A stretch of DNA of 64,000 bases. It comes from an uncultured Polyangiaceae bacterium (GTDB taxonomy: Bacteria > Myxococcota_A > Polyangia > Polyangiales > Polyangiaceae). The notes under the pieces were generated by a model. That model ran no database searches. It was not told where the DNA came from and saw only the letters and a list, made by a program, of their open reading frames with translations. The position numbers were made by a program, and so were the translations under genes. This document shows positions 1-64,000 of this stretch, one piece after another. Position 1 is the stretch's first letter; every line of letters begins with the position of its first letter. The stretch is from assembly GCA_964531795.1 (NCBI GenBank), contig CAZHHD010000002.1, forward strand, positions 1 through 64,000, read 5' to 3'.

Positions 1-115
1 CGCGAAGGGAGCGCGAGCGACCGAGCGAGGGGGAGCGCAAGCTCCCCACCAGAGTGACCTAGTTCCTGAATCCGAAGGCTCGGCGCCGAAGGCGACGAAC
101 TTCGGATTCGGGACA

Positions 116-1072
116 CTACGGCGTCTTCACGGTGACGCGGTTTCGTCCGGCGTGCTTCGAGGCGTAGAGCGCTTCGTCGGCGCCGGCGATGAGCTCGTCG
201 ACCGTCTTCATCTCCACGTCGGGGAAGGTGCACACGCCGATGCTCACGGTCACGGGGACGCGCGACCCCTCGAAGTCGAAGTGGGCGTTGGCCACGATCC
301 CGCGCAGGCGCTCGGCCAAGAGGCTCGCGTGCGCGCCGGGGATGCCACGGCACACGATGAGGAACTCTTCGCCGCCGTACCGCCCGAAGACGTCCTCGGT
401 GCGGAGCGCGCCGCCGATGAGCGACGCCAAGTGCTCGAGCACGTAGTCGCCGCCGAGGTGCCCGCGCTCGTCGTTGATCTTCTTGAAGTGGTCGACGTCG
501 AACATGAGGACGCTGAGCAACGTGCGGTGCCGCACGGCGTAGGCCATCTCGGTGCGCAGGCGATCCATCAAGTACTTCTTGTTGTAGATGCGCGTGAGCC
601 CGTCGCGCAGCGCCGACTCGTACATGGTTTGCTGGAACTTCTCTTCCAGCTCGTCGTGCATGCCGAACTTCAGGACGATGGTCGAGCCGAGGCGGATCTT
701 GTCGCCCTCTTTGAGCACCTGGCTCATGACCGGCTCGTCGTTGACGAAGGTGCCGTTGGCGCTCCCCAAGTCCTCGACGACGAGCTGCCCTTTCGAGCGG
801 ACGATGCGCGCGTGGCGGCGTGAAATGCCGTCGTCGGAGAGGCGCACGCTGGCTTGCGTGCCGCGGCCGAGAATTGTCTCCGGCCCGTCGAGCCGACACA
901 GCTCGCCGGCATTCGTCCCCGTGAGCACCAGCAAGCAGGCGCGGAGCTTGGGCGGCGCGTCGAGCGCTCGCTGCACCTCGGGGGCGATCGCGGTGATGTT
1001 CGTCGACTCTTCGGCGTCCCAATCCTCCATCTGGAGCTGGCGAATTTTGGGGTCCGAGGGCATCTCTCCCAA
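116..1072 (-). CDS. FHA domain-GGDEF diguanylate cyclase
   Basis: 318 aa. The N-terminal FHA-like region reads ...RLDGPETILGRGTQASVRLSDDGISRRHARI...GSANGTFVND. The C-terminal GGDEF core carries RYGGEEF and conserved DxD/HFK motifs. Confidence 0.85.
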   Translation of the reverse strand: MGEMPSDPKIRQLQMEDWDAEESTNITAIAPEVQRALDAPPKLRACLLVLTGTNAGELCRLDGPETILGRGTQASVRLSDDGISRRHARIVRSKGQLVVEDLGSANGTFVNDEPVMSQVLKEGDKIRLGSTIVLKFGMHDELEEKFQQTMYESALRDGLTRIYNKKYLMDRLRTEMAYAVRHRTLLSVLMFDVDHFKKINDERGHLGGDYVLEHLASLIGGALRTEDVFGRYGGEEFLIVCRGIPGAHASLLAERLRGIVANAHFDFEGSRVPVTVSIGVCTFPDVEMKTVDELIAGADEALYASKHAGRNRVTVKTP

Positions 1073-1219
1073 GGCTCGCAGATATGAGGGTCTCGCTCAA
1101 GCGAGAGCCCCCCGCCGCGCCCCCAGGACGCCCCCAAGAGAGCGCCCCCCGACCGCTCGTGGGACGCGGGCGCGCGACGACACCTCAACCGGTCCGCGCT
1201 CGTCGGAGGACGCGCGCTG

Positions 1220-2920
1220 TCAGTGGGCGACGTCGCCGTCGACCGTGAAGCGTACCCGGTTGTTCACGTGGGTCGTGTACCGCGGGTACTGATCGTGGAG
1301 GCGCACCTCGTAGGTGCCCGGCTTGTTCGGCGCGACCAGCCCTTGATCCGACTGACCGACGGACACGTAGCTCCAATCGCCCCACGTCGAGTCGGACGAA
1401 TCGGCCGGGAGCACCGTGATCCAAAATCGATCGCCCGCGGCGGGGAGGGCGGGGGAGAAGTGCGCGTCGAAGTGTTCCCCAGGAGCGACGTGCGTGCGCG
1501 AAAGCGAGAGGCCGATCCTCCCCCCTGCCGCCACGGGCGCGGTCGTCGGCGCGGCGCTCGCGACGCTCGTGGTCCCGGGGGCGGTGGTGCTCGGCGTGCC
1601 GATCGGATGCGCGGTCGCGCCCGGCGTGCGACCGGTGCGCGCCGTGCCCGGCGTCTTCGTCGCCTTGGGATCTTCGGTCGGTGTCGGCTCCTCGGTCGTC
1701 GTCGGGATTGGCGATTCGGTCGGCTCCGTCACCTCGATGGTCTCCGTCGGCGACGCGGAGTGCGCGCGCCCGAGCAGGAGCCCCGCGCCCACCACGCCCC
1801 CGAGGAGCACGAACGCGCCGAGGGCGACCAAGAGAATCCACCCGCTCGACGAAGCTTGCGGCGTGACGGGACGCGGCCCCGTCCACATCGGCGGCCCGGT
1901 GAGATCGTAGCGCGGCTGGCTCGTGTAGACGGGAGGTGGCATCGGCGCGTACGGCGAGCCGCCCATCGGCGCGCCGCCGCCCATCGCCATCGATGCCGCG
2001 GCCATCGCCGAAGGCGCTTGCGCGGGCACACCGCTCAGCGCGGCGCGGAGCGCGTCGAGCATCTCCTCGGTGCTCCCGAATCGCTCGTGCATCGGGCGCG
2101 CGGTGGCGCGCATGACGACCTGCTCGAACGCATCGGGAAGGTCCGGGCGCTTCCCGCGCACGCGCACCACGTGGCTCGCGCTCACGGCCGCGGCGATGAC
2201 CTGCGTGGGGGTCGTGAACGGGAACGCCGGCTCGAGCGTCGCCGCCTCGGCCAGGATGAGACCGAGCGCGAAGATGTCGCTCGCGGGCCCGGTGGTGCCG
2301 AAGCTCGGATCCCACTGCTCGGGCGAGGCGTAGCGCGGCGTGAACCCGGTGGTCCCCGACGAGACCTCTTGCGCCGAAGCGCGCGCGGTTCCGAAGTCGA
2401 GCACCTTGGCCGAGCGCATGCCGTTCGCCTCGGTCACGAGCATCACGTTGGACGGCTTGAGATCACGGTGCACCACGCCGTGACGATGCGCGAAGGCGAG
2501 CGCTTCGAGCACCGGCACGAAGACGCCGAGGAGCTCGGAAGCGTCGAGGCCGCCGCGGCCCGCTTGCCTTCGCGCGGCGATCTCGGCGTCGAGCCCGATC
2601 CCGTCGAGCTTCTCCAACACGACGTACGGCACGTTGCCGAGGCGCGTCGCGAGCTCGCCGACGTCGTACATGCGCACGATGGCGCGGTGGCTGAGGGAAA
2701 AGAGGATGCGCGCTTCGCGGAGAAACTGCTCGGTCGCCGTCTGCTCGCTCGCGTAGGCGCCGCTCACCGGCTTGAGCAGCTTGATGGCCACCGGGGTCTT
2801 GAGCAGAAGATGAAACCCTGCGTAGACGACGCCGTAGCCGCCTTCGCCCAAGGTCCCGTCGACCCGGTATTTCTCGGCGATGGTGGTGCCGACGATTTGA
2901 AAGGGGTCGCTCAACCCCAA
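1220..2920 (-). CDS. Hanks-type Ser/Thr protein kinase with Pro/Thr-rich linker, TM segment and C-terminal extracytoplasmic domain
   Basis: G-loop GEGGYGVVY, VAIK lysine, catalytic loop HRDLKPSNVML and DFG motif are all present. These are followed by a Pro-rich segment, a hydrophobic helix (WILLVALGAFVLLGGVVGAGLLL) and a ~180-aa C-terminal domain. Start not refined: an alternative upstream ATG would extend the CDS to 2929. Confidence 0.85.
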   Translation of the reverse strand: MGLSDPFQIVGTTIAEKYRVDGTLGEGGYGVVYAGFHLLLKTPVAIKLLKPVSGAYASEQTATEQFLREARILFSLSHRAIVRMYDVGELATRLGNVPYVVLEKLDGIGLDAEIAARRQAGRGGLDASELLGVFVPVLEALAFAHRHGVVHRDLKPSNVMLVTEANGMRSAKVLDFGTARASAQEVSSGTTGFTPRYASPEQWDPSFGTTGPASDIFALGLILAEAATLEPAFPFTTPTQVIAAAVSASHVVRVRGKRPDLPDAFEQVVMRATARPMHERFGSTEEMLDALRAALSGVPAQAPSAMAAASMAMGGGAPMGGSPYAPMPPPVYTSQPRYDLTGPPMWTGPRPVTPQASSSGWILLVALGAFVLLGGVVGAGLLLGRAHSASPTETIEVTEPTESPIPTTTEEPTPTEDPKATKTPGTARTGRTPGATAHPIGTPSTTAPGTTSVASAAPTTAPVAAGGRIGLSLSRTHVAPGEHFDAHFSPALPAAGDRFWITVLPADSSDSTWGDWSYVSVGQSDQGLVAPNKPGTYEVRLHDQYPRYTTHVNNRVRFTVDGDVAH

Positions 2921-2933
2921 GAACGTTAGCGCG

Positions 2934-3986
2934 TCAGGCGGCGCGTTCCCAGGCTTCGGCCAAGATGTCGAGGCAGCCGGCCAGGGAGTCGGTGAGCATC
3001 AGCTTCTGGCGCATCGCGGCGGCACCTTGAAGTCCGTGCAGGTACCCCGAGAGGTGCCGGCGGGTGACGCGCACCCCCCACGGCTCGCTCCGCTCTTCCA
3101 CGTTCGCGCGGAGGTGCTCCTCGCACATCGCCAGCCGTTCGGCGCGGGTCGGCGGGGCGATCGTCTCCCCGCGGAGGGCCCCTTCGATCTCGCGAAACAC
3201 CCAGGGGTGCTCGATGGCGCGGCGGCCGACCATCACGCCGGCGCAACCCGTCTCGGCGAGGGCGCGCACCGCGTCGGGCCCGCTCTTCACGTCGCCGTTC
3301 ACGATCACCGGGATCGACACCACTTCTTGCGCGCGGCGCGCCCAGCTCCAATCGGCCGCGCCCGAGTGGCCCATCTGCGCGGTGCGGCAGTGGAGCGTGA
3401 GGGCGGCGATGCCGGTGTCCTCGAGGCGTCGCGCGAGATCGACGATCGGCATGTGCGACTCGGGGCCGTAGCCGATGCGCGTCTTGACCGTCACCGGCAT
3501 CGCCACGCGATCGACGACCATCTTCACCATCGCGACCATCGCCGAAGGATCGCGCAACCAACCGGCGCCCGCGCCGCGCCCGGCGATCTTCGGCACCCAG
3601 CAGCCGCAGTTGATGTCGATGTAGAGCGGGTTCGCTTCCTCGGCCACGCTGGCCGCTTCGGCGAGGCGCTCGGGATCGGAGCCGTAAATCTGAATCGCCG
3701 TGAGCGCGTCGTCTTCGGCGAGGCGGATCTTGCGGCGCGCGTTGCGGCAGCCGCGGAGGAGCCCCTCGACGTTCACGAACTCGGTGACGCACAAGGTCGC
3801 GCCGTACTTGCGGCACAAGCGTCGGAAGACGGTGTCGGTCACGTCCTCCATCGGCGCCAAGACGACCGGTCGCTCGCGAAGGAGCTCCTTGGCGCTCCTT
3901 CGACCGAGAAAAGCCGGAGGATCGACGGGGCCAAGGGGCGCGGGGGAAGAGGGCGCGGCGGCCTGTTCTGTCGATTCCGGGGGCAC
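2934..3986 (-). CDS. tRNA-dihydrouridine synthase (Dus family)
   Basis: 350 aa. It has the Dus N-terminal signature VLAPMEDVTD..FRRLCRKYGATLCVTEFV and a TIM-barrel FMN-binding core (DINCGCW..K). Confidence 0.85.
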   Translation of the reverse strand: MPPESTEQAAAPSSPAPLGPVDPPAFLGRRSAKELLRERPVVLAPMEDVTDTVFRRLCRKYGATLCVTEFVNVEGLLRGCRNARRKIRLAEDDALTAIQIYGSDPERLAEAASVAEEANPLYIDINCGCWVPKIAGRGAGAGWLRDPSAMVAMVKMVVDRVAMPVTVKTRIGYGPESHMPIVDLARRLEDTGIAALTLHCRTAQMGHSGAADWSWARRAQEVVSIPVIVNGDVKSGPDAVRALAETGCAGVMVGRRAIEHPWVFREIEGALRGETIAPPTRAERLAMCEEHLRANVEERSEPWGVRVTRRHLSGYLHGLQGAAAMRQKLMLTDSLAGCLDILAEAWERAA

Positions 3987-4092
3987 GGGACAGCTCTTTA
4001 GCAGAACCTGAAGTACGAGCCACGCCCCGACAAATCACCAATTTGCCGCTCCGCTCGCTCCGCGCGTCGCGAGCAGGTAAAATCCTCGGGTC

Positions 4093-5685
4093 TTGGAGGC
4101 ACAGAGCCCGACCGGCCAGCGGACCCCCTCGTCGGGGATTCGCCTGGGCAACTACGAGCTGCTCCTCGAGCTGGCCTCGGGCGGGATGGCCACGGTCTAC
4201 GTGGCACGTCAGCTCGGCGCTGCCGGCTTCGAGCGCCTCGTCGTCGTGAAGCGCGTGCATCGGCACCTTCTGAACAACGCCGCCTTCACCGGCATGTTCA
4301 TGGACGAGGCCAACGTCGCCTCGCGCATCCATCACCCCAACGTGGTGCCGGTCATCGACGTGGTGGAGGCGGAGCGCGAGCTCTTCCTCGTGATGGACTA
4401 CGTCGAGTCGGTCACGCTCGCGAAGCTCCGCTACACCGTGAGCAAGCTCCGCCAGCGCGTGCCGCCGCCGATCCTCGGGCGCATCATCGCCGACACCTTG
4501 GCCGGGCTTCACGCGGCGCACGAAGCGGTGGACGTGCACGGCGCGCCGATGAACGTCGTGCATCGTGACGTCTCGCCGCAGAACATCCTCATCGGTGTCG
4601 ACGGCATGGCGCGCCTCATCGACTTCGGCATCGCCAAGGCCGAGCACCGCATCACCGAGACGCGCACCGGCTCGCTCAAGGGGAAGTACGGCTACATGTC
4701 CCCCGAGCAGACGCGCGGCGGCGATCTCGATCGTCGCTCCGACGTCTTCGCCCTGGGCATCGTCTTTTACGAAGTGCTCACCGGGCATCGCATCTTTCAC
4801 TCCGAGAGCGAGTACGAGACCGTCCGGCGTATCAACGAGGATCCGGTGCTGCCGCCTTCGACGGTGGTGCCGAGCCTCCCGGCGGCGCTCGATCCGGTGC
4901 TCCTTCGTGCGCTGGCGCGGCCGCTCGACGAGCGCTTCCCCACCGCCGCGGCCTTCCTCGACGCGCTCGAGGCGGCGATGCCACTCGCTTCGCATCGTGA
5001 GGTCGCGACCTACGTGAACGAGCGCCTCAAGATGCAGCTCCAGGATCGTCGCGACACCGTCCGCGCGCTCGTCACCGGCACCGTCACGCCGAACCTCGCC
5101 GAGTCGGGGCTCCGCGCCTCGAACGCGCCGCCAGCGCAGAGCCTCACGCCCCCCTCGGCCTCGGTGACGCACACCGAGCTCGAGATCTCCTACGTGCGGG
5201 GGCCGAAGCGTCGCGCGGCGATCTATCTGGCGGTGGCGGCGGCCGCGAGCGTGGCCCTCGCCGCCTTCTACGGACGCAAGGCCGTCGTCGGAAGCGAGGC
5301 CTCCTCGACCGCGTCGCTCTCGGCCACCGCTTCCGCGCCGCCGTCGGCCGAGCCCTCCGCAGCGACCCCTCCGCTCGTGCCGAAGAGCGACGAGATCGAG
5401 CTCGTGTTGCTCGCCGATCGGAAGATCGTGGGGATTCAGGCGCAAGGTTTGAAGCGCATCGAGCCCGACGATCAGCGCGCGCGCATCGCCGTGCTCCCGT
5501 GGACCGGCGAGCTCACCATCGACGCGACGTTCGAAGGCGGCGCGCACGGGCACGTCGTCGCCGTCGCCGGTGGGCCGCGCGAGCTGCTCGTGAAGGTCGA
5601 CGCGCCGCCGCCTCCGACGGCTCACCCGCGCACGGGTACGACGCCGCCGGCGGCGCGGCCGCTCGAGATCAACATGGCGCGCTAG
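4093..5685 (+). CDS. Hanks-type Ser/Thr protein kinase
   Basis: The kinase domain carries LGNYELLLELASGGMATVY, VVVK, HRDVSPQNILI and DFG. The C-terminal half has a TM-like stretch (AAIYLAVAAAASVALAAF) and an Ala/Pro/Ser-rich region. Confidence 0.85.
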   Translation: MEAQSPTGQRTPSSGIRLGNYELLLELASGGMATVYVARQLGAAGFERLVVVKRVHRHLLNNAAFTGMFMDEANVASRIHHPNVVPVIDVVEAERELFLVMDYVESVTLAKLRYTVSKLRQRVPPPILGRIIADTLAGLHAAHEAVDVHGAPMNVVHRDVSPQNILIGVDGMARLIDFGIAKAEHRITETRTGSLKGKYGYMSPEQTRGGDLDRRSDVFALGIVFYEVLTGHRIFHSESEYETVRRINEDPVLPPSTVVPSLPAALDPVLLRALARPLDERFPTAAAFLDALEAAMPLASHREVATYVNERLKMQLQDRRDTVRALVTGTVTPNLAESGLRASNAPPAQSLTPPSASVTHTELEISYVRGPKRRAAIYLAVAAAASVALAAFYGRKAVVGSEASSTASLSATASAPPSAEPSAATPPLVPKSDEIELVLLADRKIVGIQAQGLKRIEPDDQRARIAVLPWTGELTIDATFEGGAHGHVVAVAGGPRELLVKVDAPPPPTAHPRTGTTPPAARPLEINMAR

Positions 5686-5707
5686 CGAGCTTGGCTCGCC
5701 CGTTTCT

Positions 5708-7969
5708 TCAGGCGAAACCGGCGCGCGCGAGCGGGAGCGTGCGCACGCGCGTCCCTTTGAGCACGCGCACGGCGTTGGCGATGGCCGGCGCGACCGGCGG
5801 CACCCCTGGCTCGCCGATCCCTCCCGGCGCCCCTTCGCTCGGCACGATCTCCACCTCGATGCGACGCGGCGCGCTCGGTGCGCGGACGAGCTTGTAGTCG
5901 TGGAAGTTCGACTGCGTCACCGCGCCGCCGCGCATCGTGATGGCGCCGTAGAGGGCGAGGCTCGATCCGAAGACGACGGACCCCTCCATCTGCGCGCGCG
6001 CCCGATCGGGGTTCACCACCGTGCCGGCGTCGACCACGACCCACGCCTCTTCTACTCGCACTTTCCCTTGTGCGTCGTTCGTCACCCACACCACGGTCGC
6101 GACGTAGGTGAGAAAGCTCCGATGCGCGGCGATCCCCATCGCGCGCCCGTCGGCTTTGCGGCTCTTGAAGCGAGAGATCTCCACCACGCGCTCGATCACG
6201 TGGCGCATCCTTGCGGTGTCGATGGGGTGGGCGGTGAGCGGCGCGCCGTAGTTCGGGACCTTGGCCACGCCGAGCTCTTCTGGGGTCACCGTGCGCGGCG
6301 GACCGTAGAGATCGAGCAGCACGTCCGAGGGATCACGCCCCGTGGCCTCGGCGATCTCGTCGGCGAAGCTCCCCACCGCGAAGGCGTGCTGAATGTTGCA
6401 CACCGAGCGGAGCCACCCGACGCGCGTCCTCGCCACGGCGTCGCACACCTCGGCGCGCACGTGCGGCACGGCGAGGGGGAGATCCAAGATCCCCTGCTGG
6501 AGCTCCATCTCGCTCGCGCGCACGACCCCGCGCGCGAAGGTGGAGCTGATGGACGGGAACGCGGTGCGGTGAAGCCACGCCGTCACGCGGCCTGCGTCGT
6601 CGAGGCCGGCCTCGAGGTGTTGTGCGCTCACGGTGTGAAAGTAGTCGTGGCGAATGTCGTCCTCGCGCGTCCACTGCACGCGCACCGGCGCGCCCGCCGC
6701 GCGCGAGAGGAGCACCGCCTCGGAGACGAAATCGGCCTTGGATTTGCGGCCGAAACCGCCGCCGAGCAAGGTGACGTGCACCGTCACTTTGCTCTCGTCG
6801 ATGCCGAGCGCGCGCGCCGCTTCCTTCTTCGCCGCTTGCGGGTTCTGCGTCGAGGTCCACACCTCGCACGTGTCCCCCAAGACGCGGGCGAGGGCCACCG
6901 GTGGCTCCATCGGCGCGTGCGCGAGGTGGGGTACGGCGTAGTCGGCGACGAGCTTCTTCTTCGCCGAGGCGAGCGCGGCGCTCGCGTCCCCCGCGCTCCG
7001 CACGACTTTGCCCGGCGCCTTCACCGCGGCGGCGAGCTCAGCGTCGTAGCTCGTCGAGTCGTAGGAAGCGTTCTCCCCCGTGCTCCACCTCATCTCGAGC
7101 GCGGCACGCCCGCGCATCGCCGCCCAGGTCGTGTCGGCGAGCACCGCGACGCCGCCCAGCGCCTGAAAGGCGTACGGGGCGGTGGGCGCGGGGAGCTTCA
7201 CCACGCGACGGACGCCAGGGATCGCGAGAGCGCGCGAAGGATCGTAATGCTCCACCGTGCCGCCCACGTCCGGCGGTCGCGCGATGACGGCGACGAGCAT
7301 GCCCGGGAGCGCGACGTCGGCGCCGAAGACCGCGCTTCCTGTGACGATGGCTGGACCGTCGAGGAGCGGGAGCGGGCCGCCGACGTGACGAAGCTCGCTC
7401 CGCGGCCGCAGCGCGACGTCTTCCAGCTTCGGGATCGGGAGCTTCGCCGCCGCCGCCGCCAGCGCACCGAACTCGAGCCTTCGCTTCGACGGCGCGTGCA
7501 CGACGTAGTTCCCCTCGGCGGTGCACGCCGAAGGGCTCACCCCGAAGCGCTTCGCCGCGGCGAGCACGAGCATCACGCGCGCGACGGCGCCCACGCGTCG
7601 CATCTTTTCGTAGATGGATCGCACGCTGCTCGATCCGTCGGTGTTCTGATCTCCGTAGGCGGCGTCGCCGTCGGCTTGAACGACCGTGACGCGCGCCATG
7701 TCGGCGCCCATCTCGTCGGCGATGAGCACCGGGAGGGAGCTCTTGACGCCTTGGCCCATCTCGGAGCGATGGCACACGATGGTGACCGCACCGCTCGTGG
7801 CCACGTGCACGAAGACGTTGGGCGCGAGCCCCGCGTCCGTGGCCTTCGTGTCGGGCGGCCCCGGCGGTCCGAGCGCCGCGGCCTCGTCGCTCACGCCGAG
7901 CCAGAGCCCGGTGGTCACGAGACCGAGACCGGCGAGGAACGCGCGCCTTCGTACCAGGGCGTCAGTCAT
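5708..7969 (-). CDS. molybdopterin-dependent oxidoreductase large subunit (isoquinoline 1-oxidoreductase beta / aldehyde dehydrogenase-like), Tat signal
   Basis: 753 aa. The N-terminus has a twin-arginine signal ([19 protein letters not shown]). The rest shows xanthine-dehydrogenase-family MoCo-binding motifs. Its start codon overlaps the stop of the downstream 2Fe-2S subunit gene. Confidence 0.85.
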
Positions 7970-8423
7970 CGCTCGCCCCCGAGGCGCGCTTCACGGCGGC
8001 GCGAATGCGCGTGTACGTGCCGCAGCGGCACAAGTTGCCGGCGAGCGCGGCGTCGATCTCGTGATCGGTCGGCTTGGGCCGCTTCTTGAGGAGCGCCGCC
8101 GCCGACATGATTTGGCCCGCCTGGCAGAACCCGCACTGCGGCACGCCGAGATCGACCCATGCGCGCTGGAGCGGGTGGCTGCCGTCGGGCGAGAGCCCCT
8201 CGATGGTCGTCACCGCACGACCTTCGGCGCGGCGCACCGGGGTGACGCACGCGCGCACCACCTCGTCGTCGATGTGCACAGTGCACGCACCGCACAGCGC
8301 CTGGCCGCAGCCGTACTTCGTGCCGGTGAGACCGAGCACGTCGCGGAGCGCCCACAAGAGGGGCATCTCGGGGTCGACGTCGAGGGCGTGGTCTTTTCCG
8401 TTCACGCGAAGAGAGATCTTCAT
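7962..8423 (-). CDS. (2Fe-2S)-binding small subunit of the Mo-oxidoreductase (IorA-like)
   Basis: 153 aa. It starts [10 protein letters not shown] and carries two Cys clusters (CGQALCGAC..; QCGFC...CRCGTY). The start was trimmed from the 532-aa track ORF at the ATG at 8421-8423, which overlaps the stop of the upstream cytochrome gene. Confidence 0.85.
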
Positions 8424-9079
8424 CGGCGCTCCTCTTGCTCTCGCGGGCACTCCGCGCCGCTCGCGACCCACGCCGAGACGAGCTCGGCGAAGCGCGCTTG
8501 GCTCCCCGGCGCGCGCGTGCGCCCGGCGCCCGGCTCCCATCCCCAGGCGACGAGCGGATCGTGCGCCGCGTGCTCGACGAGCGCCGCGAGCGATCGGCCG
8601 CCGTTCCGCGCGGGATCTTTCACCTGCGCGCAGATCGCCGCCGGGCTCTTCCCTTCCCACGCCATGACGCGGGGCGCGAGGTGCCAACCCGGCGCGCCGG
8701 GGACACGCGCCAGCTCGAGGTTTCGATCTTGGTGGCACGACGTGCACGCGAGCGCGACGCCGCCGCGATCCTGCTCGCCGCGCTGGACCGGCGGATCGTG
8801 CAGGTGCCCGTCGTCCCCTTGATGCGGCGAGTCGCCGGTGGGGTGACAGTTCACGCAGCGCGGGCTCTTCATGACGCGCGAGGCTTCGGTGAAGAGCGCG
8901 CGCGATCGCTCGACGCGATCGGCGATGGCGGTGAAGGCGCCGGGCCGGCGAAGATCGCTCGCGTCGCGCTGCGGAGGAGGCGCGGTGGGCGGTCGCGAGG
9001 GGGCGCTCTCCCCACCGCACGCATGGATCGCGAGGGCGGAGACGAAGGCGAAGAGCGTGGTCGAGCGTCGCGCCGTCAC
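8420..9079 (-). CDS. diheme c-type cytochrome (two CxxCH motifs), secreted
   Basis: 219 aa. It has an N-terminal signal peptide and the heme-binding motifs CVNCH and CTSCH. It is co-oriented with, and overlaps, the IorA-like gene. Confidence 0.6.
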
Positions 9080-9148
9080 GCGGCGAGCGTCGTGGATTTT
9101 GGCTCGCTCGGCAAGCTGCGGCGGAGGCGAGCGAACCTCCGCGAGCGC

Positions 9149-9556
9149 CTACGGCTCTCCCGCGCTGATCCACGCGACGATGCGCGCGCGCTCGGCGTCG
9201 GAGGGCTTGGGGCCCGAGCCGATGGGGAACTGCTTTGCCACCGGCGAAGCGGCGCACCCCCACGCGGGATCTTGCACCGCCGCTACGCCGCACCGCATCG
9301 GCGCCATGTCTTTCGCCACGTTCGCCTGCACGCTGTAGTCGCGCCCGGTCGAGTCCTTCGCCGAGTGGCAGGAGTTGCAGTAGGTGGCGAAGAAGCCCGA
9401 CGCGTAGCTCGTCCAGGTGTCGCTCGAGGCGGCGCTGTCCGTGGTCGCGCCGCCGGCGTCCGTGCTGCCGGCGTCGGTCGTCCCGACCGGCGTCGACGTC
9501 GACGAGCACGCGAGGGCGAGGACCGGGAGCGCGAGGATCGACGCGAGACGCTTCAT
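9149..9556 (-). CDS. monoheme c-type cytochrome lipoprotein
   Basis: 135 aa. It has a signal peptide with lipobox (LALAC) and a single CNSCH motif. It lies immediately upstream of the diheme cytochrome and Mo-oxidoreductase genes. Confidence 0.55.
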
Positions 9557-9650
9557 GCACGCACTCTACCTCGAGGGCGCGCGCGCCGGTCGGTCCGTGT
9601 GCCCAGAGCTCGTCGGTCGGCTCGCCGGCGGGGCTGCCCTACGCGCCGCT

Positions 9651-10640
9651 TCAGTGCGTGGCGAAGAAGCTCCACATGAGCGCCGTGGCGTCGATGTCGC
9701 GGTTGACCCGTCCGACGATGCGCGGAGGCAAGTACTGCTTCCCGCCCGGCCAGGTGTGGCCTCCTCCGTCGATCGTATAGAGGTGCACGGCTTTCTCCGC
9801 GGTGCAGCCACCGAAGGCGTCGAGGCGCACTTTGCTGTCGTCGTCCTGATCCGTGTCGGGAGGGAAGCTACGATCCGGCTCCTTCGTGCAGCCGTCGGCT
9901 TGGACCCACATCGCGATCGACTCCGCGACCGACGCCGCGCGCCCACGCACGAGCGGACCGATGCGCACCGTGCCGCCGTCGTAAGGGACGATGGGATCGC
10001 TCGTTCCGTTGAACGCGATCACCGCGACCGGGCGCGAGGGCTTGCAGCGCGCGAGCACGTCGGGCCCGATGGTGCCGGCGACGAGCCCGATGGCCGAGAC
10101 GAGGTCGGCGCGCTCGCAGGCGAAGCGCGAGGTCATGAACGCGCCGTTGGAGATCCCGTTCATGTAGACGCGCGCGGCGTCGACGCCCGCCTCTCTTCCT
10201 GCGTCGGCGATGAGCGCCGCGAGGAAGCCTACGTCGTCGGCGTTCTCGCGAATCGCTTCTGACGGCGTATCGGTGCGTCCGTCGTTCCAGCTCTTGCCGA
10301 CACCTTGCGGGTACGCCACGGCGAACCCTCGCTGCTTCGCCAAGGCTTGCCATCCGCTCTGCGCTTCGAGCCCGCGCGCGGTGCCTCCGCCGCCGTGGAG
10401 CGCGACGACGAGCGTCACCGGCTTCACCGCGTTGGGCGGCACGAAGAGGAGGTAGCGACGCTCGTGCCCGGCGACCGACACCGCGCGCTCGACGACCCCC
10501 GGCGCCGGCGGAGGCTCCCCCGTCTGCGAGGCGTAGGTGCGCTCCACGTTCACCGGCGTGCCGTCGTCCTTCACCGTGCTGCGGCACGCCGAGAGGAACG
10601 CGAGGCCGGCGAAGATGGCCGTGGCAACGAGGGGCCGCAT
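9651..10640 (-). CDS. secreted esterase, polyhydroxybutyrate depolymerase-like (alpha/beta hydrolase) lipoprotein
   Basis: 329 aa. The start was trimmed to the ATG at 10638-10640, giving MRPLVATAIFAGLAFLSAC. It carries LHGGGG and GISNGA (GxSxG) motifs. The upstream part of the 696-aa track ORF is Arg-rich junk. Confidence 0.75.
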   Translation of the reverse strand: MRPLVATAIFAGLAFLSACRSTVKDDGTPVNVERTYASQTGEPPPAPGVVERAVSVAGHERRYLLFVPPNAVKPVTLVVALHGGGGTARGLEAQSGWQALAKQRGFAVAYPQGVGKSWNDGRTDTPSEAIRENADDVGFLAALIADAGREAGVDAARVYMNGISNGAFMTSRFACERADLVSAIGLVAGTIGPDVLARCKPSRPVAVIAFNGTSDPIVPYDGGTVRIGPLVRGRAASVAESIAMWVQADGCTKEPDRSFPPDTDQDDDSKVRLDAFGGCTAEKAVHLYTIDGGGHTWPGGKQYLPPRIVGRVNRDIDATALMWSFFATH

Positions 10641-10742
10641 CGCTCCATTGTAAACACCCTGGGGCGATCTCATAAGCCCTGCGCGCTCGTGCGAACTTGC
10701 ACGAGTGCCTCGGCGCCGTGGGAACCGCGCTAGATTCGAGCG

Positions 10743-11852
10743 ATGCGACGCACGCTCTTCTCGCTCGTGCCCATCGCGCTCGCGGCGTGCGCTCCGCGCG
10801 ACGCGCCGCGCAAGCCGAGCGCGCCGAGCGAGGCCCGCGCCACCCCCGCACCGGCCCCGAGCGCGTCGGCGTCGTGCGAGCGCTTGCCGACCGGCGCTCC
10901 GTTCGTGGGGGAGCCGTATCCCGAGGCGGTCACTTGGAGCAGCGACGGCGCGCTCATCGCCGCGGCGATCGGGCAGACGGGCGTCGCCAGCCAGCGCGTG
11001 GAAGGCGCCGAGAGCGTCGTCGTGTGGTCCGTGACGGACGGCGCCCCGCAAAAGCGATATCGCCTCTCCACGCAAGCCGTCGCCTTCGCGCACACGAGCC
11101 AGCGCCTCGCCTTCGGCTCCGTCTCGGAGAGCGGCGTCATCGATCTTCGCACCGATTGCGTGCTGCGCTGGCCACGGCCAGGACCGCTCCTCGCGTGGGC
11201 CCTCGACGATGGCGCGCTCTTCTTGGGGAGCGACACCGGCGTCAGCGCCGTTCAATCCGCCGGCGGCGCGATTCTTCGGCAGTGGCTCGCGCCGGCCGGC
11301 TCGCCACGGATCGTGTCGATGGACGTCGGTCGGGCCAACCTGGCACTCGGGGACGAAGTGCATCAGGTGCAGATCGTGAGCCTCGACCTCGCGCACGTGG
11401 AGTCGCTCCCCGGCACGGTGAACGCCATCGGCAACGGTCGGGCGGTGGCGATGGCGCCGGACGGATCCCGCGTCGCTTCCACCACGGTGCAGGAAATCCC
11501 GGTGAAGTACCCGCCGGGGACGATGCCCGGCTCGCCCACGACCCATCGGTTTTCGGTGCGTGTGATGTCGTTGCCCCGACGGGACGTGACGGCCGTCTTC
11601 CCCGGCGACGCCGACGCGCTCGCGTTCTCCCCCGACGGCGCTTCGCTGGCCATGGCGGGGACGACCGAGGAACGCTTGACGGTCCACGTGCTCGCGACCG
11701 GAGAGACACGCGTGCTGGATCTGAAGACCTCCTTCGCCCAACAGATCGCGTGGTCGCCGGACGGCCGATCCATCGCGCTCGCCGATTGGCGAGGCGCCGT
11801 CCGTGTCTACGACGCGAGCGGCGTGAAGGCTCCGCGCGCTCTCGTCCCGTGA
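10743..11852 (+). CDS. lipoprotein with WD40/beta-propeller-like repeats
   Basis: 369 aa. It has a signal peptide with lipobox (IALAAC). Repeated 'SPDG..LA...DG.V.VW' units suggest propeller blades. Confidence 0.55.
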   Translation: MRRTLFSLVPIALAACAPRDAPRKPSAPSEARATPAPAPSASASCERLPTGAPFVGEPYPEAVTWSSDGALIAAAIGQTGVASQRVEGAESVVVWSVTDGAPQKRYRLSTQAVAFAHTSQRLAFGSVSESGVIDLRTDCVLRWPRPGPLLAWALDDGALFLGSDTGVSAVQSAGGAILRQWLAPAGSPRIVSMDVGRANLALGDEVHQVQIVSLDLAHVESLPGTVNAIGNGRAVAMAPDGSRVASTTVQEIPVKYPPGTMPGSPTTHRFSVRVMSLPRRDVTAVFPGDADALAFSPDGASLAMAGTTEERLTVHVLATGETRVLDLKTSFAQQIAWSPDGRSIALADWRGAVRVYDASGVKAPRALVP

Positions 11853-11888
11853 CGCGGCTCGGCCGTCGTCTTCGGGCAGAGGAGAGGC

Positions 11889-12599
11889 CTACTCGTCCGG
11901 CGGGTCGTCGGGGGCGAAGGTGATGGGGTACTTCACCGTCACCTTGCCGTCCTTCGGCGGCGCGTCGAAGGAGACGCTCATCATCGACTCGCGGAGGCAG
12001 GTGCGGAGCTCGGGATCGATGATCGTCGTCTCTTCGTCGTCGTAGGCAGCGTTGTCGACCACGCCGCCGATCTTCTTGTCGCCGACGATCTCGAAGCTCA
12101 TGGAGATGCGCCCGTGCATCTTCGGATCCTTCGCCAGCGAGGCCTCGTAGCACTGCTTGGCGAGCGGGAAGTAGTCGTCGTGGATGACGCTCTTGATGTA
12201 GTCGCGGAGCGCGCCGCCGTCGCCGCTCGTGCTCGAAGGCATCTCGGCGTGCTCACCCGGGTGGCGCGTCGGGGGCTCGCTGGGGATCGCTCCGTTCGGC
12301 TCGGCGGGGGCGGCGAGGGCCGCGAGGATCGCCGCGCGCATACGGTCGGCCTTCTCGCGATCGAGGATCGGGCCGCCGGCGTCGCGGATCGAGCCCTTCT
12401 CGGCCGTCGCGCCGGGATCCGACGATCCCGCGCGCGGCTCGAGGCTCGGTGGCTCGTCCGCGCTCGTCGTGCCGCCCTCGTTCGGCGTGCTCCCCGGGCT
12501 CTTTGCGCAGTCGCGCGAAGCGAGCGCGTAGGCGAGGATGCCGAGGATGAGCGCCCCGGCCAAGAGGTTCCTTTCCAGCCGTCGTGTCTCGAGCGCCAT
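11889..12599 (-). CDS. membrane-anchored hypothetical protein with conserved C-terminal domain (myxobacterial AgmX/TonB-C-like)
   Basis: 236 aa from the ATG at 12597-12599. It has an N-terminal TM helix (NLLAGALILGILAYALA), a low-complexity linker and a globular C-terminus (LRDYIKSVIHDDYFPLAKQCYEASLAKDPKMHGRISMSFEI...). Confidence 0.5.
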   Translation of the reverse strand: MALETRRLERNLLAGALILGILAYALASRDCAKSPGSTPNEGGTTSADEPPSLEPRAGSSDPGATAEKGSIRDAGGPILDREKADRMRAAILAALAAPAEPNGAIPSEPPTRHPGEHAEMPSSTSGDGGALRDYIKSVIHDDYFPLAKQCYEASLAKDPKMHGRISMSFEIVGDKKIGGVVDNAAYDDEETTIIDPELRTCLRESMMSVSFDAPPKDGKVTVKYPITFAPDDPPDE

Positions 12600-12612
12600 G
12601 ACGCGCCCGAGA

Positions 12613-14025
12613 CTATCGTGAGGGCGTGAGCACGACGCCGCCGTCGGTAGCGATCGTGAACGATTTGTGGTCGTCCCACGTCTCGAAGGGCGGCACGGTG
12701 CCGGTCGCGTCGAGCCGACCGTTGAATTTGCCGAGGACCACCGGCGAGTCGCAGGCGGGGGCGGCGGTGCCATTCGCGTGGCAGACGATGAGTTCGCGCT
12801 CCACGCTGGCCTGTAGGAAGAAGCCGGGGCCGCCGGTTTCGGGATCGGTGTACATCGGCCACATGCCGACGCTGTCGGCGACGACGACGACCTGCGCCTC
12901 ACCGGAGGCGGTCTTCGACTCGTCGACCGAGACGAGCTTGTACGAGTCGGTCCCCGGATCCCCCATGACGCAGCGGTCCATCGCGTCGCCGCCGAGCACG
13001 GTGAACGCACCGCTCTTGCCGACGACGGCGTAGTCGCTGCTGCTCGTCTTCGCGTCCACCTGGTGAACGACCGCGATCGCGCGGAATGCGCCCGACGACG
13101 TGAGCGCGCGCTCGTCGGTCGACTCGCACGTCGCGTGCGGATCGACCTCTTGGCAAGGGAACTCGGGGGTGGCGACGACGGCGCGCACCTCGGCCTCGTG
13201 GGTCTTCACGAACCACTTGCAATATGCATCCAACGACCCGTCGGGCGCGGGCGATGGCGCATCGCGCGAGGCGGCGTCCCACTCGGCGGCGTCGAGCGAG
13301 CCCACGCGAACGCGAGGCATGTGCGCCGTGGTCCGTCGCGCGGTGCGCGGATCGCCCAAGACTTGGAGCTCGCTGACGACGAGCTCGCGCCACGCGGCCA
13401 CCGTGCCGGGGACGGTCTCGAGGACCTCGAGCCTGAAGTCGCCGCCGTCGCTGTCGAGATCGATCGTCTGCAGATCGCGGCGGTTCGTGTCGAGGGTGAC
13501 CTCTCGGAGGAGCGCGCCGTCGCGCGTGACGCGGAGTCGCTTGATGCGGTGGTTTGCCGTGAAGAGATCGCGCCCGTCCTTGGCGACGCGATCGAAGCCG
13601 CAGGTGATGCGGACGCGCTCCACGTGCGCCTCTTTGGGAACGCGGAAGGCGATGTAGCCGGCGAGATCGCCGGTCTTGCCGTTCCACGCCGTGTCGGCCT
13701 TGGCGTCGATGAGGTGCTCGGGAAAATCGTGCGGGTTGTCCACGGTCGAGGAGACCGCGACGCGCGAGTCGGTCCACGCGAGGAGCGAGACGAGCCCTTC
13801 GCGTGCTTCGCCGCCGTCACGCTCGCTGGCTTGCCCGGCTGCCGCATCCGTTGTCGCGCGCGGGCTCTTCGGATCGCGCGCGGCGGTGGAGTCGGTCGCC
13901 CGTGCGTCGCCGCCGTGACCGCGACTCTCCGGCGGGCCGCCGCGAAGGCGCGCCGCGAGCGCCCACGCGGCCGCGCCGGCGAGCGCGAGGCCGACGGCCA
14001 CGCGAGCAAGGATCACGCGTCGCAT
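12613..14025 (-). CDS. secreted protein with F5/8 type C (discoidin)-like domain
   Basis: 470 aa from the ATG at 14023-14025. It has a signal peptide (MRRVILARVAVGLALAGAAAWALA) and a discoidin-like motif (NPHDFPEHLIDAKADTAWNGKTGDLAGYIAFRV). The Arg-rich upstream part of the 750-aa track ORF was rejected. Confidence 0.6.
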   Translation of the reverse strand: MRRVILARVAVGLALAGAAAWALAARLRGGPPESRGHGGDARATDSTAARDPKSPRATTDAAAGQASERDGGEAREGLVSLLAWTDSRVAVSSTVDNPHDFPEHLIDAKADTAWNGKTGDLAGYIAFRVPKEAHVERVRITCGFDRVAKDGRDLFTANHRIKRLRVTRDGALLREVTLDTNRRDLQTIDLDSDGGDFRLEVLETVPGTVAAWRELVVSELQVLGDPRTARRTTAHMPRVRVGSLDAAEWDAASRDAPSPAPDGSLDAYCKWFVKTHEAEVRAVVATPEFPCQEVDPHATCESTDERALTSSGAFRAIAVVHQVDAKTSSSDYAVVGKSGAFTVLGGDAMDRCVMGDPGTDSYKLVSVDESKTASGEAQVVVVADSVGMWPMYTDPETGGPGFFLQASVERELIVCHANGTAAPACDSPVVLGKFNGRLDATGTVPPFETWDDHKSFTIATDGGVVLTPSR

Positions 14026-14057
14026 CTGCAATTCGCCAGGGAGCGGAGAGGTCCGCC

Positions 14058-14570
14058 TCACAAATCGATGACGTTCATCCCGCCGATGAAGTCGGCCTTG
14101 CCGAGGGGCACGCCGTTGTGGCGGAGGATCGCGTACGCCGTCGTCACGTGGAAGTAGAAGTTCGGCACGCCGAGCTCGACCAAGTAGTCCTCGCCGGTGA
14201 GCCCCTTGCCCGGCATGAAGGAGAGCGGCACTTTGCGGGTGTCGGCTCCGGCGAAGCTCTCGGCCTTCACCGTGTCGAGGAACGCGAGGCACGTCTTGAT
14301 GCGCGCGCGAAGCTCGGGGAGCGTCTTCTCGGTGTCGGGGTGCGCCGGCGCCTCGACCCCCGCGAGGCGAGCGGCGGCGAACTTCGCCGCGTCGCACGCC
14401 GCCTGCACCTGACGCGCGAGCGGGTACTGATCGGGCGCGAGGCGCGCGTTCACGAGGACCTCGGGATCGAACGACTTGGACTTCGCGTAGTCGACCCCCT
14501 TCTCGAGCCAAGCGTCGAGGCACTGGAGCATCTTCTTCATCTGCGGGACGGCGAACGCGTAGAGGGACAT
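14058..14570 (-). CDS. DUF1993 family protein
   Basis: 170 aa from MSLYAFAVPQMKKMLQCLDAWLEKG. The C-terminal FYFHVTTAYAILRHNGVPLGKADFIG is typical of DUF1993. The start was trimmed from the 223-aa ORF, whose N-terminus runs through the tandem repeat. Confidence 0.7.
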   Translation of the reverse strand: MSLYAFAVPQMKKMLQCLDAWLEKGVDYAKSKSFDPEVLVNARLAPDQYPLARQVQAACDAAKFAAARLAGVEAPAHPDTEKTLPELRARIKTCLAFLDTVKAESFAGADTRKVPLSFMPGKGLTGEDYLVELGVPNFYFHVTTAYAILRHNGVPLGKADFIGGMNVIDL

Positions 14571-14645
14571 GGAGCGCTCCTTGGGGTTCGACGCGTGCCG
14601 AGCAGCAGCCGTGCTCGAGCTCGTGCGCGTCGGAGCGCAGCTTAG

Positions 14646-14705
14646 CGCGGGAGGCCGCTGAGGCGGGAGGCCGCTGAGGCGGGAGGCCGCTGAGGCGAGA
14701 GGTCG
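14646..14705. repeat. direct tandem repeat, 16-bp unit (gcgggaggccgctgag) x3 plus a degenerate fourth copy
   Basis: The repeat is directly visible at 14646-14705. It explains the same peptide (LSGLPPQRPPASAASR) appearing in three overlapping track ORFs. It lies in an intergenic gap upstream of a RAYT gene. Confidence 0.8.
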
Positions 14706-14981
14706 GCCTGGTAACGCGTCGGATTGCATTTCTGGTCGTCGATGACCTTGAGGCAGACGCGCTGCGTGCCGGTCGTCTTCGGCAGGCCTTTCGCGCCGAT
14801 GCGCCCGTTCCCGGGCGTCGCGGTCGTCGCGCGATCGAGCACACTGACCACCTCTCCCTCTTCACCTCCCCCGCGCGAGCGGAGCGAGCGCTTGGGGGAG
14901 GTCGACGAGCGGCGGAGCCGCGAGGCGGGTGGGGGCATCCAAAAAAAGAAGCGTGCTTCCTTGCCGTTGCTCGCCGTCGTC

Positions 14982-14990
14982 ATTATATAT
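14982..14990 (+). promoter_or_regulatory. AT-rich -10-like element (attatatat) upstream of the RAYT gene
   Basis: This is the only strongly AT-rich stretch in the neighbourhood, and a poly-A run (14938-14947) precedes it. It ends 12 nt before the proposed ATG at 15003. Confidence 0.3.
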
Positions 14991-15002
14991 GCCGTATTCA
15001 AG

Positions 15003-15659
15003 ATGCAGCGCGCACGACAGCTCGAGCTTCCCTTGCACGGCCACGGCGGCGCGCGGCGCGGTGCCGGTCGCCCGCGCACGTCCACGCGGGTCAGCCACGC
15101 TGCGCGCCCCAGGTTCGACGGTAGGCGTGCGCCGCTTCATGTCACGATCCGCGTCGCTCGCGACGTGTGGAACCTCCGCTCCCAGCGGGGCTTTCGGTGC
15201 GTGGAGCAGGCGCTCTCCGCCGAGCGCGCCCGCGGCGCCCTTCGCGTCGTGCATTTTTCGGTGCAAGGGAACCACGTGCACCTCGTGGTCGAGGCGCGCG
15301 ATCGCGCTGTTCTCTCACGACGGATGCAGGGCTTCGGCATCCGACTCGCGCGGCGCATCAACGCGATGATGGGTCGCCGCCGCGGGCGCGTCTTTGCCGA
15401 TCGGTACCACGCGCGCGTGCTCCGCACCCCGCGCGAAGTGCGACGCGTCATCGCTTACGTGCTGCAGAACTTCGCGAAGCACGTGGCTCGGCGCAACCCC
15501 CACGGTGCGAGCGAGCTCGGGCCCGACCGCTTCTCCTCGGGCGCGCACAGGGAGGCGTGCTCGCCGCCGCGCACCTGGCTCCTCGCTCGCGGATGGCGCC
15601 GCGCCTCGCCGTTGGCCCGCACCCGTGCTCACGGGGCGATCGAGAGATCCGCGTTGTAG
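15003..15659 (+). mobile_element. REP-associated tyrosine transposase (RAYT) / IS200-like HUH Y1 transposase gene
   Basis: 218 aa from the ATG at 15003. It carries the HUH motif (VHFSVQGNHVHLVVEA) and the conserved C-terminal Tyr region (RVFADRYHARVLRTPREVRRVIAYVLQNFAKH). It is a single ORF with no terminal inverted repeats visible by eye. Confidence 0.7.
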
Positions 15660-16060
15660 CAAGTCGATCCGCACTCGGGGCCGTTGGGTTCCAAGAACAC
15701 GCTGCCGCCCGTCGCGATGTGGCGGCCCTGGAATCCGGCGTGCCAAGAGACGCGCGCGGCGCGTCCGATTCCCCCTTGTCGGTGCGTTGGCACGTACGCA
15801 CCTTCTGCGCTGTGACCAAGATGCCGCCATAGCTCGCGAGTCGCGTGAGTGCCTCTCGGCGACGCGCTCGCGCCACCGATTCGAGCGCACCATCTTTCGC
15901 TGACCGCTCCGCTGCGCGTACCCGCGCGCGCGAGCCCGCCCGCGACGCTCCGAGCGTCGCGCCATCACCGCGCGCGCCTTCGCGCCGCGACCAAGACGTG
16001 AGCACGCCTCGCGTGCTCCGCGCGCTCGTGCGTCCGCCCGAGCCACTTGAACCGAAGAAG

Positions 16061-16073
16061 AAGGAAAGGGGAG
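16061..16073 (+). promoter_or_regulatory. ribosome-binding site (aaggaaaggggag) for the flotillin gene
   Basis: The purine-rich Shine-Dalgarno-like stretch ends 7 nt before the ATG at 16080. Confidence 0.5.
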
Positions 16074-16079
16074 AACCAC

Positions 16080-18179
16080 ATGTTCGCCGTCGAAGGGACA
16101 CTTCTGATCGCGCTCGTCGCGGTCGGGATCCTCGGTTTGATTCTGCTGTCTGGCCTTCGCGTAATTCCCAACGATCGCATCGGCATCGTCGAGAAGCGCT
16201 TCAGTGGGCGCGGCTCGGTGAAGTCGGGGCTCATCGCGCTTCGTGGAGAAGCCGGCTACCAGCCGCGCGTCCTCCGCGGTGGTGTGCACTACTTGATGCC
16301 GTTCCAATACAACGTGCACCGCATGCCGCTGGTCACCATCCCGCAGGGGAGGATCGGCTACGTCTTCGCCCGTGACGGTGCGCCGCTCGGCGCCACGCAG
16401 ACGCTCGCGTCGAACGTTCTGGTGAGCGACTTCCAAGACGCCGAGAGCTTCCTCACGAAGGGCGGTCAGCGCGGCCCGCAGCGCCACATCCTTCGCGAGG
16501 GTACGTACGCCATCAACCTCGCCCAGTTCGTGGTGCTCACCGAGGACCGCATCTACTACTTGCCGCTCAACGCGAGCGAGGAGTCGACCTTCAAGCAGAT
16601 GGCGCACACGCTCCACGAGCGCGGCGGCTTTCTGCCCGTGGTCATCAAAGGCGCCGACGACCTCGTCGCCATCGTGACGGTGCACGACGGCCCGTCGCTT
16701 CCGCAGGGGCAGATCATCGCCCCGGTGCGCGGCGACGACCCGAAGGACCCGGCCACGTTCCACAACAACTTCCAGGATCCGGAGCGCTTCCTCGCCGCCG
16801 GCGGGCTGCGCGGTCGCCAGCTCCAGGTCTTGGTCGACGGCACGTACTACGTGAACCGCTTGTTCGCGACCGTGGAGATGATCCCCAAGACCGTGATCGA
16901 GGTCGGCACCGTCGGTGTCGTCGTCTCGTACACGGGAGAGCAGGGGAGCGATCTCTCCGGCTCGGAGTACAAGCACGGCGAGCTCGTCGCCAAGGGTGCG
17001 CGCGGTGTGTGGAGCGAGCCGCTCCTCCCCGGCAAGTACGCGTTCAACACCTACGCGGGTAAGGTCATCGTGGTCCCCACGACGAACTTCATCCTGAAGT
17101 GGAACAAGCGCGAAGTGGGCTCGCACAAGTACGACGAGAACCTCGCCGAGGTCGCGCTCATCACCAAAGACGCGTTCGAGCCCTCGCTCCCGCTCTCGGT
17201 GGTGGTGCACATCGACTACCGGAAGGCTCCGCTCGTCATTCAGCGCTTCGGTGACGTGAAGAAGCTGGTGGAGCAGACGCTCGATCCGATGATCGCCGCC
17301 TACTTCAAGAACGTGGGGCAGAACCGCACGCTCATCCAGCTCATTCAGGACCGCAGCTCGATCCAGACGCAATCGGGGTCGGAGATGAAAGAGAAGTTTG
17401 CACACTACAACCTGGAGCTGGAAGAGGTGCTCATCGGCACGCCGGGGTCGGCCTCGGGCGATTCGCACATCGACCAGATCCTCGTGCAGCTCCGCTCGCG
17501 GCAGATCGCCGAAGAGCAGGTCGAGACCTACGCGCGTCAGGAGAAGGCCGCGGTCAAGGAGCGCGAGCTCCGCGAGGCCGAGTCGCGCGCCAAGCAGCAG
17601 GCGAGGCTCACCGAGAGTGAGCTCTCCATCACGGTGGAGTCGAACCAGGGCCGCGCCGCGTTCCAGAGGAGCCAGCAAGACGCCGAGCAGATCCGGTGCC
17701 TCGCGCAAGCCGAAGCCGACAAGGTGAGGCTCCTCGGGCAGTCGGAGGCGGACAAGATCCGCATGCTCGCCGAATCGGAGGCCGACAAGGCCGCGCGCGT
17801 GGGTGTGGCGCAGGCCATCGCCACCGAGGAGCAGGTCCGCGCCTACGGCGGTCCCAAGTTCCAGCTCACGCAGCTCGTCATGGGGAAGTTCGCCGAGGCC
17901 ATCGCCGCGGCGCAGGTCGACGTCGTCCCCCGCGTCATGATCGGTGGCATGGGGAGCGGCTCGTCGGGGCTCGGCGGCGGGGGCGGCGGGAGCGGCAACG
18001 TGCTCGAGTCGCTCCTCACGCTGATGCTCTCCGACAAGCTCGGTGAGGTGGCCGCGGCCGACACGGTGAAGCCCGTGCGCCCCGAGGCCGAGGCGCTCCG
18101 TCGCAGCTTGATGGCGGGCCTCGCCGAGTCGTCGAAGAGCAACGGCACGACGACGAAGAACGGCATGCCCAAGGCCTGA
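16080..18179 (+). CDS. SPFH/band-7 flotillin family protein (YqiK-like)
   Basis: 700 aa from the ATG at 16080. It has an N-terminal TM helix (TLLIALVAVGILGLILLSGL), an SPFH domain, a long coiled-coil with EA-rich repeats (AEADKVRLLGQSEADKIRMLAESEADKA) and a Gly-rich tail. Confidence 0.85.
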   Translation: MFAVEGTLLIALVAVGILGLILLSGLRVIPNDRIGIVEKRFSGRGSVKSGLIALRGEAGYQPRVLRGGVHYLMPFQYNVHRMPLVTIPQGRIGYVFARDGAPLGATQTLASNVLVSDFQDAESFLTKGGQRGPQRHILREGTYAINLAQFVVLTEDRIYYLPLNASEESTFKQMAHTLHERGGFLPVVIKGADDLVAIVTVHDGPSLPQGQIIAPVRGDDPKDPATFHNNFQDPERFLAAGGLRGRQLQVLVDGTYYVNRLFATVEMIPKTVIEVGTVGVVVSYTGEQGSDLSGSEYKHGELVAKGARGVWSEPLLPGKYAFNTYAGKVIVVPTTNFILKWNKREVGSHKYDENLAEVALITKDAFEPSLPLSVVVHIDYRKAPLVIQRFGDVKKLVEQTLDPMIAAYFKNVGQNRTLIQLIQDRSSIQTQSGSEMKEKFAHYNLELEEVLIGTPGSASGDSHIDQILVQLRSRQIAEEQVETYARQEKAAVKERELREAESRAKQQARLTESELSITVESNQGRAAFQRSQQDAEQIRCLAQAEADKVRLLGQSEADKIRMLAESEADKAARVGVAQAIATEEQVRAYGGPKFQLTQLVMGKFAEAIAAAQVDVVPRVMIGGMGSGSSGLGGGGGGSGNVLESLLTLMLSDKLGEVAAADTVKPVRPEAEALRRSLMAGLAESSKSNGTTTKNGMPKA

Positions 18180-18250
18180 CGAATCGGAGAGAGGATCAAC
18201 GCCTCACGGCGGCGAGCGACGTGCCTCGTGCATGCCGCTCGTCGCCGTTT

Positions 18251-18508
18251 CTACTTCGTGCCGCGCCGCGCGATCATCCTGCGGACGAGATGACCAATCG
18301 ACTCGGCCATCGCCAGCGGCAGAAAGAGCGCGGCCAAGAGGGCGAGGGTCGCCTCGGCGCCGTAGGTCTCGCCGCGGAGGAGCGGCCCGCACGCGCGCAG
18401 CACGCTCACGAGCCAGAGCCCGAAGAAGATGGGCAAGAGCTCGTCGTCGAAGCGCCGTCCGGGGGCGGCGCGAACCTGGCTACTCTCGTGGAGCGACATG
18501 GCGTGCAC
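18251..18508 (-). CDS. small hypothetical membrane protein (two hydrophobic segments)
   Basis: 85 aa. The frame has high GC3 and two hydrophobic stretches (LLPIFFGLWLVSVL; ATLALLAALFLPLAMA). It is convergent with the flotillin gene. This is a weak call. Confidence 0.3.
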   Translation of the reverse strand: MHAMSLHESSQVRAAPGRRFDDELLPIFFGLWLVSVLRACGPLLRGETYGAEATLALLAALFLPLAMAESIGHLVRRMIARRGTK

Positions 18509-18603
18509 CTCCCCTTATGGAGTAGCGCTCGCCGCCTAAAAAAAGCCTCAAGACCGCCGCGGGGCGGATCCGGCCTGCACCGGAGCCGCCAGCGGGCTCG
18601 CTC

Positions 18604-28184: not shown

Positions 28185-30803
28185 TTGCCCGCAGTTTCTG
28201 TCCTCGCATCGCGTGATCGGGTCGTTCGCTTGGGCGGCGCGCTCGCCGGGCTCGCGCTCGTCGTCGCGGCGTTCCGCCCGGCTCCGCCCCCGCGCGAGCT
28301 GCCGGCGTTGGCCGACGCGCTCGGTGTGGCCATCGCGGGCGCGGTTTCCCCCGACGACATTCGTTGGGAGCCGTCGCACGGCGCGCTCGACGACTACGCG
28401 TTCGGTCGTTGGGTCGTGTTCTTGGGCGCGAAGACCGCGGGCGCGCCGCGCGACGTGTGGCGCGCGCGGGTGCGCCTCACCCCCGAAGGGCGGCCGGTCG
28501 AAGTGGCGGAGACCCACGATCTCACCTCGACGCCGCTCGGTGACGATCACGGGCTCGTCCTCGCGGGGACGCGCGCGGCCTTCGCCACGTTCGCCTACGG
28601 CCAAGAGCAGAGCGTCACGTCGCTCGATCTCGGCGGCGAAGACGCGACCCAAATCGTGAAGGCCCACGACCGCGCGATGGCGTGGGTGACGAACGTGCAG
28701 CAGACAGGAACCGGCGCGGGCGTGGGGCGCGTCGACGTGACCCTCGATCCGCCGGCGAAGAGAGCCGCGCTCCACCTCGACGCCGAAGGGAAGGTCGTGC
28801 TCGCCCTGACCTACGACGACGGCACGCGCGAGGCGCGGCTCGATCCGTCGAAGGCCGAGGTCACGAACGGTCTCCACGCCGAAGCGCAGCGTCACCTGCC
28901 GAAGCCCGTCGTCTTTTGGGCCGTCGACACCGTGCGCGCCGTGCCGTGGATCGGTCCTGCGCCCATCGCTTGGCTCGAGGATCAAGTCTTCGGGCTTCGC
29001 GACACGGCGAAGCAGCTCGCCTTCAAGCTTCACGCGAGCGATCCCGAGGACACCCTGGCCGATCCCGCCGTAGGGACTCCGCCGGCGGCGAAGGTGCTCG
29101 ACACCTCCAAGATCTCCGCCGACGACGGCGCGTGGCCGCCGACGAACATCCCTTCGATCTGGAAGAGCACCGAGCCGGGTGAAGGCGAGTGGGCTCCGCC
29201 CAAGCTCCCGTGGATGCGCAAGCTCGCCGAAGACGCGCCGCCTGCGTTCGTGCGCACCTTCGTGCGCCCCGACCAAGAGCGCCCGTACGCCGAGGTGCTG
29301 CTCGTGGCGATGGACATGCGCCAGCTCGAGCTCGACATGGAGGCGGGGAGCGAAGATCCCAAGCCGCTCGTCGGCGCCAACGGCCCGGGGCGCATCCCCC
29401 GCGACGCGCCTACGTACACGCGCGTGGTGGCGGCGTTCAACGGCGGCTTCAAGACCGAGCACGGCAACTACGGGATGATGGTGAAGAAGCGCGTGCTGCT
29501 TCCGCCGCAGCCGGGCGCGGCCACCGTCGCCGTGTTGAAGGACGGGCGCGTGGGCTTCGGCACCTGGGCGAACACGCACGAGATCACCGGCATCAAGGAC
29601 GTGGCCGACGCAGACATCGTCTCCTTCCGGCAGAACTTGGATCCGCTCGTCGACCACGGTGAGGTCAACCCCACGAAGCGCGGCCTCTGGGGATGGACGA
29701 TGCCCGGCACCGGCGTGCAGACCGAGCGCTCCGGCGTGTGCACGACGACGAGCGGCCACATCATCTACGCCTGGGGCGAGGACGTGAGCGCCACGACGCT
29801 AGGCAAGGCGATGAACATGGCCGGGTGCAGCTACGGTCTGCACCTCGACATGAACCCGCACCACACGGGGTTCATCTTCGCGACCATCGAGGAGCTCAAA
29901 GGGCGGAAGTATCACTCCGAGCTCCTCGCCCCGGGGAAGATGGAAATCAGCCCCGATCGCTACATCGAGTACGCGCCGAAGGACTTCTTCTACGTGCTGC
30001 TCCACGATCCCACGCCGGTCGCGCTCGCGAGCGGCACGGCCAGCGCCACCTCGTGGACCCCCGACGCCGGCACGCAGCCCGCGCCTTCGTGGGTGCCGGG
30101 GATCTGGACGGCGAAGATCTCCAGCGCCGAAGGGGTCGTCGAGCTGACCGACGTGGAAGCGGGGCGCGCCACCTTCCGTGTTCGCGGCGGCGCGCGTGAG
30201 CCCGATCCCAAGACCGGCGCTGCGCCGCTCACCGACCTGGGCGAAGCCGACGCCGCGCGCGTGCTCTTCGCCACCGGGCTCGGCGTGGCCGAAGAGAAGC
30301 GCCCCCGCGGGCTCGCGACCGGCGGCAAGCTGGTGATGCCGATGCACGGGGGCGCGGGGAGCGCCGCGCTCGTCGCCTCCGCCGACGGAACGTTGTCGAT
30401 CGTGCGCGCCGAAGAGGTGGGCGAGATCACGCCGGGGCAAGACTTCGCCGAGGTGCCGCTGCTCCTCGATCGCGGAGAGCCGATCGCTTCGTCGCATCCG
30501 CGGTCCACCGTGGGGAGCGCTTCGCGCGCGGCGCTCGGCATCACCGCCGAGGGGCGCGTGCTCCTTGCGCGTGGCCTCGTGCTGAGCGATGCGCCGCTCG
30601 CCGACGCGCTCAAGCGCGCGGGCTGCATCCGCGCCGTGTTGCTCGATCGCGGGGCGCGCGCCACGCCGTTCGTGGATCGCGCCGGTGGCGCTTCTCCGCC
30701 GCGCGCGCGCTACGACGTCAGCGTGCTCTATGCCGTCGCCAAGCCGATGAAGCCGCGCTCCTTCCGCTTCGAGCCGCAGACGACGCTCGCCCAAGCGAAG
30801 TAG
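28185..30803 (+). CDS. large secreted protein with C-terminal phosphodiester glycosidase (DUF2233/NAGPA-like) domain
   Basis: 872 aa with an N-terminal hydrophobic anchor (LAGLALVVAAF). The C-terminal region (SGHIIYAWGEDVSATTLGKAMNMAGCSYGLHLDMNPHHTGFIF ... GCIRAVLLDRGARAT) resembles phosphodiester glycosidase family proteins. Confidence 0.55.
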   Translation: MPAVSVLASRDRVVRLGGALAGLALVVAAFRPAPPPRELPALADALGVAIAGAVSPDDIRWEPSHGALDDYAFGRWVVFLGAKTAGAPRDVWRARVRLTPEGRPVEVAETHDLTSTPLGDDHGLVLAGTRAAFATFAYGQEQSVTSLDLGGEDATQIVKAHDRAMAWVTNVQQTGTGAGVGRVDVTLDPPAKRAALHLDAEGKVVLALTYDDGTREARLDPSKAEVTNGLHAEAQRHLPKPVVFWAVDTVRAVPWIGPAPIAWLEDQVFGLRDTAKQLAFKLHASDPEDTLADPAVGTPPAAKVLDTSKISADDGAWPPTNIPSIWKSTEPGEGEWAPPKLPWMRKLAEDAPPAFVRTFVRPDQERPYAEVLLVAMDMRQLELDMEAGSEDPKPLVGANGPGRIPRDAPTYTRVVAAFNGGFKTEHGNYGMMVKKRVLLPPQPGAATVAVLKDGRVGFGTWANTHEITGIKDVADADIVSFRQNLDPLVDHGEVNPTKRGLWGWTMPGTGVQTERSGVCTTTSGHIIYAWGEDVSATTLGKAMNMAGCSYGLHLDMNPHHTGFIFATIEELKGRKYHSELLAPGKMEISPDRYIEYAPKDFFYVLLHDPTPVALASGTASATSWTPDAGTQPAPSWVPGIWTAKISSAEGVVELTDVEAGRATFRVRGGAREPDPKTGAAPLTDLGEADAARVLFATGLGVAEEKRPRGLATGGKLVMPMHGGAGSAALVASADGTLSIVRAEEVGEITPGQDFAEVPLLLDRGEPIASSHPRSTVGSASRAALGITAEGRVLLARGLVLSDAPLADALKRAGCIRAVLLDRGARATPFVDRAGGASPPRARYDVSVLYAVAKPMKPRSFRFEPQTTLAQAK

Positions 30804-30823
30804 CGAGCGCGCTCCGCGTCCCC

Positions 30824-31915
30824 TCAGGGAACGGCGGGGCGCGTCGAAGGCGCGGGGGCGGCGCTCGGCGTGGGCGTCGGCGCGGTCGTGGGGGTCGGAG
30901 CCGGCGCGGGCGTCGGCGCCGCGGTCGGGGCGAGCGTCGGCGTCGCGGCCTGGGGAGCCACCGGCGCGCCGGCGTCGCTCGGGCTCGCCCCTTCGCTCGC
31001 CGCTCCGCCGTCGACTACGCCTTCGATGGGCGTGTGGACCTCGTCGCCGACGTCGCTCGTTCCTTCGTCGGCTTCGCTCCCGCCCGGCCCGCCGTAGCGC
31101 GGCGCCTCGCCGGGGTGCGAGTAGTCGATCCAATACGCCGAGCTCGCGCGCGCATCCATGTGCACGAACGTGCTGTTCGGATAGTAGCCGCAGCCGGTGT
31201 TCTTCAGCGTGCGGCAGTAGTCGCGGAGCACTTCGTTGGGGACGCCCACCACGCGGAAGTCCATGGCGTGGCCGATGTTGTGGTTCGAGTGCTTCGTGTA
31301 CTGCGTCGTCTTGTACGGTCGGAAGCCGCTGATGACCTCGATCTTCCGTCCGCCGAAGTGGTTCGAGACGATGCCCGCCAACGCCACGAGGCGCGGCTCG
31401 ATCTCGTGCTCCTGATTGTTCGTCGCCCGGAGCATGTGCTGAAACGACTTGATGGCGGTCGGCGGTACGCGGCCGCGCCGATCCTTCACGCGGATCTGAA
31501 AATCCTCGCTCGTGGCCAGGCGCGTGGCGTGGATCACGTCGGGGGTCTTGGGGCGCGAGGCGTAGTTGATGGGCTTTTGCGGCCTTTCCTTGCCGCCGGC
31601 CTTGTCCCCTTTGCCGCCGGGGAGCGCCGCCGCGACCGTGCCGTGCCCGGTGGGCTCGGGCTTCGTCACCCCGGGGATGACCAGGGTCTCGCCGACCTTC
31701 AGGTGCTTCGGGTCTTTGATGTGGTTTTGGTCGACGATGGCCTTCACCGTCACGTGGTAGCGGTGGGCGATCGCCTCGATGGTGTGCCCACGCGCCACGG
31801 TGTGGGTGACGTCGGCGCGCGCGCCGCCCGGAAGAAGCGCCCAAGCACCGCCAAAGAGCAGGAAAAGACCGGCTCGGAGCGCGAGGGACGGCGGGGCCAT
31901 GGCGGCGCGTCTCAT
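30824..31915 (-). CDS. LysM domain + DUF882 (peptidase M15A-like) secreted protein with Pro/Thr/Ala-rich tail
   Basis: 363 aa from the ATG at 31913-31915. It has a signal peptide, a LysM motif (HTVARGHTIEAIAHRYHVTVKAIVDQNHIKDPKHLKVGETLVIP) and a DUF882 core (SGFRPYKTTQYTKHSNHNIGHAMDF...YYPNSTFVHMD). Confidence 0.75.
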   Translation of the reverse strand: MRRAAMAPPSLALRAGLFLLFGGAWALLPGGARADVTHTVARGHTIEAIAHRYHVTVKAIVDQNHIKDPKHLKVGETLVIPGVTKPEPTGHGTVAAALPGGKGDKAGGKERPQKPINYASRPKTPDVIHATRLATSEDFQIRVKDRRGRVPPTAIKSFQHMLRATNNQEHEIEPRLVALAGIVSNHFGGRKIEVISGFRPYKTTQYTKHSNHNIGHAMDFRVVGVPNEVLRDYCRTLKNTGCGYYPNSTFVHMDARASSAYWIDYSHPGEAPRYGGPGGSEADEGTSDVGDEVHTPIEGVVDGGAASEGASPSDAGAPVAPQAATPTLAPTAAPTPAPAPTPTTAPTPTPSAAPAPSTRPAVP

Positions 31916-32047
31916 AGCACAGGGCCCGCGCACCGAGCACCAGGCGACGGCGGACTTTTTGACCGCTTGAGGACGGGGATGCCACACTTGTGTCCTCGCG
32001 GAATCCTGCGGCGCGTCGCGCTTCGGGTACGCAGACGAGGCAGGAGC

Positions 32048-33103
32048 ATGGCCGAAGGCAAGAACCTGGTCGGGGTCGACATCGGCGCGAGCTCGATCAA
32101 GGTCGTCCAATTGAAGGAGGCGAGGAAGCGCTACAGCGTGGTCCGCTACGCGTACGCCCCTTTGCCGCCGCAGACGATCGTCGACGGTCACGTGATGAGC
32201 ACCGGCGTCGTCACCGAGACCCTGTCGCGCATGTTCACCGACGCGAAGATCTCGCAGCGTGACGTGGCCATCGGGGTCTACGGCCAGTCGGTCATCGTCC
32301 GAAAAATCACCGTCCCCATGATGACCCCCGACGAGCTCGAGGAGCAGATCAACTGGGAGGCGGAGCAACACATCCCCTTCGACATCAAGGTCATGTCGAT
32401 CGACTACGAGGTGCTGAGAAAGCGCCCCGAAGCCGGCCAAATGGACCTCCTCCTCGTCGCCGCCAAGAAGGACGAGATCAACGACTACGCGGCGATCGTC
32501 CGCGAGGCGAAGCTCAAGCCGATCGTCGTCGACATCAACGCCTTCACCGTCCAGAACATCTTCGAGCACACCGCCGGGCTCCCGCAGGACCAGACCGTGG
32601 CGCTCCTGAACGTCGGCGCGGCGGTCAGCAGCTTGAACATCGTCTCCCGCGGGGTGAGCGCGTTCACGCGTGAGATCGCCAACGCCGGCAACGCCGTCAC
32701 CGAAGAAATCCAAAAGCAGCTCTCGGTCTCCTTCGAGCAGGCCGAGGCGTACAAGCTGACCGCGTCGAACCCTGCGGGCGTTCCTCAGCAGGTGCACCAG
32801 GCCATCAACGGCGCGTGCGACACGCTCGCCGCGGAGATTCAGCGCTCGCTCGACTTCTACCTCGCCACCAGCGGTGAGGCCGAAATCACCCGGATCTACA
32901 TGTGCGGCGGGAGCGCGTACCTCGGCCCGCTGGCGCAGTCCGTCGAGCGCCGCGCTCGCGTGCCGGTCACGCTCTTCGACCCCACGATGAACCTGACCGT
33001 CGACGCCAAGACCGCCAACGAGCAAGATCTCCGCTCGCGCGCCTCGCAGTTCGTCGTGGCCATCGGGCTCGCCCTCCGCACCGACAAGGAGCGCCGCGCG
33101 TGA
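32048..33103 (+). CDS. pilM: type IV pilus assembly protein PilM
   Basis: 351 aa. It has an actin-like ATPase fold with the PilM N-terminus (LVGVDIGASSIKVVQL). Confidence 0.9.
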   Translation: MAEGKNLVGVDIGASSIKVVQLKEARKRYSVVRYAYAPLPPQTIVDGHVMSTGVVTETLSRMFTDAKISQRDVAIGVYGQSVIVRKITVPMMTPDELEEQINWEAEQHIPFDIKVMSIDYEVLRKRPEAGQMDLLLVAAKKDEINDYAAIVREAKLKPIVVDINAFTVQNIFEHTAGLPQDQTVALLNVGAAVSSLNIVSRGVSAFTREIANAGNAVTEEIQKQLSVSFEQAEAYKLTASNPAGVPQQVHQAINGACDTLAAEIQRSLDFYLATSGEAEITRIYMCGGSAYLGPLAQSVERRARVPVTLFDPTMNLTVDAKTANEQDLRSRASQFVVAIGLALRTDKERRA

Positions 33104-33747
33104 TTCGCGTCAACCTACTCCCGCAGAAGCGCGAGACCGCGCGAAGGGCCGCCTCGGGCGAGAGCCAGACTTGGCTCTTCGTCATCCTCGGCGTCGTGCT
33201 GCTCGAGATCGTCGTCTTGATCTTCTTCCAGAAGCACAAGGAAGACGAGCTCGCGAAGATCACCGCCGACAACCAGAAGGTGAACGCCAACATCACCGAC
33301 ATCAAGAACCAGATCGCCAACCACGACGAGATCAAGGCGCAGCTGAAGGAGCTGCGCGATCGTGAAGAGGCGATCGCGAAGCTGCAGTCGGCGCGCACCG
33401 GCCCGACGTCGGTGCTCCTCGAGGTCGGTCGCATCCTCACGCCCGGTCGCGGCCCCACCGTGGACCACGACAAGCTCGAGCAGATGAAGCGCGACAACCC
33501 CGGCGCCGTCCCCAACGCCAACTGGGACACGCGGCGCTTGTGGATGACCGAGTACTCCGAGGGCGATCGCAAGGTGAAGATCGTCGGTCAGGCGCGTGAC
33601 GGCGAGGACGTCTCGGAGTTTTTGCGGCGGCTCTCGCTCAGCGACTACTTCTACGAAGTCCGGCTCATGCCGGCGACGAAGGCCATCGACGCCACGACGC
33701 ACCTCGAGCTCATCAAGTTCGAGCTCAGCGCAAAGGTGAGGTACTGA
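33100..33747 (+). CDS. pilN: type IV pilus assembly protein PilN
   Basis: 215 aa. Its GTG start overlaps the pilM stop (GTGA). It begins VIRVNLLP and has a TM helix (WLFVILGVVLLEIVVLIFF) and a coiled coil. Confidence 0.8.
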   Translation: MIRVNLLPQKRETARRAASGESQTWLFVILGVVLLEIVVLIFFQKHKEDELAKITADNQKVNANITDIKNQIANHDEIKAQLKELRDREEAIAKLQSARTGPTSVLLEVGRILTPGRGPTVDHDKLEQMKRDNPGAVPNANWDTRRLWMTEYSEGDRKVKIVGQARDGEDVSEFLRRLSLSDYFYEVRLMPATKAIDATTHLELIKFELSAKVRY

Positions 33748-33748
33748 C

Positions 33749-34342
33749 ATGGCCGCCCCGGCTCCCAGCGCGCTCGCCAAGCTCACCACCCCCGTTCGCT
33801 ACGGCATCGGCGGCTTCATCGCGGTGCTCATCGCCGCCGGCTACTGGCTCGTGTTCTTCACCGACGTGTCGGCCAAGATCGACTCGGCAGTGAAGCAAGG
33901 CGACAGTCTGCGCGCCGACCTCGCTCGGGAGAAAGAGGCGCAAGCGAGCTACTTTGCCGATCGCGACGAGCTCGCCTTGCGCCAACAGCGCGCGCGCGAG
34001 CTCAACAAGGCGCTCCCCGCCGAGACCGAGATCGCCACGTTCCTCTCGGCGATTCAGCAGGTGGCGAACGTCTCCGGTGTCGACCTCAAAGGCTGGCAAC
34101 CGGCGGAAGAGAAGACCGAGGCCTTCTACGCCAAGGTGCCGATGTCCATCGAGCTCGTCGGCCGCTACCATCAGATCGCCAAGTTCGCCTACGAGATGGG
34201 GCGCCTCGAGCGCATCATCAACATCGAGAACATCGAGCTCGGCTCACCGAAGGTCGAAGGTGACGAGGTGAAGCTCAAAGCCAAGTGCCTCGCCACGACC
34301 TTCCACGTGCCCAAGGCCAAGCCGAAGGGAGCCACCAAGTGA
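33749..34342 (+). CDS. pilO: type IV pilus assembly protein PilO
   Basis: 197 aa. It has a TM helix (GIGGFIAVLIAAGYWLVFF), a coiled coil and a C-terminal PilO domain. Confidence 0.8.
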   Translation: MAAPAPSALAKLTTPVRYGIGGFIAVLIAAGYWLVFFTDVSAKIDSAVKQGDSLRADLAREKEAQASYFADRDELALRQQRARELNKALPAETEIATFLSAIQQVANVSGVDLKGWQPAEEKTEAFYAKVPMSIELVGRYHQIAKFAYEMGRLERIINIENIELGSPKVEGDEVKLKAKCLATTFHVPKAKPKGATK

Positions 34343-35007
34343 CGCTCCGCCCCGTTCACCGCGTTCAGGACGGCGCTCGCACCGTCCTCAGGCGCACGCG
34401 CCCGCTCCTCGCCGTGGCCTTCCTCGCCGCGCCGTTCGTGCTGCTCGCCTGCGGCGGCAAGAGCGCGTCGAACGACACCGCTGCGAAGCCGCCCCCGCCC
34501 GCGGAGCGCGCCGCGCAGAAGGCCGCCGCCCCCGCCGACGCCGGCAAGCCGCCGGGCCCGGCCGTCGAATACGGCGAGAACGACTTCGTCGAGAGCGATC
34601 GCAACCGCGATCCGTTTCGCTCCTTCGCCGCCGCGTTCGTCGCGCAAGGACCGAAGGCCATCACGCGCCAGCTCTCGGTGATCTTGCCGCAGTACTCGAT
34701 CGACGAGCTCACCCTCGTGGCCATCCAGACCGGAGGCGATCTCCCGCGCGCCATGGTGCTCGACCCCACGAAGAAGGGCTGGGTCTTGAAGCGCGGCGAT
34801 TACGTCGGTCGCCCCGACGTGGTGCACACCGGCGGCACGAACGGCGTCGACTACCAGCTCAATTGGCGCGTCGATCGCGTGCGCGACGGAGACGTCGTCC
34901 TGACGCGCGAGGATCCCGCGCAGCCCGGCATCGCGCCGGCGACCCGCGTCCTCCTCCTCCATCCCGAGGCGGACAAGGCCGGGAACGAGTCCACGAACCG
35001 CAACTGA
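34339..35007 (+). CDS. pilP: type IV pilus assembly lipoprotein PilP
   Basis: 222 aa. Its GTG start overlaps the pilO stop. It has a lipobox (FVLLAC) and a PilP-like C-terminus (RDPFRSF...ELTLVAI). Confidence 0.7.
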   Translation: MTLRPVHRVQDGARTVLRRTRPLLAVAFLAAPFVLLACGGKSASNDTAAKPPPPAERAAQKAAAPADAGKPPGPAVEYGENDFVESDRNRDPFRSFAAAFVAQGPKAITRQLSVILPQYSIDELTLVAIQTGGDLPRAMVLDPTKKGWVLKRGDYVGRPDVVHTGGTNGVDYQLNWRVDRVRDGDVVLTREDPAQPGIAPATRVLLLHPEADKAGNESTNRN

Positions 35008-35058
35008 GGGGGCCTCGCGGCTCTCGGTCTGCGCGTCGCTCCGTGCGCTGACGACGCG

Positions 35059-35946
35059 TCACTGCGACGCGAGCGCTTGCTTCAGCGCGCGCACGCGGTC
35101 GGCCCGCGGGCTGTGCGGGTAGTCCTCGAGGAACTGATCGGCGAGCCGCATCGCCTCGTCGCTCTTGTGCGCTTGCGCGAGCGCCTCGATGCGGAGCGCG
35201 CGCGCGTCGGTGCTCGAGAGCTCGCCCGGGTAGTCGCGATCGTACTGGTCGAGGATCGCGAGCGCGCGCGTCGTGTCTTTGGCGTCGAGCGCGGAGCGGG
35301 CCGCGTCGAGGGCCATCCCCTCGGTGGGGAACGAGTACTTCGAAGGCGGGTGCTTCTTGTCGCGCCGCGCGAAGGCGCTCCTTCGCCCGGCGTCGCCACG
35401 GAGCGATTCGAGCGATTCGGTCGGAGGAAGATCGCCGATGGGTCGAGCTGTGACCGTGAGCAGCGAGGGCGGCGCCGGCAGAGGCCTAGGGCCGAGATCT
35501 TGGTTCGCCGCCACCGGCGGAGAAAGGGGGCGCGGGGGCTCCTGCAGGCTCGATCCGGCGACCCGCGCGAGACCGAAGACGAGCAGCGTCCCCCCGAGAC
35601 CGACAGCGAGCCATTGCCACGCCGGTGTCCTCTGCATGTCGCTGGGGGACGGGAGAAAGCGCAGCCCCCCGCCCGCGAGCGGGCCCTGGGTCGTCGGGGG
35701 GGCGAGAGGCGCGGGCGGCGAAGCGCCCGGGCTCGTCGGTGCATCGGGCGCGACGTTGCCCGGCGTGGCGCTCGGCGTCGTGGCACCGACCTCGGGCGGC
35801 GCCGGCCCCTGCGAGGTGACCGGTGTCGCGCCCGCCGGAGCGGCTTGGCTCGCGGAGGGCTCGCCTTCGGCGGCGCTCGCGCCCCCGACCGGCGCGTCAC
35901 CCGGAAGCCACGCCCCCGGCCCGCCGCCCTGCTTCTCGTCGCTCAT
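35059..35946 (-). CDS. hypothetical Pro-rich membrane protein with C-terminal TPR-like helical domain, antisense between pilP and pilQ
   Basis: 295 aa from the ATG at 35944-35946, preceded by a GGGAGGGG RBS. It has a high-GC3 frame, a Pro/Ala-rich N-terminal region, one TM helix (WQWLAVGLGGTLLVFGLA) and a helical TPR-like C-terminus (ALRIEALAQAHKSDEAMRLADQFLEDYPHSPRADRVRALKQAL). Confidence 0.5.
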   Translation of the reverse strand: MSDEKQGGGPGAWLPGDAPVGGASAAEGEPSASQAAPAGATPVTSQGPAPPEVGATTPSATPGNVAPDAPTSPGASPPAPLAPPTTQGPLAGGGLRFLPSPSDMQRTPAWQWLAVGLGGTLLVFGLARVAGSSLQEPPRPLSPPVAANQDLGPRPLPAPPSLLTVTARPIGDLPPTESLESLRGDAGRRSAFARRDKKHPPSKYSFPTEGMALDAARSALDAKDTTRALAILDQYDRDYPGELSSTDARALRIEALAQAHKSDEAMRLADQFLEDYPHSPRADRVRALKQALASQ

Positions 35947-36170
35947 GACCCCTCCCATGATGCCATCTTTCGCCGCTTCGCGGGAATTCGCGCAGAGAAC
36001 GTCGGCGCCGTCGTCGGCAGCGAGCTTTCGAGCCGACCCACGTGTAGGAGCGAAGCACTGCCACAAATTGGTCCCTTTGCGAGACCTCCGATTACCGTCC
36101 GATCTGCGATCCCCTGAAGTCGACCCTCCCCATCGAGCGGTCGGTCTCTGGTGACGCGAGGAGCTCCACG

Positions 36171-38567
36171 ATGGAACGGGAAAAGGCTCGCTTTTGGCAG
36201 AGGCGCTTCGCTCGCTCGCCGATCGCGCGTTACGGTGTCGTCGCAGCTGCGCTCGTGCTCCTTTCGGGCAGCGCCGCGCACGCCGAGATGGGCTTCAACC
36301 ACGTGCGCGACGTGCGCGTGCACGACGCCGACGGCACCCCGGGCGGTGCGGAGATCGAAGTCGTGGGGACGGCGGTGCCGACCTTCCACGCTCGCCTCGC
36401 CGAAGGGGGGAAGCGCCTCATCGTCGACATCACCAACTCCGACGTCGTCGGCGCCCCGCAGGCGCTCACGAACCTCCCCGGAGTGGTCGGTGGCGTGCTG
36501 ACCCAAGCCTTCCGCGACGACGGCGCGTCGGTCACGCGGCTCTCCATCGGCTTGGCGCAGCAGGCGACGTATCGTGTTCGCAGCGAAGGGAACACGCTCC
36601 ACATCGTCATCAGCCCGAGCGGTGCTTCGGTCCCCGCACCGAGCGCCGGCAGCGCCACCAACGCCAAGGGCGGCGGCGAGCAACAAGCCGAGATTCGCGA
36701 CGTCCGCTTCGAGCGCGCGCCGGCGTCGGCGGCCACCGCCTCGCACTGCACGCACGGCTGCGACCGCGTCGTCGTCATGATGACCGGCTCGCCCGGCTAC
36801 GCGATGACCACCACGCCGACGGGGCGCATTCGTCTCGAGATGAAGGGCACCCGCGTCCCCGAGGGGCTGAGGCGCACGCTCGACGTCACCGGATACCGGG
36901 GAAATCTCCGCGCGGTCAGCACCTTCCAAGATCCGAAGACCGGCGCCGCCATCGTCGAGATCGATCGCGCGCCGGGCGCCGCCGAGGCCGACCAAGGCAA
37001 CGTCACGGTCGACGGCGACAAGCTCGTCTGGGCCTTCGACGTCCCCAAGAGCAACGTCACGTCGCCCATCGGTCAGGGCGGGCTCGCGCCCGACGGCGGC
37101 GCGATGCGCCACGTCGTCACCGTCGAGCGGGACGATCCCGGCCCGTCGGTGCAGCGTATCGATACCTCGATCCACGACGCCGACATCCACGTGGAGACTT
37201 CGGAAGGCGGCCAAGCGGGCTTCGCTTCCGGTCTCAACGCGCAGGCCATCGGCAACGGCGGTCGCTACAACGGTCGTCGTATCGACCTCGACCTCAAAGA
37301 CGCCGACATCCACAACATCCTGCGCCTGCTCGCCGACGTCGGCCGCGTGAACATCGTCACCGCCGACGACGTCACCGGCAGCGTCACCATCCGCATGCGC
37401 AACGTCCCCTGGGACCAAGCGCTCGACGTCGTGCTCCAGGCCAAGGGCCTCGGCATGGTGCGGCAGGGGAACCTGATTCGCGTGGCGCCGATGGCGCAGC
37501 TCCAGAAAGAGCGTGAGCTTCGCCTCGCGCAGCAAAAGCAGGAGCTCGACCTCGCGCCGCTCGAGACGCGCCTCATCCCGGTGAGCTACGCGCAAGCCGA
37601 CGAGCTCCAAGCGCGGGCGAAGGACTTCCTCTCGCCGCGCGGATCGCTCGCCGTCGACGAGCGCACCAACGTGCTCATCGCCCGCGACGTCGCCGGCAAC
37701 TTGAACCACATCGAGGAGCTCGTTCGCTCTCTCGACACGCAGACCCCGCAGGTGCTCGTCGAAGCGCGCATCGTCGAGGCCACGAGCAAGTACCTCCGCG
37801 ACATCGGTATCCAGTGGGGTGGCGACGCGACCTTCAGCGAAGCCACCGGCAACCCCACCGGCGTGGCCTTCCCCTCGCGCGTCGGCGCGACCGGCGGTGC
37901 CTCCGACGCCAACACGCCGACGGCCGGTCTCTCGCCGTTCCAGCGCACGGTGCCGAACCCGAACTTCGCCGTGAACCTTCCGGCGGCGACCGGTACCGGA
38001 CAAGGTGGCGCCCTCGGCCTCACGTTCGGATCGATCGACAACAACTTCAACTTGGGCGTGCGTCTCTCCGCGGCCGAGTCGAGCGGCATGCTCCGCATCG
38101 TGTCGAGCCCGCGCATCTTGACCTTGGACAACCGCGAAGCGCGCATCAACCAAGGCACGTTGATCCCGTTCGCGCAGGTGAGCGCGCAGGGTGTGCAGAC
38201 GACCTTCCAAGAGGCCAAGCTGCAGCTCCTCGTGAAGCCGCACGTGACGGCCGACGGCTCGGTCGCGATGCACGTGAAGATCAACCGCGACGAGCCCGAC
38301 TTCAACCAGACCTCGGCGCGCGGCGATCCCACCATCTTGAAGCGTGAGGCGGAGACCGACCTGCTCGTGATGGACGGTCACACCGCGGTCATCGGCGGCA
38401 TCTTCACCAGGAACACCGGCCGCAACATCGATCAGGTGCCGTTCTTCGGCGACATCCCCATCCTCGGCGTGCTCTTCCAGCGCCGAAGGGCCTCGGACTC
38501 GCGCAACGAGCTCGTGATCTTCCTCACCCCGCGCATCGTGAACCGAGCCGAAGCGCTCGGTCGCTGA
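36171..38567 (+). CDS. pilQ: type IV pilus secretin PilQ
   Basis: 798 aa. It has a signal peptide, N-terminal AMIN-like repeats, N0/N1 domains and a C-terminal secretin domain (VMDGHTAVIGGIF...VPFFGDIPILGVLF). Confidence 0.9.
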   Translation: MEREKARFWQRRFARSPIARYGVVAAALVLLSGSAAHAEMGFNHVRDVRVHDADGTPGGAEIEVVGTAVPTFHARLAEGGKRLIVDITNSDVVGAPQALTNLPGVVGGVLTQAFRDDGASVTRLSIGLAQQATYRVRSEGNTLHIVISPSGASVPAPSAGSATNAKGGGEQQAEIRDVRFERAPASAATASHCTHGCDRVVVMMTGSPGYAMTTTPTGRIRLEMKGTRVPEGLRRTLDVTGYRGNLRAVSTFQDPKTGAAIVEIDRAPGAAEADQGNVTVDGDKLVWAFDVPKSNVTSPIGQGGLAPDGGAMRHVVTVERDDPGPSVQRIDTSIHDADIHVETSEGGQAGFASGLNAQAIGNGGRYNGRRIDLDLKDADIHNILRLLADVGRVNIVTADDVTGSVTIRMRNVPWDQALDVVLQAKGLGMVRQGNLIRVAPMAQLQKERELRLAQQKQELDLAPLETRLIPVSYAQADELQARAKDFLSPRGSLAVDERTNVLIARDVAGNLNHIEELVRSLDTQTPQVLVEARIVEATSKYLRDIGIQWGGDATFSEATGNPTGVAFPSRVGATGGASDANTPTAGLSPFQRTVPNPNFAVNLPAATGTGQGGALGLTFGSIDNNFNLGVRLSAAESSGMLRIVSSPRILTLDNREARINQGTLIPFAQVSAQGVQTTFQEAKLQLLVKPHVTADGSVAMHVKINRDEPDFNQTSARGDPTILKREAETDLLVMDGHTAVIGGIFTRNTGRNIDQVPFFGDIPILGVLFQRRRASDSRNELVIFLTPRIVNRAEALGR

Positions 38568-38603
38568 CCGTCGCCGAAGAGGCGGAGCCTCGAGAACGCC
38601 GTC

Positions 38604-38640
38604 GGGCTTCGCTCTCCGCGGGCCCGACGACGTCGGGCTC
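38604..38640. terminator. GC-rich inverted repeat, candidate bidirectional terminator between convergent pilQ and kinase genes
   Basis: cgtcgggc...gcccgacg and gcccgac-gac-gtcgggc form a hairpin in the 78-nt convergent intergenic gap. Confidence 0.3.
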
Positions 38641-38644
38641 TCCC

Positions 38645-39853
38645 TCAGTGCGCGATCGCGCGCACGACGACCACCGCCGCCACGACGAGGCCGGCAGCGA
38701 CGGCGATCGCGCCCGCCGTCATGATGCCGACCCACAGGACCACGTGGCGGTCGACCCACCCGATGAACGAGCTCGTCACCGCCTTGGTGAGGCTGACGGG
38801 GCATTGAATGGGAATGTCCCCTCCCTGCAGGCGACGGAGGCGTTCCACCATGGCGCCGGCGTCGGCGTAGCGCTTGGCCGGATCGCGGGCGAGGGCGCCG
38901 GACGTGAACCACATGAGCTCCATGCCGACCCCGGCCTTGGCGAAGAAGGGCTGGAGGTTCGCCCGCCCGTCGAGGTCGTGATGGAGGAGCGTCGCGAGGA
39001 CCGCGGGCGCCGACGTCAACGATCCGAGCGGGTGTTCGAGCGTCAGGAGCTCCACCGCCACGAGGCCGGCAGCGAACACGTCGCTCCGTGCGTCGACCTC
39101 GGAGTTCTTCCCCGCGGCCTGCTCGGGCGACATGTAGAGGATCGTGCCGAGGAGCGTGCCGGCCTGCGTCTCCACCAGGCGATCGCGGCGTTCGCCGGTC
39201 GCCGCGAGCGCGTCGACCTTCGCTGGATCTTCGGCCTGGCCGATCTGCTTGGCGATCCCCCAGTCCATCAACGTGACCTCGCCGTGGGGCCCCACCATGA
39301 TGTTGGCGGGCTTGAGATCGCGATGCACGAAGCCGCGGCTGTGGGCGTAGGACAGCGCCTCGAGGATCTTGCCGAGCACCTCCACGCGCTTGGTGACGGG
39401 ATATCTCTCGACGAAGGCCGGCTCGTGAGCCCGTAGCCCCTCGAGGATGCGCTCGAGCGTGTCCCCCTCGACGAACTTCATGACGAGATAGAGCTGCCCG
39501 TCGTCGTCGACCCCGACGTCGTGCACCGGGACGATGCCGGGGTGCTCGAGCTGGCCGATGATCCGCACCTCGTCGGCGAAGCGGAGAAGCGTCGACTCCC
39601 CGCTCTGATCTTGGCGGATGCGCTTGATGGCGACGCGACGCTGGATGTCCTCGTCGAGGGCGAGCACCACCTCGCCCATCCCGCCTTCGCCGAGCGGCTT
39701 CACGTGACGGAACCTTCGTCCGGTGCTCTGCGCGGCCGCCGCGGCGCCCCCTTCGCGACGCGGCAAGACGGTGCCGCGCGCCTGACCGGCGACGAGCGTC
39801 TTGTCGGCGGCGGCGACGGTCTCGCCCAAGGGTTCGGTTCCCGGAGGGGTCAT
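38645..39853 (-). CDS. Hanks-type Ser/Thr protein kinase with C-terminal TM anchor
   Basis: About 402 aa from the ATG at 39851-39853. It carries G-loop LGEGGMGEVV, AIK, HRDLKPANIMV and DWG, and a C-terminal hydrophobic helix (HVVLWVGIMTAGAIAVAAGLVVAAVVVV). Confidence 0.8.
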   Translation of the reverse strand: MTPPGTEPLGETVAAADKTLVAGQARGTVLPRREGGAAAAAQSTGRRFRHVKPLGEGGMGEVVLALDEDIQRRVAIKRIRQDQSGESTLLRFADEVRIIGQLEHPGIVPVHDVGVDDDGQLYLVMKFVEGDTLERILEGLRAHEPAFVERYPVTKRVEVLGKILEALSYAHSRGFVHRDLKPANIMVGPHGEVTLMDWGIAKQIGQAEDPAKVDALAATGERRDRLVETQAGTLLGTILYMSPEQAAGKNSEVDARSDVFAAGLVAVELLTLEHPLGSLTSAPAVLATLLHHDLDGRANLQPFFAKAGVGMELMWFTSGALARDPAKRYADAGAMVERLRRLQGGDIPIQCPVSLTKAVTSSFIGWVDRHVVLWVGIMTAGAIAVAAGLVVAAVVVVRAIAH

Positions 39854-40007
39854 CGCGCGCCTCGCGGTCGATGCTACCACGCGCGTTGCGACGGCCAGGG
39901 CGTGGGCCGGCACCGGCCGCTACTGCATGCGTGGACAGGTGGGAGCATGGGAGCGCGCACACTTGCTTTACGCACCCCGGCCGAAGGGTGCAAAGTGCTG
40001 CCCCCTC

Positions 40008-42716
40008 ATGCCCACCGAGCATCGTCTCCACGCCCGCTGCGGGTGTGGCCTCGCGCACTCCCGAATCGACGAGCAAGAGCACCACGCCGCGGAGGCCAGC
40101 TCCGCGGGGCGGCCCTTCGCCTTCGGTGCCACGCCGCGGCACTTCGAGCGCGATCGCCCGTTCGCCGTCGAGCACCTCGCTCTCGATCTGACGCTCGACC
40201 TGGACGCCAAGAGCGTGTCGGGCACGGCGTCGCTCACGGTGAAGCGGGTCGACCCGAACGCCACCGAGCTCCCGCTCGACGCCATCGGCTTCGATCTGCA
40301 GAAGGTCACGCTCGACGGACACAGGGTCGCGCATCGCTACGACGGTCGCGTCCTCACCGTCACCATCCCCGTCGCATCGCGCGGGGGCGTGCTCGCCGTC
40401 ACCTACTCGGCCACGCCGCGCCGCGGGCTCTACTTCCTCGAGCCCGACGAGCACGTGAAGGACCGCCCGCGTCAGGTGTGGAGCCAGTGCCAAGAAGAGG
40501 ACGCGCGCCACTTCTTGCCGTGCCACGACAAGCCGCACGTGAAGATGACGACCGAGATGACGGTCACCGTGCCCAACGGTTTCTACGTCCTCTCGAACGG
40601 CGAGCTCGCGTCCTCGAGCAAGCCCAAGGAAGGGCCCTGGCGCTTCCACTGGAAGATGAGCGCGCCGCACCCGAGCTACCTGCTCACGCTCGTGGCCGGC
40701 GAGTTCGCCGAGGTGACGGCCAAGGCCGGCGGCGTGCCGCTCTCTTACCTCGTCCCGCGCGGGCGCGAGGGGGACGTGGAGCGCACCTTCGGGCGCACCC
40801 CGCAGATGATCGAGTACTTCGGCACGCTCACCGGCGTCGCCTTCCCCTGGAACAAGTACGCCCAGGTCGTGGTGAGCGACTTCATCTTCGGCGGGATGGA
40901 GAACACGACCGCCACCACGATGTACGAGCACATCTTGCTCGACGAGCGCGCCGCGCTCGACGTCACCTCCGACGATCTCGTGGCCCACGAGCTCGCGCAC
41001 CAGTGGTTCGGCGACTACGTCACGTGCCGCGACTGGTCCGACGGATGGCTCAACGAGGGCTTTGCCACCTTCATGGAGCACGTCTGGCGCGAGAAGCACC
41101 TCGGCAAGGACGAGCACGAGTACGCGGTGAAGGGGGATCTCGACGCGTACATGGCCGAGGCCGCGGGGCGCTATCGCCGGCCCATCGTGTGCCACGCGTA
41201 CGACGCGCCGCTCGATCTCTTCGATCGGCACCTCTACGAGAAGGGGGGCTTGGTCCTCCACCTCCTTCGCCTGGAGCTCGGGAGCGATCTCTTCTGGCGC
41301 GGGGTCTCGGTCTACTTGAAGCGCCACGCCTTCGGCGTCGTGGAGACGAAAGACCTCCAGCGCGCGCTCGAAGAGGTGAGCGGCCGGAGCCTCGGACGCC
41401 TCTTCGACCAGTGGGTGTACAGGCCCGGGCACCCCGACCTCGAGGTCGCGTTCTCGTGGGAACGCGGGATTTTGCAGGTCGCGGTGAAGCAGACGCACGC
41501 CTCGACCGACGACGTCCCCTCGGTCTTCGAGGTGCCGCTCCACCTCGACATCGTCGACGCTCAAGGGAAAGTGCATCGCGAGCGGCTCGCCGTGACCCAG
41601 CGCACCGAGTCGTTCGCCATTCCCGCCGCCGAGCGCCCCGCCTTCGTCGTCGTCGATCCGGAGATGCGTGTCCTCGGCGACATCTCGCTCCGCGCCCCCG
41701 CCGACATGCTCCGCGCCCAGGTCGCCAAGGCGCCGACGGCGCGCGGTCGCTGGCTCGCCGCGCACGCGCTCGCCAAGCACGACGATCCCACGACGCGCGC
41801 CGCGCTCGTCGCGCGCCTGGAAGACGAGGCCGAGTTCTGGGGCGTGCGCGCCACCGCCGCCGAGACCCTGGGAATCCTCCGCGGAAAAGAGAGCTTCGCC
41901 GCGCTCGCCGAGAACGCCTACGTCACGCACCCCAAGGTGCGCCGCGCGGTCGTCTCGGCGCTCGGGCGCTTCCGCACCGCCGCCGCCGCGGAGACGCTCC
42001 GTCCGCTCGCCCTCCGCGACGCGAGCTTCCTCGTGGAGGCCGAGGCCGCGCGCTCGCTCGGCAAGACCAAGCAGGCTTCGGCGTTCGACACGCTCGTCGA
42101 CGTCATGGATCGCCCGTCGTGGGCCGACGTGATCCGCGTCGGCGCCATCGACGGGCTCGCGGCGCTCCGCGACGATCGCGCCGCCCCGCACGTGCTCTCG
42201 CGCCTTCGTTACGGCCACGCCACGCGCGCGCGCCGCGCCGCCATCTTGGCGGTGCCCAAGCTGATGAGCGACCGACGCGGCCGAGAGGCGCTGGAAGAGC
42301 TCCTCGAGGACGACGATCCGCACCTTCGCATCGACGTCGTGCGTGCGCTCACCGAGTACGGCGACGGAAAATCGCGCCCGGCGCTCCGCGGCCGGCTCGA
42401 GGTCGATCTCGATCCGCGCGTTCGGCGCCGCATTCGCGAGGCGCTGCGTGACCTCGGCGGCGAAGGGAAGAAGTCGCTCGAGCAGCTCAAAGAGGAGCTC
42501 GAGCGCTTGCAGAACGAGCACACCGACCTGAAGGCACGGCTCGCGCAGATCGAAGCGCGCGTCACCGGCGAAGCCTCCTCCTCCAAGGGGAACGGCTCGC
42601 CGCCCGCCGCCGCCAAGGCGGGGAAGGGCGCCGCCGAGGCGAGCAAGAGCGAGAAGAAGGGCGAGAAGCCGGCCAAGGACGCAAAGCAAGAGAAGGCACG
42701 ACGGAGGAAGCGATGA
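40008..42716 (+). CDS. M1 family aminopeptidase fused to C-terminal HEAT/PBS-lyase-like repeats and Lys-rich tail
   Basis: About 902 aa from the ATG at 40008. It has the GxMEN motif (GGMENTT) and the zinc-binding HELAHQWFGD...EGFATF. The C-terminal ~300 aa contain HEAT-like repeats (VRATAAETLG; VRRAVVSALG; VRVGAIDGLA; IDVVRALTEYGD), then a coiled coil and a KKGEKPAKDAKQEKARRRKR tail. Confidence 0.8.
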   Translation: MPTEHRLHARCGCGLAHSRIDEQEHHAAEASSAGRPFAFGATPRHFERDRPFAVEHLALDLTLDLDAKSVSGTASLTVKRVDPNATELPLDAIGFDLQKVTLDGHRVAHRYDGRVLTVTIPVASRGGVLAVTYSATPRRGLYFLEPDEHVKDRPRQVWSQCQEEDARHFLPCHDKPHVKMTTEMTVTVPNGFYVLSNGELASSSKPKEGPWRFHWKMSAPHPSYLLTLVAGEFAEVTAKAGGVPLSYLVPRGREGDVERTFGRTPQMIEYFGTLTGVAFPWNKYAQVVVSDFIFGGMENTTATTMYEHILLDERAALDVTSDDLVAHELAHQWFGDYVTCRDWSDGWLNEGFATFMEHVWREKHLGKDEHEYAVKGDLDAYMAEAAGRYRRPIVCHAYDAPLDLFDRHLYEKGGLVLHLLRLELGSDLFWRGVSVYLKRHAFGVVETKDLQRALEEVSGRSLGRLFDQWVYRPGHPDLEVAFSWERGILQVAVKQTHASTDDVPSVFEVPLHLDIVDAQGKVHRERLAVTQRTESFAIPAAERPAFVVVDPEMRVLGDISLRAPADMLRAQVAKAPTARGRWLAAHALAKHDDPTTRAALVARLEDEAEFWGVRATAAETLGILRGKESFAALAENAYVTHPKVRRAVVSALGRFRTAAAAETLRPLALRDASFLVEAEAARSLGKTKQASAFDTLVDVMDRPSWADVIRVGAIDGLAALRDDRAAPHVLSRLRYGHATRARRAAILAVPKLMSDRRGREALEELLEDDDPHLRIDVVRALTEYGDGKSRPALRGRLEVDLDPRVRRRIREALRDLGGEGKKSLEQLKEELERLQNEHTDLKARLAQIEARVTGEASSSKGNGSPPAAAKAGKGAAEASKSEKKGEKPAKDAKQEKARRRKR

Positions 42717-43501
42717 GCGAAGAGAAGCCCGTCCGCGTCGAACGTCGCGGCCCGGTCGTGGTCTGGACCATCGATCGGCCCGATCGATCGAACAGCCTCT
42801 CGCGCGCGACGCTCCTCGAGCTCGGTCGCCTCACCCGCGAGGCCGTCGCCGACGACGCCGTGCGCGCCATCGTCCTCACGGGCGCGGGGGAAAAGGCCTT
42901 CTGCGCCGGCGCCGATCTGAAGGAGCGCCAAGGCATGACCGAGAACGACGTGCGCGTGCAGGTCGAGCTCTATCGGAGTCAGCTGGGGCCGCTCGATCAC
43001 TCGCCGAAGCCGGTGATCGCCGCCATCAACGGCGTGGCCTTCGGCGGCGGGCTCGAGCTCGCCCTCGTGTGCGATCTCCGCGTCGCCGCGGCTCACGCGA
43101 CCTTCGCGCTCCCCGAGACTTCGCTGGGCATCATCCCCGGCGCCGGCGGCACGCAAAGGCTCCCGCGCCTCGTCGGGGAAGCGCGCGCCAAAGAGATGAC
43201 GCTCCTCTGCCGCAGACTCGCCGCCGACGAGGCGCTCGAGTGGGGGCTCGTGAACCGCGTCGTCCCCGCGGGGATCTCACTCGTCGACGACGTGCTCGCG
43301 TGGATCGAGCCCATCGCCCAGGGCGCGCCCATCGCGCAAGCGGCAGCGCTCGAAGCGATCGATCGCGGGCTCGACTCGACGCTCGAGGTCGGGCTCGAGC
43401 TCGAGAAGGTCAGCTACGACAAGACACTCGTGAGCTCCGACCGGCGCGAGGCGCTCACCGCCTTCGCCGAGAAGCGAAAGCCCAAGTTCACCGGGGCGTG
43501 A
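42713..43501 (+). CDS. enoyl-CoA hydratase/isomerase family protein
   Basis: 262 aa. It has crotonase-fold motifs (AIVLTGAGEKAFCAGADLKE; AAINGVAFGGGLELALVCD). Its start overlaps the stop of the aminopeptidase gene (ATGA). Confidence 0.85.
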   Translation: MSEEKPVRVERRGPVVVWTIDRPDRSNSLSRATLLELGRLTREAVADDAVRAIVLTGAGEKAFCAGADLKERQGMTENDVRVQVELYRSQLGPLDHSPKPVIAAINGVAFGGGLELALVCDLRVAAAHATFALPETSLGIIPGAGGTQRLPRLVGEARAKEMTLLCRRLAADEALEWGLVNRVVPAGISLVDDVLAWIEPIAQGAPIAQAAALEAIDRGLDSTLEVGLELEKVSYDKTLVSSDRREALTAFAEKRKPKFTGA

Positions 43502-44267
43502 GCCCGCGGAGCGCGTCGCCGATGCGCCCCGCCACCCACTCGCGCTCGCGGAGGCTCAAGTCGGCGGCGTCGAGCGACTCCTCGCTCCCGTCGTCGAATT
43601 GAATCATCACCCCCGGGTTCTCTGCCGTCGCCGACTTCACGCGCGTAAGCTCGATCTCGCGCCGGCGCTTTTTGAACCAGCGCCCTTCCTCGAGGACGAA
43701 GAGGTTCTCTCCCGGCGAGACGACCACGCGGCGCCGGCCGTTCATCCACGAGGCGCACGCCAGCGCGCCGAAGAGGGCGAGCGTCCAGAAGGGGGCCGAG
43801 CTCCCCAGCACGACGTCGAGATCGCGCGTGGCCGAGCCGAGGTACACGTTCACGCGACCCGCGGCGGCGTACTTCGGCTCTTCGACGTTGTCCCACCCGG
43901 TGAGCGGCACGTGTCCGCTCGTCGTCGTGAGCACAAGCCGATAGAGCACCGTGGGTTCCGTCGCCGCGCCCCCGGCGCGGGCGCGACCCTCTTGCGTCTC
44001 GACCTCGGCGCCGAGCACGTCGCCCAAGGCGAAGGTGCGCGTCGCGCCGAGCCCCGCGAGCCCCGTGCGCACCTCGCACGTCTCGGTGCGCCGTGAGCAA
44101 GCGATCCGACCGGCCTCGTTGAGCACGAGGGTCAGCATCATGGTCGAAGGGAGCACCACGAGGAGCGCCAGGAAGAAGCGCGTGTTCCGGCGTGACATCG
44201 AGACGGTCACCGTCTCCGGCGTCGGCGCGACGGGCTCTCGTTCGGGCTGCCGGTAGGGGGTGCTCAT
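43488..44267 (-). CDS. hypothetical membrane protein
   Basis: 259 aa from the ATG at 44265-44267. It has two hydrophobic helices (FFLALLVVLPSTMMLTLVL; FWTLALFGALACASW) and a basic stretch (GRWFKKRRREIELTRV). Its 3' end overlaps the convergent hydratase gene by 14 nt. The upstream part of the 380-aa track ORF was rejected. Confidence 0.45.
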   Translation of the reverse strand: MSTPYRQPEREPVAPTPETVTVSMSRRNTRFFLALLVVLPSTMMLTLVLNEAGRIACSRRTETCEVRTGLAGLGATRTFALGDVLGAEVETQEGRARAGGAATEPTVLYRLVLTTTSGHVPLTGWDNVEEPKYAAAGRVNVYLGSATRDLDVVLGSSAPFWTLALFGALACASWMNGRRRVVVSPGENLFVLEEGRWFKKRRREIELTRVKSATAENPGVMIQFDDGSEESLDAADLSLREREWVAGRIGDALRGLTPR

Positions 44268-44322
44268 GGCTTCCGCGTGTGCGCTTCCCCTCGGCCCCGC
44301 GCCGCGGTAAACACGCGGCCCC

Positions 44323-45855
44323 ATGTCGAAAGAGCGCGCACTCACCGCGGAGCTGGCCCGGATCGAAAAGGGCGGCGCCGAGAAGTACCACAAGAAGAAC
44401 GCCGAGACCGGCAAGCTGTTCGCGCGTGAGCGCATCGCGCGCCTCGTCGACGCCGGCTCGTTCGTCGAAGACGCCGCGCTCGCCAACGCGCTCGATCCCG
44501 AGCTCCCCGCCGACGGCGTGGTGACGGGCACCGCGCTGGTGGACGGTCGCAAAGTGGCCATCATGGCCAACGACTCGACCATCAAGGCCGGCTCGTGGGG
44601 CCGCCGCACGGTGGAGAAGATCCTCCGCATCCAAGAGACGGCGCAGGACCTCCGCGTGCCGATGCTCTACCTCGTCGACTCGGCCGGGGCGCGCATCACC
44701 GATCAGATCGAGATGTTCCCCGGTCGCCGCGGCGCGGGGCGCATCTTCTACAACCAGGTGCAGATGAGCGGCCAGGTGCCGCAGGTGTGCCTCCTCTTCG
44801 GACCGAGCGCCGCCGGCGGCGCGTACATCCCGGCGTTCTGCGACATCGTGGTGATGGTGCAGGGGAACGCCAGCATGTACCTCGGCTCCCCGCGCATGGC
44901 GGAGATGGTCATCGGCGAGAAGGTGACGCTCGAAGAGATGGGCGGCGCCAAGATGCACTGCTCGGTCTCCGGTTGCGGCGACGTGCTCGCCAAGACCGAA
45001 GACGAAGCGATTGCATTCTGCAAGCGTTACCTCGGCTACTTGCCCACCGACTTCCAGGCGCCGCCGCCCATGGCCGCGCCCCTCCCGCCGAAGTCGAGCG
45101 GCAAGCGCCTCGAGGAGATCATCCCCGCCGACGAGAACAAGCCCTTCGACATGATGAGCGTCATCCACGAGCTCATCGACGAAGGCTCGTGGTGCGAAAT
45201 CAAGGCGCTCTTCGCTCGTGAGCTCATCACCGGCTTCTGTCGCATCGACGGGCGCGTCGTGGGGATCGTGGCCAACCAGCCCAAGTGGCTCGGCGGCGTC
45301 CTCTTCGTCGACTCGGCGGACAAAGCGGCGCGCTTCATCTGGCTGTGCGACGCCTTCAACGTGCCGCTCCTCTACTTGGCCGACGTGCCCGGATTCATGA
45401 TCGGCACCAAGGTCGAGAAGCAGGGGATCATCCGCGCGGGGGCGAAGATGATCGCCGCCGTGAGCGAAGCCACCGTGCCGAAGCTCAGCGTGGTGGTGCG
45501 AAAGGCCTACGGCGCGGGGCTCTACGCCATGTGCGGCCCGGCCTTCGAGCCCGACGCGTGCATCGCCCTCCCCAGCGCGTCGATCGCCGTGATGGGACCG
45601 CAAGCCGCGGTGAACGCCGTCTACTACAACAAGATCCAGGAAGTCCCCGAAGGGGACGAGCGCAAGGCGTACGTCCAGAAGCTCCAGGACGAATACCGCG
45701 CCGACGTCGACCTCATGAAGCTCGCGTCCGAGCTGGTCATCGACGCCGTCGTCCCGGGCGACAGGCTGCGGCGGGAGATCTCGGATCGCTTCGCGCGCTA
45801 CGAAAACAAGCGCGAAGCGCGGCCGGCGAAGAAGCACCTCGTCCCGCCGGTGTGA
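44323..45855 (+). CDS. acyl-CoA carboxylase carboxyltransferase subunit (propionyl-CoA/methylmalonyl-CoA carboxyltransferase beta-like)
   Basis: 510 aa. It has the typical N-terminus (LAELARIEKGGAEKYHKKNAETGKLFARERIARLVD) and carboxyltransferase motifs (VTGTALVDGRKVAIMANDSTIKAGSWG). Confidence 0.85.
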   Translation: MSKERALTAELARIEKGGAEKYHKKNAETGKLFARERIARLVDAGSFVEDAALANALDPELPADGVVTGTALVDGRKVAIMANDSTIKAGSWGRRTVEKILRIQETAQDLRVPMLYLVDSAGARITDQIEMFPGRRGAGRIFYNQVQMSGQVPQVCLLFGPSAAGGAYIPAFCDIVVMVQGNASMYLGSPRMAEMVIGEKVTLEEMGGAKMHCSVSGCGDVLAKTEDEAIAFCKRYLGYLPTDFQAPPPMAAPLPPKSSGKRLEEIIPADENKPFDMMSVIHELIDEGSWCEIKALFARELITGFCRIDGRVVGIVANQPKWLGGVLFVDSADKAARFIWLCDAFNVPLLYLADVPGFMIGTKVEKQGIIRAGAKMIAAVSEATVPKLSVVVRKAYGAGLYAMCGPAFEPDACIALPSASIAVMGPQAAVNAVYYNKIQEVPEGDERKAYVQKLQDEYRADVDLMKLASELVIDAVVPGDRLRREISDRFARYENKREARPAKKHLVPPV

Positions 45856-45900
45856 CGGGACGCGCGAGCGCGCCGCCGATCTGAGCTAACCTTCCTCGCG

Positions 45901-48438
45901 ATGCTGCGTCGTCTGCTCGCGCTGGGGGTCCTCACTTCGTGCTCGCTCGCCCTCACGGCGACCCCCTCGCACGCGGGGGCGCCGGTGATGGCGCTCTCTC
46001 CGCATCCCGACGGCGCGGCGATGGTGCGCCTCCTCGGCCCGCAGGCGGTGCCGACCTTGGCTCCCGGTTCGGGGAGCATCGGCGCGCTCGTGGCGATCCC
46101 CGCGGGCAAGAGCGCTGCCTCGCTCGGCGTCGACGAGATCGCGCCGGGCATCGGGCGGCTTCGCGGTGATCCCGCGCGGCTCGAGGCCTTCGCCGCGGCG
46201 CACCCCGACGTGCACATGGAGGTGAGCCCGCCGCTCCACATGCTCCTCGACCACGTGGGCGCCTTCACCCGCGCGTCGTTGGCCCGCGCACAGACTGGGC
46301 TCGACGGCAAAGGGGTCGTCGTGGGCGTGGCCGACACCGGCATCGACATCACCCACCCGAGCCTCCTCGACGCGCAGGGCAAGACGCGCGTCGCCTGGAT
46401 GATCGACTACTCGATCCCCGTCACCGGCAAGCACCCCGAGGTCGAGGCCAAGTTCTCCATCCCCGACTCCAAGGGGAACCCGGCGACCGGCGCGGTCTTC
46501 TCGTCCGAGGACATCGATGCGCTGATCGCCAACCCGACGCAAACCGGCCCTGTCGACGAGGTCGGTCACGGCACGCACGTCACGTCGATCGCCGCCGGCA
46601 CCGGCTCGTCGCGCACCTTCTCTGGCATCGCCCCCGGGGCCACGCTCGTCGTCGCTCGCGTCACGCGCAACAACGCCGACGCCATCGAGAACGACGATCT
46701 TTTGCGCGGCGTGAGCTTCCTCTTCGACCGCGCCGACGCGCTGGGGAAGCCGGCGGTGGTGAACCTCTCGCTCGGAGGGGATTTCGGCCCTCACGACGGC
46801 ACGCTGCTCTGGGAGAAGACGCTGGCGAGCTTCGTCGGTCCCGATCATCCCGGGCGCGCGCTCGTCGTCGCCGCGGGGAACAGCGGCTCGATCATCGACA
46901 CGCCTGTGCACGAGAGCGTGCGCGTGACCGAGAGCACGACGATGCGCGTGCCCGTCTCCACGAGTGGAGCTTCGGCGGGCGGCGTACAGGTGTGGATCAC
47001 GCTGCGGCCCGGGGCCAAGCTCAGCATCGGCCTCGACGGGCCCGACGGAACCTGGATCTCCCCCGTCGACGAGGGGAACCAAGTCGGCAAGAACCAAGAC
47101 GGTTACAACGCCGGCGTCATCTACGGGAGCAGCCTCCCCGGAAGCCCCATCCCCGCCGATTCACGCGGCGCCATCGTCGTGTGGAGCGGCGCGTGGCCCT
47201 CGGGGGTGTACTGGGTCACGCTCCAAGGCGAAGGCACGGCCGATCTCTTCTTGCAGACCACCGGCGACGCCGCGAGCTCGCGCCCCGCGGGCTTCGCAGC
47301 CGGCGTGCGCGAAGGGACGATCAACTTGCCGGCCACCGAGCCGTCGCTCATCGCCGTCGGTTGCACCATGAACCGCCCGCGCTGGACGAGCATCGCCGGC
47401 GGTCCGGTGACCCTGCATGTCCCCGCGCTCGACTCCATCGGCGGAAAGCCCGCTTCGGGGAACGAAGTGCGCGAGCCCCAAGACGGCGAGATGTGCTGGT
47501 TCTCGAGCGCCGGTCCCACCGTCACCGGCGTCCCCAAGCCGGAGATTTCGGCCCCCGGCGGCGCGGTCGCGGCGGCGATGAGCGCCGGCGCGACGCCCGA
47601 CAAGGCGAGCAGCATCTTCTACGATCCGCGTTGCCCCAAGGTGAGCGACGGTCAACCGCCCGATCCGCGGTGCCTGCAGATCGATGCGCGTCAGGCGATC
47701 GCCGTCGGCACGTCGATGTCGGCACCGGCCGTGGCCGGCGCGGTGGCGCTCCTCCTTCAGCGCGATCCGACGTTGACGCAAGGGAGCGTCACTGCGCTCC
47801 TCCAAGCGGGCGCGCATCCGTTCCGCGGCGCCGCGCCGTTCGAAGATCAAGGTGGCCCGGGCGAGCTCGACGTGGTGGGCGCGCTCGACGCGCTCGACCA
47901 GATGAAGAACCCGGTGCTCGCGCTCCCCGACGCGGCGAAGAGCTGGGTCACGCTGGGCGCCGACTACCTCGCCGCCGACGACTCCACGCCGCTCCGCGCC
48001 ATCGTCGAGCTTCGCACCAAAGACGGCGCGCACCGGGCGGATCTCTTCGAGCCCTCGCGCCTTCACGCCGCGATCGCGCTCGACGGCGAGCCGCTCCCCG
48101 AGCCGACGATGATTCGCAAAGGGCCCGGGCTCTACACCTTCGACGTGCGCGTCGCTCGCGGGCACGGCGGGTCGATCGTCAGCGTGGGGGCCACGTTCGA
48201 CGGCGCGCCGATCGTGGCGGCGAAGAGCGTCCCGGTCGCTTCGGACATTTGGACTGCCAGCTACGGATCGCACGCGCACGGTGGCTGCTCGTGCAGCACC
48301 GTGGGGACCCGCGCGCCGCACGAAGAGGGCGACGCGCCGATCGGTGCGCTGGCGTTCGCGGCGGGTGCCGTGTGGCTCGGCGCCGGACAACGACGTCGTC
48401 GGGCTGCACGCAAGGTGAACGGCGTCACGCCGGCGTGA
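45901..48438 (+). CDS. secreted subtilisin-like serine protease (peptidase S8) with C-terminal extension
   Basis: 845 aa with a signal peptide. The catalytic-triad contexts are present: VVGVADTGID (Asp), HGTHVTSIAAG (His) and GTSMSAPAVAG (Ser). Confidence 0.85.
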   Translation: MLRRLLALGVLTSCSLALTATPSHAGAPVMALSPHPDGAAMVRLLGPQAVPTLAPGSGSIGALVAIPAGKSAASLGVDEIAPGIGRLRGDPARLEAFAAAHPDVHMEVSPPLHMLLDHVGAFTRASLARAQTGLDGKGVVVGVADTGIDITHPSLLDAQGKTRVAWMIDYSIPVTGKHPEVEAKFSIPDSKGNPATGAVFSSEDIDALIANPTQTGPVDEVGHGTHVTSIAAGTGSSRTFSGIAPGATLVVARVTRNNADAIENDDLLRGVSFLFDRADALGKPAVVNLSLGGDFGPHDGTLLWEKTLASFVGPDHPGRALVVAAGNSGSIIDTPVHESVRVTESTTMRVPVSTSGASAGGVQVWITLRPGAKLSIGLDGPDGTWISPVDEGNQVGKNQDGYNAGVIYGSSLPGSPIPADSRGAIVVWSGAWPSGVYWVTLQGEGTADLFLQTTGDAASSRPAGFAAGVREGTINLPATEPSLIAVGCTMNRPRWTSIAGGPVTLHVPALDSIGGKPASGNEVREPQDGEMCWFSSAGPTVTGVPKPEISAPGGAVAAAMSAGATPDKASSIFYDPRCPKVSDGQPPDPRCLQIDARQAIAVGTSMSAPAVAGAVALLLQRDPTLTQGSVTALLQAGAHPFRGAAPFEDQGGPGELDVVGALDALDQMKNPVLALPDAAKSWVTLGADYLAADDSTPLRAIVELRTKDGAHRADLFEPSRLHAAIALDGEPLPEPTMIRKGPGLYTFDVRVARGHGGSIVSVGATFDGAPIVAAKSVPVASDIWTASYGSHAHGGCSCSTVGTRAPHEEGDAPIGALAFAAGAVWLGAGQRRRRAARKVNGVTPA

Positions 48439-48452
48439 CCGCAAGAGGCCCA

Positions 48453-49475
48453 ATGGCGTCCGCCCGCGCGAAGCGTCCCCTGCTCATGCGGTCTCAGCTG
48501 TTGCCGCTCTTGCTGGCGCACATGGCATCGCGTGGACGCGGCGAGGCGGCGGCCGCGTTGGTCGCGGAGTTCGACCTGCCCGAGCCCACCGGTGATCCGA
48601 TCCGCGAGATGCTCGTGCCGCTCGACGTGCACCGCCTCGTGTGCGATCGGGCCGCGATGCTCCTCTCCGATCCCTTCCTGGGTCTCCACGTCGCCGCCGA
48701 GAGCCCGCGGGGAAAGTACGGGCTCGTCGAGTTCACGACGCGCAGCGCGCCGACCTTGGGCGCCGGCCTCAGGAGAACCGTGAAGTACCTGAGGCTCCTG
48801 AGCGACGTCATCGAGATCCGCGTCGACGAGGACGAGCACGGCGCGACGATCGTCCATCGCATCCCCGGACAGAAGGACGCGAGCGGCCGTCACGCCAACG
48901 AGTTCGCGTTGGCGACCGTTCTACGCTTCGGTCGCGAGAACAGCGGCGTTCGCATCGTGGCCACGGCGGTCGACTTCGCGCACCCCGAGCCCGAGGACGT
49001 CTCCGAGCTCCACGCGTACTTCGGCACGACCCAGATGCGCTTCGATCGCGGCGAGAACCGTCTTCACCTCGCGCCCGATGTCTTGGCGCTCCCCGTCCTG
49101 ACCAAGGACGAGGCGCTCCTCGCCTGGCTGGACCAACACGCCGAGAAGAGCCTCCCGCCCGCGGGACCTTTGCCCGGTCTTCGTCGCTGCATCCAAGAGG
49201 GGCTAGGGAGGCCGCCCGGCCCGACGCTCGAGTCGGTCGCCGCGGCCTTCCACATGACCCCGCGCACGCTGCAGCGTCGGTTGGGCGAGGCGTCGACCTC
49301 CTTCCAGGCGGAGCTCGACGCGGTGCGCGACGAGCTCGCCACCACGTACCTCGAAAACCCGAAGCTCTCGATCTACGAGGTCGCGCTCCTCCTCGGATTT
49401 GCCGACCAGGGCGCCTTCGAGCGTGCTTTTCGCCGCTGGCGCGGGGTCACCCCCAAGCAGTTTCGTAAGCTCTGA
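48453..49475 (+). CDS. AraC family transcriptional regulator
   Basis: 340 aa from the ATG at 48453. It has a C-terminal HTH_AraC (LESVAAAFHMTPRTLQRRL...IYEVALLLGFADQGAFERAFRRWRGVTPKQFR). Confidence 0.8.
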   Translation: MASARAKRPLLMRSQLLPLLLAHMASRGRGEAAAALVAEFDLPEPTGDPIREMLVPLDVHRLVCDRAAMLLSDPFLGLHVAAESPRGKYGLVEFTTRSAPTLGAGLRRTVKYLRLLSDVIEIRVDEDEHGATIVHRIPGQKDASGRHANEFALATVLRFGRENSGVRIVATAVDFAHPEPEDVSELHAYFGTTQMRFDRGENRLHLAPDVLALPVLTKDEALLAWLDQHAEKSLPPAGPLPGLRRCIQEGLGRPPGPTLESVAAAFHMTPRTLQRRLGEASTSFQAELDAVRDELATTYLENPKLSIYEVALLLGFADQGAFERAFRRWRGVTPKQFRKL

Positions 49476-49555
49476 CGCCGGATTGGCGCGCGCGGCCTTC
49501 CGAATTGTCGTCCTGAGCCGTGCGGTGGTGGCACCCCTCGCTAGGACAGGGGCCC

Positions 49556-50353
49556 ATGATCCTTCGTCCCTTCTTGGCTCGCGTCGGCGCCGCTGCTCTT
49601 GGTCTCGGCCTCTTCCTCGCAGGTGTTTCGGCGTGCAGCTCGAGTTCGTCGGATGCAGCGACGGCCGGCGCGCCTCTCCTCTGCCCTTGCCCGGCGGAGG
49701 GCGGTGGCTCTCCGACCTCGGCTGGCGACGCGCTCGACGCGGCGTTCGACGCGGGCTTCATGTCGTTCCCCGATCCGTCGAAGCCGGCGTGCGAGAGCCT
49801 CTCGATGTGCTGCTACGGGGCGGATCCCGACTTTACGAAGTGCGTGCAAACGATAACGGGCGGAGACCAAGCGGCGTGCTCCACCCTGATGACCGAGCTC
49901 GAGGCGAAGCACCATTGTCCGAGCACGCTCGGGCGCCCGTACGATGCGAGCGCGGCCGGCGCAGGTCGTGGCGGCGGCAGCGGCGCAGGGAGCGGCATGT
50001 GCGCCTGTCCGTCGTCGGGCGGTGGAGGCGGCGGCGGATCTTCGAGCGGCGGCCCGGTGACCGGCGGTGGATCGTCCGGCTCGGGTAGCAGCGGCGGCCC
50101 GGCGAGCGGTGGCGGCGGGGACGCGGGGGCTGCGGTCTCGGCCGAGTGCCACGCCTACGCAGTCAAATGGGTCGACTGCTACAACAGCGCCTCGGGTGGA
50201 GCGAAGGATCCGTACGGCGACGATGTGAAGGGCGCCGAGCAGAGCTGCTCGCAGCTGGAGCAGTCGTGTGCTGCACTCGTCGCGTGCTTCAACGCGGCGC
50301 CCGACTGCAATCGCGGCGACCAGTGCTCGCTGTCGGATCTCTGCCACCGCTGA
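49556..50353 (+). CDS. Cys-rich lipoprotein with long Gly/Ser linker, hypothetical
   Basis: About 265 aa from the ATG at 49556. It has a lipobox (LFLAGVSAC). Two Cys-containing modules are separated by a ~60-aa poly-Gly/Ser stretch, and it ends in a Cys-rich C-terminus (CSQLEQSCAALVACFNAAPDCNRGDQCSLSDLC). Confidence 0.5.
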   Translation: MILRPFLARVGAAALGLGLFLAGVSACSSSSSDAATAGAPLLCPCPAEGGGSPTSAGDALDAAFDAGFMSFPDPSKPACESLSMCCYGADPDFTKCVQTITGGDQAACSTLMTELEAKHHCPSTLGRPYDASAAGAGRGGGSGAGSGMCACPSSGGGGGGGSSSGGPVTGGGSSGSGSSGGPASGGGGDAGAAVSAECHAYAVKWVDCYNSASGGAKDPYGDDVKGAEQSCSQLEQSCAALVACFNAAPDCNRGDQCSLSDLCHR

Positions 50354-50411
50354 CGAATCGAGAGCTGTACGACGCCGCCGACGACCTCGTCGTGACCGCG
50401 CCCGCGCCCGT

Positions 50412-51830
50412 TCACTCGCTGGCGATCGCCACGACCCACCCGTGCGGCTCCCACACCGCGTCGTCGGGATCGAAGGGCACCGCGCGGTCGCCGGCGTTCA
50501 CCCCGACGATCAAGACGGCGTCGACGCCGTCGAGATCGAGCACCGTGGTCTGCGCTTCGGTGCCGCGCTCCTTCGCGCCGATGGGGACGCGTGATTTCTC
50601 GCGCCCGTCGGCGTCGAGCTTCACCACCGCCCAGCGCATGGTCGCGTGCTCTTCCCACGTCGTCTCGACGCGGAGCCGTGAACCGGCGGGCGCGCCTTTG
50701 CGGCTCACGCGGACGTAGGCCGCGCCGGTGGGGAAGGTGGGGGAGGGGGCGGCGAGCCTGCGCGGCGCGGTGGGCCACGGTACGTCCCAATCCATGCGCA
50801 CGTCGGCGGCCGCGCCGAGCGTCCGCGTCTCGAGGGCGTGCGTGTCGTCTGCGTGCTCGCCGACGAGCGCGCGCGCCACGGCGAACTCGAGCAAGAGATC
50901 GTCCACCGTCGAACCGGTGGAGAGCGTGCCTTTGAAGCTCATTCGAAGCACTTCGAAGAGATCGGGCTCGCTGCGCCAGTGGGTCGCGCCGAGCGGCGTC
51001 ATCGTCGGCGTGAGCGCCCAGATCGCCCGCACGAGCGAGCCCGGGTGCATGCCGAACGTCTCGTCGAGCCACAGGAAGAAGAGCGAAGCTCCGCGGTCGT
51101 AGGCCACGCCCACGCTGCGCGGCAGATCGGGGAGCGTGTCCACGAGCGCGCGATCGGGGTGCGCCTGGAACACCTCCACGCCGTCGAGCGCCCCCGCGGC
51201 GCACGTCACCGCGAGCCGGGCGAGGTACGAGGTCTCGGCGCGCGCGCTCCCCTCGTCGGTCCCCGGCGCCACGCGAAAGAGCACCGCGCGAAAGAGCTCG
51301 CGCGCGACCGCTGTTTCGCGCGCGCAGCCTCGCAGCTTCGCGTCGAGGAGCGTGAAGGCGCTCGCGCGATCGACACGGGAGAGAACGTCGCGCTCGCCGA
51401 TCGCCGTCACGGCACCGTCGGGGACGCCGTCGACGAGGTACACGTCGTACGCGCGCGTCTCGGGATCGGGATCGGGCGGTGGGAGCTCGAGCGGCCCTTC
51501 GGCCGTGTCCCACGCGCGCTCGGCCAGGGTCAAGGTCGCGAGGATCTCCGCGCCGGGCGCTCGCGCTGCGTGGACGCACACCGGGTGACGGAAGGAGCAG
51601 GCCTTGCGCCACGCCGCGGATCCCGGAGGACGCACGATCCCCGTGCGAATCGGCCCTCCTGCCGCGTCCTCTTCGAGAGGCGCCGAGGCATCGCCCACGG
51701 AAGCGTCGCCGTCGACGGTCGACGCAGCCGCGGAAGGCGAGCGCGCGTCGATCGGCGGCGACGTGTCAGCGTGCGCGGGAGCCGCCCCGACGGCGAGCGC
51801 TCCCAAGAGGACGAGCGAGCGAGGCCTCAC
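50412..51830 (-). CDS. secreted hypothetical protein
   Basis: 472 aa with a signal peptide (LVLLGALAVGAAPAHA). Its composition is not Arg-biased and the frame has high GC3. The competing opposite-strand ORFs are Arg-rich. Confidence 0.55.
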   Translation of the reverse strand: MRPRSLVLLGALAVGAAPAHADTSPPIDARSPSAAASTVDGDASVGDASAPLEEDAAGGPIRTGIVRPPGSAAWRKACSFRHPVCVHAARAPGAEILATLTLAERAWDTAEGPLELPPPDPDPETRAYDVYLVDGVPDGAVTAIGERDVLSRVDRASAFTLLDAKLRGCARETAVARELFRAVLFRVAPGTDEGSARAETSYLARLAVTCAAGALDGVEVFQAHPDRALVDTLPDLPRSVGVAYDRGASLFFLWLDETFGMHPGSLVRAIWALTPTMTPLGATHWRSEPDLFEVLRMSFKGTLSTGSTVDDLLLEFAVARALVGEHADDTHALETRTLGAAADVRMDWDVPWPTAPRRLAAPSPTFPTGAAYVRVSRKGAPAGSRLRVETTWEEHATMRWAVVKLDADGREKSRVPIGAKERGTEAQTTVLDLDGVDAVLIVGVNAGDRAVPFDPDDAVWEPHGWVVAIASE

Positions 51831-51851
51831 GCGCGAACGCCGACGGCGGCT

Positions 51852-52340
51852 TCAGATCATCTCGAAGAAGCGCGAGTGGATCGCGACGGCGGCCAGGAGC
51901 CCGACCTCGCGCCCGATCGGATCGCTCATCTTCACGACGAAATGGTCGCGTACCTTGGCGAGGCCTTCGTCCTTCACCACTTCGAGCGCGACTCCCGAGG
52001 CGTCGCCGCACTTGAAGGTCTCGGTGAAGACCCCTCCGTCGGCGGCGTAGGTCTTGTCGCCGACCTTCAGGCTCATCGTCTTCTTGAGAGCGATGGCGGG
52101 AAACTCGATGGATGCGAGCTCGGTCCCCTTCGTGTCGACGATTTGAAACTTCGTCTTCGCGAAGTTCCCCTTCAACGTGCCGAGCTCTTTGCCGTCGGTC
52201 CCCTCGATGAGGGTGAAGTTCGGGGTCGCGCTCATGAGCGCGCCTTTCACCGTCATGACGATGGCCTCGCCCCCTTGGTCGCGTACGTCGTATCTCGACG
52301 CAACGGACAGGAGACGCTGCGTCACCTCGTAGCTCGGCAT
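51852..52340 (-). CDS. LURP-one-related (LOR / tubby C-terminal-like, DUF567) family protein
   Basis: 162 aa. It has the characteristic N-terminus (MPSYEVTQRLLSVASRYDVRD..GEAIVMTVKGALMSATPNFTLIEGTDGKELGTLKG...). Confidence 0.65.
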   Translation of the reverse strand: MPSYEVTQRLLSVASRYDVRDQGGEAIVMTVKGALMSATPNFTLIEGTDGKELGTLKGNFAKTKFQIVDTKGTELASIEFPAIALKKTMSLKVGDKTYAADGGVFTETFKCGDASGVALEVVKDEGLAKVRDHFVVKMSDPIGREVGLLAAVAIHSRFFEMI

Positions 52341-52422
52341 GTGAGATCCCTCCGCCAGTGGTCCCTCCTACGTGTATCTCAAGGCGGCGCGTTTGGGACA
52401 AAAAGGCTCGACCCCGAGCGCG

Positions 52423-53313
52423 TCACACCCACGTGAGCGGCGGCGTGGCCGGGAGCCCGCGCAGCCAGGTGCGCTGGCGCCGGGCGAAGACCCGGGTCGC
52501 GCGGACGATGGCGGTGGGGAGCTCGTCCCGCGAGAGCTCGCCGGCGAGGTGCGCGGCGACCTCCTTGTAGCCGACCGAGCCCATCGCCCGCGCGGCGCCG
52601 TACCCCTTCGCCAAGAGATCGCGCGTCTCTTCGATCCAGCCGTTTGCGAGCCAGCCGCGGACGCGCGCGTCGATGCGCGCGGTGAGCTCCTCGGGCGATC
52701 GCTCCACCGCGAAGAGGTGCGCCGTGTGGCGCGGCGTGGAAAATCCGTGCTCGGCTTGCCAAGCGCTGAGCGGGCGCCCCGTCAGCTCGTAGACCTCGAG
52801 CCCTCGGCTCACGCGCACGACGTCGTTCGGATGAAGCCGCGCGGCGAGCGTCGGATCGACCTCGCGGAGCTTTTGGTGGAGCGCTGCCGGGCCCGCCTCG
52901 TTGGCCTCGGCGCGATGGCGGGCGCGCACCGCCTCGTCCGCCGGTGCGGCGTCGGCGAGACCGAAGAGGAGCGCGCGCGTCCAGAGGAACGTGCCGCCGC
53001 ACACGACGGGGCGCTTCCCCGAGGCGATCACCGCGCGGAGCTCGTCCTCGGCCATCGTGGCGTAGCGGGCTGCGTCGACTGCTTCGAGCGGGTCGAGCGC
53101 GTCGATGAGGCGGTGCTTTACGCGGGCGCGCTCTTCGCTCGTCGGCTTGCCAGAGCCGATGTCGAAGCCGCGGTAGATCTGCACGCTGTCGGCGCTCACG
53201 ATCTCGCCGCCCAGCGCTTCGCACATTTGCATCGCGAGCTCGCTCTTGCCGCTCGCCGTCGGGCCTACCACGACGAGGAGCGTGTCCTTTGGCGCGCGCT
53301 CGGCCTCGGCCAC
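52423..53313 (-). CDS. miaA: tRNA dimethylallyltransferase MiaA
   Basis: It has a P-loop (VVVGPTASGKSELAM) and conserved MiaA motifs (SADSVQIYRGFDIGSGKPT; PVVCGGT). There is no in-frame ATG, so the start was set provisionally at the GTG at 53311-53313. Confidence 0.75.
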   Translation of the reverse strand: MAEAERAPKDTLLVVVGPTASGKSELAMQMCEALGGEIVSADSVQIYRGFDIGSGKPTSEERARVKHRLIDALDPLEAVDAARYATMAEDELRAVIASGKRPVVCGGTFLWTRALLFGLADAAPADEAVRARHRAEANEAGPAALHQKLREVDPTLAARLHPNDVVRVSRGLEVYELTGRPLSAWQAEHGFSTPRHTAHLFAVERSPEELTARIDARVRGWLANGWIEETRDLLAKGYGAARAMGSVGYKEVAAHLAGELSRDELPTAIVRATRVFARRQRTWLRGLPATPPLTWV

Positions 53314-53335
53314 CGCGCCGGCGAAGCGCGCTCGC

Positions 53336-55198
53336 TCAGCGTCCGACACGGCGCTCCAGCTCTCCGAACGCGAGCCGCGTGACCACCGGGCGCCCGTGCG
53401 GACAATGTCCGGAGAAGTCGATCCCGTCGAGCGAGCGAAGGAGCGCCTCCGCCTCGGCGGTCGTGAGGACGTCGCCGGCGCGCACCGATCCGTGACACGC
53501 CATCGTGGCGAGGACGAGATCCACCGCGCCGCCGAACGGCCGCCCCGCTTCGCGCAGGAGCTCGGCCGCGAGGTCGCGCACGAGACGCTCCGGGTTCGCC
53601 CGCGCGAGGATCTTGGGCACCCCGTGCACCGCCACGGCGCTCGTGCCGAGCGCGCGTACCTCGACCCCGAGGCTCGAAATCTCGCTCGCCGCTTCTTCGA
53701 GGAGCGCCACCTCGCGCGCGCCGATCTCCACCCGCTCGGGGACGAGGAGCTTTTGCATCGCCACGCCGCGCGCGGCGAAGCCCTTGCGCAGCCGATCGAA
53801 CGTGACCCGCTCGGCGGCGGCGTGTTGGTCCAAGACGTAGAGGCCGTCCTCGCCTTCGCACAGGAGAAACGTGGCGCGAAGCTGGGCGAGGAAACGGAGC
53901 GCGCCGTAGAAGCCGGTCTCGGGGAAGAGCGCTCCTTCGGCCTCGACCGGTCGATCCTGTGTACTCTGCACATGCGGGTCGACGGCCGCGGGCGCTCGGT
54001 CGGTGCGGAGCGTCGGAGGTGCGAGGGTCCCTCGGTCGAGCGCCGAAACGAACCCGTGGGAGCCGTCGGCCGGCCTCGGCGGTGCTCCCGGCACGCTCTC
54101 GGTCGGCCCGTGCGGCGGAGGCGCCGTGGGCGCGTTGACGAAGTTGGAGCTCGGCGCGCCGTGCGAGGTGCGCGGCGGCGGAAGCCAAGGGCGCGAGCTC
54201 GGTCCGAGGGCGGGGATGGCGAAGACGCGCGAGGTGCTCGCGTAGAGCTCGCGCGTCACGGCGTCGAAGAGCGCACGCGCGTCGGCGAAGCGGACCTCGG
54301 CCTTCTGCGGGTGCACGTTCACGTCGACGAGCGCCGGGGGAATGTCGATGTAGAGTACACCCACCGGGTAGCGCCCCGGCTCGAGCACCGAGCCGTAGGC
54401 TTGGGCCACCGCGCGCGCCAACGGGCGGTCCTTCACCGGCCTTCCGTTGACGAAGACGTGGAGCGCGCCGGCGCCGGAGCGTGCGCGCTCGGGGGGCGTG
54501 AGGTGTGCTTCGATGTGAAGCGGGCCGCGTTCTCCACCGCACGCTTCGAGGCGCTTCTCCGCGAGCGCGGCGACGACCCGCTCGCGCCGCGTGGCGACGC
54601 GGAGGTACTCGCGCGCCACGCGTCCGTCGCGGCTCAAGGTGAAGGTCACCTCCGGGCGCGCCAGGGCGGCGAGCAGCACCACCTCCCCCACGTGCGCGCT
54701 CTCGGTCTGCACCGACTTCAAAAACTTTCGGCGCGCGGGCACGTTGAAGAAAAGATCGCTCACTTCGATCGTGGTCCCCGGCGCCGTCCCCGCAGGGCGC
54801 ACGTCGACCGCGCCGCCCCCTTCGACGCGCACCTCGACCCCTTCGCTCTGAGCGCGCGTGCGGGTGCGCAGGGAGAAGCGCGCGACCGAGGCGATGCTGG
54901 GGAGCGCTTCGCCGCGGAAACCGAAGGTGCCGATCTCGGTCAGGTCCTCGATGCGGGCGATCTTGCTGGTCGCGTGGCGCTCGACGGCGAGGCGCGCGTC
55001 GGCAGGATCCATCCCCTCGCCGTCGTCGGAGACGACGATGCGCGTCGTCCCCCCTTGCTCGATCTCCACGGCGATGCGCGTGGCGCCGGCGTCGAGCGCG
55101 TTCTCCACGAGCTCCTTGACGACGCTGGCCGGACGTTCGACGACTTCGCCGGCGGCGATCTGGTTGGCGAGGTCTTTGGGGAGGCGCTTGATGCGCAC
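53336..55198 (-). CDS. mutL: DNA mismatch repair protein MutL
   Basis: 620 aa. It has the GHKL ATPase N-terminus (IKRLPKDLANQIAAGEVVERPASVVKELVENALDAGAT...DDGEGM) and a MutL C-terminal dimerisation region. Confidence 0.9.
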   Translation of the reverse strand: MRIKRLPKDLANQIAAGEVVERPASVVKELVENALDAGATRIAVEIEQGGTTRIVVSDDGEGMDPADARLAVERHATSKIARIEDLTEIGTFGFRGEALPSIASVARFSLRTRTRAQSEGVEVRVEGGGAVDVRPAGTAPGTTIEVSDLFFNVPARRKFLKSVQTESAHVGEVVLLAALARPEVTFTLSRDGRVAREYLRVATRRERVVAALAEKRLEACGGERGPLHIEAHLTPPERARSGAGALHVFVNGRPVKDRPLARAVAQAYGSVLEPGRYPVGVLYIDIPPALVDVNVHPQKAEVRFADARALFDAVTRELYASTSRVFAIPALGPSSRPWLPPPRTSHGAPSSNFVNAPTAPPPHGPTESVPGAPPRPADGSHGFVSALDRGTLAPPTLRTDRAPAAVDPHVQSTQDRPVEAEGALFPETGFYGALRFLAQLRATFLLCEGEDGLYVLDQHAAAERVTFDRLRKGFAARGVAMQKLLVPERVEIGAREVALLEEAASEISSLGVEVRALGTSAVAVHGVPKILARANPERLVRDLAAELLREAGRPFGGAVDLVLATMACHGSVRAGDVLTTAEAEALLRSLDGIDFSGHCPHGRPVVTRLAFGELERRVGR

Positions 55199-55199
55199 G

Positions 55200-55970
55200 C
55201 TACCTCCGCGAGAGACGTTCTTGCGCGGCGTCGTAGAAGGCGCGCGAACGAGGCCGGGTCAGCGCGAAGAGCACGAAGAGCGCCAGCGCCGTGCGTGTCC
55301 CCAAGAGGCTCACGTCGAAATGGCGGAAGACCGCCGCGGCCCACGCCTCGCTCTCGGCGATCACCGCCGGCTCCGCGTCCTTCTTGTCGTGGAGCTGCGC
55401 GTCGAAGGACGCCACCGCGAGCTCCACGCGCGCGTGCCGTATGTCGGGCGTCAGAACGAACGTGAGGATGGCGAGGGCAGCCTGCACGGCGACGAGCTGG
55501 ATGAGCGGTCCTCGCGCCCCGGCGCGCCCGGCGAGAGCACGCGCGGCGAAAGCGATCATGACCGCCCCGAGCAAGAACGCGCCGACGGCGAGGGGGAACG
55601 CGCGCTCGCGCGCCAAGGTGGTCGTCTCGATGAGGCTCTCGGCGGCGTGCTCGACGATCTTCCGCTGATCGTCGTCCTTCACGTCGCGAACGTAGACCGC
55701 AGGGTCGACCGAGTCCGCGTGGTAGAAGGACATCGTCATGCAGCCGTCGTAGAAGCCGGCTGCACCGAAGAGCCACGCGATCGCCAAGGCGAGCACGAGG
55801 TACCAAGGGCGCTTCGGGCGATCACTCCCGGGGCGCTGCGAAGCGCGCACCACTTGCGGTCCTACGTGGGGCGGTGGGACCGAGGGGCTCACGGGCGGCG
55901 GCGGGACCGACGCCGGAGGCGACGACGGCAGGCGATTTTCCGCGCCGCGCTCCTCCTCGGAAGGGTCCAT
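55200..55970 (-). CDS. hypothetical integral membrane protein
   Basis: 256 aa. It has a Pro-rich N-terminus and about 4 hydrophobic helices. Its stop abuts the mutL start, which suggests co-transcription. Confidence 0.5.
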   Translation of the reverse strand: MDPSEEERGAENRLPSSPPASVPPPPVSPSVPPPHVGPQVVRASQRPGSDRPKRPWYLVLALAIAWLFGAAGFYDGCMTMSFYHADSVDPAVYVRDVKDDDQRKIVEHAAESLIETTTLARERAFPLAVGAFLLGAVMIAFAARALAGRAGARGPLIQLVAVQAALAILTFVLTPDIRHARVELAVASFDAQLHDKKDAEPAVIAESEAWAAAVFRHFDVSLLGTRTALALFVLFALTRPRSRAFYDAAQERLSRR

Positions 55971-56039
55971 GACCCGGCTTTCGATAGCACTGCCTCACCT
56001 CGACGTCGCGTGATAAATCGCCCAGTGGGAGACTCCGCC

Positions 56040-64000: not shown

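What the first reader, a model, noticed from the sequence alone, without database searches (positions are those of the whole stretch)
35008..36170. Antisense gene inserted between pilP and pilQ
Where pilP normally abuts pilQ there is a 1.16-kb spacer. The opposite strand carries a 295-aa high-GC3 ORF with a GGGAGGGG RBS, a Pro-rich cytoplasmic N-terminus, one TM helix and a TPR-like helical C-terminus. This architecture is like anti-sigma factors or secretin-associated pilotin and scaffold proteins. Its position predicts either transcriptional interference with pilQ read-through or a dedicated T4P accessory factor.
Basis: partly seen in the sequence, partly recalled or inferred. Interest (0 to 1): 0.55.

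Follow-up and report, generated by a model that had tools for sequence, protein, structure and literature searches.

The report
Membrane TPR gene paired with pilQ
The opposite-strand ORF between pilP and pilQ is a real gene found only in one subgroup of Polyangia myxobacteria, where it always sits head-to-head with the pilus secretin gene pilQ; it encodes a single-pass membrane protein with a small TPR domain, descends from a family of anti-sigma-like proteins, and its role in pilus biogenesis is plausible but untested.

Summary
The pilP stop (35007) and pilQ start (36171) are 1,163 bp apart. The minus strand carries a 295-codon ORF (35059-35946) with coding-type GC3 (0.86), a GGGAGGGG Shine-Dalgarno, a disordered Pro/Ala/Gly-rich N-tail, one TM helix (aa 109-129) and a confident five-helix TPR-like C-terminal domain (aa 209-294).

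It is a conserved gene. The family is small: 27 sequence clusters in one search, 15 representatives at E<=1e-30 in an exhaustive search. It splits off a large family (about 2,000 representatives at E<=1e-10) of TM+TPR proteins. All eight members of that large family whose context I inspected directly follow an ECF sigma gene.

In nine of nine genomes orfX lies immediately upstream of pilQ and divergent from it. The gene on its other side varies: pilP, an SPW gene or a PAS kinase. All carriers form one clade on a PilQ tree. In 46 other Polyangia loci pilP abuts pilQ (median gap 143 bp).

pilQ has its own conserved ~55-nt upstream element, with or without orfX, so it need not depend on read-through.

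orfX fails membership tests for anti-sigma factors, pilotins, BamD, CpoB, GspB and FimV.

Best reading (inferred): an inner-membrane-anchored periplasmic TPR adaptor tied to PilQ. Moderate interest.

The parts
34339..35007 (+). pilP (222-aa model; a longer GTG start at 34285 is possible), last gene of the pilMNOP run (pilM 32036-33103, pilN ~33076-33747, pilO 33749-34342)
   Evidence: ORF list; weak PilP Pfam hit; same 222-aa gene called on identical contigs; tblastn orthologs next to pilO in about 56 loci
35008..35058 (.). 51-bp convergent spacer between the pilP stop and the orfX stop; no convincing terminator
   Evidence: No terminator-like site; hairpins no better than shuffles, z -0.9 and -1.4
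35059..35946 (-). orfX coding sequence, 295 aa plus stop
   Evidence: GC3 0.86 in frame; 27 orthologous clusters; dN/dS below 1 in all five ortholog pairs
35623..35946 (-). N-terminal tail (aa 1-108): disordered, Pro/Ala/Gly-rich, net acidic, probably cytoplasmic; length and sequence vary between orthologs but the MS[DE]E / MNDE start is conserved
   Evidence: Composition; pLDDT about 50; alignment A4; dN/dS 0.28-0.67 for N-tail+TM+linker
35560..35622 (-). Single transmembrane helix (aa 109-129, AWQWLAVGLGGTLLVFGLARV)
   Evidence: AF2 helix 109-129; Kyte-Doolittle maximum at aa 113; hydrophobic segment present in all orthologs
35332..35559 (-). Pro-rich linker (aa 130-205), probably periplasmic, with the family-invariant TV.A motif (LLTVTARPIG, aa 161-170 = 35437-35466)
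   Evidence: Invariant columns T164, V165, A167 in 27 sequences; disordered in AF2
35062..35331 (-). C-terminal five-helix TPR-like domain (aa 206-295) with invariant D-x-P-H-S-P signature (aa 275-280)
35950..35957 (-). Shine-Dalgarno-like GGGAGGGG, 2 nt upstream of ATG 35946 (an alternative in-frame ATG at 35956-35958 overlaps it)
   Evidence: Read directly from the sequence
35947..36170 (.). 224-bp divergent intergenic region shared by orfX and pilQ; it must hold both promoters
   Evidence: Ortholog intergenic regions are 144-180 bp, and the only conserved block is the pilQ-proximal element
36058..36112 (+). Conserved bipartite promoter-like element upstream of pilQ (core CACAAATTGGTCC-N18-TACCGT at 36062-36098), 59 nt before the pilQ ATG
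   Evidence: Unique in the window, 0 of 100 shuffles; nhmmer finds it once per locus in 43 of 86 loci, always on the pilQ strand, mostly 0-110 nt upstream (one at 259 nt, a few overlapping the estimated start), with or without orfX
36171..38567 (+). pilQ, type IVa pilus secretin (798 aa), preceded by GAGGAG
   Evidence: TIGR02515 437 bits; Secretin, Secretin_N, STN, AMIN

Best explanation
orfX is a real protein-coding gene restricted to one lineage. One subclade of Polyangia acquired it once, immediately upstream of pilQ and divergent from it, and has kept it there.

It encodes a bitopic inner-membrane protein with four parts. The first is a disordered, acidic Pro/Ala-rich N-terminal tail, probably cytoplasmic. 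The second is one TM helix. The third is a Pro-rich linker of about 75 residues with an invariant TV.A motif. The fourth is a 90-residue, five-helix TPR domain, probably periplasmic.

The TM plus TPR module descends from a large family of ECF-sigma-coupled, anti-sigma-like proteins. orfX has lost both the sigma partner and the sigma-binding N-terminus.

Most likely mechanism (inferred, not shown): the TPR domain is held on a flexible linker that can reach across the periplasm. There it binds PilQ or a PilQ-proximal envelope partner and assists or monitors secretin targeting, assembly or anchoring. This would work in the manner of inner-membrane secretin scaffolds such as GspB/OutB, or of TPR pilotins, without orfX belonging to either family. 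orfX and pilQ would be expressed from a shared, back-to-back control region.

Shown: the gene is real, its domain anatomy, its ancestry, and its strict linkage to pilQ. Inferred: topology, the PilQ interaction and co-regulation.
For: Coding. GC3 is 0.86 in frame. 27 clusters score 155-315 bits, then scores drop sharply to <=76 bits. An exhaustive search gives 15 representatives at E<=1e-30. dN/dS is 0.14-0.49 for the TPR domain and 0.28-0.63 for the rest in the four less-diverged pairs; the near-saturated window-L005 pair gives 0.68 and 0.67. The N-terminus MS[DE]E/MNDE is conserved.

Ancestry. The C-terminal domain aligns with P0004-P0011 and others. All 8 paralogs inspected directly follow an ECF sigma gene.

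Linkage. orfX is directly adjacent to pilQ and divergent from it in the window, L005, L007/L090, L011, L092, L093, L094 and L095. The gene on its far side is pilP (window, L090), an SPW gene (L005, L095) or a PAS-HK/RR hybrid (L011, L092-L094). All carriers form one clade on a PilQ NJ tree, and every sampled member of that clade has orfX.

Shared control region. The orfX start lies 112 bp (window) or only 17-24 bp (L007, L011) from the conserved pilQ element.

Topology. Charges flanking the TM favour N-in in all three subgroups. The sigma-coupled paralogs must be N-in.
Against: No interaction, expression or phenotype data exist.

All carriers descend from one acquisition event, so the conserved adjacency is a single phylogenetic observation drawn out over time, not nine independent ones.

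The pilP-pilQ junction is a general insertion hot spot. Other lineages carry unrelated genes there: a methyltransferase, an arrestin-N-like gene, an ECF sigma pair and unknowns. Position alone is therefore weak evidence of function.

The TPR fold is generic. PilW and TadD pilotins score no better than dozens of unrelated TPR proteins.

Topology is not settled. Over the whole protein the N-tail is net acidic and the linker net basic, which would also fit N-out.

Most Polyangia with similar PilQ (59-73% identity) do without orfX.
Confidence: 0.5

Rival explanations
1. orfX is an orphan anti-sigma-type signalling protein. It still works as a transmembrane regulator. Its periplasmic TPR domain senses an envelope cue, possibly unassembled or mislocalised secretin. 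Its N-tail sequesters or recruits an unlinked cytoplasmic partner such as an ECF sigma factor or a kinase. Its role would then be regulatory rather than structural.
For: The TM+TPR module is homologous to proteins that always follow ECF sigma genes. ECF sigma/anti-sigma pairs of this family lie 1-5 kb downstream of pilQ in several relatives: L007/L090, L009, L013, L017. PAS-kinase and Ser/Thr-kinase genes neighbour orfX in L011 and L092-L094, and a Ser/Thr kinase follows pilQ in the window. The N-tail carries short motifs conserved within subgroups. The pilQ element ends in TACCGT, which resembles the CGT-type -10 of ECF promoters (my own knowledge, not tested).
Against: There is no anti-sigma domain. 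Pfam and NCBIfam find none. The N-tail does not align with the paralog N-termini and is modelled as disordered. No sigma gene is adjacent in 9 of 9 genomes, and none is found in the 18 kb searched around the locus (window 28001-46000). The pilQ element lacks the AAC -35 motif typical of ECF promoters and is present in genomes without orfX.
Confidence: 0.25
2. orfX is a passenger gene. It is a functional envelope protein unrelated to type IV pili that landed once in the permissive pilP-pilQ junction. It stays next to pilQ only because the two genes share a compact, entangled promoter region.
For: It was acquired once. The junction accepts unrelated inserts in other lineages, and pilQ is often detached from pilMNOP: 10 loci have gaps >=450 bp and 13 have no pilP within 3 kb. 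pilQ has an autonomous upstream element. Sister lineages lack orfX.
Against: The orfX-pilQ pair survived at least two rearrangements on the far side of orfX, namely the SPW insertion and the insertion of a ~5-kb kinase block or detachment from pilMNOP. Over the same period PilQ diverged to about 70% identity and orfX to 27-40% identity. Every sampled member of the clade retains it. It is under purifying selection.
Confidence: 0.18
3. orfX acts as a transcriptional roadblock. Its main effect is convergent transcription into pilP, which insulates pilQ from pilMNOP read-through. The protein product is secondary.
For: orfX is convergent with pilP with only 51 bp between the stops and no recognisable terminator.
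Against: The protein is under purifying selection, with an invariant TPR signature across 27 clusters. In L011 and L092-L094 orfX converges on a kinase gene, not on pilP. pilQ has its own conserved upstream element even where pilP abuts it.
Confidence: 0.04
4. orfX is not a gene. It is a chance open frame in 70% GC DNA.
For: High-GC DNA gives many long spurious ORFs here. One example is a 2,248-aa frame antisense to pilQ, and several others overlap orfX.
Against: The codon-position GC pattern is correct. Orthologs reach down to 27% identity with conserved domain structure and dN/dS below 1. AF2 folds the domain confidently.
Confidence: 0.02

Closest known systems
ECF-sigma-coupled single-pass anti-sigma-like proteins of Myxococcota with a C-terminal BamD-like TPR domain (uncharacterised; e.g. 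Labilithrix luteola AKJ09_04469 = P0004). DdvA of M. xanthus is a characterised myxobacterial anti-sigma factor with a much larger periplasmic TPR-containing domain (PMC11506125)
   Same: Homologous TM segment, linker and five-helix C-terminal domain (22-26% identity over the whole-protein alignment A2; 39-48% over the shared C-terminal segment). The ALRIEAL...FL...P..A.RV signature is shared. The overall layout is the same: short protein, one TM, C-terminal TPR.
   Different: orfX has no sigma gene next to it in any of 9 genomes, against 8 of 8 for the paralogs. The roughly 45-residue N-terminal region of the paralogs is replaced by a disordered Pro/Ala-rich tail of 60-130 residues. orfX has family-specific invariant motifs (TV.A, DxPHSP) and is tied to pilQ. 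DdvA has a zinc-binding anti-sigma domain and a ~900-residue TPR-CHAT domain (PMC11506125), neither of which is present here.
T4aP pilotins PilF / PilW / Tgl
   Different: Pilotins are outer-membrane lipoproteins with six TPRs (PMC10653833). orfX has no Cys, so no lipobox. It has no N-terminal signal peptide, is anchored by an internal TM helix, and has only about 2.5 TPRs.
GspB/OutB inner-membrane secretin scaffold of the T2SS
   Same: A bitopic inner-membrane protein with a periplasmic linker and a C-terminal domain that contacts the secretin and helps its targeting and assembly (PMC9239104). This is the closest functional analogy to the mechanism proposed here.
   Different: GspB uses a PilP-like homology-region (HR) domain and binds the secretin N0 domain. 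orfX has an all-helical TPR domain, and no interaction has been shown. There is no sequence similarity.
BamD (YfiO) and CpoB (YbgF) TPR domains
   Different: All sequence scores are below the curated cut-offs (25, 81.4 and 90.1). BamD is a five-TPR lipoprotein. CpoB is a secreted protein with a coiled coil plus TPRs. Only about 90 residues match.
FimV / TapV-type T4P assembly proteins
   Same: Single-pass membrane proteins with acidic, low-complexity regions and TPR motifs that promote secretin assembly (my own knowledge; TapV is mentioned in PMC7214476).
   Different: No LysM peptidoglycan-binding domain was found. orfX is much smaller, and the domain order and probable topology differ.

Membership tests
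ECF anti-sigma factor (single-pass, class I/ZAS type) | N-terminal cytoplasmic anti-sigma domain that binds the sigma factor | tested here: not met
   No anti-sigma or zf-HC2 hit in Pfam or NCBIfam. The N-tail does not align with the paralog N-termini and is modelled as disordered.
ECF anti-sigma factor (single-pass, class I/ZAS type) | Gene adjacent to, and co-oriented with, its cognate ECF sigma gene | tested here: not met
   0 of 9 orfX loci have an adjacent sigma gene, and no sigma-like ORF is found in the 18 kb around the locus (window 28001-46000). By contrast, 8 of 8 paralogs directly follow one.
ECF anti-sigma factor (single-pass, class I/ZAS type) | Single TM helix with an extracytoplasmic C-terminal sensor domain | tested here: inconclusive
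   One TM helix and a C-terminal domain homologous to that of the sigma-linked paralogs. Topology is inferred only from flanking charges and paralogy.
T4aP pilotin (PilF/PilW/Tgl) | Outer-membrane lipoprotein: signal peptide with a lipobox Cys | tested here: not met
   The protein contains no cysteine, and its first 108 residues are hydrophilic.
T4aP pilotin (PilF/PilW/Tgl) | Superhelix of six TPR motifs | tested here: not met
   Only five helices, about 2.5 TPRs, at aa 209-294. Definition taken from PMC10653833.
T4aP pilotin (PilF/PilW/Tgl) | Binds monomeric PilQ and is needed for its multimerisation | not testable with these tools
   This needs genetics and biochemistry or complex modelling. 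Only the genomic linkage to pilQ is shown.
BamD / YfiO (PF13525, TIGR03302) | Score above the curated family thresholds | tested here: not met
   PF13525 scores 23.8 against a cut-off of 25. TIGR03302 scores 23.7 against 81.4. Only profile positions 10-82 of 203 are matched.
CpoB / YbgF (TIGR02795) | Score above the curated threshold; secreted coiled-coil plus TPR architecture | tested here: not met
   TIGR02795 scores 20.1 against a cut-off of 90.1. orfX has no signal peptide or coiled coil and is TM-anchored.
GspB/OutB secretin scaffold | Periplasmic PilP-like homology-region (HR) domain that binds secretin N0 | tested here: not met
   The only folded domain is all-helical TPR. Family definition from PMC9239104. 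The bitopic inner-membrane layout is shared.
FimV/TapV | Periplasmic LysM peptidoglycan-binding domain | tested here: not met
   No LysM hit in Pfam at E<=0.1.
TPR-fold domain (generic) | Tandem helix-turn-helix repeats superimposable on solved TPR domains | tested here: met
orfX family (defined here) | TM + TV.A linker motif + TPR domain with D-x-P-H-S-P; gene divergent from pilQ | tested here: met
   Invariant columns in 27 sequences. Score gap between 155 and 76 bits. 9 of 9 contexts are next to pilQ.

The most novel reading that the evidence does not exclude
orfX would be a previously unrecognised kind of T4aP secretin accessory factor. It is a protein derived from an anti-sigma factor and anchored in the inner membrane. 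Its periplasmic mini-TPR domain would capture PilQ, either as an inner-membrane-tethered pilotin-like chaperone or as a sensor of secretin assembly or mislocalisation. Its disordered cytoplasmic tail would relay that state to the cell. This would be an example of a signalling module being repurposed into a secretin-dedicated component within one Polyangia clade.
Probability: 0.3. Interest if true: 0.6.

Novelty: new variant of a known kind. Interest (0 to 1): 0.4.

Why it matters
Secretin assembly factors such as pilotins, GspA/B, FimV and TsaP are diverse and lineage-specific. In Polyangia (Sorangium and Labilithrix relatives) nothing is known beyond the core pil genes. A gene kept head-to-head with pilQ across rearrangements is a concrete, testable candidate for a new accessory or monitoring component. 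It would also document how an anti-sigma sensor module can lose its sigma factor and be re-used.

The practical gains are modest. The family is small (about 15 representative clusters) and confined to mostly uncultured soil and water Polyangia. The work also yields a conserved pilQ upstream element that can serve as a handle for studying pilQ regulation in this class. Finally, it shows that pilQ is a separate evolutionary unit, and probably a separate transcriptional unit, from pilMNOP in Polyangia.

Tried and rejected
1. Intrinsic terminators and sigma-70 promoters in 34700-36500: none found. The hairpins in the 51-bp convergent spacer are no better than shuffles.

2. Metagenome DNA scan with the 3-sequence alignment: 485 pattern matches, none confirmed. 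It was not repeated, because the protein searches gave enough orthologs.

3. Profile of A2 against PDB sequences: no hit at E<=1.

5. Search for an ECF sigma gene: none by tblastn across the whole 64-kb window, and none by HMM in the 18 kb around the locus, window 28001-46000.

6. Sigma-54 reading of the pilQ element: rejected by inspection, because the GG-to-GC spacing is 7 nt rather than 10. A sigma-70 reading needs a 19-nt spacer. An ECF reading lacks the AAC -35 motif. The sigma factor is left undecided.

7. Shorter gene model starting at Met107, which would turn the TM helix into a cleavable signal peptide (MQRTPAWQWLAVGLGGTLLVFGLARVAG/SS). I judged it unlikely. Group-1 orthologs (P0002, P0003, P0015-17) have no Met there. 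The upstream region has coding GC3, a conserved MS[DE]E start and dN/dS below 1. A dual product is not excluded.

8. Local duplication of the neighbouring anti-sigma gene as the origin of orfX: not supported. The L007/L090 paralog scores lower against the orfX profile (53 bits) than unlinked paralogs do (70-76 bits).

9. Literature searches found no description of a gene between pilP and pilQ in myxobacteria.
Full report
1. WHAT IS IN THE SEQUENCE

The region lies in about 70% GC DNA. It holds a plus-strand run of pilM (32036-33103), pilN, pilO (33749-34342) and pilP (ending 35007). A 1,163-bp interval follows, then pilQ (36171-38567). pilQ is an unambiguous type IVa secretin: TIGR02515 at 437 bits, with Secretin, Secretin_N, STN and AMIN domains.

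On the minus strand the interval holds an ORF at 35059-35946, 295 aa from the ATG at 35946. GGGAGGGG sits 2 nt upstream. An in-frame ATG four codons further up is an alternative start. The codon-position GC pattern (0.75/0.62/0.86) matches that of the pil genes. The three overlapping ORFs in other frames do not show it. The word 'antisense' is not, because the ORF overlaps no other gene: it is 51 bp from the pilP stop and 224 bp from the pilQ start.

2. THE PROTEIN

Residues 1-108 are 21% Pro, 18% Ala and 16% Gly, with 3 basic and 8 acidic residues. Residues 109-129 (AWQWLAVGLGGTLLVFGLARV) form the only hydrophobic segment. Residues 130-205 are again Pro-rich. The protein has no cysteine.

Two AlphaFold2 runs, with 11 and 27 aligned sequences, agree. 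They give a TM helix at 109-129 and five helices at 209-294 with pLDDT above 90. Everything else is disordered.

3. IT IS A CONSERVED GENE FAMILY

A single-sequence search found the identical protein plus two clear orthologs (42-45% identity) and eight relatives that share only the C-terminal third. I then built a profile from five orthologs, covering the TM helix to the C-terminus. It found 27 clusters at 155-315 bits, after which scores drop sharply to 76 bits or less. An exhaustive HMM search of 1.84 billion representatives gave 15 hits at E<=1e-30, 1,973 at E<=1e-10 and 9,132 at E<=1e-3. So orfX is a small family that branches off a very large one.

The 27-sequence alignment shows three subgroups. 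N-tails vary in length and are compositionally similar. The start is conserved (MS[DE]E or MNDETKDP). A TM segment is present in all sequences. A TV.A motif in the linker is invariant, as is a D-x-P-H-S-P signature in the TPR domain.

Nei-Gojobori dN/dS between orthologs is 0.14-0.49 for the TPR domain and 0.28-0.63 for the rest. The near-saturated window-L005 pair gives about 0.68 and 0.67. The N-tail is thus translated and weakly constrained.

A shorter model starting at Met107 would make the TM helix a signal peptide. It is unlikely, because several orthologs have no Met there. I cannot exclude it as a second product.

4. ANCESTRY

The more distant relatives are proteins of about 220-290 aa with a short N-terminal region, one TM helix and the same C-terminal domain. 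Every one whose context I inspected sits directly after an ECF sigma gene, separated by 1-4 nt or overlapping it. These are P0004 in Labilithrix luteola, P0005, P0007 and P0037, plus the paralogs in L007/L090, L009, L013 and L017. P0004, P0005 and P0007 lie in the same operon type, so these eight are fewer than eight independent contexts.

This is the standard arrangement for an anti-sigma factor. A myxobacterial anti-sigma factor with a much larger periplasmic TPR-containing domain, DdvA, has been characterised (PMC11506125).

orfX has no adjacent sigma gene in any of nine genomes. No sigma-like ORF was found by tblastn across the window or by HMM in the 18 kb around the locus. Its N-tail neither aligns with the paralog N-termini nor matches any anti-sigma model. 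It therefore resembles an anti-sigma factor by descent but fails both defining tests.

5. GENOMIC CONTEXT: THE KEY RESULT

Scanning GTDB species genomes with the window's PilQ gave 80 Polyangia loci at 59-79% PilQ identity. Of the 69 loci with enough upstream sequence:
- 46 have pilP abutting pilQ, median gap 143 bp;
- 10 have gaps of 450 bp or more;
- 13 have no pilP within at least 3 kb.

The large gaps in other lineages hold unrelated genes: a methyltransferase, an arrestin-N-like protein, an ECF sigma gene with a membrane protein, and unknowns.

orfX orthologs occur only next to pilQ, always immediately upstream and divergent. The nine contexts are:
- pilMNOP-orfX<>pilQ: the window and identical contigs, and L090/L091;
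- pilMNOP-SPW-orfX<>pilQ: L005, and L095, whose contig ends in the PilQ N-terminus;
- contig end-orfX<>pilQ: L007;
- PAS-HK/RR | orfX<>pilQ: L011 and L092;
- pilOP-[305 aa]-[Ser/Thr kinase]-[PAS-HK/RR]-orfX<>pilQ: L093 and L094.

On a neighbour-joining tree of the conserved PilQ C-terminal region these loci form one clade. Every sampled member has orfX, and the sister clade has none (no bootstrap was run). So there was one acquisition. The orfX-pilQ pair was then retained while the far side of orfX was remodelled at least twice. Over that time PilQ diverged to about 70% identity and orfX to 27-40%.

6. REGULATORY LAYOUT

The only conserved block in the orfX-pilQ intergenic region is a ~55-nt element at 36058-36112, with the core CACAAATTGGTCC-N18-TACCGT. 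It is unique in the window. nhmmer finds it once per locus in 43 of 86 loci. It is always on the pilQ strand. It lies mostly 0-110 nt upstream of the estimated pilQ start, with one case at 259 nt and a few overlapping the estimated start. It occurs in loci with orfX, in loci where pilP abuts pilQ, and in loci where pilQ is detached from pilMNOP.

pilQ therefore very probably has its own promoter or regulatory site throughout this part of Polyangia. That explains why the junction tolerates insertions. It also argues against a role for orfX in blocking read-through.

In L007 and L011 the orfX start codon is only 17-24 bp from this element, against 112 bp in the window. The two promoters must therefore be back-to-back or overlapping. 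This could couple their expression. It could also mechanically disfavour separating the two genes.

I could not assign the element to a sigma factor. No sigma-70 consensus promoter or intrinsic terminator was found.

7. MECHANISM

Shown: the gene is real, its domain anatomy, its descent from sigma-coupled TM-TPR proteins, the loss of the sigma partner, and strict linkage to pilQ.

Inferred:
(i) N-in/C-out topology. The evidence is near-TM flanking charges in all three subgroups and paralogy with anti-sigma factors. The net charge of the whole tail and linker points weakly the other way.
(ii) The TPR domain, on a linker of about 75 residues, binds PilQ or a PilQ-proximal partner in the periplasm.
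(iii) This assists or monitors secretin targeting, assembly or anchoring.

The closest working analogies are GspB/OutB and the TPR pilotins PilF/PilW/Tgl. GspB/OutB is a bitopic inner-membrane protein whose periplasmic domain binds the secretin and helps assemble it (PMC9239104). The pilotins bind the unfolded beta-lip of PilQ (PMC10653833). orfX belongs to neither family: it has no HR domain, no lipobox, and 2.5 rather than 6 TPRs.

I put about 0.5 on a PilQ-directed periplasmic adaptor or monitor. I put about 0.25 on a regulatory orphan anti-sigma-type role, about 0.18 on a passenger gene held in place by promoter entanglement, and a few per cent on a pure transcriptional roadblock or a non-gene.

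8. VERDICT

orfX is an uncharacterised, narrowly distributed variant of a known theme: a membrane-anchored TPR envelope protein derived from an anti-sigma factor, with unusually tight linkage to a secretin gene. Its function is untested, and the linkage traces to a single evolutionary event, so interest is moderate (0.4).

Noticed in passing
window 36058-36112 (+); also L008-L094, upstream of pilQ: A ~55-nt bipartite element (CACAAAyTGGTCC-N~18-(GTTC)TACCGT) is conserved upstream of pilQ in 43 of 86 Polyangia loci. It occurs once per locus, always on the pilQ strand, and is independent of orfX. It is absent from the Sorangium/Chondromyces/Polyangium branch. The sigma factor or regulator that uses it is unknown.
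   Followed up: partly
L007 4220-6105; L090 786-2368; L009 ~11.3-12.9 kb; L013 5238-6799; L017 14491-15880: An ECF sigma gene followed by a TM+TPR anti-sigma-like paralog of orfX lies 1-5 kb downstream of pilQ in several relatives, including members of the orfX clade. The window has no such pair. Whether this sigma factor acts on pilQ or on orfX is open.
   Followed up: partly
L014 5166-6827, L040 4864-6333, L047 5047-6669, L062 3696-4758, L083 2866-4677: The pilP-pilQ junction is an insertion hot spot in Polyangia. Different lineages carry unrelated genes there: two unknowns, a methyltransferase, an ECF sigma gene with a membrane protein, and an arrestin-N-like protein. In 13 loci pilQ has no pilP within at least 3 kb upstream.
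   Followed up: partly
L093 7000-11733; L094 6978-11639; L092 6665-10476; L011 199-2109; window 38645-39913 (-): In one orfX subgroup a PAS histidine-kinase/response-regulator hybrid, a Ser/Thr kinase and a 305-aa unknown lie between pilP and orfX. In the window a Ser/Thr kinase gene sits just downstream of pilQ on the opposite strand. A signalling link to the T4P genes is possible.
   Followed up: no
L005 7114-7485; L095 1583-1909: In two relatives a small SPW-domain membrane protein gene is inserted between orfX and pilP.
   Followed up: no
window ~30824-31900 (-); L090 9935-10891: A LysM + Peptidase_M15 (peptidoglycan-binding peptidase) gene lies upstream of pilM and divergent from it. It is conserved in the relative L090/L091, where an extra ECF sigma gene follows it. 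The domains were assigned from the ortholog, not by scanning the window copy.
   Followed up: no
window 35626-35628 (Met107 of orfX): An internal ATG just before the TM helix would give a 189-aa product with a signal-peptide-like N-terminus (MQRTPAWQW...ARVAG/SS). Gene callers chose such short starts for some orthologs (P0018, P0023, P0032, P0033). A secreted second isoform is not excluded.
   Followed up: partly
window 35943-42689 (-), 35077-36117 (+), 35273-36154 (+), 35082-35900 (-): There are very long stop-free frames, including a 2,248-aa ORF antisense to pilQ and three frames overlapping orfX. The three overlapping frames lack the coding GC3/GC2 pattern and look like high-GC artefacts. 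The 2,248-aa frame was not tested.
   Followed up: partly
P0002 / L005 orfX N-tail: The N-tail of the L005 ortholog contains tandem peptide repeats (TPEPFAPLT / TPEPIAPLA, about 9 copies). The tails of the other orthologs differ in length by more than 100 residues. This suggests rapid repeat expansion and contraction in this region.
   Followed up: no
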